Part shown: piece after piece, positions 1 through 64,000 of the stretch
How positions within the stretch are numbered: position 1 is the first letter of the stretch
Layout: every line of letters begins with the position of its first letter
From: Candidatus Omnitrophota bacterium
GTDB taxonomy: Bacteria > Omnitrophota > Gorgyraeia > Gygaellales > Profunditerraquicolaceae
NCBI GenBank assembly: GCA_028716245.1
Contig: JAQUQW010000002.1
Coordinates: 229,346 to 293,345, forward strand
Length of the DNA stretch: 64,000 nt
Reading direction: 5' to 3'
Notes under the pieces: model-generated
Databases searched by the model: none
Told to the model about the DNA's origin: nothing
Seen by the model: only the letters and a program-made list of their open reading frames with translations
Translations under genes and position numbers: made by a program

Positions 1-1
1 A

Positions 2-220
2 TACCTCAATAAGGGTGCTATTGTTATAAGCAAAGAAGCTGATGTTAAATTTGAGCCGATTACAGGTGCAACAACGTATTTTAAGCTGACCGAAGGCAGC
101 AAAGTTGAGATATTAGAGAGAGCTGATAGCTGGTATAAGATAAAACGGCCCGATGGGAAGATAGGCTGGGTAGATAAAACGAATTTGGAATCACTTTTTG
201 GAAGGCCTGGTTATAGATAA
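2..220 (+). CDS. 3' end of an SH3b-domain protein (partial, continues upstream of window)
   Basis: Open frame from window edge to TAA at 218-220; translation ...ADSWYKIKRPDGKIGWVDKTNLESLFGRPGYR matches bacterial SH3 (SH3_3) W-Y-K-V...G-W-V signature. Confidence 0.5.
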   Translation, partial: YLNKGAIVISKEADVKFEPITGATTYFKLTEGSKVEILERADSWYKIKRPDGKIGWVDKTNLESLFGRPGYR

Positions 221-316
221 AGGCATCGCGGTAAAAGATAAATAATCCAAAAATCGTACTAATTACGTTAGTTACTGTTATCATAGATTACGCGCGTAAA
301 TATCTTTATCTCTTAA

Positions 317-1165
317 ATGAAAGAATTAGTTAGTTGGTGGGGTCATATCCCCGAGCATATTAACCCTATTTTCCTAAAGGTAGGCATTATCCAGGTGCAT
401 TATTACGGGTTGATGTATCTGTTGGCTTTTCTCACCGTATATTTGCTGGTTCTCTATAGGCTCAAAACGGAAAATATAGGATTCAAGAAAGAAGTTATAG
501 TCAATTATTTTACTTGGTTAATTTTAGCAGTTTTAATCGGTGGTAGATTAGGTTATGTTCTGTTTTATAATTTATTTTATTACCTTAAACATCCTTTAGA
601 GATATTTTTACCGTTTGATATTAATAACGGTTTTCAATATACCGGCCTTTATGGGATGAGTTATCATGGCGCGCTCATAGCAATAGTTATCGCATCAGTA
701 ATTTTTTGTCGCAACTATAAACTTAATTTCTGGTTACTTTCGGATTTATTAGCTCCTGCTGTTCCTTTGGGATATACCTTTGGCAGGTTAGGGAATTTTA
801 TTAATGGCGAACTTTACGGCCGCATTACTACAGTGCCGTGGGGTATGTATTTCCCTTTAGACTCAATGCATCGGTTACGGCATCCCTCTCAGCTTTATGA
901 AGCGTTGTTTGAAGGGATATTTCTTTTTATTATCCTGTGGAGCCTGCGTAAGAGGATCCGGCCTTCGGGAGCGCTTTTCTCTTTGTATCTTATCGGCTAT
1001 GGGACGATAAGGTTATTTTTAGAGTTTTTTCGTCAACCGGATGTTCAATTAGGATTTGTTTTGGGTATATTTACCATGGGGCAAATCCTTTGTTTTACGA
1101 TGATTATATCGGGAGTAATTATTTTTTTAATAAGAATATCAAAAAATAAAAAAGCAGTGTATTAG
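317..1165 (+). CDS. lgt: prolipoprotein diacylglyceryl transferase
   Basis: 282 aa polytopic membrane protein; Lgt signature FGRLGNFINGELYGRITTVPWGMYFP. Confidence 0.9.
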   Translation: MKELVSWWGHIPEHINPIFLKVGIIQVHYYGLMYLLAFLTVYLLVLYRLKTENIGFKKEVIVNYFTWLILAVLIGGRLGYVLFYNLFYYLKHPLEIFLPFDINNGFQYTGLYGMSYHGALIAIVIASVIFCRNYKLNFWLLSDLLAPAVPLGYTFGRLGNFINGELYGRITTVPWGMYFPLDSMHRLRHPSQLYEALFEGIFLFIILWSLRKRIRPSGALFSLYLIGYGTIRLFLEFFRQPDVQLGFVLGIFTMGQILCFTMIISGVIIFLIRISKNKKAVY

Positions 1166-1184
1166 TCTATGGGGTGCCTTAATT

Positions 1185-3605
1185 ATGGATTTAAAAATTA
1201 AAAGTACCTCCGATTATAAAACAATTTCTTTAGAAGAGGTCTTTAAATTTCTAGAAACAACCTCAGACGGCCTCTCCGCTTCGCAAGCCGGGAATCGCCT
1301 TGCCATATTTGGAGCTAACGAAATAGCAGAAAAGAAACCGAATCCTTTCTTGGAGTTTGTTTCGCGTTACTGGGGCCCCATGCCATGGCTGTTGGAACTG
1401 GCGATAGCGCTTTCGTTAGTATTGCGGCATTATCTGGAAGGAATAATTATTTTTGTGCTGCTTACATTGAACGTCATCATCGGTCATATGCACGCACGCG
1501 GTTCGCAGAAGGCAATCCAACTCCTTAAACAAAAGCTGGCCATTAAAGCAAAAGTATTACGAGATGGAGAATGGGTAATGCAAGCGGCAGAAGAGATTGT
1601 GCCCGGAGATATCCTTGTAGTTAAGCTTGGAGATATAGTGCCTGCTGATGCCAAGATTGTAAGCGGCGATTTATCGGTTGATGAATCAGCCTTAACCGGA
1701 GAATCCTTCCCTAAAGATGCACATCCGTTAGACGTTATTTATTCAGGATCTGTAGTGAAGCGGGGGCAAGCCAGGTGCGCCGTGGTAAATACCGGGGCAA
1801 ATACCTACTTTGGTAAAACAGCCGAACTAGTCAAAATAGCAAAACCCAAGTCGCATCAAGAGGAAGTTATGATGGCCGTAGTTAAATACATGATGTACCT
1901 GGGCATTGCCGCGTCAATCCTTGTTGCAATATACGCCTTATTCCTTCACTTAAGCGTCTTTTTGATACTAACCTTTGTTGTGATTTTTCTTATGGGGGCA
2001 GTCCCTGTGGCGCTTCCAGCAGTAATGACAATTGTTCAATCGGTAGGTGCGATGGAACTTAGTAAGAAGGGGGTGTTGGTAACCAGGCTTGATTCGATTG
2101 AAGATGCCGCTTCTATAGATGTGCTTTGTTTTGATAAGACAGGCACGGTAACGCAGAACAGATTATCAGTTATAGATAGCATAGTGTTTTCAGGATATCA
2201 AAAAGAGAATGTTATCAGATTAGCTGCTTTGGCATCCCGAGCAGAGGGGATGGACGTAATCGACCTTGCGGTTATTGAATATGCTAAAGACGCGCGGGTA
2301 GATTTAAATGCGTTTAAACAGATTTCGTACGCGCCTTTTAATCCGTCGCTCAAGAGAACAGAAGCGATTATCGAAAATAATGGAGCGCGTTTTAAGGCCA
2401 TTAAGGGTGCCTCTCAGGCTGTCCTAGCTTTGTGCCGCGGAATTGGTCAAGAAACGATAGCTGGGGCTAATAAAACAATAAAGGAGTTTTCTCAAAAAGG
2501 ATACAGGACGATTGCAGTTGCGCAGTCGCGCGGGGATGATCTAGAAAACTTTCAACTTGCAGGGCTGCTGGCATTAGCTGATCCTCTTCGGCCGGATTCA
2601 AAGAGCATGATCGAGGAAGCAAAAAAGCTGGGGATAAAGCCCATTATGCTGACCGGAGATAATATTGCCATAGCTCAAGAGATAGCCCGGCAGGTTGGCA
2701 TTGGCAGTAAAATTATCAGGTTTTCTGATATTGCGGGCTTAAGTGAAGATACGCAGATAAGGTCTATTGAAGAAAGCGATGGGTTTGCCGAGATATATCC
2801 TGAGGATAAGTATAAAATAGTAAAATTGCTGCAATCAAGAAATCATATGGTAGGGATGACCGGAGACGGGGTGAATGATGCGCCGGCGCTAAAGCAGGCG
2901 GAGATGGGAATAGCGGTAAGAAGATCAACTGATGTGGCCAAAGCATCAGCAAGCGTAGTCTTAACTGAACCGGGAATAAGCGTAATAATTAATGCGATAG
3001 AGATAAGTAGAGAGATATACCAACGGATGCTGACATGGGTTATAAATAAAGTTACTAAGGTTATAGAATTTGTAGGGTTATTAACCGTAGGTTTCTTTTG
3101 GCTGCATAATATTGTGCTTTCACTTTTGGGAATGTCGCTACTTGTATTTGCCAATGATTTTGTAACCATGTCTCTGGCAACCGACAATGTAAAGTCCACA
3201 GATAATCCTAACAAGTGGAATGTAAAAAATATTACTGTGTTATCCATCATTCCGGGTATACTCTTAGTGGTGGAAGGCTTAATTATAATTCTGGTAGGGC
3301 TGAGATATTTTCATTTGGAATGGGAGAAGCTGCGTACTTTGGTAATGCTGAACCTTATATTTAATAGCCAATTTCGAGTATTGATTGTTAGGGAAAGGAG
3401 GCACTTTTGGGCATCTGTTCCCGGTAAAGCGTTGCTCATCTTCAGCCTATCGACCATAATAATATTCTTTCTGTTAGGTATTTACGGTATTTTTATTCCA
3501 GCTCTTACCGTAAAACAAATTCTTATTGTTCTGGGATTCTCGGCGTTATTCACTCTGGGTATTGATTTTCCTAAATACTATTTATTTAGGAGATTTGGGT
3601 TATAA
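1185..3605 (+). CDS. cation-transporting P-type ATPase (type IIIA/H+- or Mg2+-ATPase-like)
   Basis: 806 aa; phosphorylation motif CFDKTGTVT, hinge MTGDGVNDAPALK, TGES motif, 8-10 predicted TM segments. Confidence 0.85.
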   Translation: MDLKIKSTSDYKTISLEEVFKFLETTSDGLSASQAGNRLAIFGANEIAEKKPNPFLEFVSRYWGPMPWLLELAIALSLVLRHYLEGIIIFVLLTLNVIIGHMHARGSQKAIQLLKQKLAIKAKVLRDGEWVMQAAEEIVPGDILVVKLGDIVPADAKIVSGDLSVDESALTGESFPKDAHPLDVIYSGSVVKRGQARCAVVNTGANTYFGKTAELVKIAKPKSHQEEVMMAVVKYMMYLGIAASILVAIYALFLHLSVFLILTFVVIFLMGAVPVALPAVMTIVQSVGAMELSKKGVLVTRLDSIEDAASIDVLCFDKTGTVTQNRLSVIDSIVFSGYQKENVIRLAALASRAEGMDVIDLAVIEYAKDARVDLNAFKQISYAPFNPSLKRTEAIIENNGARFKAIKGASQAVLALCRGIGQETIAGANKTIKEFSQKGYRTIAVAQSRGDDLENFQLAGLLALADPLRPDSKSMIEEAKKLGIKPIMLTGDNIAIAQEIARQVGIGSKIIRFSDIAGLSEDTQIRSIEESDGFAEIYPEDKYKIVKLLQSRNHMVGMTGDGVNDAPALKQAEMGIAVRRSTDVAKASASVVLTEPGISVIINAIEISREIYQRMLTWVINKVTKVIEFVGLLTVGFFWLHNIVLSLLGMSLLVFANDFVTMSLATDNVKSTDNPNKWNVKNITVLSIIPGILLVVEGLIIILVGLRYFHLEWEKLRTLVMLNLIFNSQFRVLIVRERRHFWASVPGKALLIFSLSTIIIFFLLGIYGIFIPALTVKQILIVLGFSALFTLGIDFPKYYLFRRFGL

Positions 3606-3640
3606 TTACATATATAAGGAACAGAAGGAAAGAGCCGTAA

Positions 3641-4690
3641 ATGCCAAAGACTAAAATAATCTGCACTTTAGGGCCGGCTTCAAGCAAAGAAAATGTTTTG
3701 ATCAAGATGATGGGCGCCGGTATGGCAGTGGCAAGGTTAAATTTCTCTCACTCTACCTCAAAGGTTCATTTAGCCCGGATACGGCTGATAAGGAAACTAA
3801 ATAAAAAATATCGCCTAAATATCAAGATATTGGGGGATTTGGAGGGTTACCGCATAAGGGTGGGTAGATTAGAAGGAGGTCAGGCGATCAAGGTAAATAA
3901 AGGGCAGGTCGTTTGGTTGACACAAGAAAATACTTTAGGAAAAGGCAGCCTGATACCATTTGATTACAAAGGCCCTTTAAGCAAGATCTGCAAAGGCCAA
4001 TACATTTATATTGATGATGGTAATATCGCCCTTATAGTTTTAGGGGGCCGGATAAATAGATTAAAGGCTAAAGTGGTTATTCCCGGGTTGATTAAAGAGC
4101 GCAAAGGCATAAATATGCCCGGAGTAAAAATGAGCTTTAAAGGATTGACAGCCAAAGACAAGGAGGATATCCGTTTTTGTTTAGAAAATAAAGTTGATTA
4201 TCTAGCCCAGTCTTTTGTAAGGAGTAAGGACGATATCCTCGTTATTAGGGAATATCTTAAGGATTGTGCGTATAAATGCAAGATCATTGCAAAAATTGAG
4301 AACCGGGAAGGTATTAAAAATATTGCTGAAATAATCAAAGTCTGCGATGGAATTATGGTCGCCAGAGGCGATCTGGGCGTCTCCATTCCTATATATGAGG
4401 TGCCGATAGTGCAAAAAGAAATAATCAAAAAATGTAACCGGGCAAAAGAATTTGTCATTACCGCTACCCAGATGCTGGAGAGCATGACTGAAAACCGTAT
4501 CCCTGAAAGGGCGGAGGTTTCAGACGTGGCTAACGCCATATTGGACGGTTCGGATTACCTGATGCTTTCCGCGGAGACTGCGGTTGGTTTATATCCTGCG
4601 GAATGCGTTGATATGATGAATAAAATAATTAAGTTTACGGAGAAGAACACCCCTGGCGATCTCCGTCTTACGAGACCGGGCAAGAGATAA
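3641..4690 (+). CDS. pyk: pyruvate kinase (short form, lacks C-terminal allosteric domain)
   Basis: N-term [12 protein letters not shown]...LNFSHS and [12 protein letters not shown] motifs; only 349 aa. Confidence 0.8.
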
Positions 4691-4729
4691 TATTTTATTC
4701 CTCGAAGAGTGGCCGTTGTTAAATTTTAG

Positions 4730-4757
4730 TTGACAAACCGCAAAAATAGTGTATACT
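4730..4757 (+). promoter_or_regulatory. sigma70-type promoter for csp (TTGACA-16-TATACT), followed by ~95 nt leader
   Basis: TTGACA at ~4730-4735, TATACT at ~4752-4757; long 5'UTR typical of cold-shock mRNAs. Confidence 0.5.
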
Positions 4758-4854
4758 TTTTGGCGTAGTGAGCAAGGGAGTAGAAGTCTTGAACCGTAAG
4801 GAGAAAGAATGACACACCTTACGGTTTTTTTATGGAAAGGAGGAAACAGAGAAA

Positions 4855-5055
4855 ATGGCAAAGGGTAAAGTAAAGTGGTTTTCCAATCAAAAGGGATATG
4901 GTTTTATTACTCCTGAGAATGGCGCTGATGTATTCGTGCATCACACCGCGATCCAGGGTGAAGGCTATAAAACCTTAGAGGAGGGCCAGGATGTCGAATT
5001 CGAGATCGAAAAAGGTCCTAAAGGTGAACAAGCTACTAAAGTAGTGAAGTTATAA
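4855..5055 (+). CDS. cspA: cold-shock protein, CspA family
   Basis: 66 aa; [33 protein letters not shown]1/RNP2 motifs. Confidence 0.9.
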
Positions 5056-5075
5056 CCTAATCAGGAAAACAAAAA

Positions 5076-5108
5076 AGGCCCGGCACAAAATGCTGGGCCT
5101 TTTTTGTT
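5076..5108 (+). terminator. rho-independent terminator after csp
   Basis: GGCCCGGCA-loop-TGCTGGGCC stem followed by TTTTTTGTTT. Confidence 0.7.
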
Positions 5109-5132
5109 TAAAATCGTGGTAGAATAAAAGAG

Positions 5133-6218
5133 ATGAAAAAATTTGCAGCGGTAGCCATGAGCGGCGGCGTGGATTCTTCGGTAGCCGCGGCTTTATTAAA
5201 AGAGCAAGGGTATGAGGTAGTCGGCCTGACGATGTGTTTTAACCTGGCGGAAAAGGACGGCAAGAAGCCCAGTTGCTGCGGTTTAACCGGAATTGAGGAT
5301 GCCCGGCGGGTTTGTCAAAAGCTGGGAATCCGGCATTATGTTATCAATTTGGATAAAGATTTTTCCCGGGATGTAATCCAGAATTTTCACCAGGAATATT
5401 TAAACGGCAGGACCCCCAATCCCTGCGTTAGATGCAATCAGTTTATAAAATTCGGTATTTTACTTAAAAAGGCGCTTGGCCTGGGGGCCAAATTTTTAGC
5501 CACCGGACATTATGCCGGGATCGTAAAGTCAAAACAGGGATATCTGCTTAAAAAGGCCAGGGACATTAGAAAAGATCAATCCTATTTTTTATACCGCTTA
5601 AACCAGAAACAACTAAAACACATAATTTTCCCGTTGGGTAATTTTACCAAATCTAAAGTCAGGGAGCTGGCCAGGGATTTTGGACTAAAGGTAGCGGAAA
5701 AACAGGATAGCCAGGAGATTTGTTTTCTGCCGGACGGCAAACACGGGGATTTGATCAAGGCCAAAGGTTTAAACCGCGTTCAGCCGGGTGAATTGGCGGA
5801 TAAAGAAGGCAATATCCTTGGGGTGCATCAAGGAATACCATTTTATACTATCGGCCAGCGCCATGGATTGGGAGTTGCCAAGGGATACCCGTTGTATGTA
5901 ACGCGGATTAATGCCAGAGCCAACCGGATTACCGTAGGAAAACGGCAGGAGGCTTATAAAAGCGGATGCATTATAAAAGAAGTGAATTTTCTGGGTGAGC
6001 CTTTTAAAAAGAAGGTTGAGATAAAGGTAAGGATACGCTATAATCATAAAGAAATGCCGGCAGTTGTTTATCCGGATGCAAAAGCATTGAAGGTAATTTT
6101 TAAAGAGCCGCAGTTTGCGATAACACCCGGCCAATCCGCGGTCTTTTACGATAAAGATATAGTTTTAGGCGGAGGAATAATCCAAAAGGTTATTGATGAG
6201 AATGATCAAGGAAGATAA
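5133..6218 (+). CDS. mnmA: tRNA-specific 2-thiouridylase
   Basis: AVAMSGGVDSSVAA PP-loop, conserved Cys, 361 aa. Confidence 0.9.
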   Translation: MKKFAAVAMSGGVDSSVAAALLKEQGYEVVGLTMCFNLAEKDGKKPSCCGLTGIEDARRVCQKLGIRHYVINLDKDFSRDVIQNFHQEYLNGRTPNPCVRCNQFIKFGILLKKALGLGAKFLATGHYAGIVKSKQGYLLKKARDIRKDQSYFLYRLNQKQLKHIIFPLGNFTKSKVRELARDFGLKVAEKQDSQEICFLPDGKHGDLIKAKGLNRVQPGELADKEGNILGVHQGIPFYTIGQRHGLGVAKGYPLYVTRINARANRITVGKRQEAYKSGCIIKEVNFLGEPFKKKVEIKVRIRYNHKEMPAVVYPDAKALKVIFKEPQFAITPGQSAVFYDKDIVLGGGIIQKVIDENDQGR

Positions 6219-7119
6219 AGAATTAGTTGCCAAGATTAAAGAGTTAAAGAAAAAACGCAATGCCATAATCCTGGCGCATAACTACCAGTTGCCGGAAGTC
6301 CAGGATATCGCGGATTTCCGCGGGGATTCCCTTGAGCTTTCGCGGATGGCCGCCAAAACCGAAGCAAAAGTAATTGTTTTCTGCGGAGTTTATTTTATGG
6401 CCGAAACCGCTTCGATTCTTTCTCCGGATAAATTAGTAATTATGCCGGATGTATCCGCCGGATGCCCCATGGCCAATATGATGACTGCCGCTGACCTAAG
6501 GAAGCTAAAAGCCGAGCATCCCCGGGCAGTCGCCGTAGGTTACGTGAATACCTCGGCGCAGGTGAAAGCGGAACTGGATTATTGCTGCACTTCGACTAAC
6601 GCGGTTGCGGTAATCAACTTTTTAAAGAATGAGAAAGAAATAATTTTTATCCCGGATAAATACCTGGCCGATTATGTTTCCAAAAAGAGCGGCAGAAAAT
6701 TGATCACCTGGCACGGTTTTTGCCCGACGCATGTTAAGATATTGCCGGAGGATTTAAAAAGAGAGAAAAAATTTCACCCTAAGGCCAAGAGAATGGTGCA
6801 TCCGGAGTGCCTGCCTTCCGTAGTTGCGCTGGCGGACGCGGTATTATCTACCAGCCAGATGGCTAAATATGCCAAGGAAAATCCGGCCAAAGAGTTTATC
6901 GTCGGTACGGAGGCCGGGTTAGTTTACCGCCTAAAGCAGGATAATCCGGATAAAGAGTTTTATTTAGCCAGCGAACGCGCGATGTGCCCGAACATGAAAC
7001 GGACCACGCTGGAAAAAGTGCTCTGGGCTCTGGAGGATCTTAAAGAAGAGGTTAAGGTGCCGGAAAATATCAGGGCAAAAGCGTACCTGGCTATTGAACG
7101 TATGTTAAAGATTATTTAA
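6193..7119 (+). CDS. nadA: quinolinate synthase A
   Basis: 308 aa; N-term IKELKKKRNAIILAHNYQ and triple-Cys NadA architecture; start overlaps mnmA end. Confidence 0.9.
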   Translation: MMRMIKEDKELVAKIKELKKKRNAIILAHNYQLPEVQDIADFRGDSLELSRMAAKTEAKVIVFCGVYFMAETASILSPDKLVIMPDVSAGCPMANMMTAADLRKLKAEHPRAVAVGYVNTSAQVKAELDYCCTSTNAVAVINFLKNEKEIIFIPDKYLADYVSKKSGRKLITWHGFCPTHVKILPEDLKREKKFHPKAKRMVHPECLPSVVALADAVLSTSQMAKYAKENPAKEFIVGTEAGLVYRLKQDNPDKEFYLASERAMCPNMKRTTLEKVLWALEDLKEEVKVPENIRAKAYLAIERMLKII

Positions 7120-7742
7120 TGAATATCCCGATCGTCTTTGAAGATGATTGGCTACTGGTGGTTAATAAGCCTGCCGGCCTATTGAGTGTCCCAACACCTA
7201 AAAACGAATCGCGTACTTTGACCAGCATTTTAAACCAAGATGCCCAGGATCGAGGATTAAAGTATCGGCTTTATCCCTGCCACCGCCTTGATCGGGAAAC
7301 CTCGGGGCTGCTGATTTATGCTAAAACCAAGGGCATTGAGTCAAAAATGGCGGATGCTTTCAGGAGCAGGCAGGTAAGTAAAAAATATATCGCTTTTGTG
7401 CATGGAAAATTGGCGCATCCGCAAGGCACTATCGCTTCGGCTATCGAGGCAAAGAGCGCGGTTACAAACTACGAGGTTATGCAGGAAAAAAATAATTACA
7501 GCGTAGTTGAGGTTTCTCCGGTTACCGGCAGGACTAATCAGGTCCGGATCCACTTCAAGCGTATCCAGCATCCCTTAGTCGGTGAAGATAAATTTATTTT
7601 TCGCAAGGATTTTGCTTTGCGGGCAAAGCGGGTTTGCTTGCATGCCGAATATTTAGAGTTCAAGCATCCTGTGACCGGTAAAACTGTGGCGGTCCAGGCG
7701 CCTCTGGCCGCAGATATGCAAAAGTTTTTGGAAGATCACTAA
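7119..7742 (+). CDS. RluA-family pseudouridine synthase (short)
   Basis: HRLDRETSGLLIYAKT catalytic Asp motif; 207 aa. Confidence 0.8.
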   Translation: MNIPIVFEDDWLLVVNKPAGLLSVPTPKNESRTLTSILNQDAQDRGLKYRLYPCHRLDRETSGLLIYAKTKGIESKMADAFRSRQVSKKYIAFVHGKLAHPQGTIASAIEAKSAVTNYEVMQEKNNYSVVEVSPVTGRTNQVRIHFKRIQHPLVGEDKFIFRKDFALRAKRVCLHAEYLEFKHPVTGKTVAVQAPLAADMQKFLEDH

Positions 7743-7757
7743 TCTTAGGAGAACCCG

Positions 7758-8528
7758 ATGCACATAGTGTCTGTTTTGATCTTTGGTATTGTCGAGGGGA
7801 TTACGGAGTTCCTGCCTGTTTCTTCGACCGGCCACTTAATGCTAACCGCAAAACTTCTTCAGATCAGCCAATCGGAATTTATCAAAAGTTTTGAAATCTC
7901 TATCCAACTGGGTGCAATACTGGCAGTGGTTGTTTTGTATTGGGACAGGTTGATCAAGGGCTGGGAGATCTGGAAACGCTTATTGGTTGCTTTTTTGCCC
8001 GCGGCCCTGATTGGGGCCCTGTTTTATAAAATGATCAAAAGATATCTTTTGGGCAATAATGAAGTGGTGCTTTGGTCCTTGTTTATCGGCGGGTTATTTT
8101 TGATTGTCTTTGAATTGCTGCACCGCGAAAAAAAAGGCGCGGTTGAGGAATTGTCCGCTGTTTCTTATCCGCAGGCATTGGTTATTGGTTTGTTCCAATC
8201 GGTAGCGATGATTCCGGGAGTTTCCCGGGCCGCGGCTACGATTATCGGGGGCTTGGTGGTGGGGTTAAAAAGAAAAACTATCGTGGAGTTTTCATTCCTC
8301 CTGGCGGTTCCCACTATGCTGGCGGCAACGGCTTTGGATCTTTTTAAAAGCGCCCAGGTCTTTAAATCGGGCCAGTTTGTTTCTTTGGGGACAGGTTTTA
8401 TTGTTTCATTTTTTGTGGCTCTTGCTGCGATTAAGTTTTTGCTCAGCTTTATCAAGCGCCACAGTTTTATTGCTTTCGGGGTATACCGCGTAATTATTGT
8501 TTTGGTGTTTTGGTTAATAGTGAAGTAA
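7758..8528 (+). CDS. uppP: undecaprenyl-diphosphatase
   Basis: GITEFLPVSSTGHL and PGVSRAAATI motifs of BacA/UppP. Confidence 0.9.
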   Translation: MHIVSVLIFGIVEGITEFLPVSSTGHLMLTAKLLQISQSEFIKSFEISIQLGAILAVVVLYWDRLIKGWEIWKRLLVAFLPAALIGALFYKMIKRYLLGNNEVVLWSLFIGGLFLIVFELLHREKKGAVEELSAVSYPQALVIGLFQSVAMIPGVSRAAATIIGGLVVGLKRKTIVEFSFLLAVPTMLAATALDLFKSAQVFKSGQFVSLGTGFIVSFFVALAAIKFLLSFIKRHSFIAFGVYRVIIVLVFWLIVK

Positions 8529-9460
8529 ACGGAGGAACTGATATGAGTATTATAGTGTTGGGCACAGTGGCATTAGACAGCGTAAAAACTCCTTTTGGCA
8601 GGCGTAAAGAATTACTCGGAGGATCAGCGGCACATTTTTCCATGGCTGCCCGGCTTTTTACCAAAGTTAACCTGATCGCCATTGTGGGAAGTGATTTTCC
8701 AAAGGAACACATCGCTTTTTTAAGAAGCAAGGGGATTAATCTTAGTTCTTTGATCATGGAGGGCGGTAAAACCTTCAGGTGGGAAGGCGAATATAAAGGG
8801 GATTTAAATTCAGCCCTTACCATTAACACCGAGTTGGGCGTGCTTTCGGTATTTAAACCGCAGGTTTCTGAAGAGCAGCGTAAAATAGAAAACATATTCT
8901 TAGCCAACGTTGACCCGGATATTCAGGAGCACCTTTTGCGTAAGATGCATTCTCCGAAATTAGTCGGTTTAGACAGCATGAACTATTGGATTAATACTAA
9001 GCGCAGAGAACTGATCAAACTGCTTAAGCTTATAGATATTTACGTGGCTAATGACCAGGAGGCCAGGGATTTATCAGGAGAGAGTAATTTAATTAAGGCA
9101 GCCAAACGCCTCTCCTCTTTTGGTCCTAAAATGGTGCTGATTAAAAAAGGGGAGCATGGAGTTTTATTTTACAGCCGGTCTTTGCATGCTGCAAACGGGT
9201 TGGTTTTTTCTCTTCCGGCATATCCGGTTGAGAAGGTAATCGATCCTACGGGAGCAGGGGATACTTTTGCCGGAGGGTTCATGGGTTATCTGGCAAAGAG
9301 TGGTAAGATAAACTCTTCAGCAATAAAGAAGGCATTGGCTTACGGGACTGTGGCCGCTTCTTTTAACGTGGAAGATTTTGGTCTGTATCGGACAAGCAAA
9401 CTGGTCCCGCAAGACCTACAAAGACGTCTAGTTAAATTTAAGAGCTGTTTTTTATTTTAA
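8510..9460 (+). CDS. PfkB-family carbohydrate kinase (ribokinase-like); true start possibly ATG ~8543
   Basis: DPTGAGDTFAGGFMGYL PfkB C-terminal signature; N-terminal GG motif region. Confidence 0.7.
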   Translation: MVNSEVNGGTDMSIIVLGTVALDSVKTPFGRRKELLGGSAAHFSMAARLFTKVNLIAIVGSDFPKEHIAFLRSKGINLSSLIMEGGKTFRWEGEYKGDLNSALTINTELGVLSVFKPQVSEEQRKIENIFLANVDPDIQEHLLRKMHSPKLVGLDSMNYWINTKRRELIKLLKLIDIYVANDQEARDLSGESNLIKAAKRLSSFGPKMVLIKKGEHGVLFYSRSLHAANGLVFSLPAYPVEKVIDPTGAGDTFAGGFMGYLAKSGKINSSAIKKALAYGTVAASFNVEDFGLYRTSKLVPQDLQRRLVKFKSCFLF

Positions 9461-9464
9461 TTTT

Positions 9465-9559
9465 ACACCCCGCGCTTAGAGGAGTTGCGCGGGTGTGCCT
9501 TTGTGGGCAACACGCCGCGTTTATGAGGAATTACGCGGGTGTGGCCTTCTGGCCAAGGA
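9465..9559 (+). repeat. two tandem copies (A1 ~9465-9510, A2 ~9510-9559) of the conserved two-hairpin + AAGGAG leader module, immediately 5' of mscL
   Basis: ACACCCCGCGC-TTAGAGGAGTT-GCGCGGGTGT GCC-TTTGT-GGGC then ACACGCCGCG-TTTATGAGGAATT-ACGCGGGTGT GGCC-TTCT-GGCC AAGGAG; see findings. Confidence 0.8.
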
Positions 9560-9563
9560 GACA

Positions 9564-9875
9564 ATGATGAAAGAGATCCGCGAAGAATTTTTGAGGTTTA
9601 TCAAGTCCTACGGAGTGATCGGCGTGGCTATCGGTATTGTTATGGGCCAGGCGGTAGCCAAGGTTATTACGGTTATCGTCGAAGGCCTGGTTATGCCGGT
9701 CTTAGAAGTATTACTTCCCGGGAACAAATGGCAGGAAGCGGTTTTACATCTCTGGAGGATAAATATCAAGATTGGCTTGATTATCGCCGGGCTGATCGAT
9801 TTTTTTATTATCTCGGTGGTAGTTTTCTTTTTGGTTAAATATATATTAAAGATCGAACCTGGTCATAAACATTAA
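9564..9875 (+). CDS. mscL: large-conductance mechanosensitive channel
   Basis: MMKEIREEFLRFIKSYGVIGVAIGIVMGQA... two TM helices, ~104 aa; the ORF-track start at 9495 reads through the repeat and is rejected. Confidence 0.85.
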   Translation: MMKEIREEFLRFIKSYGVIGVAIGIVMGQAVAKVITVIVEGLVMPVLEVLLPGNKWQEAVLHLWRINIKIGLIIAGLIDFFIISVVVFFLVKYILKIEPGHKH

Positions 9876-9884
9876 CACCCCGCG

Positions 9885-9930
9885 TTTATAAGGAATTACG
9901 CGGGTGTGCCCGTGTGGGCAAGGAGGACAA
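9885..9930 (+). repeat. leader module copy B, 5' of yqeY-like gene
   Basis: ACACCCCGCG-TTTATAAGGAATT-ACGCGGGTGT GCCC-GTGT-GGGC AAGGAGG, ATG at 9933. Confidence 0.8.
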
Positions 9931-9932
9931 TT

Positions 9933-10385
9933 ATGTTGGCAGAAAAGATTTTCAACGATTATAAGGAGGCAATGAAAGCCCGCGACACTCTGAAGAGTTC
10001 GGTTTTAAGTTTTTTACGGGCAGATATGCTTAATTTGGCAACCGCCAAGAAAAAAGATAAGCTCGATGACGCCGAAATTATTACCGTAATCAAGAAACAA
10101 ATAAAGCAGCGCCAGGATTCGATTGAACAGTTTACCAAGGGCGCAAGGCCGGAAGCTGCGGAAAAAGAGAAAAAAGAATCAGAGATTCTCAAAGGTTATT
10201 TACCCGCCCAGATGCCGGTTGAGGAAATTAAACGTTTGATTGAAGAAGCGGTTGCGGCAACCGGAGCAAGCGGCGCCAAAGATATGGGCCGGCTGATGAA
10301 GGAGCTGTCTGTAAAGATCGCCGGAGGGGCTGACGGGAAACTGGTCAGTGATTTGGTAAGGCAAAGGTTAAGTCCTCCTTCCTAA
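9933..10385 (+). CDS. GatB/YqeY-domain protein
   Basis: ~150 aa; MLAEKIFNDYKEAMKARD... typical YqeY family N-terminus. Confidence 0.8.
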   Translation: MLAEKIFNDYKEAMKARDTLKSSVLSFLRADMLNLATAKKKDKLDDAEIITVIKKQIKQRQDSIEQFTKGARPEAAEKEKKESEILKGYLPAQMPVEEIKRLIEEAVAATGASGAKDMGRLMKELSVKIAGGADGKLVSDLVRQRLSPPS

Positions 10386-10400
10386 AAAGAAAGTTCAAAT

Positions 10401-11594
10401 ATGTTTTCTTCGTTACAGGTTAAATATTTTCGCATCTATTGGCTGGGCATGTTTGTGTCTTTGATCGGTACCTGGATACAAACCGTAGCTCAGAGCTGGC
10501 TGGTGTTTGAGTTAACCAACTCCGCGTTTCTTTTAGGGGTGGTTGGTTTCTTAAGTTCAATACCTATATTTGTGCTTTCTTTATTTGGAGGCGTGTTGGC
10601 TGACAGGGTAAATAAAAGAAATATACTGATTTTTACCCAAGTAACTTTTATGTTCCTGGCTTTTTTACTGGCAATCCTGACCCAATTCAAACTGATCACC
10701 CCTTTACAGATTATGTTCATTGCTTTGTTTAACGGGATCGTGATGGCTTTTGACGCTCCGGCCCGGCAGTCGATAGTGGTGGAGCTGGTCGGTAAAAAAC
10801 ATCTTTTTAACGCCATCGCCTTAAACTCGGTAGCTTTCAATTCTTCGCGGATTATCGGGCCGGCAATCGCCGGTGTATTGGTTTCGGTGATCGGGATGAG
10901 CGGGTGTTTTTATTTAAACGGAGTCAGCTTCCTGGCAGTCATTATCGCCCTCTTTTACATTAGATTGGGAACAGGCAAAGCGCGGAATAATAATTCAGCG
11001 ATAAAAGATCTTAAAGAAGGTTTGATCTTTATCAGCCGCCACCCGCTTATTTTAGCTTTAGTGAGCATGGTGGGGGCGATGAGCCTTTTTGGTATTTCCT
11101 ATGTTATCCTGATGCCGGTTTTTGTCAACCATGTGCTGGCCGCCGGAGTAAAGGGCTTGGGTATACTGATGTCCAGCACCGGACTTGGGGCCTTGATTGG
11201 AGCTTTAATTCTGGCCCGGTTGGGAGATTTTAAATATAAGGGAAGGCTGCTAATCGGCTCGGCGTTCTTATTTTCCTTGTCGCTGATCATTTTTTCATTA
11301 TCTAAAAATTACGCTTTGGCCGTTTTCTCTTTGATCCTTATAGGATGCACAAGCGTTATTCCAATTGCCCTGATCAATACTTTATTGCAAATTAACGTGC
11401 CGGATGAATTTCGCGGCAGGGTAATGAGCCTTTTTATGATTACTTTCGCCGGGATTATGCCTTTTGGAAATTTGATTTCCGGAGGCCTGGCGCAAACATT
11501 GGGGGTATCGGCGGCTCTTTTTTTCTGCGGCCTGACTTGTCTGGCATTATTTACGTTGATTAACTTTGTATTTTCAGGATTAAGAGATTTATAG
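10401..11594 (+). CDS. MFS transporter
   Basis: 397 aa, ~12 TM segments, MFS loop motif GVLADRVNKR. Confidence 0.75.
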   Translation: MFSSLQVKYFRIYWLGMFVSLIGTWIQTVAQSWLVFELTNSAFLLGVVGFLSSIPIFVLSLFGGVLADRVNKRNILIFTQVTFMFLAFLLAILTQFKLITPLQIMFIALFNGIVMAFDAPARQSIVVELVGKKHLFNAIALNSVAFNSSRIIGPAIAGVLVSVIGMSGCFYLNGVSFLAVIIALFYIRLGTGKARNNNSAIKDLKEGLIFISRHPLILALVSMVGAMSLFGISYVILMPVFVNHVLAAGVKGLGILMSSTGLGALIGALILARLGDFKYKGRLLIGSAFLFSLSLIIFSLSKNYALAVFSLILIGCTSVIPIALINTLLQINVPDEFRGRVMSLFMITFAGIMPFGNLISGGLAQTLGVSAALFFCGLTCLALFTLINFVFSGLRDL

Positions 11595-11617
11595 TAGTTT
11601 TGCGCCTTAAAATAAAG

Positions 11618-11670
11618 GGACCGTTTCTATTTTTTCTTTGTTCCTATTTTTAAAAAATAAAAACGGTTCC
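11618..11670 (+). terminator. long AU-rich hairpin after MFS gene (terminator-like)
   Basis: GGGACCGTTTCTATTTTTT ... AAAAAATAAAAACGGTTCC, ~19 bp stem with 2 mismatches. Confidence 0.4.
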
Positions 11671-11732
11671 TGGTTTCACTCAAATTTCAGTTGATTTATT
11701 TATATATTTTGTTAAAATTAGTGTTGGTAACA

Positions 11733-11780
11733 ACCCGCGCTTAAAGGTATTGCGCGGGTGTGCCCTTGTGGGCAAGGAGG
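11733..11780 (+). repeat. leader module copy C (orphan: ~80 nt upstream of next start codon)
   Basis: CAACCCGCGC-TTAAAGGTATT-GCGCGGGTGT GCCC-TTGT-GGGC AAGGAGG. Confidence 0.8.
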
Positions 11781-11859
11781 TGAATTAAATTCCCGCAATT
11801 TGATAATAATAAAACGTCATAATAACAAATTTTAATAAATTATAGAGAGGAGAGTAAGT

Positions 11860-12309
11860 ATGAAGAGGTTATTAAGTTTAGGGGTAGTGGTTTTGATGTT
11901 GGCGGGATTATCCGGTTGCGGTAAGAAACAAGAAGCAGAGGAGTTGCAGCCCATTACCATGGAGTCCCTGAGTACGCCCAGCAGCCCGGCCGCGGCTATG
12001 CCGGACATAAAGGCCCAAGAGTCCAAAATTTTAACTGCTCCGGCAGTTACCCAAGCCAAAGAAGTTGTACCTGTACCGCCGCAGGGGCCTTATAAGCCTA
12101 CGGGCATCGAAATCCAGACTGCTTTAAAGAACGCCGGTTTCTACACCGGCAATATCGACGGAAAAATCGGCCCGAAGAGCAAGAAGGCGATCGAAGATTT
12201 TCAAACCGCAAATGGCCTCAAAGCTGATGGCAAGGTGGGCACCAAGACCTGGGAAGCCCTGAGTAAGCATCTGAGCGCTGAAGCCGCTCCGGTTAAGCAT
12301 AAGCGGTAA
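11860..12309 (+). CDS. peptidoglycan-binding (PG_binding_1) lipoprotein
   Basis: Signal peptide with lipobox LAGLSGC; C-terminal LKNAGFYTGNIDGKIGPKSKKAIEDFQTANGLKADGKVGTKTWEAL matches PG-binding domain. Confidence 0.7.
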   Translation: MKRLLSLGVVVLMLAGLSGCGKKQEAEELQPITMESLSTPSSPAAAMPDIKAQESKILTAPAVTQAKEVVPVPPQGPYKPTGIEIQTALKNAGFYTGNIDGKIGPKSKKAIEDFQTANGLKADGKVGTKTWEALSKHLSAEAAPVKHKR

Positions 12310-12395
12310 CGGAAATTTTTAAATTTGTTTCAAAAGAAGATCCCAATGTAAAATATTGGGATTTTCTTTTTTACAGTGGTATAATGTAAACCTAT

Positions 12396-13613
12396 ATGAA
12401 GAAATTTCCGCAAAATTTCCTTTGGGGCGCCGCAACTTCAGCGCATCAGGTTGAAGGCCAAAACATTCATAATGATTGGTGGCTGGCTGAGCAGAGCCTC
12501 TGCTTAAAAGAAGCTTCGGGCAGCGCCTGCCGGCATTATGAACTTTACGCGCAGGATTTCGACATCGCCAGAGAGCTTAACCATAATTGCCATCGTTTTT
12601 CCATAGAGTGGAGCCGCATTGAGCCGCAGGAAGGAAAATTTGACTCCTCGGAAATCGAACATTACCGTAAAGTTATTTCCGAATTAAAGAGCCGGGGAAT
12701 TGAACCGGTGGTTACCCTGCATCATTTTACCAACCCGATCTGGTTTAGCCAAAAAGGCGGCTGGACCAAAGCTGGCCTCCAGAAATATTTTTTGCGTTTT
12801 GTCGATAAAATAGTCAAAGAGTTTGCCGGCCAGGTAAAATTTTGGATAACCATAAATGAACCTCTGATTTATTCATCGCATTCCTATCTATTGGGTGTCT
12901 GGCCTCCCAAGGAGTGTTCGCTGTTTAAGGCTGCCAAAGTAACCTTTAATATGGCCGGCGCCCATATAAAAGCTTACCGTCTTATCCATAAAATTTACCG
13001 GGAAAAGTCTTTAGCCAGGCCCATGGTGAGTATCGCGGCTAATTTGCAGGCATTTGAGATTTGCCAGCCGACATTAAAAAATAAATTGGCCCTGTATTTA
13101 CGGCATAAATTATATAACTTGTATTTCATCGAGAAGCTTTTACGTAAAAAGGCCTTAGATTTTATCGGGATAAATTATTACGGCAGGAACCTGGCGGATG
13201 TGCGTAACTGGAAAATAAGGAGTTTATTGCTGGATACCTGCAGTTATAACCATCATCCTTTGCGTAAAAATTCTTTAGGTTGGGATATTTACCCGCAGGG
13301 GCTCTACAAGCTTTTAATGGCCCTGAAGAGGTATAATCTTCCAATTATGATTACCGAAAACGGCATCTGTACTGAAGATGATGATTTGAGATGGGACTAT
13401 ATCCGGGAGCATCTGGAGCAGATACATCAGGCTATTGATCAGGGGGCCAAGGTTTTAGGTTATATTTACTGGTCACTGATCGACAATTTTGAATGGGATA
13501 AAGGGTTTAGCCCGCGTTTTGGCTTGGTAGCTGTGGATTATCAAAATCAAAAACGCACAATTAAGACAAGCGCCAGAAAACTTGCGCAGGTGGCCCAAAG
13601 CAATGAAATTTAA
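12396..13613 (+). CDS. glycoside hydrolase family 1 (beta-glucosidase-like)
   Basis: FLWGAATSAHQVEG N-terminal signature, TINEP acid/base, ITENG nucleophile; 405 aa. Confidence 0.85.
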   Translation: MKKFPQNFLWGAATSAHQVEGQNIHNDWWLAEQSLCLKEASGSACRHYELYAQDFDIARELNHNCHRFSIEWSRIEPQEGKFDSSEIEHYRKVISELKSRGIEPVVTLHHFTNPIWFSQKGGWTKAGLQKYFLRFVDKIVKEFAGQVKFWITINEPLIYSSHSYLLGVWPPKECSLFKAAKVTFNMAGAHIKAYRLIHKIYREKSLARPMVSIAANLQAFEICQPTLKNKLALYLRHKLYNLYFIEKLLRKKALDFIGINYYGRNLADVRNWKIRSLLLDTCSYNHHPLRKNSLGWDIYPQGLYKLLMALKRYNLPIMITENGICTEDDDLRWDYIREHLEQIHQAIDQGAKVLGYIYWSLIDNFEWDKGFSPRFGLVAVDYQNQKRTIKTSARKLAQVAQSNEI

Positions 13614-15617
13614 ATGGAACCCAAAGACAAAGAATTTATCATAAAAGAATTGCCGTTTTTTGCCGGCCTGAGCAAGGCGGAACTGGCGATAATTTACGCC
13701 AAGAGCCGGATTGTTGAATACCGCAAAGGCCAGATTATTTATGAAGAGGGTTCGGCTCCGAGCGCTTTTTATTGCATTATCTGCGGCCGGGTGCAGATTT
13801 ATGCCAAAGATAAAGACGGGAAACAATCGATCTTGGAGTATTTGCACCGCGGTAAATATTTCGGCATTATTTCCCTGCTGACCAACGAAACGCATTCGGT
13901 GACCAGTGCTGCCATCAATGATTGCTCGATATTGGTAATCAATAAAGACGATTTTAATTCTGTGTTAGAGGGTATTCCGCGCCTGGCTATTGACCTAAGC
14001 CGCACATTAAGCCGCCGCCTTAAGCGCAAAGATATCCATCAGAAAAAAATCTTTGAGAGCACGGTTATTTCGGTTTTTAGTTCCTACGCGCAGGCAGGCA
14101 AAACTATCTACGCTTTAAATCTTGGTTTAAGCCTTAACCGTGAAACCCATAAGTCTGTAATCATTTTAGACATTTTATCTAAAGAAAAGATCCACACTTT
14201 ACCGGACAAGCTGGAAATCCAGCAGCCGCCTATTTTTGACCTATCTTCCAGCGAAGAAATTTATACCCTGCCAAAAGATTTTGTTTTAAAAAGCAGCTTT
14301 GGCATCGACTTGTTTTGTTTCTACTACCAGGAAGATAATGAAGCCTGCCTTAAGCGGTTGATTGAGATATTAAGTATTTTGGTTAATGATTATCATTATA
14401 TTCTTTTAGACCTGCCTGCGGCGATGGACCGTTCGATTATCAGTATGCTGAACCAATCGGACTTAATCCACATCTTAAGCAGCCCGGACCCGGTGGATTT
14501 AAAGCGTACCAATAATCTCATCAGCCGGCTTAAGACAGATTTTAATTTTGATCCGCAGAAGATCAAGACCATTGTTAATGAATATAAATTAGCCCGGATC
14601 CATTATAGCGATCAGCTGGAAATCCTGGGGCAGGATATTTTTGCTACCATTCCTAAAATAGAATTTGATTCCCCGGCCCGCCTGATTATCGATGAGCCTG
14701 ATTGTGAATATTCCAAGGCAGTCAGGCGGATTGCCCGCCATTTGGGAGATTGTCTTGTGGGCTTGGTCCTGGGGGTAGGGGTGGGGTATGGTTTTTGCCA
14801 TGTAGGAGTATTAAAGGTCCTTGAAGAAGAGAAGATCCCAATTGATGTGATTGCCGGTTCCAGTATCGGCGCCCTTATCGCCAGCCTTTGGGCCATCGGA
14901 AACAATAGCCGGGAGATCCTGGAGATTACCCGTGAGTTCAGAGAGCCCAAACATATCTGGGGATTAGTCGATATAACTTTTCCGCGGCTGGGCTTTCTCA
15001 AAGGCAATAAATTATACCGTTTCCTGAAGAAACATCTGGGGGATAAAACTTTTTATGATGTGAAACTCCCTTTAAAAGTAATCGCCAGCGATGTTCACCG
15101 GAAGGAGCCCAAAATTTTAGACAAAGGGCCGCTGGTTGATGCTATAATGGCAAGTTGTTCGATGCCCGGGGTATTTACCCCTTTTAAATTCAGGGAAGAA
15201 ATACTTTTTGACGGCGGAGTGACCTATCCTTTGCCTACCGAGCCGCTGATGCAGATGGGGGTAAAAAAGATTATTGCGGTAAACGTTACTCCGTCGCGGG
15301 AGGATATTTTAAAACAGCTAAAAAAGCTAAAGGAAGAGGTTGCCTCCGGTAATGCCGTTGAAAATAAGCGGCCGGGTTTTCTTGCCCGGCTCAAGCGCTT
15401 CTTTAGCCTGAATATCGTGGATATTATTTTTAGCAGTGTTGAGGTGTTGCAGTCTGAGGTAGCCCGGCGCGAAGGGGAGCTGGCGGATATCGTTTTGCAT
15501 CCGGATACCGCGGGTTTATTCTGGCTGGAATTGCATCGAGCCGATGAATTCGCCAAACGCGGAGAGGAAGAGGCGCGTAAGCATTTGAATGAAATCCGGC
15601 AATTGATCAATGAATAA
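13614..15617 (+). CDS. cyclic-nucleotide-binding domain + patatin-like phospholipase (NTE-like)
   Basis: N-term CAP_ED-like domain (FYCIICGRVQIY...GKYFGIISLL); C-term LVLGVGVGYGFCHVGVLKVLEE Gly-rich loop, GSSIG serine hydrolase motif, FDGGV Asp motif. Confidence 0.8.
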   Translation: MEPKDKEFIIKELPFFAGLSKAELAIIYAKSRIVEYRKGQIIYEEGSAPSAFYCIICGRVQIYAKDKDGKQSILEYLHRGKYFGIISLLTNETHSVTSAAINDCSILVINKDDFNSVLEGIPRLAIDLSRTLSRRLKRKDIHQKKIFESTVISVFSSYAQAGKTIYALNLGLSLNRETHKSVIILDILSKEKIHTLPDKLEIQQPPIFDLSSSEEIYTLPKDFVLKSSFGIDLFCFYYQEDNEACLKRLIEILSILVNDYHYILLDLPAAMDRSIISMLNQSDLIHILSSPDPVDLKRTNNLISRLKTDFNFDPQKIKTIVNEYKLARIHYSDQLEILGQDIFATIPKIEFDSPARLIIDEPDCEYSKAVRRIARHLGDCLVGLVLGVGVGYGFCHVGVLKVLEEEKIPIDVIAGSSIGALIASLWAIGNNSREILEITREFREPKHIWGLVDITFPRLGFLKGNKLYRFLKKHLGDKTFYDVKLPLKVIASDVHRKEPKILDKGPLVDAIMASCSMPGVFTPFKFREEILFDGGVTYPLPTEPLMQMGVKKIIAVNVTPSREDILKQLKKLKEEVASGNAVENKRPGFLARLKRFFSLNIVDIIFSSVEVLQSEVARREGELADIVLHPDTAGLFWLELHRADEFAKRGEEEARKHLNEIRQLINE

Positions 15618-15631
15618 TTGGGGGAGGAACA

Positions 15632-16123
15632 ATGAAAAGTAATGCGCGATTTATTTTAGCTATTTCAGGCTGCCTGTTATCCACTGTTTTGTTAGGGTGC
15701 GCGACGATCAAAGAAATGGGCAAAGGCTTTGCCGGCGTATCTACCCAGGTTCTCGAGGATAAACGCAAGGATGCTTTGAAAAAATCTTTTGCCCTGGACT
15801 ACAATGGCTGCTACGCCAAGGTCAAGGATATCTTAAGCCAGAAAGATAGAGCGTCCTATATATACGCAGAGGATCCCAAGAAGAAGATGATTGCTATTTA
15901 TGTTTCTGCGCAAGATACTACTCCTGTAGGGATATTTTTTACCGAGGAAACAGGAACCGGCACTTTGATTGAAATATCCAGCCCGAGCACTTATGCTAAC
16001 GAGGAAATCGCAAGCAGAATATTTACCGGTATTGATACGTTACTTAATCCTAAGCCCAAGCCTAATACGCAAAACCAAATGGAGAAGAAAGCCGATGTTA
16101 AAGAAAAAGTTATCAATCAATGA
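15632..16123 (+). CDS. hypothetical lipoprotein
   Basis: Signal peptide with lipobox LLGCAT; no recognisable domain. Confidence 0.55.
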   Translation: MKSNARFILAISGCLLSTVLLGCATIKEMGKGFAGVSTQVLEDKRKDALKKSFALDYNGCYAKVKDILSQKDRASYIYAEDPKKKMIAIYVSAQDTTPVGIFFTEETGTGTLIEISSPSTYANEEIASRIFTGIDTLLNPKPKPNTQNQMEKKADVKEKVINQ

Positions 16124-16403
16124 TTTGATTAAGGAGTGCCACCGCGTTGCTAAAAGCAAGGGTTGGTGGGATGATCTGCGTAATGACGGTGAGTTGATTG
16201 CGCTGATGCATTCTGAACTATCCGAGGCTCTAGAGGCAATGCGCGGCCATGATAAAGAAAATAATTTGGCGGAGGAGTTAGCGGACTGCTGTATCCGCAT
16301 ATTTGATTATTGCGGCTCGCGGAAAATAGATTTGGAAAAAGCGTTATTAAAGAAGATCGAATATAATAAAACCCGTCCTTACCGGCACGGAAAGAAATTC
16401 TAA
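16095..16403 (+). CDS. small MazG-like nucleotide pyrophosphohydrolase
   Basis: ~102 aa all-alpha; EELADCCIRIFDYC...KIEYNKTRPYRHGKKF resembles MazG-like NTP-PPase; track ORF 15969 is an N-extension, ATG 16095 with GGAG SD preferred. Confidence 0.55.
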   Translation: MLKKKLSINDLIKECHRVAKSKGWWDDLRNDGELIALMHSELSEALEAMRGHDKENNLAEELADCCIRIFDYCGSRKIDLEKALLKKIEYNKTRPYRHGKKF

Positions 16404-16406
16404 GCA

Positions 16407-16460
16407 ACACCCCGCGCTTATAAGGAATTGCGCGGGTGTGCCCTTGTGGGCAAGGAGGAA
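16407..16460 (+). repeat. leader module copy D
   Basis: ACACCCCGCGC-TTATAAGGAATT-GCGCGGGTGT GCCC-TTGT-GGGC AAGGAGG aacaATG. Confidence 0.8.
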
Positions 16461-16462
16461 CA

Positions 16463-16696
16463 ATGCCATACGATAGCAGTTTGGACGCGCAGGTTTTTAC
16501 GCGTTTTTGGGAGAATGATTCCGGAAAAGTGGTGGTCAGTGTTTTTTCTTATAACAATGGCCCTAAAAAGATCCAGCTTGTCAGAGAGATAAAAGATAAA
16601 AACGGCGAATATGCTTTTGCCAAACTCGGCCGCTTGACCAAAGAAGAGGCGCAAGGCATATTACCTTTGATTCAGGAAGCGCTTAAAAATATGTAA
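16463..16696 (+). CDS. small hypothetical protein (78 aa), possibly PC4/YdbC-like
   Basis: ATG directly after repeat SD; KIQLVREIKDKNGEYAFAKLGRL weakly resembles PC4-like ssDNA-binding fold (uncertain). Confidence 0.45.
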   Translation: MPYDSSLDAQVFTRFWENDSGKVVVSVFSYNNGPKKIQLVREIKDKNGEYAFAKLGRLTKEEAQGILPLIQEALKNM

Positions 16697-16701
16697 GGAT
16701 T

Positions 16702-18255
16702 ATGGCCCAAATTAAGAAGCGGGACAGTTGGGGATCGCGCCTGGGAATTATTATGGCCGTGGCTGGTTCAGCTATCGGCCTGGGTAATTTCTTGCGTTTT
16801 CCGGCTAAAGCGGCGGCAAATGGCGGCGGAGCTTTTATGATCCCCTATTTTATTTCCCTGCTTCTTTTAGGAATCCCGCTGATGTGGATTGAATGGACCC
16901 TGGGCCGTTACGGCGGGGGTTTTGAACACGGCACTGCCCCTGGAATATTCCACAGCCTTTGGCAGAAAAACCGTTTTATTAAATATTTTGGAGTGATCGG
17001 AATATTCGGCCCGCTGGTTATTTTTATCTACTATGTCTTTATTGAATCCTGGACGCTGGCTTACAGTTTTTTTGCTTTAGCCGGCAAATACACCGCGTTG
17101 ACGGATCAGCAGTCACTGCGCCATTTTTTAACCGGTTTTCAGGGTTTGGAGAAAAATCAGTATTTTAACGGCATCGGAACCGCCTACCTGTTTTTCTTAG
17201 TTACTTTCTTATTGAATATTTGGGTAATTTATTATGGGATAAAAGGGGGAATAGAGAAGCTTTGCAAATGGGCAATGCCGCTGCTATTTGTTTTTGGTTT
17301 GGTGCTGATGTCCAGAGTTTTGACATTGGGTGCCCCGGATTTAAGCCGGCCAGCTTGGAATGTGTCAGGAGGTTTTGGTTTCTTATGGAACCCGGATTTT
17401 TCCGCGCTTAAATCCGCCAAGGTTTGGCTTGAAGCAGCAGGACAAATATTTTTTACTTTAAGCGTGGGGATAGGTGTGATCCTTACCTACGCCAGTTACT
17501 TAAAGAAAGCCGATGATGTTGTGCTTTCCGGGACAACCGCGGCGATGACCAATGAATTTGCCGAGGTTATTCTAGGCGGAAGTATTATTATTCCGGCGGC
17601 TTTTGTGTTTTTTGGGCCGGTGGATATTAAATCCATCGCCCAGTCAGGGGTATTTAATCTAGGTTTTGTAACTATGCCGTTGGTTTTGAATAAGCTGCCG
17701 CTTGCCGGATTCTTCGGATTCTGCTGGTTCTTTTTATTATTTTTAGCCGGGATAACTTCTTCGATTTCGCTGGCCCAGCCGGCAGTGGCATTTCTGGAAG
17801 ATGAGTTCAATATTAACCGTAAGCGGGCGGTTTCCATATTTGCCGCAGTTTCATTCATCTTATGCCAGCCGGCGATATTTTTCCTGGGCCGGGGAGTGGT
17901 TGATGAATTGGATTTTTGGGGCGGCACATTTTTTCTGGTAGTTTTTGCGACAATTGAGACAATATTATTTGCCTGGGTATTTGGTATGGAGCGGGCTTGG
18001 GAGGAAATACATCAGGGCGCGGATATGATTATACCTAAAATCTATAAATTTATCATAAAGTATATCACGCCTTTATTTTTATTTATTATATTGGGAATGT
18101 GGTTTGCCCAGGAATGGCTGCCGATAATAATGATGAAAAATGTATCCGGGGCAGATAAGCCATTTATTTTTTGCACGCGCTTAGGTTTATTGTTCGTATT
18201 TATAATTTTGGCGGTTTTAGTAAAGATTGCCTGGAAGCGTAGAAAGCTAAAATAA
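16702..18255 (+). CDS. sodium-dependent NSS-family transporter (LeuT/MetP-like)
   Basis: GSAIGLGNFLRFP NSS signature in TM1; 517 aa, ~11-12 TM. Confidence 0.85.
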   Translation: MAQIKKRDSWGSRLGIIMAVAGSAIGLGNFLRFPAKAAANGGGAFMIPYFISLLLLGIPLMWIEWTLGRYGGGFEHGTAPGIFHSLWQKNRFIKYFGVIGIFGPLVIFIYYVFIESWTLAYSFFALAGKYTALTDQQSLRHFLTGFQGLEKNQYFNGIGTAYLFFLVTFLLNIWVIYYGIKGGIEKLCKWAMPLLFVFGLVLMSRVLTLGAPDLSRPAWNVSGGFGFLWNPDFSALKSAKVWLEAAGQIFFTLSVGIGVILTYASYLKKADDVVLSGTTAAMTNEFAEVILGGSIIIPAAFVFFGPVDIKSIAQSGVFNLGFVTMPLVLNKLPLAGFFGFCWFFLLFLAGITSSISLAQPAVAFLEDEFNINRKRAVSIFAAVSFILCQPAIFFLGRGVVDELDFWGGTFFLVVFATIETILFAWVFGMERAWEEIHQGADMIIPKIYKFIIKYITPLFLFIILGMWFAQEWLPIIMMKNVSGADKPFIFCTRLGLLFVFIILAVLVKIAWKRRKLK

Positions 18256-18270
18256 GGGAGGATAATAGAG

Positions 18271-18378
18271 GTGAAATTAGGAGGATGGATTTTTTTAATT
18301 TTTTCCTGGGGGCTGATTATTGGTTTGACAGTTTTTTGTTTTTTAAAAGTTTTTTCAAAAAACACTCCGCGCTTATAA
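18271..18378 (+). CDS. candidate 35-aa single-TM micro-protein (MetS-like NSS partner?)
   Basis: GTG start 9 nt after GGGAGG; VKLGGWIFLIFSWGLIIGLTVFCFLKVFSKNTPRL; not in ORF track (<60 aa); 3' end runs into repeat copy E. Confidence 0.3.
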   Translation: MKLGGWIFLIFSWGLIIGLTVFCFLKVFSKNTPRL

Positions 18379-18412
18379 GGTATTGCGCGGGTATGCCCTT
18401 GTGGGCAAGGAG
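18361..18412 (+). repeat. leader module copy E
   Basis: AACACTCCGCGC-TTATAAGGTATT-GCGCGGGTAT GCCC-TTGT-GGGC AAGGAG ctaagATG. Confidence 0.8.
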
Positions 18413-18417
18413 CTAAG

Positions 18418-18801
18418 ATGAAAAAGTTTTTATCGTTAGGTTTGGCATTAACTCTGCTGGTATCAATTTGCGGATGCGCGCCCCTGATTATCGGAGCAGC
18501 CGCAGGCAGCCTGGGCGCATACGCGGTAAGCAAGGATACTGTGCAGGGAGATACGGATAAGAATTATGATGCGCTTTGGAGTTCAGCTCTTAGTGTTGCC
18601 GGCTCTTATGGCATAATCCAGCAGGAAAATGCCGGTACCGGTTATATTGAATTAGGGGCACAGTCCACTAAAGTTTGGATAAAATTAGTCCGCCTGACTC
18701 AGGCGACAACCCGGCTTCGGGTTTCTGCGCGTAAATACCATTTCCCAAACATGGAGCTGGCCCAGGATATTTTTGTTAAGATTATCACGAGTGTAAGATA
18801 A
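18418..18801 (+). CDS. hypothetical lipoprotein
   Basis: Lipobox LVSICGCA; 127 aa. Confidence 0.55.
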   Translation: MKKFLSLGLALTLLVSICGCAPLIIGAAAGSLGAYAVSKDTVQGDTDKNYDALWSSALSVAGSYGIIQQENAGTGYIELGAQSTKVWIKLVRLTQATTRLRVSARKYHFPNMELAQDIFVKIITSVR

Positions 18802-18876
18802 GCGGTTTTTCATATTTTTCCCTTTTCTTTTTGGGGAATTTGTGTACAATATAACAAAAGCTCAAAACAATATTTA

Positions 18877-18949
18877 GCCGAGATAGCTCAGTGGTAGAGC
18901 GCGGCCCTGAAAAGGCCGGCGTGGGGGGTCCGATTCCCTCTCTCGGCAT
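18877..18949 (+). tRNA. tRNA-Phe (anticodon GAA)
   Basis: GCCGAGATAGCTCAGTGGTAGAGC...anticodon loop CTGAAAA...acceptor TCTCGGCA; cloverleaf folds by hand. Confidence 0.9.
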
Positions 18950-18963
18950 TTTTTAGTTTGTAA

Positions 18964-19000
18964 GGCGAACTTTATTTAAAGTTTGCCTTATTTTTTGGCT
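18964..19000 (+). terminator. terminator after tRNA-Phe
   Basis: TAAGGCGAACTTTATTTAAAGTTTGCCTTA stem-loop followed by TTTTTTGG. Confidence 0.5.
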
Positions 19001-19071
19001 ATAAAAAGATTAAATTTTCGCACGGCAGCGGTATAATATATTAACGTCAAAAGGATGCGTTTGGGGGTTAT

Positions 19072-19356
19072 GTGAACATCAAGAAAACCATAGCCAGGGA
19101 AGGGTTAATTTTGTTGGGAATCGCGGCCTTGGGACTGGCTGTTTATTTTATAAGCAGGCATTTAAATGGTATCTATTTAAGTGAACACTGGGAATCCAGG
19201 TTTAAAGTTATACAAAATATGAAATATTCCCTGGTAGGTTATACCCCATATATAAGAATGATGTCTTTTGGTTTAAATATAGCTATATTTGGTTATCCGG
19301 TTGTTGCCTTTATCCGCTTTATCCTCTGGGCGGTAAGGACATTGAGAGCGAAATGA
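19072..19356 (+). CDS. hypothetical small membrane protein (GTG start)
   Basis: 94 aa, two hydrophobic segments; GGGGG SD 7 nt upstream. Confidence 0.45.
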   Translation: MNIKKTIAREGLILLGIAALGLAVYFISRHLNGIYLSEHWESRFKVIQNMKYSLVGYTPYIRMMSFGLNIAIFGYPVVAFIRFILWAVRTLRAK

Positions 19357-19658
19357 AGAAGAAACTAAACTGTTGGGAATATAAAAAATGCGGGCGCCAG
19401 CCAGGCGGAGTTAATGTCGCTGAATCTGGCGTATGCCCCGCGGCAGCAGAGAAGAAAGCCAACGGGTTTAATGGCGGGAAGAACGCCGGACGCATCTGTT
19501 GGGCGATAGCCTATACGCTATGTGATGAAAAAATTAACAGGACAACTACCGGAAGGTTTAGTAATTGCATGGAGTGTGATTTTTTTAAATTGGTTAGTAA
19601 GGAAGAGGGACTTGCTTTCAAAAGCATCCGGGATTTTCTTCCTAAGCTTAAAAAATAA
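19353..19658 (+). CDS. Cys-rich small protein with two C-W motifs (possible metal-binding)
   Basis: 101 aa with 7 Cys: NCWEYKKCG, GVCP, RICWAIAYTLCD, NCMECD; overlaps stop of upstream gene (coupled). Confidence 0.5.
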   Translation: MKKKLNCWEYKKCGRQPGGVNVAESGVCPAAAEKKANGFNGGKNAGRICWAIAYTLCDEKINRTTTGRFSNCMECDFFKLVSKEEGLAFKSIRDFLPKLKK

Positions 19659-19693
19659 AAAAGCCAATTCTATTTTTTAGAATTGGCTTTTTC
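19656..19693. terminator. bidirectional rho-independent terminator between the Cys-rich ORF (+) and csp (-)
   Basis: AAAAAAGCCAATTC-TATTTTTTA-GAATTGGCTTTTTC, A-tract 5' and T-tract 3'. Confidence 0.7.
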
Positions 19694-19705
19694 TATGTGT
19701 AAAAC

Positions 19706-19906
19706 TTATATCTTTTTTACGTTAGTTGCCTGGTCGCCTTTGGGCCCTTGAGTAACCTCAAATTCAACTTCATCGCCTTCTGCCAAAGATTTATATCCAT
19801 CTCCAACGATAGCGCTGAAGTGAATGAATACATCCTTGCCGTCTTCAGAAGTAACAAAGCCGTAACCTTTCTGATTACTGAACCACTTTACCTTGCCTTT
19901 TGCCAT
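19706..19906 (-). CDS. cold-shock protein, CspA family (second copy)
   Basis: [33 protein letters not shown]...; long 5' leader on minus strand with TTGACA-16-TAAATT around 20030-20060. Confidence 0.9.
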
Positions 19907-20128
19907 TTCTGTTTCTCACCTCCTCCAAGAGTAAAAAAAATCCGCAAAGCAGGGTTAATTTTTGTTCTGCCTTACGGTTTGTCGATAAAACTAATCAATT
20001 TCTTTGTTTCTCCTCTTAAAATCTACCTGGTTTTTAATTTACCATGATTTATCAATTTGTCAATCATTTTCTAGTCTTAAGTGAGTGATTGACTATTAGT
20101 TAGGAATTGATATAATATTGGACAAATT

Positions 20129-20201
20129 GCCGATGTAGCTCAGTTGGTAGAGCAGGACTTTCGTAAAGTCAAGGTCGGTGGTTCGATTCCACTCATCGGC
20201 T
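20129..20201 (+). tRNA. tRNA-Thr (anticodon CGT)
   Basis: GCCGATGTAGCTCAGTTGGTAGAGC...loop TTCGTAA...GGTTCGATTCC...CATCGGCT. Confidence 0.85.
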
Positions 20202-20211
20202 TAATTTCTTT

Positions 20212-21465
20212 ATGGCTAAATTCCGTGAAGTTTTAAAAAATCGTAACTTTTTTTTATTATGGCTTGGGCAGATTATCTCCCAGATGGGGGATAGGCTGGG
20301 GCAAATGGCTTTGATTGGGTTTGTTTACCTGCGTTCGCCCGGCTCAACACTGCAGATTGCCAAAATCCTGTCTTTTACCATCATTCCGGTATTCCTTATC
20401 GGGCCTTTAGCCGGGGTTTATGTGGATCGTTGGGACAGGCGCAAGACAATGTATATCTGCGACTTCCTGCGCAGCCTGTTGGTTTTAGCCATCCCCTTGT
20501 TCTTATTTTACGCTAAGAACTTAACCTTGATTTACCTGCTTATTTTTATCGCTTTTTCTATCGGCAGATTTTTTGTACCGGCGAAACTCTCCATTATTCC
20601 GGATTTAGTGGATAATAAAGACTTGTTGGTTGCTAACACTCTGATTAACACTTCCGGGATGATTGCGGCGGTCTTGGGGTTTGGAATAAGCGGGGTGCTG
20701 GTAGAGAAACTTGGGGCCAAAAGCGGTTTTTATCTGAACTCCCTGACTTTTCTGGTTTCGGCGGCATTTATTTTTCTGATCTCCAAGAAATTTACCGCGG
20801 CGCCAAGCTTTGAGGAGGTAGGCAAAGAGATCGTTGAGGTAATCAGGAAATCCGTTTTTCAGGAGATCAAAGAGGGCATTCTTTATTTTATCCATACCAA
20901 GGATATCCGTTTTACCGCCGCGATTATCTTTGCGCTTTGGTCGGCATTAGGCTCGGTTTATGTAGTGATCATTGTTTTTGTGCAAAAGACTTTGCATTCG
21001 GCAACCAAGGACCTGGGGCTCTTGGTGATGTTTTTGGGGATCGGTTTATTCCTGGGTTCTTTGGTTTATGGAAAATTCGGACAGCGTATTTCGCATTACA
21101 AAATAATTTTTGTTTCCCTGGTCCTCAGTGGTATAATGTTAACCATCTTTGCCCTGGGAATACATTATTTTCCTAATTTTCTCCTGGCCGCGCTTCTGGC
21201 TTTAGGCTTGGGATTAATTGTTTCTCCGATAATGATCGCCTCTAATACCATTATCCATAATGTCAGTGACAATGAAATGCTGGGCAAGATTTTCAGTTCT
21301 CTTGAGATAGTCATGCACCTGGGTTTTATTTTATTCATGTTTATCAGCAGTATCCTTGCCGAAAAGTTTTCGCCCTTATTAATCCTGGTTATTGTCGGTT
21401 CCCTGCTAAGCTTACTGGGTTTAGTAAGCTTATTTTTTAATCGAAAGGTGGCATGGTTAGATTAG
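20212..21465 (+). CDS. MFS transporter
   Basis: 417 aa, 12 TM, GVYVDRWDRRK loop motif. Confidence 0.75.
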   Translation: MAKFREVLKNRNFFLLWLGQIISQMGDRLGQMALIGFVYLRSPGSTLQIAKILSFTIIPVFLIGPLAGVYVDRWDRRKTMYICDFLRSLLVLAIPLFLFYAKNLTLIYLLIFIAFSIGRFFVPAKLSIIPDLVDNKDLLVANTLINTSGMIAAVLGFGISGVLVEKLGAKSGFYLNSLTFLVSAAFIFLISKKFTAAPSFEEVGKEIVEVIRKSVFQEIKEGILYFIHTKDIRFTAAIIFALWSALGSVYVVIIVFVQKTLHSATKDLGLLVMFLGIGLFLGSLVYGKFGQRISHYKIIFVSLVLSGIMLTIFALGIHYFPNFLLAALLALGLGLIVSPIMIASNTIIHNVSDNEMLGKIFSSLEIVMHLGFILFMFISSILAEKFSPLLILVIVGSLLSLLGLVSLFFNRKVAWLD

Positions 21466-22721
21466 CGGAAAACAAACATTATTCAGAAAATAAGGCAATT
21501 GAAAAATTGCCGCTTCCTCAAAAGGTATACCTTCCTTTAATCCAGCATCTGGGAAAAATCTGTAATCCTGAAGTAAAAGCCGGTGATACGGTTAGCCTTG
21601 GGCAGAGAATTGCCAGTGTCGCAGCCCATGTCTATGCGCCGATCCATGCTTCGCTATCCGGAAAGGTGATCGCTATACAGGATTGGCCGCACCCTGTTTT
21701 GGGCCGGGCTAAGGCAGTGGTTATCGAAGGGGATGGCCGGGATGATCAATCGCTATTTGGCCTAAAAGGGCAGCAAGAGGTAGATAAGCTTGCTCCGCAA
21801 GATATTCGCAAAATTGTTTTAGATGCCGGGATCGTGGGCATGGGCGGGGCAAGCTTTCCTACGCATATAAAACTTAATCCCCCGCAGCCGGTAGATACCC
21901 TGATTATTAATGGCGCGGAGTGCGAGCCGTATTTAACCGCGGATGCCCGGTTAATGGTTGAGAAGACCGCGGAAATATCCTTAGGCATTAATTTGGCCGC
22001 CAAGTGTTTGGGGGTGCAAAAAATTTATATTGGAATAGAGGCAAATAAACCTGAAGCTATAGAGGCTTTCTCCAAAATCTCAGGGATTAAGATTAAGGTC
22101 CTCAAGCCGGAGTATCCTCAAGGCGGAGAGAAACAATTAATTCAGAATATATTAGGCAAGGAGATTCCCCGCGGCAAGCTGCCTTTTGATATCGGGGTTG
22201 TGGTTCAAAATGTAGCTACGGTTTACGCGATTTATGAGGCGGTTTATCAAGGCAAGCCTTTGATTGAACGGATCGTCACGGTTACGGGAAGCTGTGTGCA
22301 AAACCCCAAGAACCTGCTGGTGCGTTTAGGCACACCGATAAAGAATTTGATTGAATTTTGCGGTCCGCTAAAAAAGGAGCCGGCAAAAATTATTATCGGC
22401 GGGCCGATGATGGGTATTGCCCAGTATACGGATGAGGTGCCCATAATCAAATCCAGCGGCGGCTTATTGCTGATGAATAAAAAAGAGGCCAAAGTTTTAG
22501 AGGAGGATCCTTGTATCCGCTGCGCGGCCTGCGTTCGCGGCTGCCCGGTGGGATTAATGCCTTGCCAGATTAATCTGGCTTCCGAGAAAACACTTTGGAA
22601 TTTAGCTAAAGAGTATGGAGCCCTTGATTGCATCGAATGCGGCATCTGTAATTTTGTCTGCCCTTCCAACCGCAGGTTATTGCAGACGATTAAAAGGGCA
22701 AAGTTAGAGGTAATCAAATAA
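21453..22721 (+). CDS. rnfC: Rnf electron-transport complex subunit C
   Basis: GMGGASFPTHIKL NADH/FMN site; two 4Fe-4S motifs CIRCAACVRGCP and CIECGICNFVCP. Confidence 0.9.
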   Translation: MVRLAENKHYSENKAIEKLPLPQKVYLPLIQHLGKICNPEVKAGDTVSLGQRIASVAAHVYAPIHASLSGKVIAIQDWPHPVLGRAKAVVIEGDGRDDQSLFGLKGQQEVDKLAPQDIRKIVLDAGIVGMGGASFPTHIKLNPPQPVDTLIINGAECEPYLTADARLMVEKTAEISLGINLAAKCLGVQKIYIGIEANKPEAIEAFSKISGIKIKVLKPEYPQGGEKQLIQNILGKEIPRGKLPFDIGVVVQNVATVYAIYEAVYQGKPLIERIVTVTGSCVQNPKNLLVRLGTPIKNLIEFCGPLKKEPAKIIIGGPMMGIAQYTDEVPIIKSSGGLLLMNKKEAKVLEEDPCIRCAACVRGCPVGLMPCQINLASEKTLWNLAKEYGALDCIECGICNFVCPSNRRLLQTIKRAKLEVIK

Positions 22722-22722
22722 G

Positions 22723-23253
22723 ATGAAAGAAATGGCCCGTTACGGTTTTATTCTGGCGCTTATTTGTACAATTGCCGCGGGGTTATTAGCCGCAGCTAAC
22801 GCCCTTACTCGGCCTAAGATCCTTGCTCAAGCCATATTAGAAGAACAGTCAGCGCTTAAAGAGGTGATGCCGGCTGCAGCCAGGTTTACGGCAGTTAAGC
22901 CTGATGTGGAGAAGCAAACTTTGTATTATAAGGCATTCGATAGCCAGGATAAGCTGATCGGTTTTGTTTTTAAGGCCAGTGGAAAAGGTTATTCCAGTGT
23001 TGTTGAGACCTTGGCCGGAATTTTTCTGGATGATAAAATCAGCGCTATAAAAGTCATTTCGCAAAATGAGACTCCGGGCTTAGGGGTGCGGGTAACTGAA
23101 AATAAATTTACCGGCCAATTTAATAACCGCAATAGCCTGGATTTATCCGGGGTGCAGGCAATTACCGGAGCAACGGTTTCCAGCCGCGCGATAATGGATT
23201 CAGTGATGAAAAAGGCGCGGGAAATAAAAGAGTTGATAAAAAATGAAAGATAA
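22723..23253 (+). CDS. rnfG: Rnf complex subunit G (FMN-binding)
   Basis: N-terminal TM anchor, ETPGLG and ITGATVSSRAI FMN-attachment motif. Confidence 0.85.
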   Translation: MKEMARYGFILALICTIAAGLLAAANALTRPKILAQAILEEQSALKEVMPAAARFTAVKPDVEKQTLYYKAFDSQDKLIGFVFKASGKGYSSVVETLAGIFLDDKISAIKVISQNETPGLGVRVTENKFTGQFNNRNSLDLSGVQAITGATVSSRAIMDSVMKKAREIKELIKNER

Positions 23254-24184
23254 ACTTATAGTTTCAGGCTCTCCACATATCCATAAGGAAGAATCCATCT
23301 CCCGGATTATGTGGACAGTGGTGGCTAGTGTTATCCCTGCCGGAATCGCGGGTATAATTATATTTGGATTAGATGCTTTATGGGTAACCTTAGTCGCGGT
23401 TGCCACCGCAATATTAACCGAATTGGCATTTGAGATATGGACCAAGAGGAAGATTACGATTTTTGACGGTTCGGCTGTAATTACCGGAATACTCTTAGCC
23501 TACAATCTTCCGCCGAATGTACCCTTGTGGCTGCCGATAGTCGGGGCGGTATTTTCAATCGCCATTGGTAAACAGGTCTTTGGCGGTATCGGCCAGAATA
23601 TTTTTAACCCGGCATTAGTGGGCAGGGTTTTTCTGATGGCCTCCTGGCCAAAATATATGACCACTTTTGCCAAACCGTTTAGCTGCGATGCCGTAACCGG
23701 CGCTACTCCTTTGGCGTTGCTTAAAGAAGGTAAGCTGTTGGAACATATCTCATATCTGGATTTGTTTCTGGGCAAGCGCGGCGGATGTATCGGTGAAGTT
23801 TGTATTTTGGCGCTGTTGATTGGCGCCGCATTTCTTTTCATCCGGGGTTATATTACCTGGCATATACCGGCAACTTATATTTTTACTACCGCCGCCTTTA
23901 CCTATATTTTTGGAGCCCCGCAGCTTTTTCACGGCGACTGGCTATTCCATATATTAAGCGGCGGATTGATCCTGGGAGCGTTTTTTATGGCTACCGATTA
24001 TGTGGCTACTCCGTTGACTGCCAGAGGTCAGCTGATTTTTGGCGTGGGGTGCGGCTTGCTTACGGCGATTATCCGGCTTTGGGGCGGGTATCCTGAAGGG
24101 GCTTCATATGCCATATTGATGATGAACGCGGCAACGCCCTTTATTGACCGTTATACCAGAAACAGGATTTACGGGACAAGATGA
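23243..24184 (+). CDS. rnfD: Rnf complex subunit D
   Basis: SGSPHIH N-terminal motif, NqrB/RnfD polytopic architecture, 313 aa. Confidence 0.9.
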   Translation: MKDKLIVSGSPHIHKEESISRIMWTVVASVIPAGIAGIIIFGLDALWVTLVAVATAILTELAFEIWTKRKITIFDGSAVITGILLAYNLPPNVPLWLPIVGAVFSIAIGKQVFGGIGQNIFNPALVGRVFLMASWPKYMTTFAKPFSCDAVTGATPLALLKEGKLLEHISYLDLFLGKRGGCIGEVCILALLIGAAFLFIRGYITWHIPATYIFTTAAFTYIFGAPQLFHGDWLFHILSGGLILGAFFMATDYVATPLTARGQLIFGVGCGLLTAIIRLWGGYPEGASYAILMMNAATPFIDRYTRNRIYGTR

Positions 24185-24774
24185 AAAATTTCATTAAAGA
24201 TTTTACTAAAGGCATCATCCGGGAGAATCCCACCTTTGTCCTGGTCTTAGGGTTATGCCCGACGCTGGCAGTATCCGTATCCGTAGCTAACGGTATTGGC
24301 ATGGGGATTGCCGCGACCTTTGTGCTTCTGGGTTCAAGTTTAATTGTTTCATTAGTCAGGGATTTTATTCCCGACAAGATCCGGATACCCTGTTATATCG
24401 TCATCATTGCCACCTTTGTTACGATTGCCGAATTATGTATGAAGGCTTACAGCCCGGTATTGGACCGGGCTTTAGGTATTTATGTCCCGCTGATCGTGGT
24501 TAACTGTATAGTTTTAGGCCGCGCGGAAGCATTTGCCTGCAAGAACAATTTCAGAAGTTCATTCTGCGACGGTTTAGGAATGGGGGTAGGTTTTACTTTG
24601 GCGCTCCTTCTCATTTCAGCGATCCGGGAATTTTTGGGTTCAGGCCAGATATTAGGCCATACCCTGATTAAAGGATTTGAACCGGTATTTGTTTTTGGCA
24701 TGCCTTCAGGGGCTCTTTTAGTCATTGGTTTATTGCTGGGATTCTTTAATTTTTTAAAAAATAGGAAAACATGA
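24181..24774 (+). CDS. rnfE: Rnf complex subunit E
   Basis: GLCPTLAVS and VPLIVVNCIVLGRAEAFA motifs (NqrD/RnfE). Confidence 0.9.
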   Translation: MKNFIKDFTKGIIRENPTFVLVLGLCPTLAVSVSVANGIGMGIAATFVLLGSSLIVSLVRDFIPDKIRIPCYIVIIATFVTIAELCMKAYSPVLDRALGIYVPLIVVNCIVLGRAEAFACKNNFRSSFCDGLGMGVGFTLALLLISAIREFLGSGQILGHTLIKGFEPVFVFGMPSGALLVIGLLLGFFNFLKNRKT

Positions 24775-25379
24775 ACCTTCAGGAATTTCTGACCATCTTT
24801 ATTTCCGCGGTATTTATTTATAACGTTATCCTTTCCCGTTTCTTAGGGCTGTGTTCTTTTATCGCTATTTCTAAAGAGACTAAGCCGGCGCTGGCAATGA
24901 GTTCGGCGGTAATGTTTGTGATTGTGATGTCCTCTGCGATTACCTGGTTTGTTTACCGTTTCCTGCTTTTGCCGCTTAATCTTAGTTATTTACGCACTAT
25001 TTCATTTATTTTAGTTATTGCTGCTTTTGTCCAGTTTGTGGAAATGGTGGTGAAAAAGGCCAGCCCGCAGCTTTATCGGGCATTCGGAATTTATCTGCCG
25101 TTGATTACCGTCAACTGCGCGGTTTTAGGCGTGGCAGTATTAAATATCGACATGTTTTTTGTAAATGGCAAGGCAGTTGCGGGGAGTTTTTATTATTCTG
25201 TTTTCCAGGGAGTATGTGTGGGCTTAGGCTATACTTTAGCCATGCTGTTAATGTCCGGGATAAGGGAGAGGCTGGAGCTTTGCAATATTCCAAAATCCCT
25301 AAAGGATTTCCCCCTGGCTTTTATCATTGCTTCAATTTTAAGTTTAAGTTTTATGGGTTTTAGCGGGTTTAAATTTTAA
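24771..25379 (+). CDS. rnfA: Rnf complex subunit A
   Basis: LPLITVNCAVLGV motif (NqrE/RnfA), 6 TM. Confidence 0.9.
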   Translation: MNLQEFLTIFISAVFIYNVILSRFLGLCSFIAISKETKPALAMSSAVMFVIVMSSAITWFVYRFLLLPLNLSYLRTISFILVIAAFVQFVEMVVKKASPQLYRAFGIYLPLITVNCAVLGVAVLNIDMFFVNGKAVAGSFYYSVFQGVCVGLGYTLAMLLMSGIRERLELCNIPKSLKDFPLAFIIASILSLSFMGFSGFKF

Positions 25380-25383
25380 TACG

Positions 25384-26172
25384 ATGGAAATCTTAATTGC
25401 GATTTTAGTTTTAGGTTCTCTGGGGTTATTGTTTGGCATCGGCCTAGCGATTGCCTCAAAGAAATTAGCAGTCCAGGTAAACCCGAAACTGGAAGAAGTC
25501 AGCCACCTGTTACCCGGAGCAAATTGCGGGGCTTGCGGAAATCCCGGATGTTTTGGTTTTGCCGAAAGCCTGCTGGCAGGCAAGACTACTTTAGAAAGCT
25601 GCCGGGTTTGCAATGAAGAGGTAAAAGAAAAGATTGCCAAGATCCTGGGACTTGCACTTGAAAAACAAACTAAAAAGATTGCTACTTTACATTGTAACGG
25701 CGGTATAAGAGTTAAAGATAAATATTTGTATAATGGCGTTGATGATTGTATTGCCGCAAACCTGGTTTTAGGCGGGCAGAAGTCATGCGTTTATGCTTGT
25801 CTTGGTTTTGGCACCTGCGTAAAGGCCTGTCCGTTTGGGGCCATCACGATGTCAGCTGAAAAATTACCGGTAGTGGATAAAGTTAAATGCCGCTCTTGTA
25901 ATAAATGCGTACTGGTTTGCCCAAAGAAATTATTTTCACTGGTATCGGTAACCTATGCTGTTTATGTTGCCTGTAGTTCGCATGATTTAGGCAGGGATGT
26001 TAAAAGCGTCTGTCCTGTGGGTTGTATCGCCTGTAAATTATGCGAGAAGACCTGCAGGTTTGATGCTATCCATGTCATCGATAACCTGGCGGTCATCGAT
26101 TACCATAAATGCACTTCCTGTAAAGAGTGTGTTCCAGTTTGCCCCACTAAAACAATAAGGATAAGAGAATGA
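25384..26172 (+). CDS. rnfB: Rnf complex subunit B (polyferredoxin)
   Basis: N-terminal TM helix, CGACGNPGC motif and multiple CxxCxxCxxxCP ferredoxin motifs. Confidence 0.85.
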   Translation: MEILIAILVLGSLGLLFGIGLAIASKKLAVQVNPKLEEVSHLLPGANCGACGNPGCFGFAESLLAGKTTLESCRVCNEEVKEKIAKILGLALEKQTKKIATLHCNGGIRVKDKYLYNGVDDCIAANLVLGGQKSCVYACLGFGTCVKACPFGAITMSAEKLPVVDKVKCRSCNKCVLVCPKKLFSLVSVTYAVYVACSSHDLGRDVKSVCPVGCIACKLCEKTCRFDAIHVIDNLAVIDYHKCTSCKECVPVCPTKTIRIRE

Positions 26173-26765
26173 GCAAGTCCGGGGTAAATTTAGCGATATT
26201 CGCTTCCGGTTTCGGGAGTAATTTTTCGGCAATTATTAAAGCGGTAAAGCAGAATGAGATTAAGGCGAAGTTGGTAATTTTGGTTTGTGATCAACCTGAG
26301 GCTTTGGTGATTAAGCGGGCGCAAAAAGCTAAAGTCCGGATAGTTCTGATCAGGCGCGAAGATTTTACCAGCCGCGCTGATTTTGAAGAAGCGATAATCC
26401 AAAGATTAAGAAACTACAAGATAGATTTAATTGCCTTGGCCGGGTTTATGCGCATACTTAGCGCCTCTTTTGTAAAGCTTTACCATAACCGCATCATGAA
26501 TATCCACCCGTCGTTGCTTCCTGATTTTAAGGGGGCTTGTGCGATAAAAGATGCTTTTAACCATAAAGCGGCCTCAACCGGGGTTACGGTGCATTTTGTT
26601 GACGAGGAAGTGGATAACGGGCCGATTATCCTGCAGCAGGAAGTAGCCATAACCAAGAATGATACCTTGGTTTCGCTTGAGAAGAAAATCCATTCCGTGG
26701 AGCACAAGCTTTATCCCGAGGCAATCAGGTTATTTATCAGCGGTAAAATAAAGCCTATTCCTTAG
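26169..26765 (+). CDS. purN: phosphoribosylglycinamide formyltransferase
   Basis: IFASGFGSNFSAI N-term and HPSLLPDFKG motif; 198 aa. Confidence 0.85.
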   Translation: MSKSGVNLAIFASGFGSNFSAIIKAVKQNEIKAKLVILVCDQPEALVIKRAQKAKVRIVLIRREDFTSRADFEEAIIQRLRNYKIDLIALAGFMRILSASFVKLYHNRIMNIHPSLLPDFKGACAIKDAFNHKAASTGVTVHFVDEEVDNGPIILQQEVAITKNDTLVSLEKKIHSVEHKLYPEAIRLFISGKIKPIP

Positions 26766-27642
26766 AATCGGCAAATACCGCTTTTTGGTTAAGGATGGCC
26801 CTTGTTCCGGTTGCCAAATTCGTCATTTCCGCAAGGATAAAATCCTTAAATCCATAGGTATTCAAAGTATAGGCAGCTATCTTCAAGACTTCTTTATCAA
26901 TATCCGCGTTTTTTTCAACTTCCGGTTTTTGAAATTTTAATTTTATCCGGCCCTGAATCTGATTAGCGATGAATTCTTCCAAAGTTATCTCCCGGTAATC
27001 CAGGTGGTTACCCTCTTTATCGCCGATAATTTGCGCTGAAATTGCCGTATCCTGGACAATGCGGTGCTGGTATTCGCTCTGGGAAATCAGCCCGTAGGAT
27101 AGTTTTTTCAAATCCATTAAATAAAAAACCTGTTTTATCTCCAAGCCGTTTTTGATATCCGCGGTAACAATGCAGAAAAATAAAGGCTTGTCCTTTTTTG
27201 AGTTATCCATGCTAAAAAGCACCCTGCGGATAACCTGCAGCACATCAAAGATTTTTTCATTAACGGATTTATCTATTGCTATCTCCTGTTGTTTTTCCTT
27301 CTCCGCGGTGGGCTTAATAAGATAATTTACTTTTAAAATTTTTTCATTAAGAGAGTTCTTTTGGTCTTCTAATAAGAACCTTTCGATGTACTTCTCCGGT
27401 TTGGCGGGTTTAGAGACCATATCTTCAAGCGGCAGATATACCCAAAGAGTGTTGCCGGCCAGCCGGGTTGAGAGATCAAGTTTGTATTCTTTTTTGCAGA
27501 TATCTTTAACTGCCTGAGTTATGTCTTCTTTTAAAAATGAGGGGCTGACTGAGGAGTTACAGGCGGATAAGAATAAGACAAAAGGAAGGATCTTAAGGCC
27601 GGCTTTTACCAAACTCTTTGAAAATAGCTTCGATTTCATCAT
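26755..27642 (-). CDS. hypothetical lipoprotein
   Basis: Signal peptide with lipobox FLSACNS; 295 aa, no recognised domain. Confidence 0.5.
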   Translation of the reverse strand: MMKSKLFSKSLVKAGLKILPFVLFLSACNSSVSPSFLKEDITQAVKDICKKEYKLDLSTRLAGNTLWVYLPLEDMVSKPAKPEKYIERFLLEDQKNSLNEKILKVNYLIKPTAEKEKQQEIAIDKSVNEKIFDVLQVIRRVLFSMDNSKKDKPLFFCIVTADIKNGLEIKQVFYLMDLKKLSYGLISQSEYQHRIVQDTAISAQIIGDKEGNHLDYREITLEEFIANQIQGRIKLKFQKPEVEKNADIDKEVLKIAAYTLNTYGFKDFILAEMTNLATGTRAILNQKAVFADSKE

Positions 27643-29242
27643 AGTTAAGTTCGCCTTTTGCCACCAGTTCCTTGGCCAGCCGGTCCATGAGGGGTTCTTC
27701 TTTTTTAAGCAGTTTGGTTACTTCTTCAAGGCAGGTATTTAATATATCTTGGACATCAGCATCAAGCTTGGCTTTAATATCTTCAGATATTTTATCAACA
27801 ATCTCCCAGTTGCCCAGGAACCCGCTTTTGCCCATACCGCAAACCCAGACCATATTGTGGGCATGGTGCATGGCGCTGGAGAAGTCTCCATATACGCCGC
27901 TGGTTGTCGCGTTATATTTAATTTTTTCAGCAGCGTAGGAACCCACGCTGATTTTTATTTTAGCCAGCAGGTCATTGGAATCTTCGATGAAAATATCTTC
28001 TCTTTCCGGGATCCAGGTTGCCCCGCCGGTTGGCCCGCGCGGAGTAATGGTAATTTTAAAGACATCTTTAGAAGGAGCGAGTATATAGGTGACGATGGCA
28101 TGTCCTGCTTCATGATAGGCGGTTTGCCATTTTTCCTTTTCGCTTAACCTAACCCGGCGTTTTATACCTAGGGCGATCCTTTCCCGCGCTTCGTCGATTT
28201 CTTTCATCGAAACCAATGGATTTTGATTGCGCACGGTAATTAAGGCTGCTTCGTGCACGATGTTGGCGATATCTGCCGGGCTCTGGCCCACAGTAATCCG
28301 CGCCAGCCGGTCAATTTTTACATCCTGGGCGTTATATTTTATGTTCCTCAGGTAATAGGCAAAAAGTTTAGCGCGGTCCTCAAGGTTTGGTTTATCCACG
28401 ATGATCTTGCGGTCAAACCTTCCCGGCCTAAGCAGCGCCGGGTCAAGGTAGGTTTCCAGGGCGTTGGTAGCGCCGATTAAAATAATATTATAATCTTTAT
28501 CTTTTAGGCCATCCATTTCCACCAGCAGTTGGTTTAAAGTAGTATTATGTTCGGTAGTCCCGCCAAACCCGCGGTCCATAGAGCGCTGCGCGCCGATGGC
28601 ATCGATTTCATCGATAAAAATGATACAGCCGCCTTCAAGCTCGGCCAGCTGCTGGGCCCTTTTAAAAAGAGAACGCACGCGGCCGGCGCCTACGCCGACA
28701 AACATTTCCACAAATTCCGAACCGGACATGGAAATAAAAGGAAGCTTTGTTTCCGTGGCGATTGCCTTGGCCAGGTAAGTTTTTCCGCAGCCCGGGGGCC
28801 CCAGCATAAGGATGCCTTTTAGGATTTTTCCTCCGATACGCTGGAGGCTGACGCGGTCGGTAATCAGCTTAACCACTTCCAGGGCTTCTTGTTTGGCTTC
28901 ATCCATTCCGATAACATCATTCCAGGTAATGCCGATATTGGCTCCGGCAACGGATTTTTTGCTGGTTTGGGAAAATGAAGAAGCCCCGCGTTTAAAATAG
29001 AGCCAATACATTAAATACGTGTAAACAAAGCCGAAGATCAGGGCCATGATAATTTGCAAGTATAACTGCAGCGGGATCATCGCTAGCTGTGATTGCCTCA
29101 GGTAGGATTCGGATTCATTCCAGGCGCGCAGCCCGATAACCACAAGGCTAACCAAAGATATGGTTAGGGCGGCCAGGAAACCAAAAAGTACGGCTTTTAA
29201 CCAATGCAGCTTTACGTAAAATCTAAGTTTTTTCCAATTCAT
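27593..29242 (-). CDS. ftsH: FtsH-like AAA+ zinc metalloprotease (short, lacks large periplasmic domain)
   Basis: Walker A GPPGCGKTYLAKAIA, Walker B IIFIDEIDAIG, HEAGHAIV HEXXH zinc site. Confidence 0.85.
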   Translation of the reverse strand: MNWKKLRFYVKLHWLKAVLFGFLAALTISLVSLVVIGLRAWNESESYLRQSQLAMIPLQLYLQIIMALIFGFVYTYLMYWLYFKRGASSFSQTSKKSVAGANIGITWNDVIGMDEAKQEALEVVKLITDRVSLQRIGGKILKGILMLGPPGCGKTYLAKAIATETKLPFISMSGSEFVEMFVGVGAGRVRSLFKRAQQLAELEGGCIIFIDEIDAIGAQRSMDRGFGGTTEHNTTLNQLLVEMDGLKDKDYNIILIGATNALETYLDPALLRPGRFDRKIIVDKPNLEDRAKLFAYYLRNIKYNAQDVKIDRLARITVGQSPADIANIVHEAALITVRNQNPLVSMKEIDEARERIALGIKRRVRLSEKEKWQTAYHEAGHAIVTYILAPSKDVFKITITPRGPTGGATWIPEREDIFIEDSNDLLAKIKISVGSYAAEKIKYNATTSGVYGDFSSAMHHAHNMVWVCGMGKSGFLGNWEIVDKISEDIKAKLDADVQDILNTCLEEVTKLLKKEEPLMDRLAKELVAKGELNYDEIEAIFKEFGKSRP

Positions 29243-29292
29243 AATCGCTCCATTTTTTGATACGAGTACTTAAAAAATAACATATCCGCTAC

Positions 29293-29320
29293 CTTAAGTC
29301 AAACCTTTTCTTGACTTAAG
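29293..29320. promoter_or_regulatory. perfect 10-bp inverted repeat CTTAAGTCAA-N8-TTGACTTAAG overlapping the eno -35 box (candidate operator)
   Basis: Read directly from sequence in the ftsH/eno divergent intergenic region. Confidence 0.5.
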
Positions 29321-29338
29321 AATTTTTGAAGGTATAAT
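29311..29338 (+). promoter_or_regulatory. consensus sigma70 promoter for eno (TTGACT-16-TATAAT)
   Basis: TTGACT ~29311-29316, TATAAT ~29333-29338, 48 nt upstream of the eno ATG. Confidence 0.6.
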
Positions 29339-29386
29339 TATTGAGTTGTTAAATTTTCTAAAACTTATTGTTAAGGAGAAACTAGC

Positions 29387-30652
29387 ATGGCAAAGATCAA
29401 AAAAGTTCTGGCACGGCAAATCCTGGATTCGCGCGGTAATCCCACGGTTGAGGTAGATTGCCTTCTGACAAACGGTATTTTAGGCCGCGCCGCGGTTCCC
29501 TCCGGAGCTTCTACCGGAGATAATGAGGCTTTGGAATTAAGGGATAATGATAAGACCAGGTATTTAGGTAAGGGGGTATTAAAAGCAGTTGCTAATGTGA
29601 ATACCATAATCAATCCCGCGATCAAAGGCCAGACAGCGGATTTTGCCAAGATCGATAAGCTTTTGATTAAACTGGATGGTACGGAATTTAAATCCAAACT
29701 CGGAGCAAATGCCATTCTAGGGGTTTCTATGGCAGTGGCTAAGGCCGCCGCGCTTGCTAAGAAGCAGCCTCTTTATAGATTTTTAGGCAAAGATAAGGCA
29801 AAAATCTTACCGATCCCGTTAATGAACATTTTAAACGGCGGTATGCACGCTGATAACAACCTGGATATCCAGGAGTTCATGATTATGCCCCAAGGCGCTC
29901 CCACTTTTTCCGATGCCCTGCGCCTGGCAACCGAGGTTTTTCATAATCTAAAATCAATCCTTAAATCTAAAAAACTTTCCACATCCGTCGGAGATGAGGG
30001 CGGTTTTGCTCCCAGCCTTAATTCCAATGAAGAGGCGTTAAGCTTAATCATCGAGGCGATAAAAAAAGCCGGGTATGTCCCCGGCCGCGATATTTCTTTA
30101 GCCTTGGATTGCGCTGCCAGTTCTTTCTGCAAAGACGGCAAATATACCTTTGAAGGCTCGGTGAAAACTTCCGCGGATTTAATCGCTATTTATGAAGGAT
30201 GGCTTTTGAAATACCCTATTTTGTCTATCGAAGACGGGCTCTCCGAGCATGATTGGAGCGGCTGGCAGGAGATGACCAAAAGAATCGGCGCTAAAGTACA
30301 GCTGGTGGGGGATGATATTTTTGTGACTAATCCCAAGATATTCAAAAAAGGGATTGCGGAAAATATAGGCAATGCTATACTGATTAAGGTTAATCAGATT
30401 GGCACGCTTTCGGAAACGCTTGAGACAATCGCGATTGCCAAAAAGAATAAATATAACGCTATAATTTCGCATCGTTCCGGCGAGACCGAAGACACAACTA
30501 TCGCCCAGCTGGCGGTAGCCACCGGCGTGGGCCAGATAAAAACCGGTTCTTTGTCCCGCACCGACAGGATCTGTAAATATAACGAGCTCTTAAGGATTGA
30601 AGAGGAGCTGGGTAAAAAAGCAATTTACGCGGGGAAGACTTGGAAGAGATAA
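29387..30652 (+). CDS. eno: enolase
   Basis: 421 aa; full-length match to enolase incl. SHRSGETED and IKVNQIGT motifs. Confidence 0.95.
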
Positions 30653-30934
30653 ATGCTCTCCACGCTGAGAAGGTCATTTTGGCTTTTTGGGTTCGCAGTT
30701 TTGCTGCTGGTTTTATTCCTGCCGGGTTATACAAAGCTGCAGGAATCAAGGATTAAGAATCGCAAGCTGGAAGAGAATTTCCGCAAGATGGCAGTTGAAA
30801 ACTACCTTTTGCAGGAAGAGCTCAAGCGGATTGAAAATGATCCGGTTTATCAGGAAAAGATCGCCCGGGATAAGATGGGCGTGGTAAGAAAAGGGGAGAT
30901 CCCGATTAAGATCTTCTCCGAGAAGAAAAGATAA
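30653..30934 (+). CDS. ftsB: cell division protein FtsB/DivIC (septum formation initiator)
   Basis: 93 aa, N-terminal TM + coiled-coil LQEELKRIENDPVYQEKIARDKMGVVRKGE. Confidence 0.7.
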   Translation: MLSTLRRSFWLFGFAVLLLVLFLPGYTKLQESRIKNRKLEENFRKMAVENYLLQEELKRIENDPVYQEKIARDKMGVVRKGEIPIKIFSEKKR

Positions 30935-30990
30935 AGTCTCGCTTTTTTAAAGCGATCAATGGTATAATATAGTTGTTCTTTAAAAAGTTT

Positions 30991-31287
30991 CGCGGGGTGG
31001 AGCAGCCTGGTAGCTCGCAAGGCTCAATTTTGGGCTCTTCAGCCGGTAACGGTTGAAGGATAACCTGTCAAATTCGGTGAAGCCTTAATTTGCAAAGGTA
31101 ATACCGAGCCAAGTTCGCCAATATTTGTGGTGAAAAGGTGTAGAGACTAAACGGCAGGGGCCCGCCATAGGATTTTGGCGGGTCAAGATATAGTCCAGAC
31201 TACGAATCCACTATTTGTGGAGCAGCGTAAGCTGAAGTAGCAAGCATAACCTTGAGGTCGTCCGTTCAAATCGGGCCCCCGCAACCA
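30991..31287 (+). tRNA. initiator-type tRNA-Met (anticodon CAU) interrupted by a group I intron in the anticodon loop; exons ~30991-31024 and ~31245-31287 (77 nt incl. CCA)
   Basis: Exons spliced in silico give CGCGGGGTGGAGCAGCCTGGTAGCTCGCAAGGCT|CATAACCTTGAGGTCGTCCGTTCAAATCGGGCCCCCGCAACCA, near-identical to canonical bacterial tRNA-fMet (C1:A72 mismatch, A11:U24). Confidence 0.85.
31025..31244 (+). ncRNA. group I self-splicing intron (IC3-like, Azoarcus/Anabaena tRNA-intron type)
   Basis: Contains GUGUAGAGACUAAACGGCAGGGG (P7 5'/J7-3/P3) and CAAGAUAUAGUCCAGAC (P7 3') core elements and GUCAAAUUCGG...CCGAGCCAAG segments matching the Azoarcus tRNA-Ile intron; terminal G before exon 2; P1 with U.G wobble can be drawn. 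Confidence 0.8.
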
Positions 31288-31290
31288 ACT

Positions 31291-31320
31291 AAACCCGCTT
31301 TAAAGAGCGGGTTTTTTTGT
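31291..31320 (+). terminator. rho-independent terminator after tRNA-fMet
   Basis: AAACCCGCTTTAAAGAGCGGGTTTTTTTGT. Confidence 0.75.
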
Positions 31321-31357
31321 TATTATTTTTTAAATGAAGATGGTATAATTAAAACCT

Positions 31358-32215
31358 ATGAGCCCGCAGAGAATCTTAAAAACAAAAATCGGAGAGATGT
31401 TAATCGAGCGCGGTTTGATATCCAAAGAACAGCTGTCTACGGCATTAGCGCAGCAGAGAGAAAAAGGCGGCTACCTCAGTCAGCATCTTATAGCGTTAGG
31501 TTTTGTAAGCGAGGTACATATAGCTGAGTGCCTTGCCAGCCAATATGGTTTTGCGTATCTGCCCTTAGACAGGTATCAGATTTCCCCCCAAACGTTAAAA
31601 ATTATACCATTTAAATTAATTAATATTTATTCACTCCTTCCGATAGAGAAAGCAGGGAATTCTTTAGATGTAGTTATGGCTGACCCGTTGAATGAAGGTG
31701 TTATCGATATGCTTAAACATATCAGCGGCTGCGATATCGAAGTTTTTATCAGCACATACAGCCAGATAAGGCAGGCAATAGATACTTATTTTCATGCTGA
31801 AATGCAAGATACCAGCCTGGGCAGGCTTGATGCGGTGGAATTGATCAAGGAGGATATGCTTGAGTCATTCATCCAGGTTAAAGATTACGGCAGTGGCAGG
31901 GAAAAGAGGAGATATAAGAGGAAGGATGTAGACCTGGATATGGTCTATTTCTTGCAAAACAAAAGTTATAAAGCAAAAATAAAAAATATCAGCTACGGCG
32001 GGCTTTTGTTTACCTGCGAATTATTTATACCTATAGAAAAAAATATCTACACAAATATTGTCTGTAGGATCCTTACGCAGAATGTGGATATCAGCGCCGT
32101 AGTCCAGGTGATCAGGGTGGAAAAAACAGGGGAAACCCAGTATAGCATCGCAGGTTTTTTTAATTTCATCACCGATGACGACAGGATGAAACTTACATTA
32201 TTGCTGCAGCAGTAA
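31358..32215 (+). CDS. c-di-GMP receptor candidate: MshEN/T2SSE_N-like N-domain + C-terminal PilZ domain
   Basis: Two 24-res MshEN-type motifs (KIGEMLIERGLISKEQLSTALAQQ; LSQHLIALGFVSEVHIAECLASQ); C-term RRYKRK...KIKNISYGGLLF matches PilZ RxxxR...D/NxSxxG. Confidence 0.65.
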   Translation: MSPQRILKTKIGEMLIERGLISKEQLSTALAQQREKGGYLSQHLIALGFVSEVHIAECLASQYGFAYLPLDRYQISPQTLKIIPFKLINIYSLLPIEKAGNSLDVVMADPLNEGVIDMLKHISGCDIEVFISTYSQIRQAIDTYFHAEMQDTSLGRLDAVELIKEDMLESFIQVKDYGSGREKRRYKRKDVDLDMVYFLQNKSYKAKIKNISYGGLLFTCELFIPIEKNIYTNIVCRILTQNVDISAVVQVIRVEKTGETQYSIAGFFNFITDDDRMKLTLLLQQ

Positions 32216-32317
32216 ATAAACATTCCTTTACTGCCTTTTAATATTAGTGATATAATTTGGTTAAAGTTATCCGGGCTTTTTTATGGAATTAACAGGAGGC
32301 CTGACAGGCTTTTTGAA

Positions 32318-32731
32318 ATGATTAATAGAAGGAATTATGTACGTTATATTATGGAGGTAAAGGTATCTGTTAAGAGTGAAGGAGACGCTTCCAAAACCAT
32401 GGTCGGAGAGGTATTGGATCTTAGCTCTATAGGATGGGGGGCCATTTTTAAAGAAAGTATTGCCATAAATACCATTATTCAGTTTGATTTAACCTCAAAT
32501 TTTTTAGATGAGCATCTGGAAGGCAAGGCTAAAATCGTCCACGTGAGCCAGCAGAGAGAATCCGGCGGTAAAGGTTTCAGGATAGGCGTGGAGTTTATCC
32601 AAGTCGATAAAGGGATTGTTTCCAGATTTATCAGCGAGAAACAAAGAATAGCCCGGCAGGAGCAAATAAGGGTACTGGAGGTAGAAAGAAAAAAGCAGCA
32701 ATCGCAAGGTTCAGATATCGGGCCTTTCTAG
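32318..32731 (+). CDS. PilZ-domain protein
   Basis: RRNYVRY (RxxxR) and VLDLSSIGWGAIF (DxSxxG) motifs; 137 aa. Confidence 0.7.
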   Translation: MINRRNYVRYIMEVKVSVKSEGDASKTMVGEVLDLSSIGWGAIFKESIAINTIIQFDLTSNFLDEHLEGKAKIVHVSQQRESGGKGFRIGVEFIQVDKGIVSRFISEKQRIARQEQIRVLEVERKKQQSQGSDIGPF

Positions 32732-32778
32732 CTGCGGGTAGCATATAAATAAAAGAATCGCTTAGCAGGGAGAGAAGG

Positions 32779-33081
32779 ATGAGAAAAGCCCTTGTTTTAT
32801 TGTGTTTAGGATTAATCGGATGCGCAACATCTGCAAAGGAAACGCCGGTAGTTCCGGTATTTAGTGAAATGGAGATGGATAAGATTATTTCCACTTTTAG
32901 CGAAACAATAAAAAACAATCCCAACTATACCGGGGCTTATTACAACAGAGCAATGGCTTATTTTCATAAAAATAACTATGCGCAATGCTGGCAGGATGTC
33001 CACAAAGCAGAATCATTGGGTTTGAAATTTAGCGCTAATTTTCTAGCATCATTGAGAAAATCTTCGGGAAGGCAAGAGTAA
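32779..33081 (+). CDS. small TPR-like lipoprotein
   Basis: Lipobox LIGCAT; YYNRAMAYFHKNNYAQCWQDVHKAESLG TPR-like helix pair. Confidence 0.5.
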   Translation: MRKALVLLCLGLIGCATSAKETPVVPVFSEMEMDKIISTFSETIKNNPNYTGAYYNRAMAYFHKNNYAQCWQDVHKAESLGLKFSANFLASLRKSSGRQE

Positions 33082-33090
33082 ATCCCTCCG

Positions 33091-35784
33091 ATGGACGTAG
33101 ACAAGCCGAAAGAAGCAATGAGAAAGAATAATTTATATATATTTACGGATGAAGCGGGTAGTTTTAAGTCATTCTCCGCGGATAAGCTAAAAAGCCTGTA
33201 TTTGCCGCTTTGTAACCAAGTTTTAATGTCATCCATTTCTCCGGATTTACACGGAGATATAAAAAGCGGCCAGAACAGCTTTCTGCTTGAACCGGTTTCT
33301 CGGATCAACCTTTCTCTCTCCAGGGCCTCAAGGAATTTTTGGGTCTATATCAATCAAGATAAAATCTGGTCGGCTACCGGTGTTTCTAAAAACCAAAAGC
33401 AGCTCCAGCAGGATAAATTTTGGCTGGAGGCCGGCCAGCTTTGGCAGCGGATCAGCCGGGAAAATAAAAATATCGGATTAAAATCCTCAATTTTGTCTTT
33501 TGTACCCGCAGGCCCTGATGCGCTGGAGGTAATGCAGGTTACCCTTACCAATATCAGCAAAAAAAAGATCAGCTTTATTCCTTACGCGGCGATACCTTTA
33601 TACTGCCGCAGTGCCGATAATTTACGGGATCACCGGCATGTAACTTCGCTGCTTACCAGAATTAAAGAAGAGAAGTATGGGATTAAAGTCAAGCCAACAT
33701 TGCTTTTTGATGAATCCGGCCATAAGCCGAATCATACGGTTTATTTTGCGGCCGCTTGCGATAATCAGGAAAGACCGCCGCGGTATATTTACCCTACTCA
33801 GGAGAGCTTCTGCGGCGAGTCCGGGGACCTGGAAGCTCCGGAAGCTGTTTTTAAAAACAAGCTTCCTCGGAAAATATCGATTCAAGGTAGAGAGCCGATG
33901 GCCGCACTGCGTTTTACCGAAGTCACTTTGTCTCCCGGAGCCCAGGCAACTTACATTATTGTTATGGGGCTCAGCCAGAAGGACTCTAATCTAAGCTCCC
34001 TGATAAAAAAATTTGGCCAAAGCGCCAAAGTAGCCGCGCATTTTGAAAAAACTAAAAATTTCTGGCAGGGGCAGTCCAAGCTCCTGGATATTTCCAGCGG
34101 CAATAAACATTTCGACAATTGGTTGCGCTGGGTAAATATTCAGCCGGTGTTGCGAAAAATATTCGGCTGTTCATTTTTGCCGGATTTTGATTATGGAAAA
34201 GGCGGCCGGGGATGGCGCGACCTCTGGCAGGATTGCCTGGGGCTTATTTTAAATAACCCGCAGTCAGTGCGGCAGCTTTTAATCGATAATTTTTACGGGG
34301 TCAAGATCGATGGCTCTAACGCCACGATTATCGGCAAAAAACCGGGTGAGTTCATCGCCGACCGTAATAATATCAGCCGGGTGTGGATGGACCACGGAGT
34401 CTGGCCTTTGCTCACCCTGGATCTGTACATTCAGGAAACCGGGGACCTGGGAATCCTATTCGAATACGCGGCTTATTTCAGGAACCATCAAATAAACCGC
34501 GGCCGGGATATCGATTACCAATGGAACGCCTCCTATGGTCAACAACTAAAGACAAAATCCGGGAAAATTTATCAGGGTACTATTTTAGAGCATTTGCTGG
34601 TGCAGAACCTGGCGCAGTTTTATAATGTCGGCGCGCACAACCATGTCCGGTTGGAAGGCGCGGATTGGAATGACGGCCTGGATATGGCCAAAGAGAACGG
34701 AGAAAGCGCGGTCTTTTCTTCGATGTACGCGCAGAATCTTTCGACTTTAGCGCGACTGGCGCTTAAATGCGGCGCAAAAAGCCTGGAGGTTGCCGAAGAG
34801 TTAAAAATTTTATTTACTGATTTTGATTATCAAAACATAGCGCAGAAACACAAGATACTGGAAAAATATTTTTCTAAAACTAAAGAAAATATTTCCGGCA
34901 AAAAAATCCGCCTGGAGGCGGTTGTATTGAGCCGCCTCTTAAACAAAAAATCCCTTTGGATGAGGAAACATATTCAGAAGAGCGAGTGGTTGAAAGAAGG
35001 GTTTTTTAACGGATATTACGATAATTGTAAAAGGAAGGTGGATGGTAAAAGAGGAAATCTCTTGCGGATGACTTTGACCTCCCAGGTGTTCCCGATTATG
35101 AGCGGCGTAGCCAGCCCCGGGCAGATCAAGAAAATTTTAGCCAATGTTTACCGGTATTTATATGATGAACCTGTTGGGGGAATTCGTTTGAATACCGATT
35201 TTAAGAAAGAGCAGCATGATTTAGGCCGGGCATTTTCTTTTGCTTACGGAGATAAGGAAAATGGCGCGGTGTTTAGCCATATGGTAGTGATGTTTGCCTA
35301 TGCCTTATATAAACAGAGTTATTCTCAAGAAGGATGGAGGGTTTTAAGTTCGCTATATAAAATGGCAGCCAATACCGCACGCAGCAAGATCTATCCCTGT
35401 CTGCCGGAATATTTTGACCTTAGCGGCCGGGGGATGTACAGCTATCTTACCGGTTCAGCCAGTTGGTTTATGCTTACTTTACTTACCCAGTCATTTGGAA
35501 TCAGGGGGTTTGATGGGGATCTGCTTATTGAACCAAAGCTTTCCGCTGAACAATTTAAATCCGTTGATAAATTAAGCATCAGCCGTGTTTTTGCCGCAAG
35601 AAAGCTAAAAATAGTTTTCCTGAATCCTAAACGCCTGGGAGCGGGGAAATACCGCATCAAGCGTTTCCTGCTCAACGCGGAACAGTTACCGATCGAAGAA
35701 ACCAGCCGGATAGTTGTGTCCAGAGAAGTTATTACCAGCTTACCGAAAGAAAAGCTTAATATAATTCAAGTACATCTAGGTTAA
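33091..35784 (+). CDS. large (alpha/alpha)6-barrel glycoside hydrolase/phosphorylase-like protein (GH94/GH15-related?)
   Basis: 897 aa; general similarity to six-hairpin glycosidase superfamily; family assignment uncertain without search. Confidence 0.45.
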   Translation: MDVDKPKEAMRKNNLYIFTDEAGSFKSFSADKLKSLYLPLCNQVLMSSISPDLHGDIKSGQNSFLLEPVSRINLSLSRASRNFWVYINQDKIWSATGVSKNQKQLQQDKFWLEAGQLWQRISRENKNIGLKSSILSFVPAGPDALEVMQVTLTNISKKKISFIPYAAIPLYCRSADNLRDHRHVTSLLTRIKEEKYGIKVKPTLLFDESGHKPNHTVYFAAACDNQERPPRYIYPTQESFCGESGDLEAPEAVFKNKLPRKISIQGREPMAALRFTEVTLSPGAQATYIIVMGLSQKDSNLSSLIKKFGQSAKVAAHFEKTKNFWQGQSKLLDISSGNKHFDNWLRWVNIQPVLRKIFGCSFLPDFDYGKGGRGWRDLWQDCLGLILNNPQSVRQLLIDNFYGVKIDGSNATIIGKKPGEFIADRNNISRVWMDHGVWPLLTLDLYIQETGDLGILFEYAAYFRNHQINRGRDIDYQWNASYGQQLKTKSGKIYQGTILEHLLVQNLAQFYNVGAHNHVRLEGADWNDGLDMAKENGESAVFSSMYAQNLSTLARLALKCGAKSLEVAEELKILFTDFDYQNIAQKHKILEKYFSKTKENISGKKIRLEAVVLSRLLNKKSLWMRKHIQKSEWLKEGFFNGYYDNCKRKVDGKRGNLLRMTLTSQVFPIMSGVASPGQIKKILANVYRYLYDEPVGGIRLNTDFKKEQHDLGRAFSFAYGDKENGAVFSHMVVMFAYALYKQSYSQEGWRVLSSLYKMAANTARSKIYPCLPEYFDLSGRGMYSYLTGSASWFMLTLLTQSFGIRGFDGDLLIEPKLSAEQFKSVDKLSISRVFAARKLKIVFLNPKRLGAGKYRIKRFLLNAEQLPIEETSRIVVSREVITSLPKEKLNIIQVHLG

Positions 35785-35791
35785 TATGTAC

Positions 35792-35858
35792 GCGGGTCCT
35801 GCCGATGACTGTTTTTCGGCCACCTGAAGTGGCCGCAAATCCAGTCATCGTCACCCGC
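35792..35858 (+). repeat. ~67-nt nested stem-loop element (unexplained)
   Basis: GCGGGTCCTGCCGATGACTG-TTTTT-CGGCCAC-CTGAA-GTGGCCG-CAAATC-CAGTCATCGTCACCCGC; three stacked helices totalling ~21 bp, no U-tract. Confidence 0.5.
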
Positions 35859-35886
35859 TAATGGTATCCTGATACAATATTTTTGC

Positions 35887-35915
35887 TTTACAAGATATGC
35901 TAATGCCGTTATAAT
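35887..35915 (+). promoter_or_regulatory. putative sigma70 promoter for hisG (TTTACA-17-TATAAT)
   Basis: TTTACA ~35887-35892; TATAAT ~35910-35915. Confidence 0.5.
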
Positions 35916-35950
35916 GTTTTCCGTTATCAATTTATTAAAAAGGAAAATAG

Positions 35951-36835
35951 ATGAAAAATAAAGTCTTAAAATTGGGTTTACCTAAGGGCAGCCTTCAGGA
36001 ATCTACTTTTAGGATGCTCAAGAAGGCCGGATTTAACGTCAACCTTCCCAGTTCGCGTTCTTATATCCCGTCGATAGATGATGTCGAAATCCAGGCAACT
36101 TTACTGCGGGCACAGGAGATGTCGCGCTATGTCCAGGACGGAGCTCTTGATTGCGGGATTACCGGCAACGACTGGATTCTTGAGAATAAATCCGATGTCG
36201 TCAGGATCGCGGATTTAACTTATTCCAAACAGAGCTTAAATAAAGTCCGGTGGGTTTTAGCCGTGCCGCAGGATTCCGGGATAAAAAAAGTCAAAGATTT
36301 AAACGGAAAGCGGGTGGCAACCGAATTGGTCAATGTCGCCAAAGATTATTTCCGGAAAAATAAAGTTAAAGTAGAGGTGGAGTTTAGCTGGGGGGCAACG
36401 GAGGTCAAGGTCAGCGCGGGTTTAGTTGATGCCATCGTTGAACTTACCGAAACCGGCAGTTCCCTGAGAGCCAATAAATTAATCGAGATTGCCACCCTTT
36501 GCGAATCGATCACCCAGTTTATCGCCAATAAGAGCGCTTACCAGGACAGTTGGAAGAAGGCCAAAATGGAACAGATTGCCCTGCTTTTAAAAGGGGCAAT
36601 TGCCGCTGAAGAAAAAGTCGGCTTAAAGATGAATGTAAAAAAAGAAAATCTTAAAGCAGTCTTAGCCAGGCTTCCGGCATTAAAAAAACCCACAATTTCC
36701 GGCTTAAGTGATGACGGTTGGTTTGCCATCGAGACAATTATCGACGAGAAAGTTGTCCGGGTGCTTATTCCCGCGTTAAAAGCGGCGGGTGCCTGCGGGA
36801 TCATTGAATATCCGTTGAATAAGGTTATTTACTAA
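35951..36835 (+). CDS. hisG: ATP phosphoribosyltransferase (long form)
   Basis: 294 aa; [24 protein letters not shown]-term and C-terminal regulatory domain. Confidence 0.85.
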
Positions 36836-36853
36836 TCATAAGGAGATGTAGTT

Positions 36854-36964
36854 ATGCCTTGCGGAAAGAAAAGAAAGAGACAGAAGATCAAAACCCATAA
36901 GCGTAAGAAATTACGCCGTCGTCTTCGTCACTTGAAGAAAAGAGCTTGGGGTGGTAAAGGTTAA
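36854..36964 (+). CDS. 36-aa ultrabasic protein, candidate ribosomal protein bS22-like
   Basis: ATG 8 nt after AAGGAG; MPCGKKRKRQKIKTHKRKKLRRRLRHLKKRAWGGKG (~60% K/R); resembles mycobacterial/Bacteroidetes bS22 (…[20 protein letters not shown]…); absent from ORF track (<60 aa). Confidence 0.4.
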   Translation: MPCGKKRKRQKIKTHKRKKLRRRLRHLKKRAWGGKG

Positions 36965-37931
36965 ATATCTTATCAGTGTAATCTGCCTTTGTCTTGCATT
37001 GGCCCTAACGGCATATCCTGTAGGCGCCTCAAATACAGATAGCGATGAAGCCAGGAGTTTAAGCCACTATATCCTGGGGGTTTATTATGACGACCTGGGA
37101 GATTTAGACAAGGCGATCCAAGAATATAAGAAAGCCCTTGCAGCCGACCCCAACAGCGCTTTATTACATTTAAATCTGGCATCAGTTTTCATTAAGAAGG
37201 ACAAGACGGCTCTGGCAATTGAGCAGCTTAAGCAGTCTATCGGGCTTGCTCCCGAAGCCATTGAGCCGCATGTGATATTGGCGCTGGTTTACGCGGCGCA
37301 AAATAAAGCGGATCTGGCTACCCAGGAATATACGCTGGCGCTTAAAAACGCCGCTAGACTCCAACCCAAGAACATTGAAATTTACAAAAGCTTAGGCGTA
37401 ATTTACCTGCAGCAAAAGAAATTAAAGGAAGCGGAAGGGATTTTTAAATTGATTGCGGGTATGGATCCGGCGGACCCGCAGGCGCATTTTTATTTAGGCA
37501 GTATTTATTTTGATTTAAAGGACAATCCTTCCGCAGAAAAAGAGCTTAATACCGCGTTAAAATTAAAGCCGGATTATCATGAAGCCCTGAATTTCCTGGG
37601 TTATTTTTATCTGGAACAGGATAAAAATATTAACCGGGCAGGCCAGCTGATCAGGAAGGCTTTGGTTTCTGAGCCGGAGAACGGCGCTTATATTGACAGC
37701 CTGGGATGGTTTTATTTCAAAAAAGGCAAGTTTAAAGACGCGCTGCGTGAATTGGAAAAAGCAGCTTCCTTGTTAAGCGACCCGACGATCTATGATCATC
37801 TGGGGGATACTTACCTTAAGCTCGGTGACCGCAACAACGCAAAATTAAACTGGGAGAAATCCCTGAAATTAGATTCTACGCAGGAAAATATAAAATCAAA
37901 ACTGCTTAAGCTCACCAATAATGGCAAATAA
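36951..37931 (+). CDS. TPR-repeat protein (secreted)
   Basis: Signal peptide; multiple 34-aa TPR repeats (AIQEYKKALAADPNSALLHLNLASVF...). Confidence 0.7.
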   Translation: MVKVKYLISVICLCLALALTAYPVGASNTDSDEARSLSHYILGVYYDDLGDLDKAIQEYKKALAADPNSALLHLNLASVFIKKDKTALAIEQLKQSIGLAPEAIEPHVILALVYAAQNKADLATQEYTLALKNAARLQPKNIEIYKSLGVIYLQQKKLKEAEGIFKLIAGMDPADPQAHFYLGSIYFDLKDNPSAEKELNTALKLKPDYHEALNFLGYFYLEQDKNINRAGQLIRKALVSEPENGAYIDSLGWFYFKKGKFKDALRELEKAASLLSDPTIYDHLGDTYLKLGDRNNAKLNWEKSLKLDSTQENIKSKLLKLTNNGK

Positions 37932-38742
37932 ACAATTAACCATCGAGGAGTTAGAAGCCAAAGCCAAAGTAACCCGGCGTTTAATTATTCAAATGCTGGC
38001 CAAGGCCGGCTCAGGGCATCCCGGAGGCAGCCTCTCAGCCGTGGATTTGATTACCGCGCTATATTTTAATGTTTTACGTTTTAATCCCCGCGATCCGCAA
38101 TGGCCGGACCGCGACCGTTTCCATATGTCTAAAGGCCACTGCTGCCCGCTTTGGTATGCGGTATTGGCCCAAGCCGGTTACTTTGCGGAAGAAAAATTAT
38201 TTACTTTGCGGCAATTAGGTTCAATTCTTCAGGGGCATCCTGATCGTAAAACACCGGGTGTTGAATCGGCATCCGGTTCTCTTGGCCAGGGGCTTTCGAT
38301 TGCTTTAGGGATGAGCCTGGCCGCAAAAATAGATAAAAAAGATTACCGGGTTTATGTTTTATTGGGCGACGGAGAAATTCAGGAGGGCAATATCTGGGAG
38401 GCAGCGATGGCTTGCGGGCATTTTGGCTGCAGCAATATTTGCGCTATCCTGGATGCCAACGGCTGCCAGATCGACGGAAGATGCGAGGATATCATGGGCC
38501 TGGAGCCTTTGGCGGCTAAATGGCAGGCATTCGGCTGGCATGTCCTGGAGATCAACGGCCATGATATGCGCCAGATTTTAGCGGCTTATGAAGAGGCCAA
38601 AACAATCAAAGATAAACCGACAATAATTATTGCCCGCACGGTTAAAGGTAAAGGTGTATCTTTTATGGAAGGGGTAATTGGTTTTCATGGCCGGGCGCCT
38701 ACTCCGGAAGAGGCCCAGAGGGCCTTAAAGGAATTAGCATAA
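37921..38742 (+). CDS. transketolase, N-terminal (TPP-binding) subunit
   Basis: GHPGGSLS, GDGEIQEGNIWEA TPP motifs; 273 aa split form. Confidence 0.9.
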   Translation: MANKQLTIEELEAKAKVTRRLIIQMLAKAGSGHPGGSLSAVDLITALYFNVLRFNPRDPQWPDRDRFHMSKGHCCPLWYAVLAQAGYFAEEKLFTLRQLGSILQGHPDRKTPGVESASGSLGQGLSIALGMSLAAKIDKKDYRVYVLLGDGEIQEGNIWEAAMACGHFGCSNICAILDANGCQIDGRCEDIMGLEPLAAKWQAFGWHVLEINGHDMRQILAAYEEAKTIKDKPTIIIARTVKGKGVSFMEGVIGFHGRAPTPEEAQRALKELA

Positions 38743-39668
38743 TGTCAGAGCAACTTTATCAGCGGGATATTTACGGCCAGATCCTAGTTAAGCTGGGTTC
38801 ATTGAATAAAGATATTGTGGTTTTGGATGCCGATCTCTCCAGTTCTACCCGCACCAATCTTTTTGCCAAGCAATTTCCGGATAGATTTTTTAATCTTGGA
38901 GTAGCTGAACAGAATATGATGGCAACCGCGGCGGGATTAGCCAGCTGCGGCAAGACGGTTTTTGTTTCCACCTTTGCCGTATTTGCTTCCGGCCGCGCCT
39001 GGGATCAGGTAAGATTAGCCATAAGTTACAATAATTTTAATGTTAAGATTGTCGCCACCCACGCCGGCATTACCGTTGGACCGGATGGGGCCAGCCATCA
39101 GGCTTTAGAGGATATCGCTTTAATGCGCGCCCTGCCGAACATGAATATTATCGTCCCCTGCGACGGGCCCCAGACATCTGACGCGGTGGAGACCGCGGCA
39201 AATCATCCTGGGCCTTTTTATGTCCGTTTAGGCAGGTCCAAAGTTGCCACCATCGAGAATAAGGGTGAATTTAAATTTGGCCAAGCCCAGCTAATTTCTG
39301 AGGGCAATGATGTGGCTATCATTGCCTGCGGGATTATGGTTTCGGAGGCGTCTTTGGCGGTAAAGAATTTAGCTCAGAAAGGCATAAAAGCGCGCCTGAT
39401 CAATATGCATTCCATCCGGCCCCTGGATAATGAAGTTATCCTTAAAGCGGCAAAAGAAACCAAGCTGATTATTGCTTGTGAAGAGCATAATATTATTGGA
39501 AGTTTGGCTTCTAGCATAGATGAGGTCGTGGCTGAGAATTTTCCGGTGAAGGTGATCCGCGTAGGCATACGTAATCGTTTTGGCCAATCGGGTGAGCCGC
39601 AAGAACTTCTAAAAGAATATAACTTGAGCAGTTCGGATATTGAGAAAGCGGTCCTGGCTAATATATAA
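38742..39668 (+). CDS. transketolase, C-terminal subunit
   Basis: Pyrimidine-binding and C-terminal domains; 308 aa; start overlaps stop of N-subunit. Confidence 0.9.
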   Translation: MSEQLYQRDIYGQILVKLGSLNKDIVVLDADLSSSTRTNLFAKQFPDRFFNLGVAEQNMMATAAGLASCGKTVFVSTFAVFASGRAWDQVRLAISYNNFNVKIVATHAGITVGPDGASHQALEDIALMRALPNMNIIVPCDGPQTSDAVETAANHPGPFYVRLGRSKVATIENKGEFKFGQAQLISEGNDVAIIACGIMVSEASLAVKNLAQKGIKARLINMHSIRPLDNEVILKAAKETKLIIACEEHNIIGSLASSIDEVVAENFPVKVIRVGIRNRFGQSGEPQELLKEYNLSSSDIEKAVLANI

Positions 39669-39723
39669 AAACATAGGCGGCGGAAAAACAGAACCGTCCC
39701 CTAGTTTTAAATGAGCACTCTTA

Positions 39724-40596
39724 TTGCCGTTGGTTATTAAATCCTTCGCTAAGTTAAATCTTTATCTGCAAATCCTGAATAAACGCAAGGATAATTTCCA
39801 TAATTTAAATACTTTATTTTGCCGGATTGATTTAGCCGACACGCTGATCTTTAAAAAGCGCCAAGACGACTTAATTAAAATCAGGTGTAAGAATCCGGGT
39901 GTGCCTTCTGATAAAACCAATCTTTGCTGGCGCGCCGCTGAATTACTAAAGCGGGAATTAGATGTAGATTTTGGAATAGATATTGAGATTAGAAAGCGAA
40001 TACCGGTTGGCGCGGGTTTAGGCGGGGGTTCTTCCAATGCTGCCGGTGTCCTTTTGGGGTTAAACCGGTATTGGAACCTGAATTTACCCAAGGCAAGGCT
40101 GGTAAAATTAGGGGCTAAAATAGGCAGCGATGTTCCGTTCTTTCTCTATGATACAAAGTTTGCTTTAGGAAGCCGGCGCGGAGATAAAATTAAACCGCTA
40201 ACTTCTTTAGGTAAACTCAAGCTTTGGTTTATACTGGTTTATCCCAAAATCAAGGTTTCTACGCCTTGGATTTATCAGAAATTTGATGCTTTTTCTGGAT
40301 TGACAAGGAGGCGGTGTAATGTTAAAATGTTGACTTCTGAGTTGCGGCAAAAAGGCAAGGGGATGAATGCCCAATGCCTTGTCAACGACTTAGAGATTGT
40401 TACCGCTAGCCTTTATCCTGTAGTTAACCAGGTTAAAAAAGCGTTTTCCGGCATAGGGTTAGAAAAAATAATGATGTCCGGAAGCGGGCCGGCAGTATTC
40501 GCGCTCTGTAATGGCCGCAAACAGGCTGGAGATTTATGCAGGAAATTAGCTAAAGCGCATAAATCCTGGCAAGTTTTTGTAAGTTCTACGGTTTAA
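39724..40596 (+). CDS. ispE: 4-diphosphocytidyl-2-C-methyl-D-erythritol kinase (TTG start likely)
   Basis: AKLNLYLQI N-term, PVGAGLGGGSSNAAGVL GHMP kinase ATP loop. Confidence 0.85.
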   Translation: MPLVIKSFAKLNLYLQILNKRKDNFHNLNTLFCRIDLADTLIFKKRQDDLIKIRCKNPGVPSDKTNLCWRAAELLKRELDVDFGIDIEIRKRIPVGAGLGGGSSNAAGVLLGLNRYWNLNLPKARLVKLGAKIGSDVPFFLYDTKFALGSRRGDKIKPLTSLGKLKLWFILVYPKIKVSTPWIYQKFDAFSGLTRRRCNVKMLTSELRQKGKGMNAQCLVNDLEIVTASLYPVVNQVKKAFSGIGLEKIMMSGSGPAVFALCNGRKQAGDLCRKLAKAHKSWQVFVSSTV

Positions 40597-40613
40597 CAAT
40601 CAGGAGGTAGGCG

Positions 40614-41018
40614 ATGGAGGCCACTGAAATCAGGGTGATATTAAAGGATTCTCCGGATAAGAAATTGAAAGCGTATGCCACGGTTACTTTTGATAATGTT
40701 TTTGTGGTCAGGGATATTAAGGTGATCGAGGGCAGCGCGGGTTTATTTATTGCCATGCCTTCCCGTAAAGTAAAGCACTCTTGTCCTAAATGCGCCTTTA
40801 AAAATGAATTACGCAGTAAATATTGTAACCAGTGCGCCGCTCCTTTGCCGGTTGAAACCAACCTGCAACGCGGTGAAGAGATACCCAGCAGCCAGGCCGA
40901 GCATAAAGATATCGCCCATCCGATAACGCAGTCGTTTCGGGAAAATTTGCAGAAAAAAGTTTTAGAGGCTTATGTTCAAGAGAAAGACAAGGTGCATTCC
41001 GGTTCTGCCTTGGAGTAA
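40614..41018 (+). CDS. spoVG: SpoVG-family protein with inserted Zn-ribbon
   Basis: MEATEIRVILKD...FVVRDIKVIEGSAGLFIAMPSRK ... DIAHPITQSFRENLQKKVLEAY matches SpoVG; 45-aa insert HSCPKCAFKNELRSKYCNQCAAPLP (CxxC-x12-CxxC). Confidence 0.85.
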   Translation: MEATEIRVILKDSPDKKLKAYATVTFDNVFVVRDIKVIEGSAGLFIAMPSRKVKHSCPKCAFKNELRSKYCNQCAAPLPVETNLQRGEEIPSSQAEHKDIAHPITQSFRENLQKKVLEAYVQEKDKVHSGSALE

Positions 41019-41021
41019 TTT

Positions 41022-41092
41022 TGGGACGTCGTCCAATGGTAGGACATCAGAATTTGGGTCTGACTATCATGGTTCGAATCCATGCGTCCCAG
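41022..41092 (+). tRNA. tRNA-Gln (anticodon TTG)
   Basis: TGGGACGTCGTCCAATGGTAGGACATCAGAATTTGGGTCTGACTATCATGGTTCGAATCCATGCGTCCCAG; hand-folded cloverleaf, loop ATTTGGG. Confidence 0.85.
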
Positions 41093-41102
41093 TGATAATA
41101 TT

Positions 41103-41209
41103 AGGGGGACGTCCTCTGTGGGGACACCCCTTGCAGGAGGAAGATTTAATTTAGTTAGTAATATAATGGTTACGGTGTGATAGGGTGTCCCCTTGAGGGA
41201 CGTCCCCCT
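41103..41209. promoter_or_regulatory. ~28-nt inverted repeat pair, each containing the palindrome GGGACGTCC(C), flanking the glmU promoter (-10 TATAAT ~41162-41167)
   Basis: AGGGGGACGTCCTCTGTGGGGACACCCC (41103-41130) vs reverse complement of AGGGTGTCCCCTTGAGGGACGTCCCCCT (41183-41209). Confidence 0.6.
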
Positions 41210-42471
41210 TGAATATGAAAAAAGAGATTGCGGTAATAATTTTAGCGGCAGGCAAAAGCACGCGGATGAAATCCGAACTGCCCAAGGTATTGCACCCGCT
41301 TTGCGGCAGGCCGATGCTGGGTTATGTTTTGGATTTAGTCGCCGGCTTAAAACCAAAACAGGTGGTCGCGGTTTTAGGGTATAAGCATGATCTGGTGCGC
41401 AAAATTATCCCTAAAGGGATTAAAATCGCTATCCAGAAGAAACTTAGCGGAACAGCCGACGCGGTCAAAGCGGGGCTGTCGGCTTTAAAAGGTTTTAAAG
41501 GCACCGTACTTGTCCTTTACGGAGACAGTCCTCTCCTAAAAAAGGAGACGTTGAAGAAACTCCTGGATTACCATTTAGAGAATGATGTCGATGCCACCTT
41601 ATTAACCGCAAAACTCAAAAAGCCCTTTGGGTACGGCCGGATTATGCGCGATAAATATTCCAGCATCTGCGGCATCGTCGAAGAAAAAGACGCCGATGAA
41701 GTGCAGAAAGATATTAAAGAAATCAATACCGGTATTATGGTTTTTAAAAAAGACAGCTTAGCCGGCAATTTAAAATACATCCGGCCGAATAACCGCAAAA
41801 AAGAATATTATTTAACCGACATAATCGAAATTTTAGCTAAAAAAGATTGTCTGGTTGACGGGGTAAGGGCCGAAGACGCCCAGGAAGCTTTGGGGATCAA
41901 TACCCGCGCGGAATTGACTAAGGCCAATTCCCTTATGCAAAAAACCATTAATGATAAATTAATGCACAGCGGCGTGACTATTTTGGATCCGGCGTCCACC
42001 TTTATCAATTTCGGCACTAAAATCGGCATGGATACGGTGATTTATCCCTTTACAGTAATTGAAAGGGGTGTTAAAATTGGGAAGCGTTGTTCAGTAGGCC
42101 CTTTCGCGCACCTGCGTGAAGATGTCTCTCTTGGTGATAATGTGAGAGTCGGCAATTTTATTGAAGTGGTGCGTGCCAAAATCGGCGCTAAAACATTCGT
42201 TAAACACTTTTCTTATATCGGAGACAGTTCTGTCGGCTCCAGCGTTAATATCGGAGCAGGGACGGTTACGGCTAACTTTGACGGCCTCAAGAAAAATTAC
42301 ACGGTTATTGAGGATAATGTTAGTATTGGTTCAGATACCGTGATTGTTGCTCCGGTAAAAATCGGTAAATTCGCCATTACCGGCGCCGGCTCGGTAATTA
42401 CTAAGAATATCCCGCAGAGGTCTGTTGCGGTAGGGGTTCCGGCCAGAATTTTAAAGAAACGGGGGAGGTAG
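41209..42471 (+). CDS. glmU: bifunctional UDP-GlcNAc pyrophosphorylase / GlcN-1-P acetyltransferase
   Basis: LAAGKSTRMKSELPKVLHP nucleotidyltransferase N-term; C-terminal left-handed beta-helix hexapeptide repeats; TTG 41209 or ATG 41215 start. Confidence 0.9.
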   Translation: MNMKKEIAVIILAAGKSTRMKSELPKVLHPLCGRPMLGYVLDLVAGLKPKQVVAVLGYKHDLVRKIIPKGIKIAIQKKLSGTADAVKAGLSALKGFKGTVLVLYGDSPLLKKETLKKLLDYHLENDVDATLLTAKLKKPFGYGRIMRDKYSSICGIVEEKDADEVQKDIKEINTGIMVFKKDSLAGNLKYIRPNNRKKEYYLTDIIEILAKKDCLVDGVRAEDAQEALGINTRAELTKANSLMQKTINDKLMHSGVTILDPASTFINFGTKIGMDTVIYPFTVIERGVKIGKRCSVGPFAHLREDVSLGDNVRVGNFIEVVRAKIGAKTFVKHFSYIGDSSVGSSVNIGAGTVTANFDGLKKNYTVIEDNVSIGSDTVIVAPVKIGKFAITGAGSVITKNIPQRSVAVGVPARILKKRGR

Positions 42472-42473
42472 GG

Positions 42474-43412
42474 ATGGATAAGCTGGCAATTTTTAGCGGT
42501 AACGCAAACCCGGAGTTAGCCTGCGCTATCTGTAAAAATTTAAGGGTAAAATTACAGGATGCTTTAGTTGGCCGCTTCAGCGAAGGCGAAATACGGGTAA
42601 AGATCAATGAAAATGTGCGCGGCAAAGACGTTTTTATCGTGCAGCCGACCTGTCCGCCGTCAAATGATAACCTGATGGAATTATTAATTATGATTGATGC
42701 TTTGCGCAGGGCAAGCGCCAATAGGATTACCGCGGTCATTCCGTATTTTGGTTATGCCCGCCAGGACCGCAAGGATCAGCCGCGCGTGCCGATTACCGCC
42801 AAATTAGTGGCTAATCTTTTGACTACCGCCGGGGCAAACCGGATCCTGACCATGGATTTACATGCCGGCCAGATCCAGGGTTTTTTCGATATCCCCGTAG
42901 ACCATCTTTTTTCCGTGAATGTATTCGTAGATTATTTTTCCAAAATGAATATCAAAGATTTGGTTGCCGTTTCTCCCGATGTGGGAAGTATTAAGATGGC
43001 CAGGGCTTACGCCAAAAGAGTCAGCGCGGACCTTGCGATTATTGATAAGCGCCGGGTCTCGCCCGAGAAAGCTGAAGCAATGCATATCATGGGTGAAGTC
43101 GAAGGCAAGAATGTGATTATTGTCGATGATTTAATTGCCACAGGCAGTTCGTTGGTGGAGGCGGTAGGGGCTTTAAAAAAAGCCGGAGCCAAAACTATTT
43201 ATGCCGCAATTGCCCACGGTATTTTATCGGGGCCGGCAATTCAGCGTATTGACCAATGTGACGGCCTGGAAAAGCTGCTGATCTCCGACAGCATTCCTCA
43301 GTCCCCGGAAAAGAGCAACCCAAAAATTCAAGTACTTTCAGTGGCCAATCTATTGGCCGAAGCGATAAAAAGAATACACAACGAGGAGTCAGTTAGCTGC
43401 CTATTTGATTAG
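42474..43412 (+). CDS. prs: ribose-phosphate pyrophosphokinase
   Basis: DLHAGQIQGFFDIPVDHL and VIIVDDLIATGSSL PRPP-binding motif. Confidence 0.95.
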   Translation: MDKLAIFSGNANPELACAICKNLRVKLQDALVGRFSEGEIRVKINENVRGKDVFIVQPTCPPSNDNLMELLIMIDALRRASANRITAVIPYFGYARQDRKDQPRVPITAKLVANLLTTAGANRILTMDLHAGQIQGFFDIPVDHLFSVNVFVDYFSKMNIKDLVAVSPDVGSIKMARAYAKRVSADLAIIDKRRVSPEKAEAMHIMGEVEGKNVIIVDDLIATGSSLVEAVGALKKAGAKTIYAAIAHGILSGPAIQRIDQCDGLEKLLISDSIPQSPEKSNPKIQVLSVANLLAEAIKRIHNEESVSCLFD

Positions 43413-43427
43413 GAGAGAAAGGTTGAA

Positions 43428-44129
43428 ATGGAAGAGATAGTTTTAGAAGCAGAGTTAAGAGAGGGCAAGGGAAGAGCCAACACTAAAGATTTAAGGGAAA
43501 GCGGTTATCTGCCCGCGGTAATTTATTCCCGCGCTAAGGATGCCTTATCCATAAAAATTTCCAGGGGCGCACTTTTAAAATTGGTCCATCAGTATCATTT
43601 AGAAAACACGATTATTAATCTAAAGATCAAGGATGATAAGAAGGCCAAAGGCCGCTCCTGCCTGGTCAAAGAAATTCAGTATGGCCCGGTTAGCGAAGAT
43701 ATCATCCATGTGGATTTTAATGAGATCTCCCTGACCGAGGCGATCAAAGTCAATGTGCCTGTTGAAACTAAAGGCGAACCTGTCGGCGTGAAACAGGAGG
43801 GCGGGTCTTTAGAGCACCTGCTTTGGGAAATCGAAATAGAATGTTTACCCACCAGTATCCCTAAGAATATAGAGGTAGACATTAGCGCCCTTAAGCTGGG
43901 GGAAGCAATCCATGTTAAGGATCTAGTTTTTGCAGCGGGAATTAAGCCTTTAAGCGACCCGGCGGCAATTGTTTTACATATCATCGCTCCGATGAAGGAA
44001 GAAGCGCCGGCGGAAGCAGTTGAAGGAGAAGCCAAAGAGGAGCCTGAAGTAATTAAAGAGAAGAAGGAAATTCCCGGTGAAGGCGCTCCTGCTGAAGCGG
44101 CCAAAGAAAAAGAGAAAGAGAAGAAGTGA
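43428..44129 (+). CDS. rplY: 50S ribosomal protein L25 / general stress protein Ctc
   Basis: N-terminal L25 beta-barrel; acidic/Lys-rich C-terminal tail; 233 aa. Confidence 0.85.
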   Translation: MEEIVLEAELREGKGRANTKDLRESGYLPAVIYSRAKDALSIKISRGALLKLVHQYHLENTIINLKIKDDKKAKGRSCLVKEIQYGPVSEDIIHVDFNEISLTEAIKVNVPVETKGEPVGVKQEGGSLEHLLWEIEIECLPTSIPKNIEVDISALKLGEAIHVKDLVFAAGIKPLSDPAAIVLHIIAPMKEEAPAEAVEGEAKEEPEVIKEKKEIPGEGAPAEAAKEKEKEKK

Positions 44130-44704
44130 AGATAATTGCGGGCCTGGGAAATCCCGGTTTGATCTACGCGGGCTCCCGGCACAACATAGGCTGCGCGATT
44201 TTAAAATCTTTAGCCCGTTCTTTAAAAGTTTCGCTTAAAAGAGACAATTCGGTTCTTGCTTTAATAGGCACGGCTAAATTGGGCTCGCATAATGTGATCT
44301 TGGCCCTGCCGCAGACTTTTATGAATTTAAGCGGTAAAGCCGTCAGCGCTTTGCTTAAGAAATTTAAAGGCGCTCCGTCCGATCTTTTGGTGGTTTGCGA
44401 TGATTTGGATTTGGAGTTGGGCAGGATGAAGATTCGCCCCAGCGGCTCAAGCGGCGGGCACCGGGGGTTACTTTCGATCATTGAACATTTGGGAACACAA
44501 AATTTTAGCCGCCTGCGTATCGGGATCGGCCGGCCAAAAAATTCAAACGATGCCGCGGATTATGTGCTGGCGGGTTTTTTACGCGGCCAGAAAATGCTGG
44601 TCCAGGAAGTAAAAGAGGATGCCGTCAACTGCTGCCTAAGCTGGGCGGAAAAAGGCGTAGTTGAAACCATGAATCTGTTTAACACAAAGACACCCCGCGC
44701 TTAA
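44126..44704 (+). CDS. pth: peptidyl-tRNA hydrolase
   Basis: IIAGLGNPG...RHNIG N-term, HRGLLSIIEHLG; C-terminal codons ...TPRA* lie inside repeat copy F. Confidence 0.9.
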   Translation: MKIIAGLGNPGLIYAGSRHNIGCAILKSLARSLKVSLKRDNSVLALIGTAKLGSHNVILALPQTFMNLSGKAVSALLKKFKGAPSDLLVVCDDLDLELGRMKIRPSGSSGGHRGLLSIIEHLGTQNFSRLRIGIGRPKNSNDAADYVLAGFLRGQKMLVQEVKEDAVNCCLSWAEKGVVETMNLFNTKTPRA

Positions 44705-44745
44705 AGGAATTGCGCGGGTGTTGTCTACGTAGACAAGGAGCAGAA
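44690..44745 (+). repeat. leader module copy F (second hairpin replaced by TGTCTAC/GTAGACA covarying stem)
   Basis: ACACCCCGCGC-TTAAAGGAATT-GCGCGGGTGT TGTCT-ACGT-AGACA AGGAG cagaaATG. Confidence 0.8.
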
Positions 44746-45036
44746 ATGAATAAGTATGAAGCAATGGTAATTGTTAGGCCTGACTTATCTGACGAAAATA
44801 AAAAAACGTTATTTAAGCAGATCGATGACGCGGTGGCTAAGAATAACGGCCAGATCTCCAGCTCAGGAGTTTGGGCGGAAAGGCGTAAATTTTATTTCCC
44901 GATCAATAAATTTATGGAAGGGATTTATTACCTGGTAGCGTTCAGCGCTCCGTCGGCAGCAATCAAAGAGATGCGTAATATTTATAAACTTAATGAGAAT
45001 ATCCTAAGAGTCCTGTTTACGCGTATGGATGCCTAA
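44746..45036 (+). CDS. rpsF: 30S ribosomal protein S6
   Basis: MNKYEAMVIVRPDLSDE... canonical S6 N-term; track ORF 44710 start reads through the repeat and is rejected. Confidence 0.9.
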   Translation: MNKYEAMVIVRPDLSDENKKTLFKQIDDAVAKNNGQISSSGVWAERRKFYFPINKFMEGIYYLVAFSAPSAAIKEMRNIYKLNENILRVLFTRMDA

Positions 45037-45075
45037 TCCGGATTTTTCTGGAAAAAGTATTTTAGGAGGATTTAT

Positions 45076-45537
45076 ATGGCCAGCTATAATAAAGTTTTAT
45101 TGATGGGCAATCTTACTAAAGATCCTGAGTTGCGTTATACTCCGCAGGGCACAGCCGTAGCTAACCTGCGCCTGGCGGTAAACCGCAAATATCGCACCAA
45201 AGACCAGGAGTTAAAAGAAGAGGTTTGTTTTATAACCGCGGTAGTCTGGAATAAGCAGGCCGAAACATGCAACCAGTATTTACATAAAGGAAGCAGTGTT
45301 TTTGTCGAAGGCAGGCTGCAGTCGCGCAGCTGGGAGGATAATACCGGGGCAAAGCGATCAGTAATCGAAGTCAGGGCAGAGCGCGTTCAATTTATGGGTG
45401 CTCCGGGCGGGGCGGCTAAGGCGCAGGAACAAGTGAGCCCGATACATACTCAGGCCGTGCCTGAGGCATTAGCTGAGGAGCCCACTAGTGAATCAACATG
45501 GTTAGCAGAAAGCGAGGATGAAGCGCATGAAGGTTAA
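45076..45537 (+). CDS. ssb: single-stranded DNA-binding protein
   Basis: MASYNKVLLMGNLTKDPELRYTPQGTAVANLRLAV OB-fold; acidic C-terminal tail. Confidence 0.9.
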   Translation: MASYNKVLLMGNLTKDPELRYTPQGTAVANLRLAVNRKYRTKDQELKEEVCFITAVVWNKQAETCNQYLHKGSSVFVEGRLQSRSWEDNTGAKRSVIEVRAERVQFMGAPGGAAKAQEQVSPIHTQAVPEALAEEPTSESTWLAESEDEAHEG

Positions 45538-45805
45538 GACCAGGGGTTTTGACAAAGATAAAAAGAAGCTGTTGAAGAAAAAGAAAGACGCGCTTGGCCC
45601 GGTGAGAAAAAGATTTTGCCGGTTTTGCGCGGATAAATTAGGCAGTATTGATTATAAGGATATAAAAAGACTGGAAGTCTTTATTACCGAAAAAGGCAAG
45701 ATCAATTCCAGCCGTTTTTCCGGTAATTGCGCCAGGCACCAAAGAAGAATTAGGGAGTTAATTAATAAGGCCAGGTTCCTGTCTTTACTTCCCTATACAC
45801 GGTAA
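45518..45805 (+). CDS. rpsR: 30S ribosomal protein S18
   Basis: RFCRFCADKLGSIDYKDIKRLEVFITEKGKI...ARHQRRIRELINKARFLSLLPY. Confidence 0.9.
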   Translation: MKRMKVKTRGFDKDKKKLLKKKKDALGPVRKRFCRFCADKLGSIDYKDIKRLEVFITEKGKINSSRFSGNCARHQRRIRELINKARFLSLLPYTR

Positions 45806-45811
45806 ATCAAG

Positions 45812-46264
45812 ATGGAAGTAATTTTAAATAAGGATGTAGAAAAAATCGGCAAGGCAGGGGCGGTGGTCCAGGTTAAAGAGGGGTTTGCCCGGAATTTTCT
45901 CTTCCCGCATAATTTAGCCAAGCCGGCTACCGCCGGCAGCCTTAAGAAATTAGAACAAGAGAAACAGGCAAGGAACGCCCAATCCGCTAAAGCCAAAGAA
46001 GAATTGCTTGTGGTCAAGGATCGCTTGGTCGAACTTTCTTTAACTATTTCCGCGCTGGCTCAGGATGACCAAAATTTATACGGCAGCATCAGCGCCCAGG
46101 ATATCTCTGAGGCCTTAAAAGCAGAAGGTTTTTCTATCGATAAGAACATTATCGATTTGGCTGAGCCGATAAAATCTTTAGGGATTTATGAAATTCAGGT
46201 AAAACTGCATCCGGAAATAACCGCTAAACTTAAATTATGGGTAGTCAAAACAAGCACCATATAG
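45812..46264 (+). CDS. rplI: 50S ribosomal protein L9
   Basis: MEVILNKDVEKIGKAGAVVQVKEGFARNFLFPHNLA. Confidence 0.9.
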   Translation: MEVILNKDVEKIGKAGAVVQVKEGFARNFLFPHNLAKPATAGSLKKLEQEKQARNAQSAKAKEELLVVKDRLVELSLTISALAQDDQNLYGSISAQDISEALKAEGFSIDKNIIDLAEPIKSLGIYEIQVKLHPEITAKLKLWVVKTSTI

Positions 46265-46340
46265 TTTTTATCTAGCGCAGTCCCTGTGAGCGTCAGCGAA
46301 CAGGGATTAAGTATCTTATAAACTTTAAAAAGGTTGTTAC

Positions 46341-47681
46341 ATGCTAAAAGAATTAGTTTTAGACAAGCTGCCTCCGCAGAACCTGGAAGCTGAGATGGCG
46401 GTATTGGGATCCATGCTTCTGGATGAAGAGGCGGTATCTTCGGCGGCCGAAAAATTAGACGCCGGGTGTTTTTATAAAGATACGCATAAGAAAATCTTCC
46501 AGGCAATAATGGATCTTTATAACGCCAATAAAGCCGTAGACTTGATCACCCTGACCGATGCCTTAAAGAAGGATGGGGCACTCGATGAAACAGGCGGGGC
46601 AAGCTATCTTACCTCTTTAGCCAATGCTGTTCCGACTGCCGCCAATATCAACCATTATGCCGGCATCGTGCGTGAAAAATATATCTTAAGGACCTTAATT
46701 AATAATTCCACCAGGATTATTACTGTCTGCCATGAAAGCCAGGGGAATATCGCTGAGGTCGTGGATACCGCCGAGAAGCTTATTTTTGAAGTCAGCGACC
46801 GGAAAAATCAGGGCACCTATCTGCACCTTAAAGAAATTATCAAGGATAGCATTGAAACAATTGACAGGCTTTATCAGAATAAAGCGCACGTTACCGGAGT
46901 ACCCACCGGTTATGTGGATTTTGATATTAAGACCGCCGGGTTGCAGCCGTCGGATTTAGTGATTATTGCCGGCCGGCCTTCAATGGGAAAAAGCGCTTTT
47001 GCCCTGGGAATCGCCGAATATGCCGGAGTGATTGAAAAGATACCCACCGCGATTTTTAGCTTAGAGATGTCCAAAGAGCAGCTGGTGCAAAGGATGCTTT
47101 GTTCGCACGCCCGGGTGGATGCGCATAAAGTGAGGACCGGATATCTGGCGACCAGCGATTGGCCGCGCCTGACCGCGGCTGCCGGAAAGCTTTCGGAAGC
47201 CCCCATTTTTATTGACGATACTCCGGCAATCTCGGTCATGGAGCTGCGCGCCCGCGCCCGAAGGCTGAAATCCCATCACGATATAAAATTAATTATTTTA
47301 GATTACATGCAGTTAATGCGCGGCTCGGCGATGAATATGGAAAGCCGGCAGCAGGAGATCTCGGAAATTTCGCGTTCGCTTAAAGCTTTGGCCAGGGAAT
47401 TAAATGTCCCGGTGATTGCCATCAGCCAGCTGTCCCGGGCGGTTGAATCGCGCACGGACCACCGCCCGCAGCTTTCGGATTTAAGGGAGTCCGGAGCAAT
47501 CGAGCAGGATGCCGATGTAGTCGTGCTGATCTTAAGGGAAGAGTATTATAATCCTTCTCCCGATAACCAGGGAATCGCCGAAGCGATTATTGCCAAGCAG
47601 CGTAACGGCCCGGTGGGGTCTTTGAAGTTAGCTTTTATCAAGGAATTCACCAGGTTCGATAATTTGTCCAGGATTGAATAA
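46341..47681 (+). CDS. dnaB: replicative DNA helicase
   Basis: Walker A GRPSMGKSAFAL, ISQLSRAVESR, RecA-like fold; 446 aa. Confidence 0.9.
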   Translation: MLKELVLDKLPPQNLEAEMAVLGSMLLDEEAVSSAAEKLDAGCFYKDTHKKIFQAIMDLYNANKAVDLITLTDALKKDGALDETGGASYLTSLANAVPTAANINHYAGIVREKYILRTLINNSTRIITVCHESQGNIAEVVDTAEKLIFEVSDRKNQGTYLHLKEIIKDSIETIDRLYQNKAHVTGVPTGYVDFDIKTAGLQPSDLVIIAGRPSMGKSAFALGIAEYAGVIEKIPTAIFSLEMSKEQLVQRMLCSHARVDAHKVRTGYLATSDWPRLTAAAGKLSEAPIFIDDTPAISVMELRARARRLKSHHDIKLIILDYMQLMRGSAMNMESRQQEISEISRSLKALARELNVPVIAISQLSRAVESRTDHRPQLSDLRESGAIEQDADVVVLILREEYYNPSPDNQGIAEAIIAKQRNGPVGSLKLAFIKEFTRFDNLSRIE

Positions 47682-47743
47682 TTATTTGATTAAAGCCGTC
47701 CATTCTTATATAATAAACAATAAGTTTTAATCTAGGAGAATCC

Positions 47744-50128
47744 TTGCGTAAATTAATCCCGGTACTTTTAGCACCTCTACTTATCTTTAGCACAATATCC
47801 ATAGTTTTGGCTGAAGAAAAACCTGTCTCCGCACCCGCAGTCCCTCCCGCGGCCGCCCCGGTAACTGTCAAAAATGTCACTGCCATGGAAGTTGTCGGCA
47901 ATAAATCGATCAGTACCAATGTGATTATCTCTAAGATGAAGACGCGCATCGGCAGCGCCTATCAGGAAAATATTATCAGTGATGATTTGAAGAGGCTTTA
48001 CCTGCTGGGGTTTTTTAGCGATATTAAAATCGACACGCAGGATTATAAAGACGGCCTGAAGGTTATTATCAGCGTTGTCGAAAGGCCGATTATCGAGAAG
48101 ATCAGTTTTTCCGGAATCAGCCGCATTACCATGAAGGATGATAAAATAAAGCAGCAGCTTAAATCCCGCGAAACACAATATTTAGATTATCCCAGCCTTA
48201 CCGAAGATGTCCATATATTGAAAAAGATGTATGAAAAAATGGGTTATAGCCAGGCCGAGATTACTTATAAAGTTGACGTCGATGCCCAGAAGGATAAAGC
48301 GAAGATAGTATTTACTGTTGTCGAAGGCAGGAAGGTGCGCATTAAAGATATTATTATCCAGGGGAATAAAACTTTTTCCAGCGGCCGCATCCTGAAACTG
48401 CTGAAGACCAAGCGCGCCTGGTTTTTTAATGCCGGAGTTTTAAAAGATGAAGTGCTGACGGAAGATATCGCGCGGGTCAAGTCTTTTTATCAACGCGAAG
48501 GTTTTACCGATGTCGCGGTAGATTACGGAGTTAAATCCGATGCCAAAAAAACATACCTGCTTTTTATTACCATCAAGATTAATGAAGGAAAAAAATACCT
48601 GGTAGGCTCGGTTATGGTAAAAGGCAATAAGGAGATTACCGAAAAAGAGATCTTAAGCCGCTTAAGCGACTGTATTCCCGGAAAAGTTTTCAGCCAGGAG
48701 GCGATGAAGAAGGATATTAGCAATGTTCAGGGCCTGTATTTTGACCGGGGATATATTTCCGCGGTTGTCCAGGAGTCCACGGTAGTCAATGCCGACAGCG
48801 GCAGGGTGGACATAACTTACGCGATTACTGAAAATCAAATTGTTTATGTTGATAAGATTAAAATCCGGGGTAACATTAAAACCAAGGACCTGGTTATCCG
48901 CAGGGAATTGAGGATCCATCCCGGAGAAAAATTTGACGGAGAGAAACTGCGGCGCAGCAAGGAGAGGCTGACAAATTTAGGATATTTTGATGAAGTAAGC
49001 TATGATACCGAGGAGAGTTCTGAACCGGATAAAAAGAACCTGCTGGTAGATGTAAAAGAGACCAAGACCGGCTCATTCAGCTTCGGCGGCGGTTACAGCA
49101 CGGTTGATCAGTTCATCGGTTTTGTGGAGGTCGAGCAGAAAAACTTCGACTGGAGGAATTGGCCTTATTTTACCGGCGCCGGGCAGAATTTAAAGGTGCG
49201 CGCCTCTATCGGCAATTTGAGTAATGGCGCGGAGTTAAGTTTTACCGAACCCTGGATGTTCGATTATCCGGTTTCTTTCGGCTTCGATGCGTACCGGCGC
49301 GACCATAAGCGGGATACCGATGTAGGATATGGTTATGATGAGAAGGTAACCGGCGGGGATTTGCGTTTAGGCAAGGAGATCTCTGAGTATCTGCGTACAG
49401 ATATCACCTATCGTTTGGATCAGATACAAATCTCAAATATTAATACCCCCGCCTCAGATGCTCTTTTAAATGAGGAGGGCACGAATGTAATCAGCAGTAT
49501 TACTCCTTCTTTGACCTATGATAGCCGGGATAATGTTTTTGATACCCGAAAAGGTAATTATCTTACCGGGGCAATGGAATTTGCCGGAGGCCCGCTTGCC
49601 GGCGACAAGAATTACTGGAAGTTCTCCGGGCAGGCTTCGCATTTTATGCCTATGCCGTATAACGCGGTGCTGGAATTTAGAGGCAGGGTAGGTTTGGCAG
49701 ATCCATTCAGTAATTCCAGCAGCCTTCCTATTTATGAAAGATTCTTTGCCGGAGGCGCGTACAGTTTAAGAGGTTATGAAGAAAGAAAAGTGGGCCCCGT
49801 TGATTCCAAATCAAATGATCCTTTAGGCGGCAATTCTATGTTGGTGGGAAATATCGAATATACTTATCCATTATTTGCTTTTTTAAAAGTAGCGGCATTC
49901 TATGATGTAGGTAACGTTTGGGAAAAACTAGGCGATATTGGTTCTTCTAAAAATGCCAACGGAGTTATCAACAGCGGAGGATTTAAATCTGACGTGGGTT
50001 TAGGCCTAAGAATTAAAACCCCGATTGGCCCGATAATGCTGGATTATGGTTTTCCCATGAATAAGGCATCCGGCGAAGACAGAAAGAAAAGCGGCAGATT
50101 TAACTTCAGCGCCAGCCACGGGTTTTAA
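47744..50128 (+). CDS. bamA: outer membrane protein assembly factor BamA (TTG start)
   Basis: 794 aa; POTRA repeats and C-terminal 16-strand barrel ending ...FNFSASHGF. Confidence 0.9.
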   Translation: MRKLIPVLLAPLLIFSTISIVLAEEKPVSAPAVPPAAAPVTVKNVTAMEVVGNKSISTNVIISKMKTRIGSAYQENIISDDLKRLYLLGFFSDIKIDTQDYKDGLKVIISVVERPIIEKISFSGISRITMKDDKIKQQLKSRETQYLDYPSLTEDVHILKKMYEKMGYSQAEITYKVDVDAQKDKAKIVFTVVEGRKVRIKDIIIQGNKTFSSGRILKLLKTKRAWFFNAGVLKDEVLTEDIARVKSFYQREGFTDVAVDYGVKSDAKKTYLLFITIKINEGKKYLVGSVMVKGNKEITEKEILSRLSDCIPGKVFSQEAMKKDISNVQGLYFDRGYISAVVQESTVVNADSGRVDITYAITENQIVYVDKIKIRGNIKTKDLVIRRELRIHPGEKFDGEKLRRSKERLTNLGYFDEVSYDTEESSEPDKKNLLVDVKETKTGSFSFGGGYSTVDQFIGFVEVEQKNFDWRNWPYFTGAGQNLKVRASIGNLSNGAELSFTEPWMFDYPVSFGFDAYRRDHKRDTDVGYGYDEKVTGGDLRLGKEISEYLRTDITYRLDQIQISNINTPASDALLNEEGTNVISSITPSLTYDSRDNVFDTRKGNYLTGAMEFAGGPLAGDKNYWKFSGQASHFMPMPYNAVLEFRGRVGLADPFSNSSSLPIYERFFAGGAYSLRGYEERKVGPVDSKSNDPLGGNSMLVGNIEYTYPLFAFLKVAAFYDVGNVWEKLGDIGSSKNANGVINSGGFKSDVGLGLRIKTPIGPIMLDYGFPMNKASGEDRKKSGRFNFSASHGF

Positions 50129-50163
50129 TAAATAAAAAATTATTAATCAAAACGGGAGGAAAG

Positions 50164-50664
50164 ATGAAAAAGGCAGCAGTAGTTTTGTGGGGGGCAATCT
50201 TTGGTTTGGTCTTATTTGCCGCAAGCGCTCAGGCCGCGGATAAGCTCGGTTATATCGATCTAAGCCGCACCTTCAGTGAATATAGCAAGACCAAAGGATA
50301 TGATAAAACTTTAACCGATAAAGAAAAGGCTTATACCGAAGAACGTGACAAAAAAGTGGCCGACCTTAAGGCCTTTCAAGATAAATTGAATTTACTTAAT
50401 GACAAAGAAAGAGAAGCAAAAAAAGATGACCTTCAAAATAAGGTGAAAGCCTTTCAGGATTATGACCGCCAGAAGCAGACTGAACTGCGTAAAGAGCAGG
50501 ATGAAAGAATGAAGGAGATCCTTAAAGATATCGAGGAAGCGGTTAAGAAATATTCCGAAAAAGAAGGGTACACCTTTGTTTTTAATGACCGGGTGTTGGT
50601 TTATCAAAATAAAACTCTGGACATTACCAGCCAGATTATTGATATTTTGAATAAAGGAAAGTAA
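50164..50664 (+). CDS. skp: periplasmic chaperone Skp (OmpH)
   Basis: Signal peptide, coiled-coil rich 166 aa, position between bamA and lpxD. Confidence 0.8.
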   Translation: MKKAAVVLWGAIFGLVLFAASAQAADKLGYIDLSRTFSEYSKTKGYDKTLTDKEKAYTEERDKKVADLKAFQDKLNLLNDKEREAKKDDLQNKVKAFQDYDRQKQTELRKEQDERMKEILKDIEEAVKKYSEKEGYTFVFNDRVLVYQNKTLDITSQIIDILNKGK

Positions 50665-50670
50665 TAGGCA

Positions 50671-51702
50671 GTGCAGAAAACACTTAAGGAAATAGCCAAA
50701 CTTATCGGCGGACAAGTTATCGGCGACGGCGATATCCTGATTACCGGGGCCTCAGGAATTAAAGAGGCGGCTGAAGGGGAGATTACTTTCCTGGCCAATC
50801 CCAAATACAACTCGCTTATGGATAAGACCCGGGCCGCGGCGATTGTTACCTCAGCTGAGGCGCAGAAAACTACCAAGCCGGTAATCTTAATTGAAAATCC
50901 TTCTCTGGCTTTTACCAAGATTATTTCTATGTTCATGCCTGATGAAGTAGGGCATCCCAAGAACATAGATTATACCGTAGTCCTGGGCAAGGATGTTTTT
51001 TTAGGCAAAGACGTGGCTATCGGGCCTTATACGGTTATCGGCGATAATGTTGTAATAGGAGATAACGCCATAATTTACGCCGGCTGTTATATCGGCCACC
51101 ATACAAAAATAGGCGACAATACTTTAATTTATCCGCATGTTTCCATACGCGAACGCATCAGTATTGGCAGAAGCGTAATTATTCATTCCGGCACAGTCAT
51201 CGGTTCGGATGGGTTTGGATTCGCTACGATTAAGGGGCTGCACCATAAGATCCCTCAGGTGGGGACAGTTGAGATCGGCGATGATGTTGAGATCGGCGCC
51301 AATGTTACCATTGACCGGGCGCGTTTTGATAAGACGGTTATCGGCCGGGGAACTAAAATCGATAACCTTGTCCAAATTGCCCATAATGTAGTTATCGGTG
51401 AAAATTCTCTTATCGTCGCCCAGGTAGGTATATCCGGCAGCACGATTATCGGTAATAATGTGACTTTAGGCGGCCAAGCCGGTTTGGTCGGCCACATCAA
51501 TATCGGTAATAACGCCATTGTAACCGCCCAATCCGGAGTAGCAAAATCCGTTCCACCGGATACGATGGTCTCAGGCTATCCGGCCCGGCCTTTTATGACT
51601 ACGCAGAGAGCAAACGCCAGCCTTCAGAACTTACCTAAGCTATTTGATCTGGTTAAGGAATTAAAGAAAAAGATTGAAGAGCTGGAAGCTAAATTAAAAT
51701 AA
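50671..51702 (+). CDS. lpxD: UDP-3-O-acylglucosamine N-acyltransferase
   Basis: Hexapeptide-repeat left-handed beta-helix, 343 aa, C-terminal coiled-coil. Confidence 0.9.
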
Positions 51703-51762
51703 ATCAATCCCTTAATTTTGTCAGGATTGATACTAGAGCGGCGATAGCCGCGAAAGTATAAA

Positions 51763-53055
51763 ATGGAAAAACAAAGGACAATCGCCAAAGAAATTCAGCT
51801 TAAAGGTATTGGCATCCATACGGGCAATAAGGTTAATCTTACCCTTAAGCCGGCAGAGGCAGATAGCGGCGTAACTTTTATCCGCACAGATATTCCCGCG
51901 GCTCCCAGGATAAAGGCCAATGTGGAATTTTTGCTGGCGCAGAAATTGAGCCGGCGCTCCTCCATCGGAAATGGCCAGGTAGAGGTGCAGACTGTCGAGC
52001 ACCTTATGGCGGCATTATCCTGCTTAGGAATTGATAATATTGATATCCAGATAGATAATAATGAGCTCCCTGGCTTAGACGGCAGCGCCAGCGGTTTTGT
52101 CGAGGCCCTGGAAAAGGCCGGGATAGCTCAACAGGAAAAACAAAAATATATTTATACGGTTAAGGCGCCCATAAGCATCCAGGAAGGCCCAAGTTCCGTT
52201 ACTATCTTGCCGTCTAAAGAGTTTAAGGTTTCCTACACCTTAAACTATGACCATCCTCTGCTTGAGTCGCAGTTTTTAGAGGTGGCGGTTAACCCGGAGT
52301 CTTTTAAGAAAGAGATTGCTCCGGCGCGGACTTTCTGCATGGAGAGCGAAGCCCGGCAATTACAAAATCAGGGCTTAGGCCTGGGGGCCAATTATGAAAA
52401 TACCCTGGTCGTCGGCACCGCGGGGGTAATTAAAAATAAGCTTAGGTTCAAGGATGAATTTGTCAGGCATAAGATCCTGGATTTAATCGGCGATCTCTAT
52501 TTAGCCGGTTGTCCGATTTACGGCCACGTGATCGCCATAAAAAGCGGGCATTCTTTGAATCTCAAGATCGCCCAGAAAATCCATGAGCAAAGAATAAAAA
52601 CACAAGGAGCTGCGGATATGAAAGAGGTCTTGGATGTTAACGAGATTATGAAGATTTTACCGCACCGCCAACCGTTCCTGTTTGTTGACCGGGTTACCCA
52701 TTTGGAAAAGGGCAAGCGGGCAGTCGGGATTAAAAACGTAACCATAAATGATTATTTTTTCAAAGGCCATTTTCCGGGCCGTCCGGTTATGCCGGGGGTG
52801 CTTATTTTAGAGGCGATGGCCCAGGTTGGCGGGGTAATGATGCTGGCCAGCGAGGAGAACCGGGGGAAGCTGGCGTTTTTTATGGCCATTGATAACGCCA
52901 AGTTCAGAAAAACAGTTGTTCCCGGGGACCAATTGGTTTTTGAAGTAGAGGCCGGAAAGATGCGCTCAAAGATCGGCTTGGTGCATGGCAAGGCATTGGT
53001 AGACGGCAAAGTGGTCGCCGAAGCCGATTTAATGTTCGCCTTGGTAGAGGATTAA
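51763..53055 (+). CDS. lpxC-fabZ: fused UDP-3-O-acyl-GlcNAc deacetylase / 3-hydroxyacyl-ACP dehydratase
   Basis: N-terminal LpxC domain (HxxxD zinc region, HSLNLK) continuous with C-terminal FabZ hot-dog ([26 protein letters not shown]). Confidence 0.85.
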
Positions 53056-53057
53056 TT

Positions 53058-53837
53058 ATGCAGATACACCCTTCAGCAATAGTTTCTCCGAAAGCAAAAT
53101 TAGCATCAGGGGTAACGGTCGGCCCCTTTAGCATAATCAGCGATAATGTCAGTATCGGCGCCGATACCAAAGTCGGCGCGCATTGCGTAATCGAAGGAAA
53201 CACCGCTATCGGCCGCGGCTGTGAAATATTTACCGGAAGCGTCATCGGCAGCCGGCCGCAAGACCTTAAATTCAAAGGTGAAAAAGTATTCTTAGAAATA
53301 GGCAACAATAATATTATCCGCGAGTATTGCACGCTTAATCCGGGGACAAAAGAAGGGGCAAAAACAATTATCGGTGACAATAATTTACTGATGGCTTATT
53401 CGCATGTCGCCCACGATTGCCAGGTTGGCAGCGGGTGTGTTTTGGCCAATAACTGCACCCTGGCCGGCCATGTCACCATTGAAGACTCCGCGGTTATCGG
53501 CGGGATAGTGGCCATACATCAGTTTGTGCGCATTGGCAGGCTTTCAATTATCGGAGGATGCTCTAAAGTCGTCCAGGATATTCCCCCGTTTTCTACCTGC
53601 GATGGGCATCCGGCGCGCGTCTACGGTTTGAATCTTATCGGTTTAAGGCGTAAAGGCATTTCCAACGCGTCCATCAAACAGCTTGATCAAGCGTTTAAAA
53701 TGATCTTTAATTCCGGATTATCCGTAAAGCACGCCGTTGAAAGAGTAGAAAAAGAACTGGAGAAAAGCCAAGAGATAACTTATCTGGTTAATTTCACTAA
53801 AAACTCTGAGCGCGGTTTAACCCGCTCCTGTCGCTAA
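53058..53837 (+). CDS. lpxA: acyl-ACP--UDP-GlcNAc O-acyltransferase
   Basis: MQIHPSAIVSPKAKL; hexapeptide repeats; 259 aa. Confidence 0.9.
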   Translation: MQIHPSAIVSPKAKLASGVTVGPFSIISDNVSIGADTKVGAHCVIEGNTAIGRGCEIFTGSVIGSRPQDLKFKGEKVFLEIGNNNIIREYCTLNPGTKEGAKTIIGDNNLLMAYSHVAHDCQVGSGCVLANNCTLAGHVTIEDSAVIGGIVAIHQFVRIGRLSIIGGCSKVVQDIPPFSTCDGHPARVYGLNLIGLRRKGISNASIKQLDQAFKMIFNSGLSVKHAVERVEKELEKSQEITYLVNFTKNSERGLTRSCR

Positions 53838-53841
53838 ATTA

Positions 53842-54645
53842 ATGCCAAAGATCGGTTTGATTGCCGGAAACAGAAAATTCCCCCTGCTTTTTGCCGCCGC
53901 GGCCCGCAAAAAAGACTGTTCAATTGTCGCTATTGCCATTAAAGGCGATACCTCGCCCAAACTAAAGAAACTGGTTGATAAAATATACTGGATCGGCCTG
54001 CCTGAATTTCAGAAAATCTTTGAGATATTTAAATCCGAAGCAGTAGAGGGCGTGGTCATGGCCGGACAAATCAGCCCGCACAGATTATTCAGTAAAGAGA
54101 TTAATAAAAGCCCGGAATTAAAACAGATTTTAGAGAGCCTAAAAGACAAAAAGACGGATACATTATTCGGGGCGGTGGCGCAAAAATTGGAAGAAGCCGG
54201 TTTATCTCTTTTAGACTCAACGACATTTATCGAAGAGTATCTGCCTAAAAAAGGCACGCTGACCAAACATCAGCCGGATTTTAATACCTGGGAAGATGTC
54301 TATTTCGGTTTAAGTTTGGCTAAGGCGGTGGCCAGTTTAGATATCGGCCAGACGGTGGCGGTAAAAAGCAAGACCATAGTTGCCGTTGAGGCTTTTGAAG
54401 GGACGGATAATTTGATTCGCCGGGCAGGCAAAATCAGCCGCGGCAGGATGGTAATCGTTAAGGTAAGTAAACCCAAGCAGGACATGCGCTTTGATATTCC
54501 GGTTATCGGCTTAAATACGATAAAAAATCTGACCAAGGCCAAAGCCAGGTGCCTGGCGTTTGAAGCCGGCAAAACACTTTTTATCGACCAAGAAGAAAGC
54601 ATCCGGCTGGCGGATAAAAAGGGTATCTCCATTGTCGCGGTATAA
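53842..54645 (+). CDS. lpxI: LpxI-family (DUF1009) UDP-2,3-diacylglucosamine hydrolase candidate
   Basis: MPKIGLIAGNRKFPLL N-terminus typical of LpxI; position immediately after lpxA; 267 aa. Confidence 0.55.
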   Translation: MPKIGLIAGNRKFPLLFAAAARKKDCSIVAIAIKGDTSPKLKKLVDKIYWIGLPEFQKIFEIFKSEAVEGVVMAGQISPHRLFSKEINKSPELKQILESLKDKKTDTLFGAVAQKLEEAGLSLLDSTTFIEEYLPKKGTLTKHQPDFNTWEDVYFGLSLAKAVASLDIGQTVAVKSKTIVAVEAFEGTDNLIRRAGKISRGRMVIVKVSKPKQDMRFDIPVIGLNTIKNLTKAKARCLAFEAGKTLFIDQEESIRLADKKGISIVAV

Positions 54646-54703
54646 AATTTCTTGACAGAGGCTCTTTGTAGTGCAAGAATGATATAACAAAAAGGAGGGA
54701 AAC

Positions 54704-54979
54704 ATGCCACGGACAGCTGAAACAAAACCAACGGAGTTTAAGTTATATGCCCCTGGGGCCAAAAAGGTTATGGTTGCCGGAAGTTTCAATAAATGGGATA
54801 CCAAGAAATTATCTGCCAAGAAAGACAGCAAGGGTAATTGGTTGGCAAAGGTAGCCCTTAAGCCGGGCAGGTATGAGTATAAATTTGTCGTTGATGAAAA
54901 TTGGACAAATGACCCCCGTTGCACCTCTTGCGTAGCCAATTCGCTGGGTTCGCATAACTCTGTAGTTGAGGTTAAATAA
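54704..54979 (+). CDS. stand-alone CBM48/AMPK-beta-like glycogen-binding module
   Basis: FKLYAPGAKKVMVAGSFNKWDTKKL...GRYEYKFVVDENWTNDP matches CBM48 core. Confidence 0.6.
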   Translation: MPRTAETKPTEFKLYAPGAKKVMVAGSFNKWDTKKLSAKKDSKGNWLAKVALKPGRYEYKFVVDENWTNDPRCTSCVANSLGSHNSVVEVK

Positions 54980-54991
54980 GTTAACCTTTTC
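54971..54991 (+). terminator. terminator hairpin spanning CBM48 stop codon
   Basis: GGTTAA-ATAAG-TTAACC followed by TTTTC. Confidence 0.5.
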
Positions 54992-55144
54992 ATCATTAAT
55001 TATCAAGCTAATCATTCCCTGCCATTCATAGCGGGAATGATTACTTTAGGGCGCTGCTTATTAAGTAGCGCCCTCTTACTTGTTCGCCGACGCTCACAAG
55101 TATTTCGCTAGATTAAAACTTATGGTGCTCAAACTTATCCAACT

Positions 55145-55864
55145 ATGAAATATATCTACGGCCCGATAAAATCGCGCAGGCTGGGGCTTTCCTTAGGTTT
55201 AAGCCTAAGCCCTAATAAAATATGCAATCTGGATTGTATTTATTGCCAATGGGGCTCTGTCGGCAAAACTGTTGCTGAAAGAAAAGAATACGCCAGCCCA
55301 GCTGAAATTATCTCTGAGTTAAAATCCTGGATCCAAAATAATCCCCAAGAATTTAAAGAGCTAAAATTCGTCACTCTTTCCGGTTTAGGCGAGCCGACGC
55401 TAAATACCTGCATCGGGGAACTGATCGATCAGGTAAAGGCGATTACCGGCGCAAGCATCGCTGTAATTACCAATTCTGCGCTTCTGGGGGATCCTTTGGT
55501 GCGTAAGGGGATTTTGAAAGCGGATTTAATTGTTCCTTCTCTGGATGCGGTTGACCCGCAAATCTTTAAACAGATCGACCGGCCGGATACGGCTATAAAA
55601 TTAAATGAAATTATCGACGGCTTAATTGCTTTAAAAAAAGAATTCCGCGGTAAGATCTGGCTTGAGATCATGCTGGTTGCCGGGGTCAATGATGATTTTG
55701 GCCATATCGAGGAATTAAAAAAGATAATCCAGCGCATCAATCCGGATAAAATCCAGCTTAATTCTCCGGTGCGCTCAACCGCCGAGAAAAACGTTCTTCC
55801 CGTCGAGAGGGCAAAATTAGAGAAGATAAAAGAGTTCTTAGGGGATAAGGCGGAGATTGTTTAG
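55145..55864 (+). CDS. radical SAM domain protein (COG0731-like)
   Basis: CNLDCIYCQWG CxxxCxxC cluster motif after GPIKSRRLGLSLG N-term; 239 aa. Confidence 0.7.
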   Translation: MKYIYGPIKSRRLGLSLGLSLSPNKICNLDCIYCQWGSVGKTVAERKEYASPAEIISELKSWIQNNPQEFKELKFVTLSGLGEPTLNTCIGELIDQVKAITGASIAVITNSALLGDPLVRKGILKADLIVPSLDAVDPQIFKQIDRPDTAIKLNEIIDGLIALKKEFRGKIWLEIMLVAGVNDDFGHIEELKKIIQRINPDKIQLNSPVRSTAEKNVLPVERAKLEKIKEFLGDKAEIV

Positions 55865-55887
55865 GAATTTGCGCCAGCCTATATTGC

Positions 55888-55961
55888 GCGCCTGTAGCTC
55901 AACTGGATAGAGCATCAGTCTTCGGAACTGATTGTTGCTGGTTCGACCCCAGCCAGGCGCA
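55888..55961 (+). tRNA. tRNA-Arg (anticodon TCG)
   Basis: GCGCCTGTAGCTCAACTGGATAGAGCATCAGTCTTCGGAACTGATTGTTGCTGGTTCGACCCCAGCCAGGCGCA; loop CTTCGGA. Confidence 0.85.
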
Positions 55962-55969
55962 TAAAGCCT

Positions 55970-55998
55970 TTGACTATCTTAGACGGGGGCGTATAATA
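55970..55998 (+). promoter_or_regulatory. consensus sigma70 promoter (TTGACT-17-TATAAT) driving the lipoprotein cluster
   Basis: TTGACT ~55970-55975, TATAAT ~55993-55998; AAGGAG SD at ~56013 and GTG start 56026. Confidence 0.55.
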
Positions 55999-56025
55999 AA
56001 TCATATTTAAAATCAAGGAGATACA

Positions 56026-57474
56026 GTGATAATATGGGATTATCAGAATAAGGGCAGCTTATTGATTTATTTAGGGGTAATTTGCCTATCTCTTTTAGTT
56101 TCGGGTTGCGCTTCAACAAGCACTTTCAATTCGTATTCCTCCCAGCTTAATCCCATGATAAATGATATGCGAAACAGTAAGCCAATTGATCTTACAAGGC
56201 AGTTTAACGGTAGAATAAATTCTAGCGATAAAATTCTTTATTTAACGGAAATGGGACGCATTGCACAAATTCAAGGTGATTTTGTTAGAAGTAAGAAGAG
56301 TTTTGAATCCGCGATCCAAGCAATTAAAGAATCTGACCAGAAGGCCGTCATGAGTGCTTCCGGTGCCGTAGCGCAAGCATCAAGTGTTATCGTAAACGAT
56401 AATACTATCCCTTATAAGGGAGATGGGTATGAGCGTGTAATGCTGCATCATTTTCAGGCCTTAAACTATCTTGCGCAGAATGATGTCGAAAATGCCGGTG
56501 TTGAGATACGCCTTGCAAACGCAGAGCAAGAGAATGCTCTCAAATTACATGAGCAGGAAATTGAGCGCGCGCAGGAATCGGCTAGAAAACAGAACATATC
56601 TGGCCAAGAACCAGGTGCGGTAGTTAATGCTTACGCGCAAATGGATGCTGCCATAGGCGGCATTAAAAGTTCTTTTCAGAATGCTGCCACTTTTTATTTA
56701 TCAGGAGTTATATATGAGGCCTTAAGTCAGGCCAACGATGCCTATATCGATTATAAAAAAGCGCTGGAAATCTTTCCTAACAATATATATCTCCAAAAGG
56801 ACGCTATACGTCTGGCAAGGCAACTTAATATGGGCTCAGACTTAAATAAATTCAAGTCTCTTTATCCAGCAGCCTTTGAAATTAAACAATCTGTTCCTAA
56901 AAATAGCGGAGAATTGATTGTTTTATTCGATGATGATTTCGTAGCCCAAAAACAACAAATAAAAATTCCTATTCCAATTTCACTCCAAACGATTAATTTT
57001 ATTGCCGTGGCTTTTCCCATATATAATATAAGACCGTTTAATCCTGCTGGATTATATATTCAAGAGTTTGGCAATATGCTTGGAGAGACCCAGCCGATTT
57101 GCAATCTTAATGCGCTAGCCCTCAAATCATTAAAGGAAAAAGTTCCTGTTGTCACTATTCGTCAGTTAATCCGGGCCGGGGCAAAGGCTTCAATGGCAAA
57201 AGTTGCTGAAAAACAAGGCGGATGGCTAGGTTCTTTAGCTGCTAGTGTTTACAATGTTTTTAGCGAGAATGCCGATTTGCGCAGTTGGGTTACGCTCCCT
57301 GCTGATGTACAGATTATGCGTTTAAATCTTTCTCCAGGGGAACACCAGTTTAATATCTTCCATAAAGAATCCGATGCTAATACCGCATTAAATGTTAATA
57401 TAAAGGAAAAAACCAAAACAATCGTTTATATAATTCGTGCTGGAAATAAGTTATATTCTAAGGTAATGTTATAG
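56026..57474 (+). CDS. TPR-containing lipoprotein (Cj0089/COG3014-like?)
   Basis: Lipobox LLVSGCAST; 482 aa; TPR-like helical region; first gene of operon ending in LpoB-like gene. Confidence 0.55.
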   Translation: MIIWDYQNKGSLLIYLGVICLSLLVSGCASTSTFNSYSSQLNPMINDMRNSKPIDLTRQFNGRINSSDKILYLTEMGRIAQIQGDFVRSKKSFESAIQAIKESDQKAVMSASGAVAQASSVIVNDNTIPYKGDGYERVMLHHFQALNYLAQNDVENAGVEIRLANAEQENALKLHEQEIERAQESARKQNISGQEPGAVVNAYAQMDAAIGGIKSSFQNAATFYLSGVIYEALSQANDAYIDYKKALEIFPNNIYLQKDAIRLARQLNMGSDLNKFKSLYPAAFEIKQSVPKNSGELIVLFDDDFVAQKQQIKIPIPISLQTINFIAVAFPIYNIRPFNPAGLYIQEFGNMLGETQPICNLNALALKSLKEKVPVVTIRQLIRAGAKASMAKVAEKQGGWLGSLAASVYNVFSENADLRSWVTLPADVQIMRLNLSPGEHQFNIFHKESDANTALNVNIKEKTKTIVYIIRAGNKLYSKVML

Positions 57475-57487
57475 GGTATAGAGTTAT

Positions 57488-58492
57488 ATGGAGGCTGAGA
57501 TGATGAAAAAATACACTTTAGCTGCGCTTTTAATGGCCGCATTTTTATTTACATCGGTTTTTGCTGCTGAGCCTGATCAGAAAGAATTGGGTTCTAAGAT
57601 TAAAGTTGCTATCTTTGTTCAAAATCGAGCGGATTCATTTTTACTGAAAAAGTTAGGCACCTTTAATGATTTAATCACCAGCCGTCTTACGCAAAAAGGG
57701 CTTACTGTTATAGACAAAAATGATGTATTGGCTAAATTTAGAGAATCGCGTGTAGCTGAGCCCGGTCTCTCTAATACGATTAAGATGCTCACGGATATCG
57801 TTAAAGCCATAAAAACAGAAGCTCCAGTTGAGACGATTAGTGATGGCAGCGCGCTACGAATATCTCAAATGATCGGAGCAGACTATTTACTTTTTGTTTC
57901 CATTGTTTCTTTCGGTGAAGAGCATAAGAAATTTAAAGGAGAAGGCACTATCTATGGCACTAATACAGAAGCCGCAGATTACATTCTGCGTCTTTCTATT
58001 AAAGTTTTAGATGGATCTCAGGGGGGAAGCATATTTGCCGATATCGCTACAGTTTCTGAACGCATGGCGTATCTGCCAAGCCTTGAGATTCAATCGAGTG
58101 AGATTATTAATAAGCTGCTAGATGCAGGCTCATTAAAGTTGGCGGACAGCATATCCACGAAGATTGGCGACATTCGTAAAGCCGAACCCCAAAAGTTACC
58201 ACCTGTAAATTTTACTATTAAAAGTAATGTTGACGGAGCAACAGTTGAATTAGATGGTGCGGCTATTGGTTCGACTTCAGGTAATTTCAAGGCTAGCCCA
58301 GGATTGCATCAGATACGTATTTCAAAAGAGCGCTTTGCTACCTGGGAGAAAACTGTAAATATTTATGCGGGTCAGGCCCTCAATGTAAAGTTAGAGTTGT
58401 CTAGCGAGGGTCTTGAAAGAGCGAAAGAACAAAAAGATATAGATAGCCTGCTGTATCGGGTTACAAAAGATAAGAAGGGAGATGACAAATGA
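57488..58492 (+). CDS. secreted protein: LpoB/CsgG-fold N-domain + C-terminal PEGA-like domain
   Basis: Signal peptide; KIKVAIFVQNRADS...ADYLLFVSIVSF...ILRLSIKVLDGSQGG pattern shared with LpoB/CsgG family; C-term NFTIKSNVDGATVELDG...GLHQIRISKERFATWEKTVNI resembles PEGA. Confidence 0.45.
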   Translation: MEAEMMKKYTLAALLMAAFLFTSVFAAEPDQKELGSKIKVAIFVQNRADSFLLKKLGTFNDLITSRLTQKGLTVIDKNDVLAKFRESRVAEPGLSNTIKMLTDIVKAIKTEAPVETISDGSALRISQMIGADYLLFVSIVSFGEEHKKFKGEGTIYGTNTEAADYILRLSIKVLDGSQGGSIFADIATVSERMAYLPSLEIQSSEIINKLLDAGSLKLADSISTKIGDIRKAEPQKLPPVNFTIKSNVDGATVELDGAAIGSTSGNFKASPGLHQIRISKERFATWEKTVNIYAGQALNVKLELSSEGLERAKEQKDIDSLLYRVTKDKKGDDK

Positions 58493-59478
58493 AATTTCTA
58501 AAAGAAAAGTTGTTCCTTGCAGTAATATTCATGGGCTCATCTTTATTAGTTAGTATTCCTTTGGTATCGGCGGAAGAACATGGTCAGGAAGGGAAAGACA
58601 CGATTTTAATTGGCCGCATTCAGATTCAACCTTCAGTTCAGGAAATGGCGCAGGCCAAGGGTTATAATTTGCAGTTGAAACGCGTTGCAGAGTCTATTGA
58701 GTCACAACTTATAAATACTTTAGGCGCTTCAGAATTATTTCTTATGGTAGAACGTAAACGCAAAAGCGATATAGAATTGGAACAAGCTTTCGCTGCGGTA
58801 GCAACTAATCCTGGGGATAAAAATGCGGCACAGGTTTTGAAAATGACAGGAGCTAAGTATATATTTCTTCCCCAAATTGATGGTTTTGAAGATATCGTTG
58901 AAACTCAAGAACATGCTGCTATAGGCAGGGTATCTAGAGAGAGAAAGTTATATCTTTCAGTTGTTGTGCAGATCGTAGACGCAACGACTGCAGAAATGTT
59001 GCCTGCTATTGCGAGCATTCAGATTGAGAAAAGATTAGATGCGGAAATGGTACGCCTGGGAACAGAGATGTCTAGCGAGAAAGGTTTGGTTGAACTTTCT
59101 AAGGAAATGGCAGAGAAACTCACCCAAAGCGTAGTTTGTGCTTTACGTCCTCCAACGATTTTAACAGTTACAGGACAACAGGTATTGATTAACCGAGGCC
59201 AAGATGCGGGTTTTAAAAATGGCGATGAAATTGAGATTTTTGCGACTCAACACATAAAGGATGCAGAAAATAACCGGTTTATAAAAAACGAGGCTCTAGT
59301 CGGTAAAGCTATTATTTTTCGCTCTGAACGCTCAAATAGTTCTGCTAATCTTACAGGGGAAAATTTGGGTGTCACAGGTGGCTGTATAGTTAAACCGGCT
59401 ATGAATAATTCTCAACCAACAGGGCAAAATGTTCTTACGCCAGGTTCAAGTGAAAAGCCTTTAAAATGGACTCAATAA
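58489..59478 (+). CDS. secreted protein with LpoB/CsgG-fold N-domain (paralog)
   Basis: Signal peptide; DTILIGRIQIQPS...AKYIFLPQIDGF...LYLSVVVQIVDATTAE same spacing pattern as neighbours. Confidence 0.4.
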   Translation: MKFLKEKLFLAVIFMGSSLLVSIPLVSAEEHGQEGKDTILIGRIQIQPSVQEMAQAKGYNLQLKRVAESIESQLINTLGASELFLMVERKRKSDIELEQAFAAVATNPGDKNAAQVLKMTGAKYIFLPQIDGFEDIVETQEHAAIGRVSRERKLYLSVVVQIVDATTAEMLPAIASIQIEKRLDAEMVRLGTEMSSEKGLVELSKEMAEKLTQSVVCALRPPTILTVTGQQVLINRGQDAGFKNGDEIEIFATQHIKDAENNRFIKNEALVGKAIIFRSERSNSSANLTGENLGVTGGCIVKPAMNNSQPTGQNVLTPGSSEKPLKWTQ

Positions 59479-59490
59479 AAGGGGGATTGT

Positions 59491-59946
59491 ATGGGATATA
59501 CTACAAAAAACAAAAATTACAATATTTTTAAGTTCCTTGGATTATTTGTGCTGATTTTTGCTTTAGCAGAAGTTTTGAATGGATGTGGAACTGCGGGTAT
59601 GGCAGGTTCGGCTAATGTAGTAGAAGGTCCTAATGGATATATGCAAGAAAGTAGAGTTGTGGTGTATAATAACTGGCTTGCCCATTATATTAAGATTACA
59701 GACTTAAAAAGCTTTTTTGTCGGGGATTTATTAAAGGCGAACGTCACAGTATTTTCAAAAGCATTAAGTACTCTAAATTTACAATATAAATTTAGGTGGT
59801 ATAATTCTCAGAGTTCAGAGGTAGAATCTGAGTCTTCGCCATGGCAACCACTAATCTTGTATGGAAAAGAGACCAAGAGCGTGCAAGCTGTAGCACCTAA
59901 TCCCAGCGTAAAAGAATTTAAAATCGAAATAAGATTTAGAGAATAA
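59491..59946 (+). CDS. small lipoprotein (YcfL/Cj0090-like position)
   Basis: Lipobox VLNGCGTAG; 151 aa; immediately upstream of LpoB-like gene as ycfL is in E. coli. Confidence 0.35.
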   Translation: MGYTTKNKNYNIFKFLGLFVLIFALAEVLNGCGTAGMAGSANVVEGPNGYMQESRVVVYNNWLAHYIKITDLKSFFVGDLLKANVTVFSKALSTLNLQYKFRWYNSQSSEVESESSPWQPLILYGKETKSVQAVAPNPSVKEFKIEIRFRE

Positions 59947-59962
59947 GAAGGAGTGAGCAGAT

Positions 59963-60571
59963 ATGAAAAAGAATAAATATTTATTAATCAGCAGTCTTGG
60001 GCTAAGTTTATTTATTTTTCCAGGATGTGCAACAGCACCTGTTGTCCAATATGGCGATGCACAAGCTTTACAGCAAATTTCCACTGATTTTAGTTCTTCC
60101 GACCTTCAGCAGATTGCTGCGTCCATGGTAGATTCCCTGTTGACTTTTCCGCCCATAGTTGAAGTTACGAATCAAAGGCGGCCTGTTATTACCGTAGATA
60201 AGATTAAGAATAAAACAATGCAGCACATTGATACAGAATCCGTTACTGATTCTATACGGGCAAAATTGGTTAAATCTGGAAAGTTTCGTTTTATTGATCG
60301 CAGCACCGATGAAGCAACTACCGATGAGGTTAAAACACAACAGGATAGCGGCCTAGTAGATAAAAGTACAGCTGTCCAATTTGGTAAACAGATAGGCGCT
60401 GAATATATGTTAACAGGTAATATATCAGAAATTCAGCAACATGGCGGTAGAGTGGAAGATGTATATTATAAGTTTACTCTTAATCTGAAAAATATCTCTA
60501 CAGGAATTTTGGAGTGGACGGACGAAAAGGAAATTAGGAAAGTAAGCAAGCGCCCAGTTTTTGGCACCTAA
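59963..60571 (+). CDS. LpoB-family lipoprotein (penicillin-binding-protein activator-like; COG3417)
   Basis: Lipobox IFPGCATAP; PVITVDKIKNKT...SIRAKLVKSGKFRFIDRS...GAEYMLTGNISEI...YKFTLNLKNISTGILEWTDEKEIRK matches LpoB C-domain pattern. Confidence 0.55.
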   Translation: MKKNKYLLISSLGLSLFIFPGCATAPVVQYGDAQALQQISTDFSSSDLQQIAASMVDSLLTFPPIVEVTNQRRPVITVDKIKNKTMQHIDTESVTDSIRAKLVKSGKFRFIDRSTDEATTDEVKTQQDSGLVDKSTAVQFGKQIGAEYMLTGNISEIQQHGGRVEDVYYKFTLNLKNISTGILEWTDEKEIRKVSKRPVFGT

Positions 60572-60609
60572 GCTGTATAGTAATTTACGTAAAAAGATAT
60601 TTTATTTTA

Positions 60610-60644
60610 CAGATATCCCCACAACTTTTGTGGGGATATCTGTA
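60610..60644 (+). repeat. perfect 15-bp hairpin ACAGATATCCCCACAA-CTTT-TTGTGGGGATATCTGT downstream of lipoprotein operon (terminator-like, no U-tract)
   Basis: Read directly from sequence. Confidence 0.5.
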
Positions 60645-60807
60645 ATAGTATGATAAAATAACCTTTTTAAAGAACAGCAAAATTCCCAGTGCAGTTGATA
60701 TCTTGGCCAAGCGCATAGATACAAGTTGGTCAGGAGAGCCGATTCTAGAAATAGTTGACAAAAAGGCAATTTTGTAATACTTTGATAAAGCGCTAGTTAC
60801 GTTATTT

Positions 60808-60880
60808 GGGCCATTAGCTCAATTGGCAGAGCAGGACACTCTTAATGTCAAGGTCGGTGGTTCGACTCCACCATGGCCCA
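60808..60880 (+). tRNA. tRNA-Lys (anticodon CTT)
   Basis: GGGCCATTAGCTCAATTGGCAGAGC...loop CTCTTAA...GGTTCGACTCCACC ATGGCCCA; preceded by TTGACA ~60753. Confidence 0.85.
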
Positions 60881-60907
60881 TTTTATTCATTCTACTAAAA
60901 AAACCCG

Positions 60908-61324
60908 ATGAAGAATTATGAAGTATTAGAGCATACCGCGGATATCGGCATCAGGGTAAAATCCTCATCTCTGGAAGGCCTGTTTAAGAGCGCCGGCCTG
61001 GCTATAACCGAGTTTTCCGCGAAAAAACAAAAAAATCAATTTCCGGAAAAACATAAATTTGTCATTACGCAAAAAGCAGCTAATGTCGAGGAGCTTTTTG
61101 TCAATTGGCTTAATGAGTTATTGTCCTTATCTTGCGCCGAGGCGCTTATCTTTGAAGATATCAAAATAAATCAGATCAACGAGCAGTTTGTCGACGCCGT
61201 CGCCACAGGAACCGACAACAGGAATTATAAGACAAGCGTCGAGATCAAGGCGGCAACCTACCATCAGCTTAAAGTCCAAAAAATTAACTCTCACTGGCAG
61301 GCAGAAGTAATTTTTGACGTTTAA
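60908..61324 (+). CDS. archease
   Basis: MKNYEVLEHTADIGIRV N-term signature; 138 aa. Confidence 0.85.
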   Translation: MKNYEVLEHTADIGIRVKSSSLEGLFKSAGLAITEFSAKKQKNQFPEKHKFVITQKAANVEELFVNWLNELLSLSCAEALIFEDIKINQINEQFVDAVATGTDNRNYKTSVEIKAATYHQLKVQKINSHWQAEVIFDV

Positions 61325-61332
61325 AAGTCAAA

Positions 61333-62787
61333 ATGCCCGATCATATCCAATTAGAAAAAATTGATGATTACCGCTGGCGTATTCCCAAAAGCTATAAACC
61401 GGGAATGCGGGTGCCCGGATTAATTTATGCCAGCGAAAAGCTGTTAGAGAGTATTTATAAGGATAAGGCGTTAGAGCAGGTGGCCAATGTGGCGTTTTTG
61501 CCCGGAATTGTCAAACATTCCCTGGCTATGCCTGATATTCATTGGGGTTACGGATTCCCAATCGGCGGAGTTGCGGCTACGGATATTGATGAGGGTGGGG
61601 TTATCTCACCCGGGGGAGTTGGTTTTGACATAAATTGCGGGGTAAGATTAGTAAAAACTAATTTAGGGTATGATGATGTTAAAGACAAGCTTGAAGATTT
61701 AACTAACCGTTTGTTTTCCGATGTGCCTGCCGGAGTCGGCTCTGAAGGTAATATCAGAGTAGGGACCAAAGAAGAGAAACAAATATTATTAAAAGGCAGC
61801 CGCTGGGCGGTAGAAAACGGATTTGGCACAGAGGATGACCTTGAATGTACTGAAGAAAACGGCGCAATCCAGGGAGCAGACCCGGAGGCGGTTTCCGAGC
61901 GCGCTTTTCAAAGAGGCAAAGCCCAATCAGGTACCCTGGGTTCGGGAAATCATTTTTTAGAGGTGCAGGTAATCGATCAACTTTATGACCGGGAGGCTTG
62001 CGATACGCTGGGCCTGAATTTAGGCCAGGTAATGGTAATGATCCATTCCGGTTCGCGCGGATTTGGCTACCAGATTTGCGAAGATTACGCGCGCAAGATG
62101 GTCGAAATTTTACCAAAATATAAAATAAATGTTCCCGACAGGCAGCTGGCTTGCGCGCCGGTTAACTCCAATGAAGGTAAGGCTTATTTGGGAGCAATGC
62201 GCTGCGCGGCAAATTATGCCTGGGCAAACCGCCAATGTCTGATGCATTTAACCCGGCAGGCGTTTGAGAAAGTATTTGGTTTGTCCTGGCAAAAACTGGG
62301 AATGTTTCTGATTTATGATGTTGCCCATAATATCGCCAAGATCGAGAAGCATGAGGTTGATGGCGTAAAGAAAAATCTTTGCGTGCACCGTAAAGGCGCC
62401 ACCCGCGCCTTTGGGCCGGGAAATCCGGCCATACCGGAAAGGTATAGAAAAATCGGCCAGCCGGTAATTATCCCCGGAGATATGGGTAGGAATTCATATT
62501 TGTTGGTGGGTACGCAAAAGGCAATGGAGGATACTTTTGGCAGCACTTGTCATGGGGCAGGCCGGCTGATGTCACGCACTGCCTCGGCCAAATCTACCAG
62601 CGCAGATATATTGTTGAAAGAATTAAGATCTAAAGGTATAATAGTGAAAGCTTCCGGCCGTAAAACCGTCGTCGAAGAGGCGCCAATGGCCTATAAAGAT
62701 GTAAATGAAGTGGTCGATGTGGTGGCCAACGCCGGAATCGGAAAACGCGTCTGCCGGATGCGGCCGCTGGGCGTAGTTAAAGGATAA
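61333..62787 (+). CDS. rtcB: RNA 3'-phosphate ligase RtcB
   Basis: 484 aa; [39 protein letters not shown] motifs. Confidence 0.95.
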
Positions 62788-62789
62788 AA

Positions 62790-64000
62790 ATGTTAGATAT
62801 AAAATTTATTAGAGAAAATCAGGAGCTGGTCAAGAATTCGATTAAGAATCGCGCCCTGAAAATTGACATTGATGGCCTTATTAAAATTGATGACCAGCGC
62901 CGTAAGGCGTTGACGGAGTTTGAGGAATTAGCCTCTAAACGCAATAAAGCCAATGATGAGATCGGTGTTCTTTTAAAAGAAAAGAAAGACGCTAAAACTA
63001 AAATCGCTTCAATGAAGGAGATTTCAAAGCGTATCGGTGAGTTGGAAGCCCAGATTAAGGATAAGGAATCTCAGTTAAATAAACTGCTTTTAAATATTCC
63101 TAACGTTGCCCATGCTTCTTTACCGGTTGGCGATGCTTCCCAAAATAAAGTTGTGCGCAGCTGGGGGGAGCCCGGAAAATTAAATTTTAAACCGCTTAGC
63201 CACATCGAGCTTTGCCAGAATTTGGATATTGTGGATTTTAACCGCGCGACTAAAATTACCGGTTCCAATTTCATTCTTTTTAAAGGCTGGGGGGCAAAAC
63301 TTGAACGGGCGCTGATTAATTTTATGCTGGATTTGCATACGGACAAGCACGGTTATACGGAAATTTTTCCGCCATTTTTGGTTAACCGCGCCTCGATGCT
63401 GGGCACCGGGCAGCTGCCGAAATTAGAAGAGGATATGTATAAATTAAAAGATGATGACCTTTTTCTGATCCCCACTGCGGAGGTTCCGGTAACCAATATA
63501 TTCCGCGATGAAATATTGGAAGAAGAAAAACTGCCAATTTATTATACCGCCTATACTGCCTGCTTTAGAAGAGAAGCGGGTTCTTACGGCAAAGATACCC
63601 GGGGCCTGTCCCGCGTGCATGAATTTGATAAAATTGAGATGGTTAAATTTGTTAAGCCCGAAGATTCTTTTGACGAATTAGAAAAACTGGTAGCCAATGC
63701 CGAAAAAGTTTTACAGCTTTTGGAATTACCTTACCGGGTGGCCATGCTTTCCACGCAGGATTTGAGTTTTGCCGCCAGCAAATGCTATGATCTGGAGGTA
63801 TATGCCGCCGGAGCCGATAAGTGGCTTGAGGTATCCAGCTGCAGTAATTTTGAAAGTTTCCAGGCCCGCAGGGCAAATATCAGGTTCCGCCGCAAAGAGG
63901 GGAAAAAAGTCGAATTTGTGCATACCTTGAATGGCTCAGGCGTGGCCCTGGCCCGCACAGTGATAGCGATATTAGAAAATTATCAACAGGAGGATGGCTC
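62790..64000 (+). CDS. serS: seryl-tRNA synthetase (3'-truncated by window end)
   Basis: N-terminal coiled-coil arm then class II core ([27 protein letters not shown]); no stop before 64000. Confidence 0.9.

What the first reader, a model, noticed from the sequence alone, without database searches (positions are those of the whole stretch)
56026..60571. Five-gene envelope lipoprotein operon with three paralogous LpoB/CsgG-fold domains (expanded Cj0089-Cj0091 / ycfL-lpoB-type cluster)
A consensus TTGACT-17-TATAAT promoter (55970-55998) is followed by five same-strand, tightly packed secreted proteins. They are a 482-aa TPR lipoprotein, two ~330-aa proteins sharing an N-terminal x-I-x-V-x-x-F-x-N motif domain (one with a C-terminal PEGA-like domain), a 151-aa lipoprotein, and a 202-aa LpoB-like lipoprotein. 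The TPR lipoprotein + small lipoprotein + LpoB-like triad resembles the conserved Campylobacter cj0089-cj0091 / E. coli ycfL-lpoB arrangement. The two inserted paralogs with extra domains are unusual and could form a periplasmic scaffold regulating peptidoglycan synthases. The function is unknown.
Basis: inference. Interest (0 to 1): 0.55.

Follow-up and report, generated by a model that had tools for sequence, protein, structure and literature searches.

The report
Expanded LpoB envelope lipoprotein operon
This is a real, tightly packed five-gene operon for cell-envelope proteins: three outer-membrane lipoproteins, including a relative of the cell-wall-synthase activator LpoB, plus two secreted FlgT-like proteins. 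The whole set is conserved across several bacterial phyla, but nobody has studied it as a unit.

Summary
Five same-strand ORFs (56026-60571; gaps 13, -4, 12 and 16 nt) lie between two tRNA genes. A promoter-like site (11 of 12 consensus bases) and a Shine-Dalgarno sequence precede them, and a strong hairpin follows.

The proteins are:
- p1: TPR lipoprotein.
- p2: secreted; N-domain without a Pfam model, then PEGA.
- p3: secreted; CsgG-like domain, then a FlgT_C-like barrel.
- p4: YcfL/DUF1425 lipoprotein.
- p5: LpoB-family lipoprotein.

Domain-level profile comparisons and AlphaFold/Foldseek show that the N-domains of p2 and p3 and the p5 domain are homologous. FlgT is the closest solved structure for both p2 and p3.

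The core p1-p4-p5 is a broader form of the E. coli ycfL-lpoB locus: Aeromonas has hinT-p1-ycfL-lpoB-thiK, and E. coli lacks p1. p3 is a frequent accessory gene. p2 occurs almost only together with p3, and one Geobacter MAG fuses them. The complete five-gene form occurs in Omnitrophota, Desulfuromonadales, Lentisphaerae and Auribacterota.

No paper in the searched library describes this variant. The most likely function is inferred, not shown: an outer-membrane-anchored periplasmic complex acting on peptidoglycan enzymes. I rate it a new variant of a known kind, of moderate interest.

The parts
55970..55997 (+). Sigma-70-like promoter candidate TTGACT-16 nt-TATAAT. It starts 9 nt after tRNA-Arg ends and lies 28 nt upstream of the p1 start.
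   Evidence: 11 of 12 consensus matches; sequence. The position fits a roughly 20-nt leader containing GGAG at 56016-56019. Function was not tested.
56026..57474 (+). p1: 482-aa outer-membrane lipoprotein (lipobox LVSG-C28). It has a helical, TPR-containing N-terminal part (one Pfam TPR at aa 221-253) and a roughly 190-aa C-terminal domain with no known family. It is the anchor gene of the cluster, present in every layout sampled.
   Evidence: invariant C28 and many invariant motifs such as DAYIDYKK and ADLRSW; 283 species-level relatives; PDB sequence search finds only generic TPR; lipobox in 72/85 family members.
57488..58492 (+). p2: 334-aa Sec-secreted soluble protein. Its parts are a signal peptide, an alpha/beta N-domain (about aa 36-232, FlgT-M/CsgG/LptE-like fold, no Pfam model), a PEGA beta-sandwich (aa 241-305) and a C-terminal helix.
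   Evidence: model pLDDT 86.4; FlgT 3w1e E 5e-9, then GNA1162, HpaA, CT253, CsgG, LptE, PelC; no lipobox, 0/19; only 250 cluster representatives among 1.84 billion.
58489..59478 (+). p3: 329-aa Sec-secreted soluble protein. Its parts are a CsgG/LpoB-like alpha/beta domain (about aa 34-220), a FlgT_C-like beta-barrel (about aa 221-305) and a disordered tail carrying the conserved motif PGSSEKPLKW (aa 318-327). Its start overlaps the p2 stop by 4 nt.
   Evidence: invariant G319, S320, P324; pLDDT 82.6; tail below 50; FlgT 3w1e E 9e-17, LPHT ring 8z5n, CsgG about 1e-5; tail motif in every homologue; no lipobox, 0/45.
59491..59946 (+). p4: 151-aa YcfL-family (DUF1425) lipoprotein (lipobox LNG-C32).
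   Evidence: PF07233, 6e-23; PDB 3o0l, 6e-10; lipobox 58/66; 34% identity to the Aeromonas YcfL-position gene; weak but significant match to E. coli YcfL.
59963..60571 (+). p5: 202-aa LpoB-family lipoprotein (lipobox FPG-C22). It has a short linker, an LpoB domain at aa 47-191 and a conserved basic C-terminal tail (...DEKEIRKVSKRPVFGT).
   Evidence: PF13036 2e-50; TIGR02722 185 bits, cut-off 110.6; only 22% identity to E. coli LpoB; 48% identity to the Aeromonas gene at the lpoB position; tail conserved; lipobox 60/76.
60607..60645 (+). Perfect 18-bp stem, 3-nt loop hairpin starting 36 nt after the p5 stop. It is the probable end of the transcription unit, but has no canonical U-tract.
   Evidence: sequence; ViennaRNA, -28.5 kcal/mol. 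The terminator scan did not flag it because no T-run follows.

Best explanation
The operon most likely encodes an outer-membrane-anchored periplasmic protein complex built on an old, widespread three-lipoprotein core: a TPR lipoprotein (p1), YcfL (p4) and LpoB (p5). E. coli ycfL-lpoB is a reduced version of this core.

In this Omnitrophica genome, and in several other phyla, the core carries two extra soluble subunits, p2 and p3. Each is built like FlgT: an LpoB/CsgG-type alpha/beta domain followed by a beta-domain (PEGA in p2, a FlgT_C-like barrel in p3).

Proposed mechanism (inferred):
- The three lipoproteins hang from the inner face of the outer membrane.
- The TPR protein acts as the hub. 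Conserved C-terminal tails of p3 (PGSSEKPLKW) and of p5 (basic tail ending FG-x) dock onto it.
- p2 and p3 pair with each other and extend the assembly towards the peptidoglycan.
- The complex couples the outer membrane to cell-wall enzymes. p5 would act on a class A PBP, as LpoB does. p1 would act on hydrolases, as proposed for HP0018.

Shown here: gene structure, family and fold assignments, homology of the three domains, which proteins are lipoproteins and which are soluble, co-conservation, the modular layouts and one p2-p3 gene fusion.

Inferred: physical complex formation, tail docking, and any effect on peptidoglycan enzymes.
For: Operon structure: gaps of 13, -4, 12 and 16 nt, one promoter-like site and one terminal hairpin.

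Family assignments.

Lipoprotein versus soluble: p1 72/85, p4 58/66 and p5 60/76 have a lipobox; p2 0/19 and p3 0/45 do not.

Homology of p2N, p3N and p5: hhalign 96%, 82% and 61% against controls of 15% or less; HMM cross-hits; shared fold set.

Core equals the ycfL-lpoB locus:
- Aeromonas has hinT-p1-ycfL-lpoB-thiK, with p5 48% and p4 34% identical to the window proteins.
- E. coli has hinT-ycfL-lpoB-thiK.

Modularity over 87 loci: p1-p4-p5 in 24, the five-gene order in 17, p1-p3-p4-p5 in 14, p3-p1-p4-p5 in 9 and p1-p5 in 8.

Dedicated membership: all six look-ups anchored on p2 or p3 landed in the cluster.

Similar divergence of all five proteins between phyla.

Rosetta-stone fusion: p2N fused to p3 in Geobacter MAG L012.

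Tails: the p3 tail and p5 tail are conserved in all layouts. E. coli LpoB, whose genome locus lacks p1, has no such tail. The Aeromonas and Azospirillum LpoB genes sit next to a p1 homologue and keep one.

Functional precedents from the literature:
- V. cholerae lpoB is synthetically lethal with mrcA and lpoA (PMC4063736).
- Loss of H. pylori HP0018, which the paper reports as a homologue of the TPR lipoprotein Cj0089, gives vesicle chains and altered cell shape. HP0018 co-precipitates AmiA and MltD, and it sits next to the LpoB homologue in enterohepatic Helicobacter species (PMC11394524).

Portable module: distant p2N+PEGA modules are fused to Ser/Thr kinase or trypsin-like protease domains, as expected for a portable extracytoplasmic binding module.
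Against: - No interaction among the five proteins, or with any PBP or hydrolase, was tested. No multimer prediction was available.
- p5 is only 22% identical to E. coli LpoB. It lacks the roughly 60-residue Pro-rich linker thought to let LpoB reach PBP1b.
- No class A PBP motif is present in the 64-kb window. Whether the genome has a PBP1b with a UB2H domain is unknown.
- The best structural match of p2 and p3 is a flagellar ring protein, not a PBP regulator.
- The only phenotype published for Cj0091 is reduced adherence and colonisation (PMC3100323).
- The tail-docking idea rests on conservation and on very few p1-lacking comparators (essentially E. coli).
- The C-terminal domain of p1 has no assigned fold.
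Confidence: 0.45

Rival explanations
1. A structural ring or disk under the outer membrane. On this reading p2 and p3 (and possibly p5) oligomerise like FlgT in the Vibrio H-ring, PelC or CsgG. The lipoproteins tether the ring to the outer membrane. Its job would be mechanical (stabilising the outer membrane) or to serve as a collar for some trans-envelope machine, not to regulate PBPs.
For: - FlgT and the LPHT ring are the top Foldseek hits for both p2 (5e-9) and p3 (9e-17). The other hits are ring-forming or outer-membrane-associated lipoproteins: CsgG 9-mer, PelC 12-mer and LptE.
- In H. pylori the LpoB homologue HP1457 belongs to the Lpp20 gene cluster (own knowledge). HP1456 (Lpp20) and the secreted HP1454 share one operon, have FlgP/FlgT-like folds and interact with flagellar disk proteins (PMC11756786).
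- The HP0018 mutant makes chains of outer-membrane vesicles.
Against: - No flagellar, pilus or secretion genes recur next to the cluster in the 87 loci scanned or in two later look-ups. The only recurrent extra gene is a DUF1566/Lcl_C lipoprotein in Desulfuromonadales.
- The FlgT_N domain is absent, and the FlgT_M and FlgT_C Pfam scores fall below the gathering thresholds.
- Deleting HP1456 did not change the H. pylori motor.
- Oligomerisation was not tested here.
Confidence: 0.25
2. A CsgG/HfaB-type outer-membrane export or anchoring channel for a fibre or polymer (curli-like, or a holdfast anchor), with the other proteins as accessory factors.
For: p3 passes the Pfam CsgG gathering threshold (35.6 against 20.8 bits). 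Databases label it 'CsgG/HfaB family' or 'curli ... secretion channel CsgG'.
Against: - p3 homologues have no lipobox (0/45).
- The match covers only profile positions 33-160 of 210.
- The long beta-hairpins of the model have charged tips (EDIVETQEHAAIGRVSRERK), not membrane-spanning ones.
- No CsgA/B/E/F-like or Hfa-like genes, glycosyltransferases or substrates recur nearby.
- FlgT matches far better than CsgG (9e-17 against about 1e-5).
Confidence: 0.05
3. Surface-exposed adhesin lipoproteins, following the published description of Cj0091 as an adhesin, with no role in the cell wall.
For: [quoted passage not shown]
Against: - The carriers here are free-living, environmental lineages (Omnitrophota, anammox Brocadia, Geobacteraceae) with no host.
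- The family includes the experimentally established periplasmic activator LpoB.
- The adherence defect can be an indirect envelope effect.
- The old 'SpaP adhesin' label came from a misnamed COG.
Confidence: 0.05

Closest known systems
E. coli ycfL-lpoB (hinT-ycfL-lpoB-thiK-nagZ locus). LpoB is the outer-membrane lipoprotein activator of PBP1b.
   Same: - p4 is in the YcfL family and p5 in the LpoB family (PF13036, TIGR02722), in the same order and adjacent.
- Both are lipoproteins.
- Aeromonas bridges the two loci by position.
   Different: - E. coli has no p1, p2 or p3.
- E. coli LpoB is only 22% identical to p5.
- It has a long Pro-rich linker, which p5 lacks.
- It lacks the conserved basic C-terminal tail of p5.
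- Activation of a PBP by p5 is untested.
Campylobacter jejuni cj0089-cj0090-cj0091 operon, and H. pylori HP0018 (TPR lipoprotein) with HP1457 (LpoB homologue).
   Same: - Same layout and similar sizes: TPR lipoprotein 453 aa, small lipoprotein 122 aa, LpoB-like lipoprotein 207 aa, against 482, 151 and 202 aa here (PMC3100323).
- That three-gene layout is the commonest among relatives of p1 (24 loci).
- HP0018 gives the only functional hints for the p1-type protein (PMC11394524).
   Different: - Two extra genes (p2, p3) are inserted between the TPR gene and the YcfL gene.
- Direct sequence homology of p1 to Cj0089 or HP0018 was not testable here, because no sequence was available to the tools.
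Vibrio FlgT (PDB 3w1e; LPHT ring 8z5n), the periplasmic H-ring protein of the sodium-driven flagellar motor.
   Same: - It is the best solved-structure match for both p2 and p3.
- Like them, it is a Sec-secreted, non-lipidated protein with an alpha/beta TolB-N/CsgG-like domain followed by a beta-domain.
- p3 also gives weak Pfam FlgT_M and FlgT_C hits.
   Different: - There is no FlgT_N domain.
- Pfam scores fall below the gathering thresholds.
- The overall TM-score is only about 0.33-0.35, so the domain orientation differs.
- There is no flagellar gene context; the genes are embedded in an LpoB cluster.
CsgG/HfaB family (curli secretion channel; holdfast anchor protein).
   Same: The alpha/beta core of p3 passes the Pfam CsgG threshold, and p5 also hits CsgG (5.6e-6).
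   Different: p3 has no lipid anchor and no membrane-spanning hairpins. It has no curli or holdfast partner genes. It carries an extra C-terminal barrel and tail.
H. pylori Lpp20 gene cluster (HP1454 secreted three-domain protein, HP1456/Lpp20 lipoprotein, HP1457 LpoB homologue).
   Same: Here too an LpoB-family lipoprotein is encoded together with extra proteins of FlgP/FlgT-like fold, one of them secreted and multi-domain (PMC11756786; PMC11394524). This is an analogous 'LpoB plus fold-relatives' expansion. That HP1457 lies beside HP1454-HP1456 is from my own knowledge.
   Different: Homology of p2 and p3 to HP1454 and HP1456 was not tested. Those structures did not appear among the top 50 Foldseek hits. 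The Helicobacter cluster has no PEGA domain and no YcfL gene.
NlpI, the E. coli TPR outer-membrane lipoprotein that scaffolds peptidoglycan hydrolases (PMC7049810, seen; my own knowledge for details).
   Same: This is a functional analogy for p1 only: a TPR-containing outer-membrane lipoprotein proposed to organise cell-wall enzymes.
   Different: No sequence relationship was detected. p1 is much larger and has a C-terminal domain of unknown fold.

Membership tests
LpoB family (PF13036 / TIGR02722), for p5 | Profile match above the curated thresholds | tested here: met
   PF13036 170.9 bits (cut-off 22.3), full-length 1-147/147. TIGR02722 185.1 bits (cut-off 110.55).
LpoB family (PF13036 / TIGR02722), for p5 | Outer-membrane lipoprotein (signal peptide with lipobox Cys) | tested here: met
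   Window p5 has ...LFIFPG-C22, an atypical Pro at position -2. 60 of 76 family members in the loci have a standard lipobox.
LpoB family (PF13036 / TIGR02722), for p5 | Positional equivalence with E. coli lpoB (next to ycfL) | tested here: met
   p4 (YcfL) lies directly upstream. The Aeromonas gene between ycfL and thiK is 48% identical to p5 (E 8e-65). E. coli has hinT-ycfL-lpoB-thiK.
LpoB family (PF13036 / TIGR02722), for p5 | Long disordered N-terminal linker able to span the periplasm (E. coli type) | tested here: not met
   E. coli LpoB has a Pro-rich stretch of about 60 residues after Cys. p5 has about 25 residues between Cys22 and the start of the Pfam domain at residue 47, and no Pro-rich region.
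LpoB family (PF13036 / TIGR02722), for p5 | Binds the UB2H domain of PBP1b and stimulates it | not testable with these tools
   The window has no class A PBP motif. The rest of the genome was not available, and no binding assay was possible.
YcfL family (DUF1425, PF07233), for p4 | Profile match above threshold, lipoprotein, adjacent to lpoB | tested here: met
   81 bits (cut-off 28.3). Lipobox LNG-C32, and 58/66 in the family. It lies directly upstream of p5. It matches the Aeromonas gene (2e-18) and E. coli YcfL (3e-4 by BLASTP; 8e-9 by family HMM).
Cj0089-Cj0091-type three-lipoprotein operon | Order: TPR lipoprotein, small lipoprotein, LpoB-like lipoprotein, all on one strand | tested here: met
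   The order is kept here, with p2 and p3 inserted. The plain three-gene form is found in 24 loci of p1 relatives. Published sizes are 453, 122 and 207 aa.
Cj0089-Cj0091-type three-lipoprotein operon | Sequence homology of p1 to Cj0089 / HP0018 | not tested
The p1 family does reach Gammaproteobacteria (Aeromonas 33% identity, 6e-60) and Alphaproteobacteria (Azospirillum, hhalign 98%).
CsgG curli channel, for p3 | Pfam CsgG match above the gathering score | tested here: met
   35.6 bits against 20.8, but only profile positions 33-160 of 210.
CsgG curli channel, for p3 | N-terminal lipid anchor | tested here: not met
   The signal peptide ends ...PLVSA/EE, with no Cys. 0/45 homologues have a lipobox.
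CsgG curli channel, for p3 | Two amphipathic transmembrane beta-hairpins that form the barrel | tested here: not met
   The long hairpin at residues 124-164 of the model has a charged tip (FEDIVETQEHAAIGRVSRERK).
CsgG curli channel, for p3 | Partner genes csgE/csgF and fibre subunits nearby | tested here: not met
   None were found in the called genes of 9 loci with precomputed Pfam or among the recurrent flank families.
FlgT (flagellar H-ring protein), for p2 and p3 | Fold of the FlgT middle and C-terminal domains | tested here: met
   Foldseek against 3w1e: p3 E 9.1e-17 over 295 columns; p2 E 5.2e-9 over 312 columns. TM-score is only 0.33-0.35 because the domain orientation differs.
FlgT (flagellar H-ring protein), for p2 and p3 | Pfam FlgT_N, FlgT_M and FlgT_C above the gathering scores | tested here: not met
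   p3: FlgT_M 22.6 bits (cut-off 31.2), FlgT_C 18.2 bits (cut-off 27), no FlgT_N hit. p2: no hits.
FlgT (flagellar H-ring protein), for p2 and p3 | Flagellar gene neighbourhood (flgO/flgP, motX/motY, and so on) | tested here: not met
   No flagellar families appear in the neighbourhoods or in the recurrent flank clusters.
PEGA domain (PF08308), for p2 | Profile match above threshold | tested here: met
   53.9 bits (cut-off 20.8), residues 241-305. The model shows a beta-sandwich at residues 240-300.

The most novel reading that the evidence does not exclude
The five proteins build a previously unrecognised, non-flagellar envelope machine. p2 and p3 would form a FlgT-type periplasmic ring or lattice, hung from the outer membrane by the TPR, YcfL and LpoB lipoproteins through conserved C-terminal docking tails. 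On this reading the well-studied E. coli LpoB-PBP1b pair is a stripped-down remnant of this ancestral multi-protein module, and flagellar FlgT/H-ring proteins may have been recruited from it.
Probability: 0.15. Interest if true: 0.7.

Novelty: new variant of a known kind. Interest (0 to 1): 0.45.

Why it matters
LpoB is a textbook example of how Gram-negative bacteria control cell-wall synthesis from the outer membrane, but it has been studied almost only in enterobacteria.

These data show three things:
- The LpoB gene usually sits in a larger conserved module, with a highly conserved TPR lipoprotein that E. coli has lost.
- Several phyla have added one or two dedicated FlgT-like soluble proteins to that module.
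- The fold used by flagellar H-ring proteins, CsgG, PelC and LptE recurs three times in one operon.

If the proteins form one complex, it would give a concrete, testable picture of how the outer membrane and the peptidoglycan machinery are coupled outside the model organisms. It would also suggest partners to look for in pathogens that keep the three-gene core, such as Campylobacter, Helicobacter, Aeromonas and probably Vibrio.

If they do not, the finding is still a clean annotation of a conserved cluster of otherwise 'hypothetical' envelope genes.

Tried and rejected
- **Pairwise BLASTP among p2, p3 and p5:** nothing significant. Full-length profile-profile comparison of p3 and p2 gave 1.3%. 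Homology appeared only after trimming to domains and using larger families.
- **p1 C-terminal domain (aa 290-482):** no PDB sequence match. No profile similarity to p2N, p3N, p5, p3C or p4. There is only a weak 15% hint to PEGA, which I do not accept.
- **Literature searches:** searches for YcfL/DUF1425/COG5633 and for combinations of PEGA, CsgG, LpoB and FlgT found no description of this cluster.
- **Class A PBP in the window:** GT51 motifs were searched and none found.
- **Recurrent neighbours:** flank clustering gave only a Desulfuromonadales-specific DUF1566/Lcl_C lipoprotein and lineage synteny (an ABC-F gene and an MFS gene).
- **Direct comparison of p1 with Cj0089 or HP0018:** not possible. 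The single genome-contig scan returned only the 80 closest relatives, and the plasmid collection yielded Aeromonas and Azospirillum instead.
- **CsgG-channel reading:** rejected because there is no lipid anchor, the hairpins are charged and there are no partner genes.
- **Flagellar reading:** down-weighted because there is no flagellar context in any locus examined.

Full report
**1. Observation**

The window carries five + strand ORFs at exactly the reported positions: p1 56026-57474 (482 aa), p2 57488-58492 (334 aa), p3 58489-59478 (329 aa), p4 59491-59946 (151 aa) and p5 59963-60571 (202 aa). They are separated by 13, -4, 12 and 16 nt.

The block is bracketed by tRNA-Arg(tcg) at 55888-55961 and tRNA-Lys(ctt) at 60807-60881. 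Nine nucleotides after tRNA-Arg ends lies TTGACT-16-TATAAT (55970-55997). It matches 11 of 12 consensus bases, and the spacer is 16, not 17. A GGAG box lies 6 nt before the GTG start of p1. A perfect 18-bp hairpin at 60607-60645 (-28.5 kcal/mol), without a U-tract, starts 36 nt after the p5 stop.

An identical 4.9-kb contig exists in a public run, and the proteins are 100% identical to those of a Candidatus Omnitrophica MAG.

**2. What each protein is**

Pfam and NCBIfam results:

| Protein | Best profile hits |
|---|---|
| p1 | One TPR repeat (aa 221-253); nothing else |
| p2 | PEGA (aa 241-305, 1.7e-14); N-terminal 200 residues unassigned |
| p3 | CsgG (7.9e-9, partial); sub-threshold FlgT_M and FlgT_C |
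| p4 | DUF1425/YcfL (6e-23) |
| p5 | LpoB (2e-50; TIGR02722 185 bits); secondary hits to CsgG and TolB_N |

A census of signal sequences in the families shows which are lipoproteins. p1 (72/85), p4 (58/66) and p5 (60/76) have a lipobox. p2 (0/19) and p3 (0/45) have ordinary signal peptides, so they are soluble periplasmic proteins.

**3. Are the three alpha/beta domains related?**

Pairwise BLASTP and a full-length profile comparison were negative. I then built families from the ORFs of 87 related loci and trimmed them to domains. With these, hhalign gave:
- p3N-p5: 96.3% (E 1.9e-9)
- p2N-p3N: 81.5% (E 1.1e-5)
- p2N-p5: 60.9% (E 8e-5)
- all 18 control pairs: 15% or less

The p3N HMM also hits the window's p5 (4.6e-12) and p2 (1.5e-6).

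The AlphaFold2 models are confident: p3 pLDDT 82.6 and p2 pLDDT 86.4. Foldseek against the PDB puts FlgT (3w1e) and the Vibrio LPHT ring (8z5n) first for both proteins (p3 9e-17; p2 5e-9). They are followed by CsgG, GNA1162, HpaA, CT253 and LptE, and for p2 also PelC.

So p2 and p3 are both built like FlgT: an LpoB/CsgG-type alpha/beta domain followed by a beta-domain. That beta-domain is PEGA in p2 and a FlgT_C-like barrel in p3.

p3 is not a CsgG channel. It has no lipid anchor, its long hairpins have charged tips, and no curli partner genes lie nearby.

**4. Conservation and layout**

Three look-ups anchored on p3 homologues from other phyla all showed TPR-like, PEGA, CsgG, DUF1425 and LpoB genes together. 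These were Desulfuromonadaceae, an unnamed MAG, and Ca. Euphemobacter of Auribacterota. Three further look-ups anchored on p2 or p3 gave the same cluster, one of them without the PEGA gene.

A scan of one genome per species with a p1 profile found 283 relatives. The best 80 were fetched. They come from Omnitrophota, Planctomycetota (Brocadia), Desulfuromonadales/Geobacteraceae, Verrucomicrobiota, Lentisphaerae, Kiritimatiellia, Gammaproteobacteria and others.

HMM-based gene calling on all 87 loci gave these layouts:

| Layout | Loci |
|---|---|
| p1-p4-p5 | 24 |
| p1-p2-p3-p4-p5 | 17 (plus 2 permuted and 3 truncated) |
| p1-p3-p4-p5 | 14 |
| p3-p1-p4-p5 | 9 |
| p1-p5 | 8 |

The system is therefore modular. 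p1, usually p4, and p5 form the core. p3 is a frequent accessory, and p2 occurs almost only together with p3.

Between phyla the five proteins diverge to similar extents: p1 33-61%, p2 39-54%, p3 40-49%, p4 38-64% and p5 61-82% identity. One Geobacter MAG fuses the p2 N-domain to p3 in a single 534-aa ORF (L012). That is a Rosetta-stone argument that p2 and p3 work together.

The p2 N-domain family is rare. It has only 250 cluster representatives among 1.84 billion proteins. Distant members keep the N-domain + PEGA tandem, and some are fused to a Ser/Thr kinase, a trypsin-like protease or TPR repeats. This suggests a portable extracytoplasmic binding module.

**5. Link to the known ycfL-lpoB locus**

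A tblastn search of the plasmid collection hit a 4.9-Mb Aeromonas caviae record. There the order is:
- hinT
- a p1 homologue (33% identity, 6e-60)
- a YcfL-like gene (34% identical to p4)
- an LpoB-like gene (48% identical to p5; TIGR02722 219 bits; PDB LpoB 1.6e-11)
- a thiK-like gene

E. coli has hinT-ycfL-lpoB-thiK-nagZ. The window's core is thus the broader form of the enterobacterial locus, and E. coli lacks p1.

p5 itself is only 22% identical to E. coli LpoB. It lacks the Pro-rich linker of E. coli LpoB, and it has a conserved basic C-terminal tail that E. coli LpoB lacks.

An Azospirillum plasmid carries a distant p1 (hhalign 98%), YcfL, LpoB, a DUF6844 protein and a 402-aa p3-like protein. 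The core has therefore been expanded with FlgT-like relatives more than once.

**6. Literature**

- The C. jejuni cj0089-91 operon has the same core layout (453, 122 and 207 aa). Only an adherence and colonisation phenotype has been reported for cj0091 (PMC3100323).
- H. pylori HP0018 is a homologue of Cj0089. Its loss gives chains of outer-membrane vesicles and less helical cells. It co-precipitates AmiA and MltD, and it is syntenic with the LpoB homologue HP1457 in other Helicobacter species (PMC11394524).
- In V. cholerae, lpoB is synthetically lethal with mrcA and lpoA (PMC4063736).
- In H. pylori, HP1456 (Lpp20) and the secreted HP1454 are encoded in one operon. They have FlgP/FlgT-like folds and interact with flagellar disk proteins, yet loss of HP1456 has no motor phenotype (PMC11756786). 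That the LpoB homologue HP1457 lies in the same gene cluster is from my own knowledge.
- No paper found describes the PEGA + FlgT-like + YcfL + LpoB arrangement.

**7. Mechanism**

I consider an outer-membrane-anchored periplasmic complex the best-supported reading. p1 would be the hub, and p2 and p3 would be soluble subunits. The output would act on peptidoglycan enzymes: p5 on a class A PBP and p1 on hydrolases.

The disordered but strictly conserved p3 tail (T-P-G-S-S-[ED]-K-P-x-x-W, then 0-2 residues) is found in every homologue, whatever the layout. The conserved p5 tail behaves the same way. Both are good candidates for docking peptides, and a TPR domain is the obvious receptor (inference). 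E. coli, the one p1-less case seen, has a tail-less LpoB, which fits but does not prove this.

The main rival is a purely structural FlgT/PelC/CsgG-style ring under the outer membrane. An export channel or an adhesin role is unlikely. No physical interaction was tested, so my confidence in the functional part is moderate at best.

**8. Novelty**

All five domain families are known, and the three-gene core has been described. The recurrent four- and five-gene forms with dedicated FlgT-like proteins have not been described in the literature I could search. The same applies to the p2 N-domain family, the conserved tails, and the recognition that E. coli ycfL-lpoB is a reduced form of a wider module. 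I rate it a new variant of a known kind, with moderate interest.

Noticed in passing
window 47744-54645: An outer-membrane biogenesis cluster lies directly upstream on the same strand: bamA (794 aa, 5 POTRA domains plus Omp85), skp/ompH, lpxD, a fused LpxC-FabZ protein (430 aa), lpxA and lpxI. The envelope operon therefore lies about 1.4 kb downstream of the lipid A/BAM genes.
   Followed up: partly
window 54704-54979: A stand-alone 91-aa protein consisting only of a CBM48/AMPK-beta glycogen-binding module (PF16561, 4e-17). It sits between lpxI and a radical-SAM gene (55145-55864).
   Followed up: no
window 55888-55961 and 60807-60881; 60908-62787: The operon is bracketed by tRNA-Arg(tcg) and tRNA-Lys(ctt). 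Directly after tRNA-Lys come archease and the RNA ligase RtcB. Whether the tRNA flanks reflect an insertion site was not examined.
   Followed up: no
window 59778-59805: A second strong promoter-like site lies inside p4: TTTACA-16-TATAAT, 11 of 12 matches, with an extended -10 TG. It ends about 158 nt upstream of the p5 start, so it could be an internal promoter for the LpoB-like gene alone.
   Followed up: no
window 59440-59469 (p3 aa 318-327); all p3 homologues in L001-L087: Every p3 homologue ends with T-P-G-S-S-[ED]-K-P-[LVI]-x-W followed by 0-2 residues, on a tail that AlphaFold predicts as disordered. This looks like a short linear docking motif.
   Followed up: partly
window 60521-60568 (p5 C-terminus); L088 6835-7431; L090 4851-5483; L089 4253-4894: LpoB-family proteins encoded next to a p1 homologue end in a 12-14-residue basic tail...EIRK-x7-FG-x in the p5 family, including Aeromonas, and ...SKLSSSRTVSW in Azospirillum. 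E. coli LpoB, which has no p1 neighbour, stops right after the domain and instead has a long Pro-rich N-terminal linker.
   Followed up: partly
L012 1937-3541 (Geobacter MAG DAIEGL010000275.1): A single 534-aa ORF fuses a p2-type N-domain (aa 35-211) to a complete p3 (aa 239-534), with no PEGA domain.
   Followed up: partly
proteins P0427, P0463, P0498, P0382: Distant relatives of the p2 N-domain + PEGA tandem are fused to a Ser/Thr protein kinase, to trypsin-like proteases or to TPR repeats. The tandem behaves as a portable extracytoplasmic module.
   Followed up: partly
36 loci, all annotated as Geobacteraceae, Desulfuromonadales or related deltaproteobacteria where the record title names a taxon (e.g. 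L002 10153-10647, L004 10153-10638): In these loci a sixth same-strand gene, a roughly 165-aa DUF1566/Lcl_C lipoprotein, follows the LpoB-like gene. It is present in 14/14 p1-p3-p4-p5 loci and 12/17 five-gene loci. It is absent from the window and from the other lineages sampled.
   Followed up: partly
L090 (Azospirillum sp. TSH100 plasmid p1, NZ_CP039640.1) 3081-8084: This plasmid-borne variant of the module has a distant p1, YcfL and LpoB, then a DUF6844 protein (448 aa) and a 402-aa p3-like protein with an extra N-terminal domain.
   Followed up: partly
L088 (NZ_AP026896.1, 'Aeromonas caviae plasmid pKAM479_3'): This PLSDB 'plasmid' is 4,944,632 bp long with only 18 annotated features, and it carries the hinT-ycfL-lpoB-thiK housekeeping locus. 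It is almost certainly a chromosome mislabelled as a plasmid.
   Followed up: no
window 57488-58492 versus Geobacteraceae p2 (e.g. L022 9415-10623): The p2 proteins of the window and of other Omnitrophota (about 330 aa) lack a roughly 45-residue Lys/Glu-rich extension and the conserved SY[DE]RxEGAPxTxIYK end found in the approximately 378-aa Geobacteraceae proteins.
   Followed up: no
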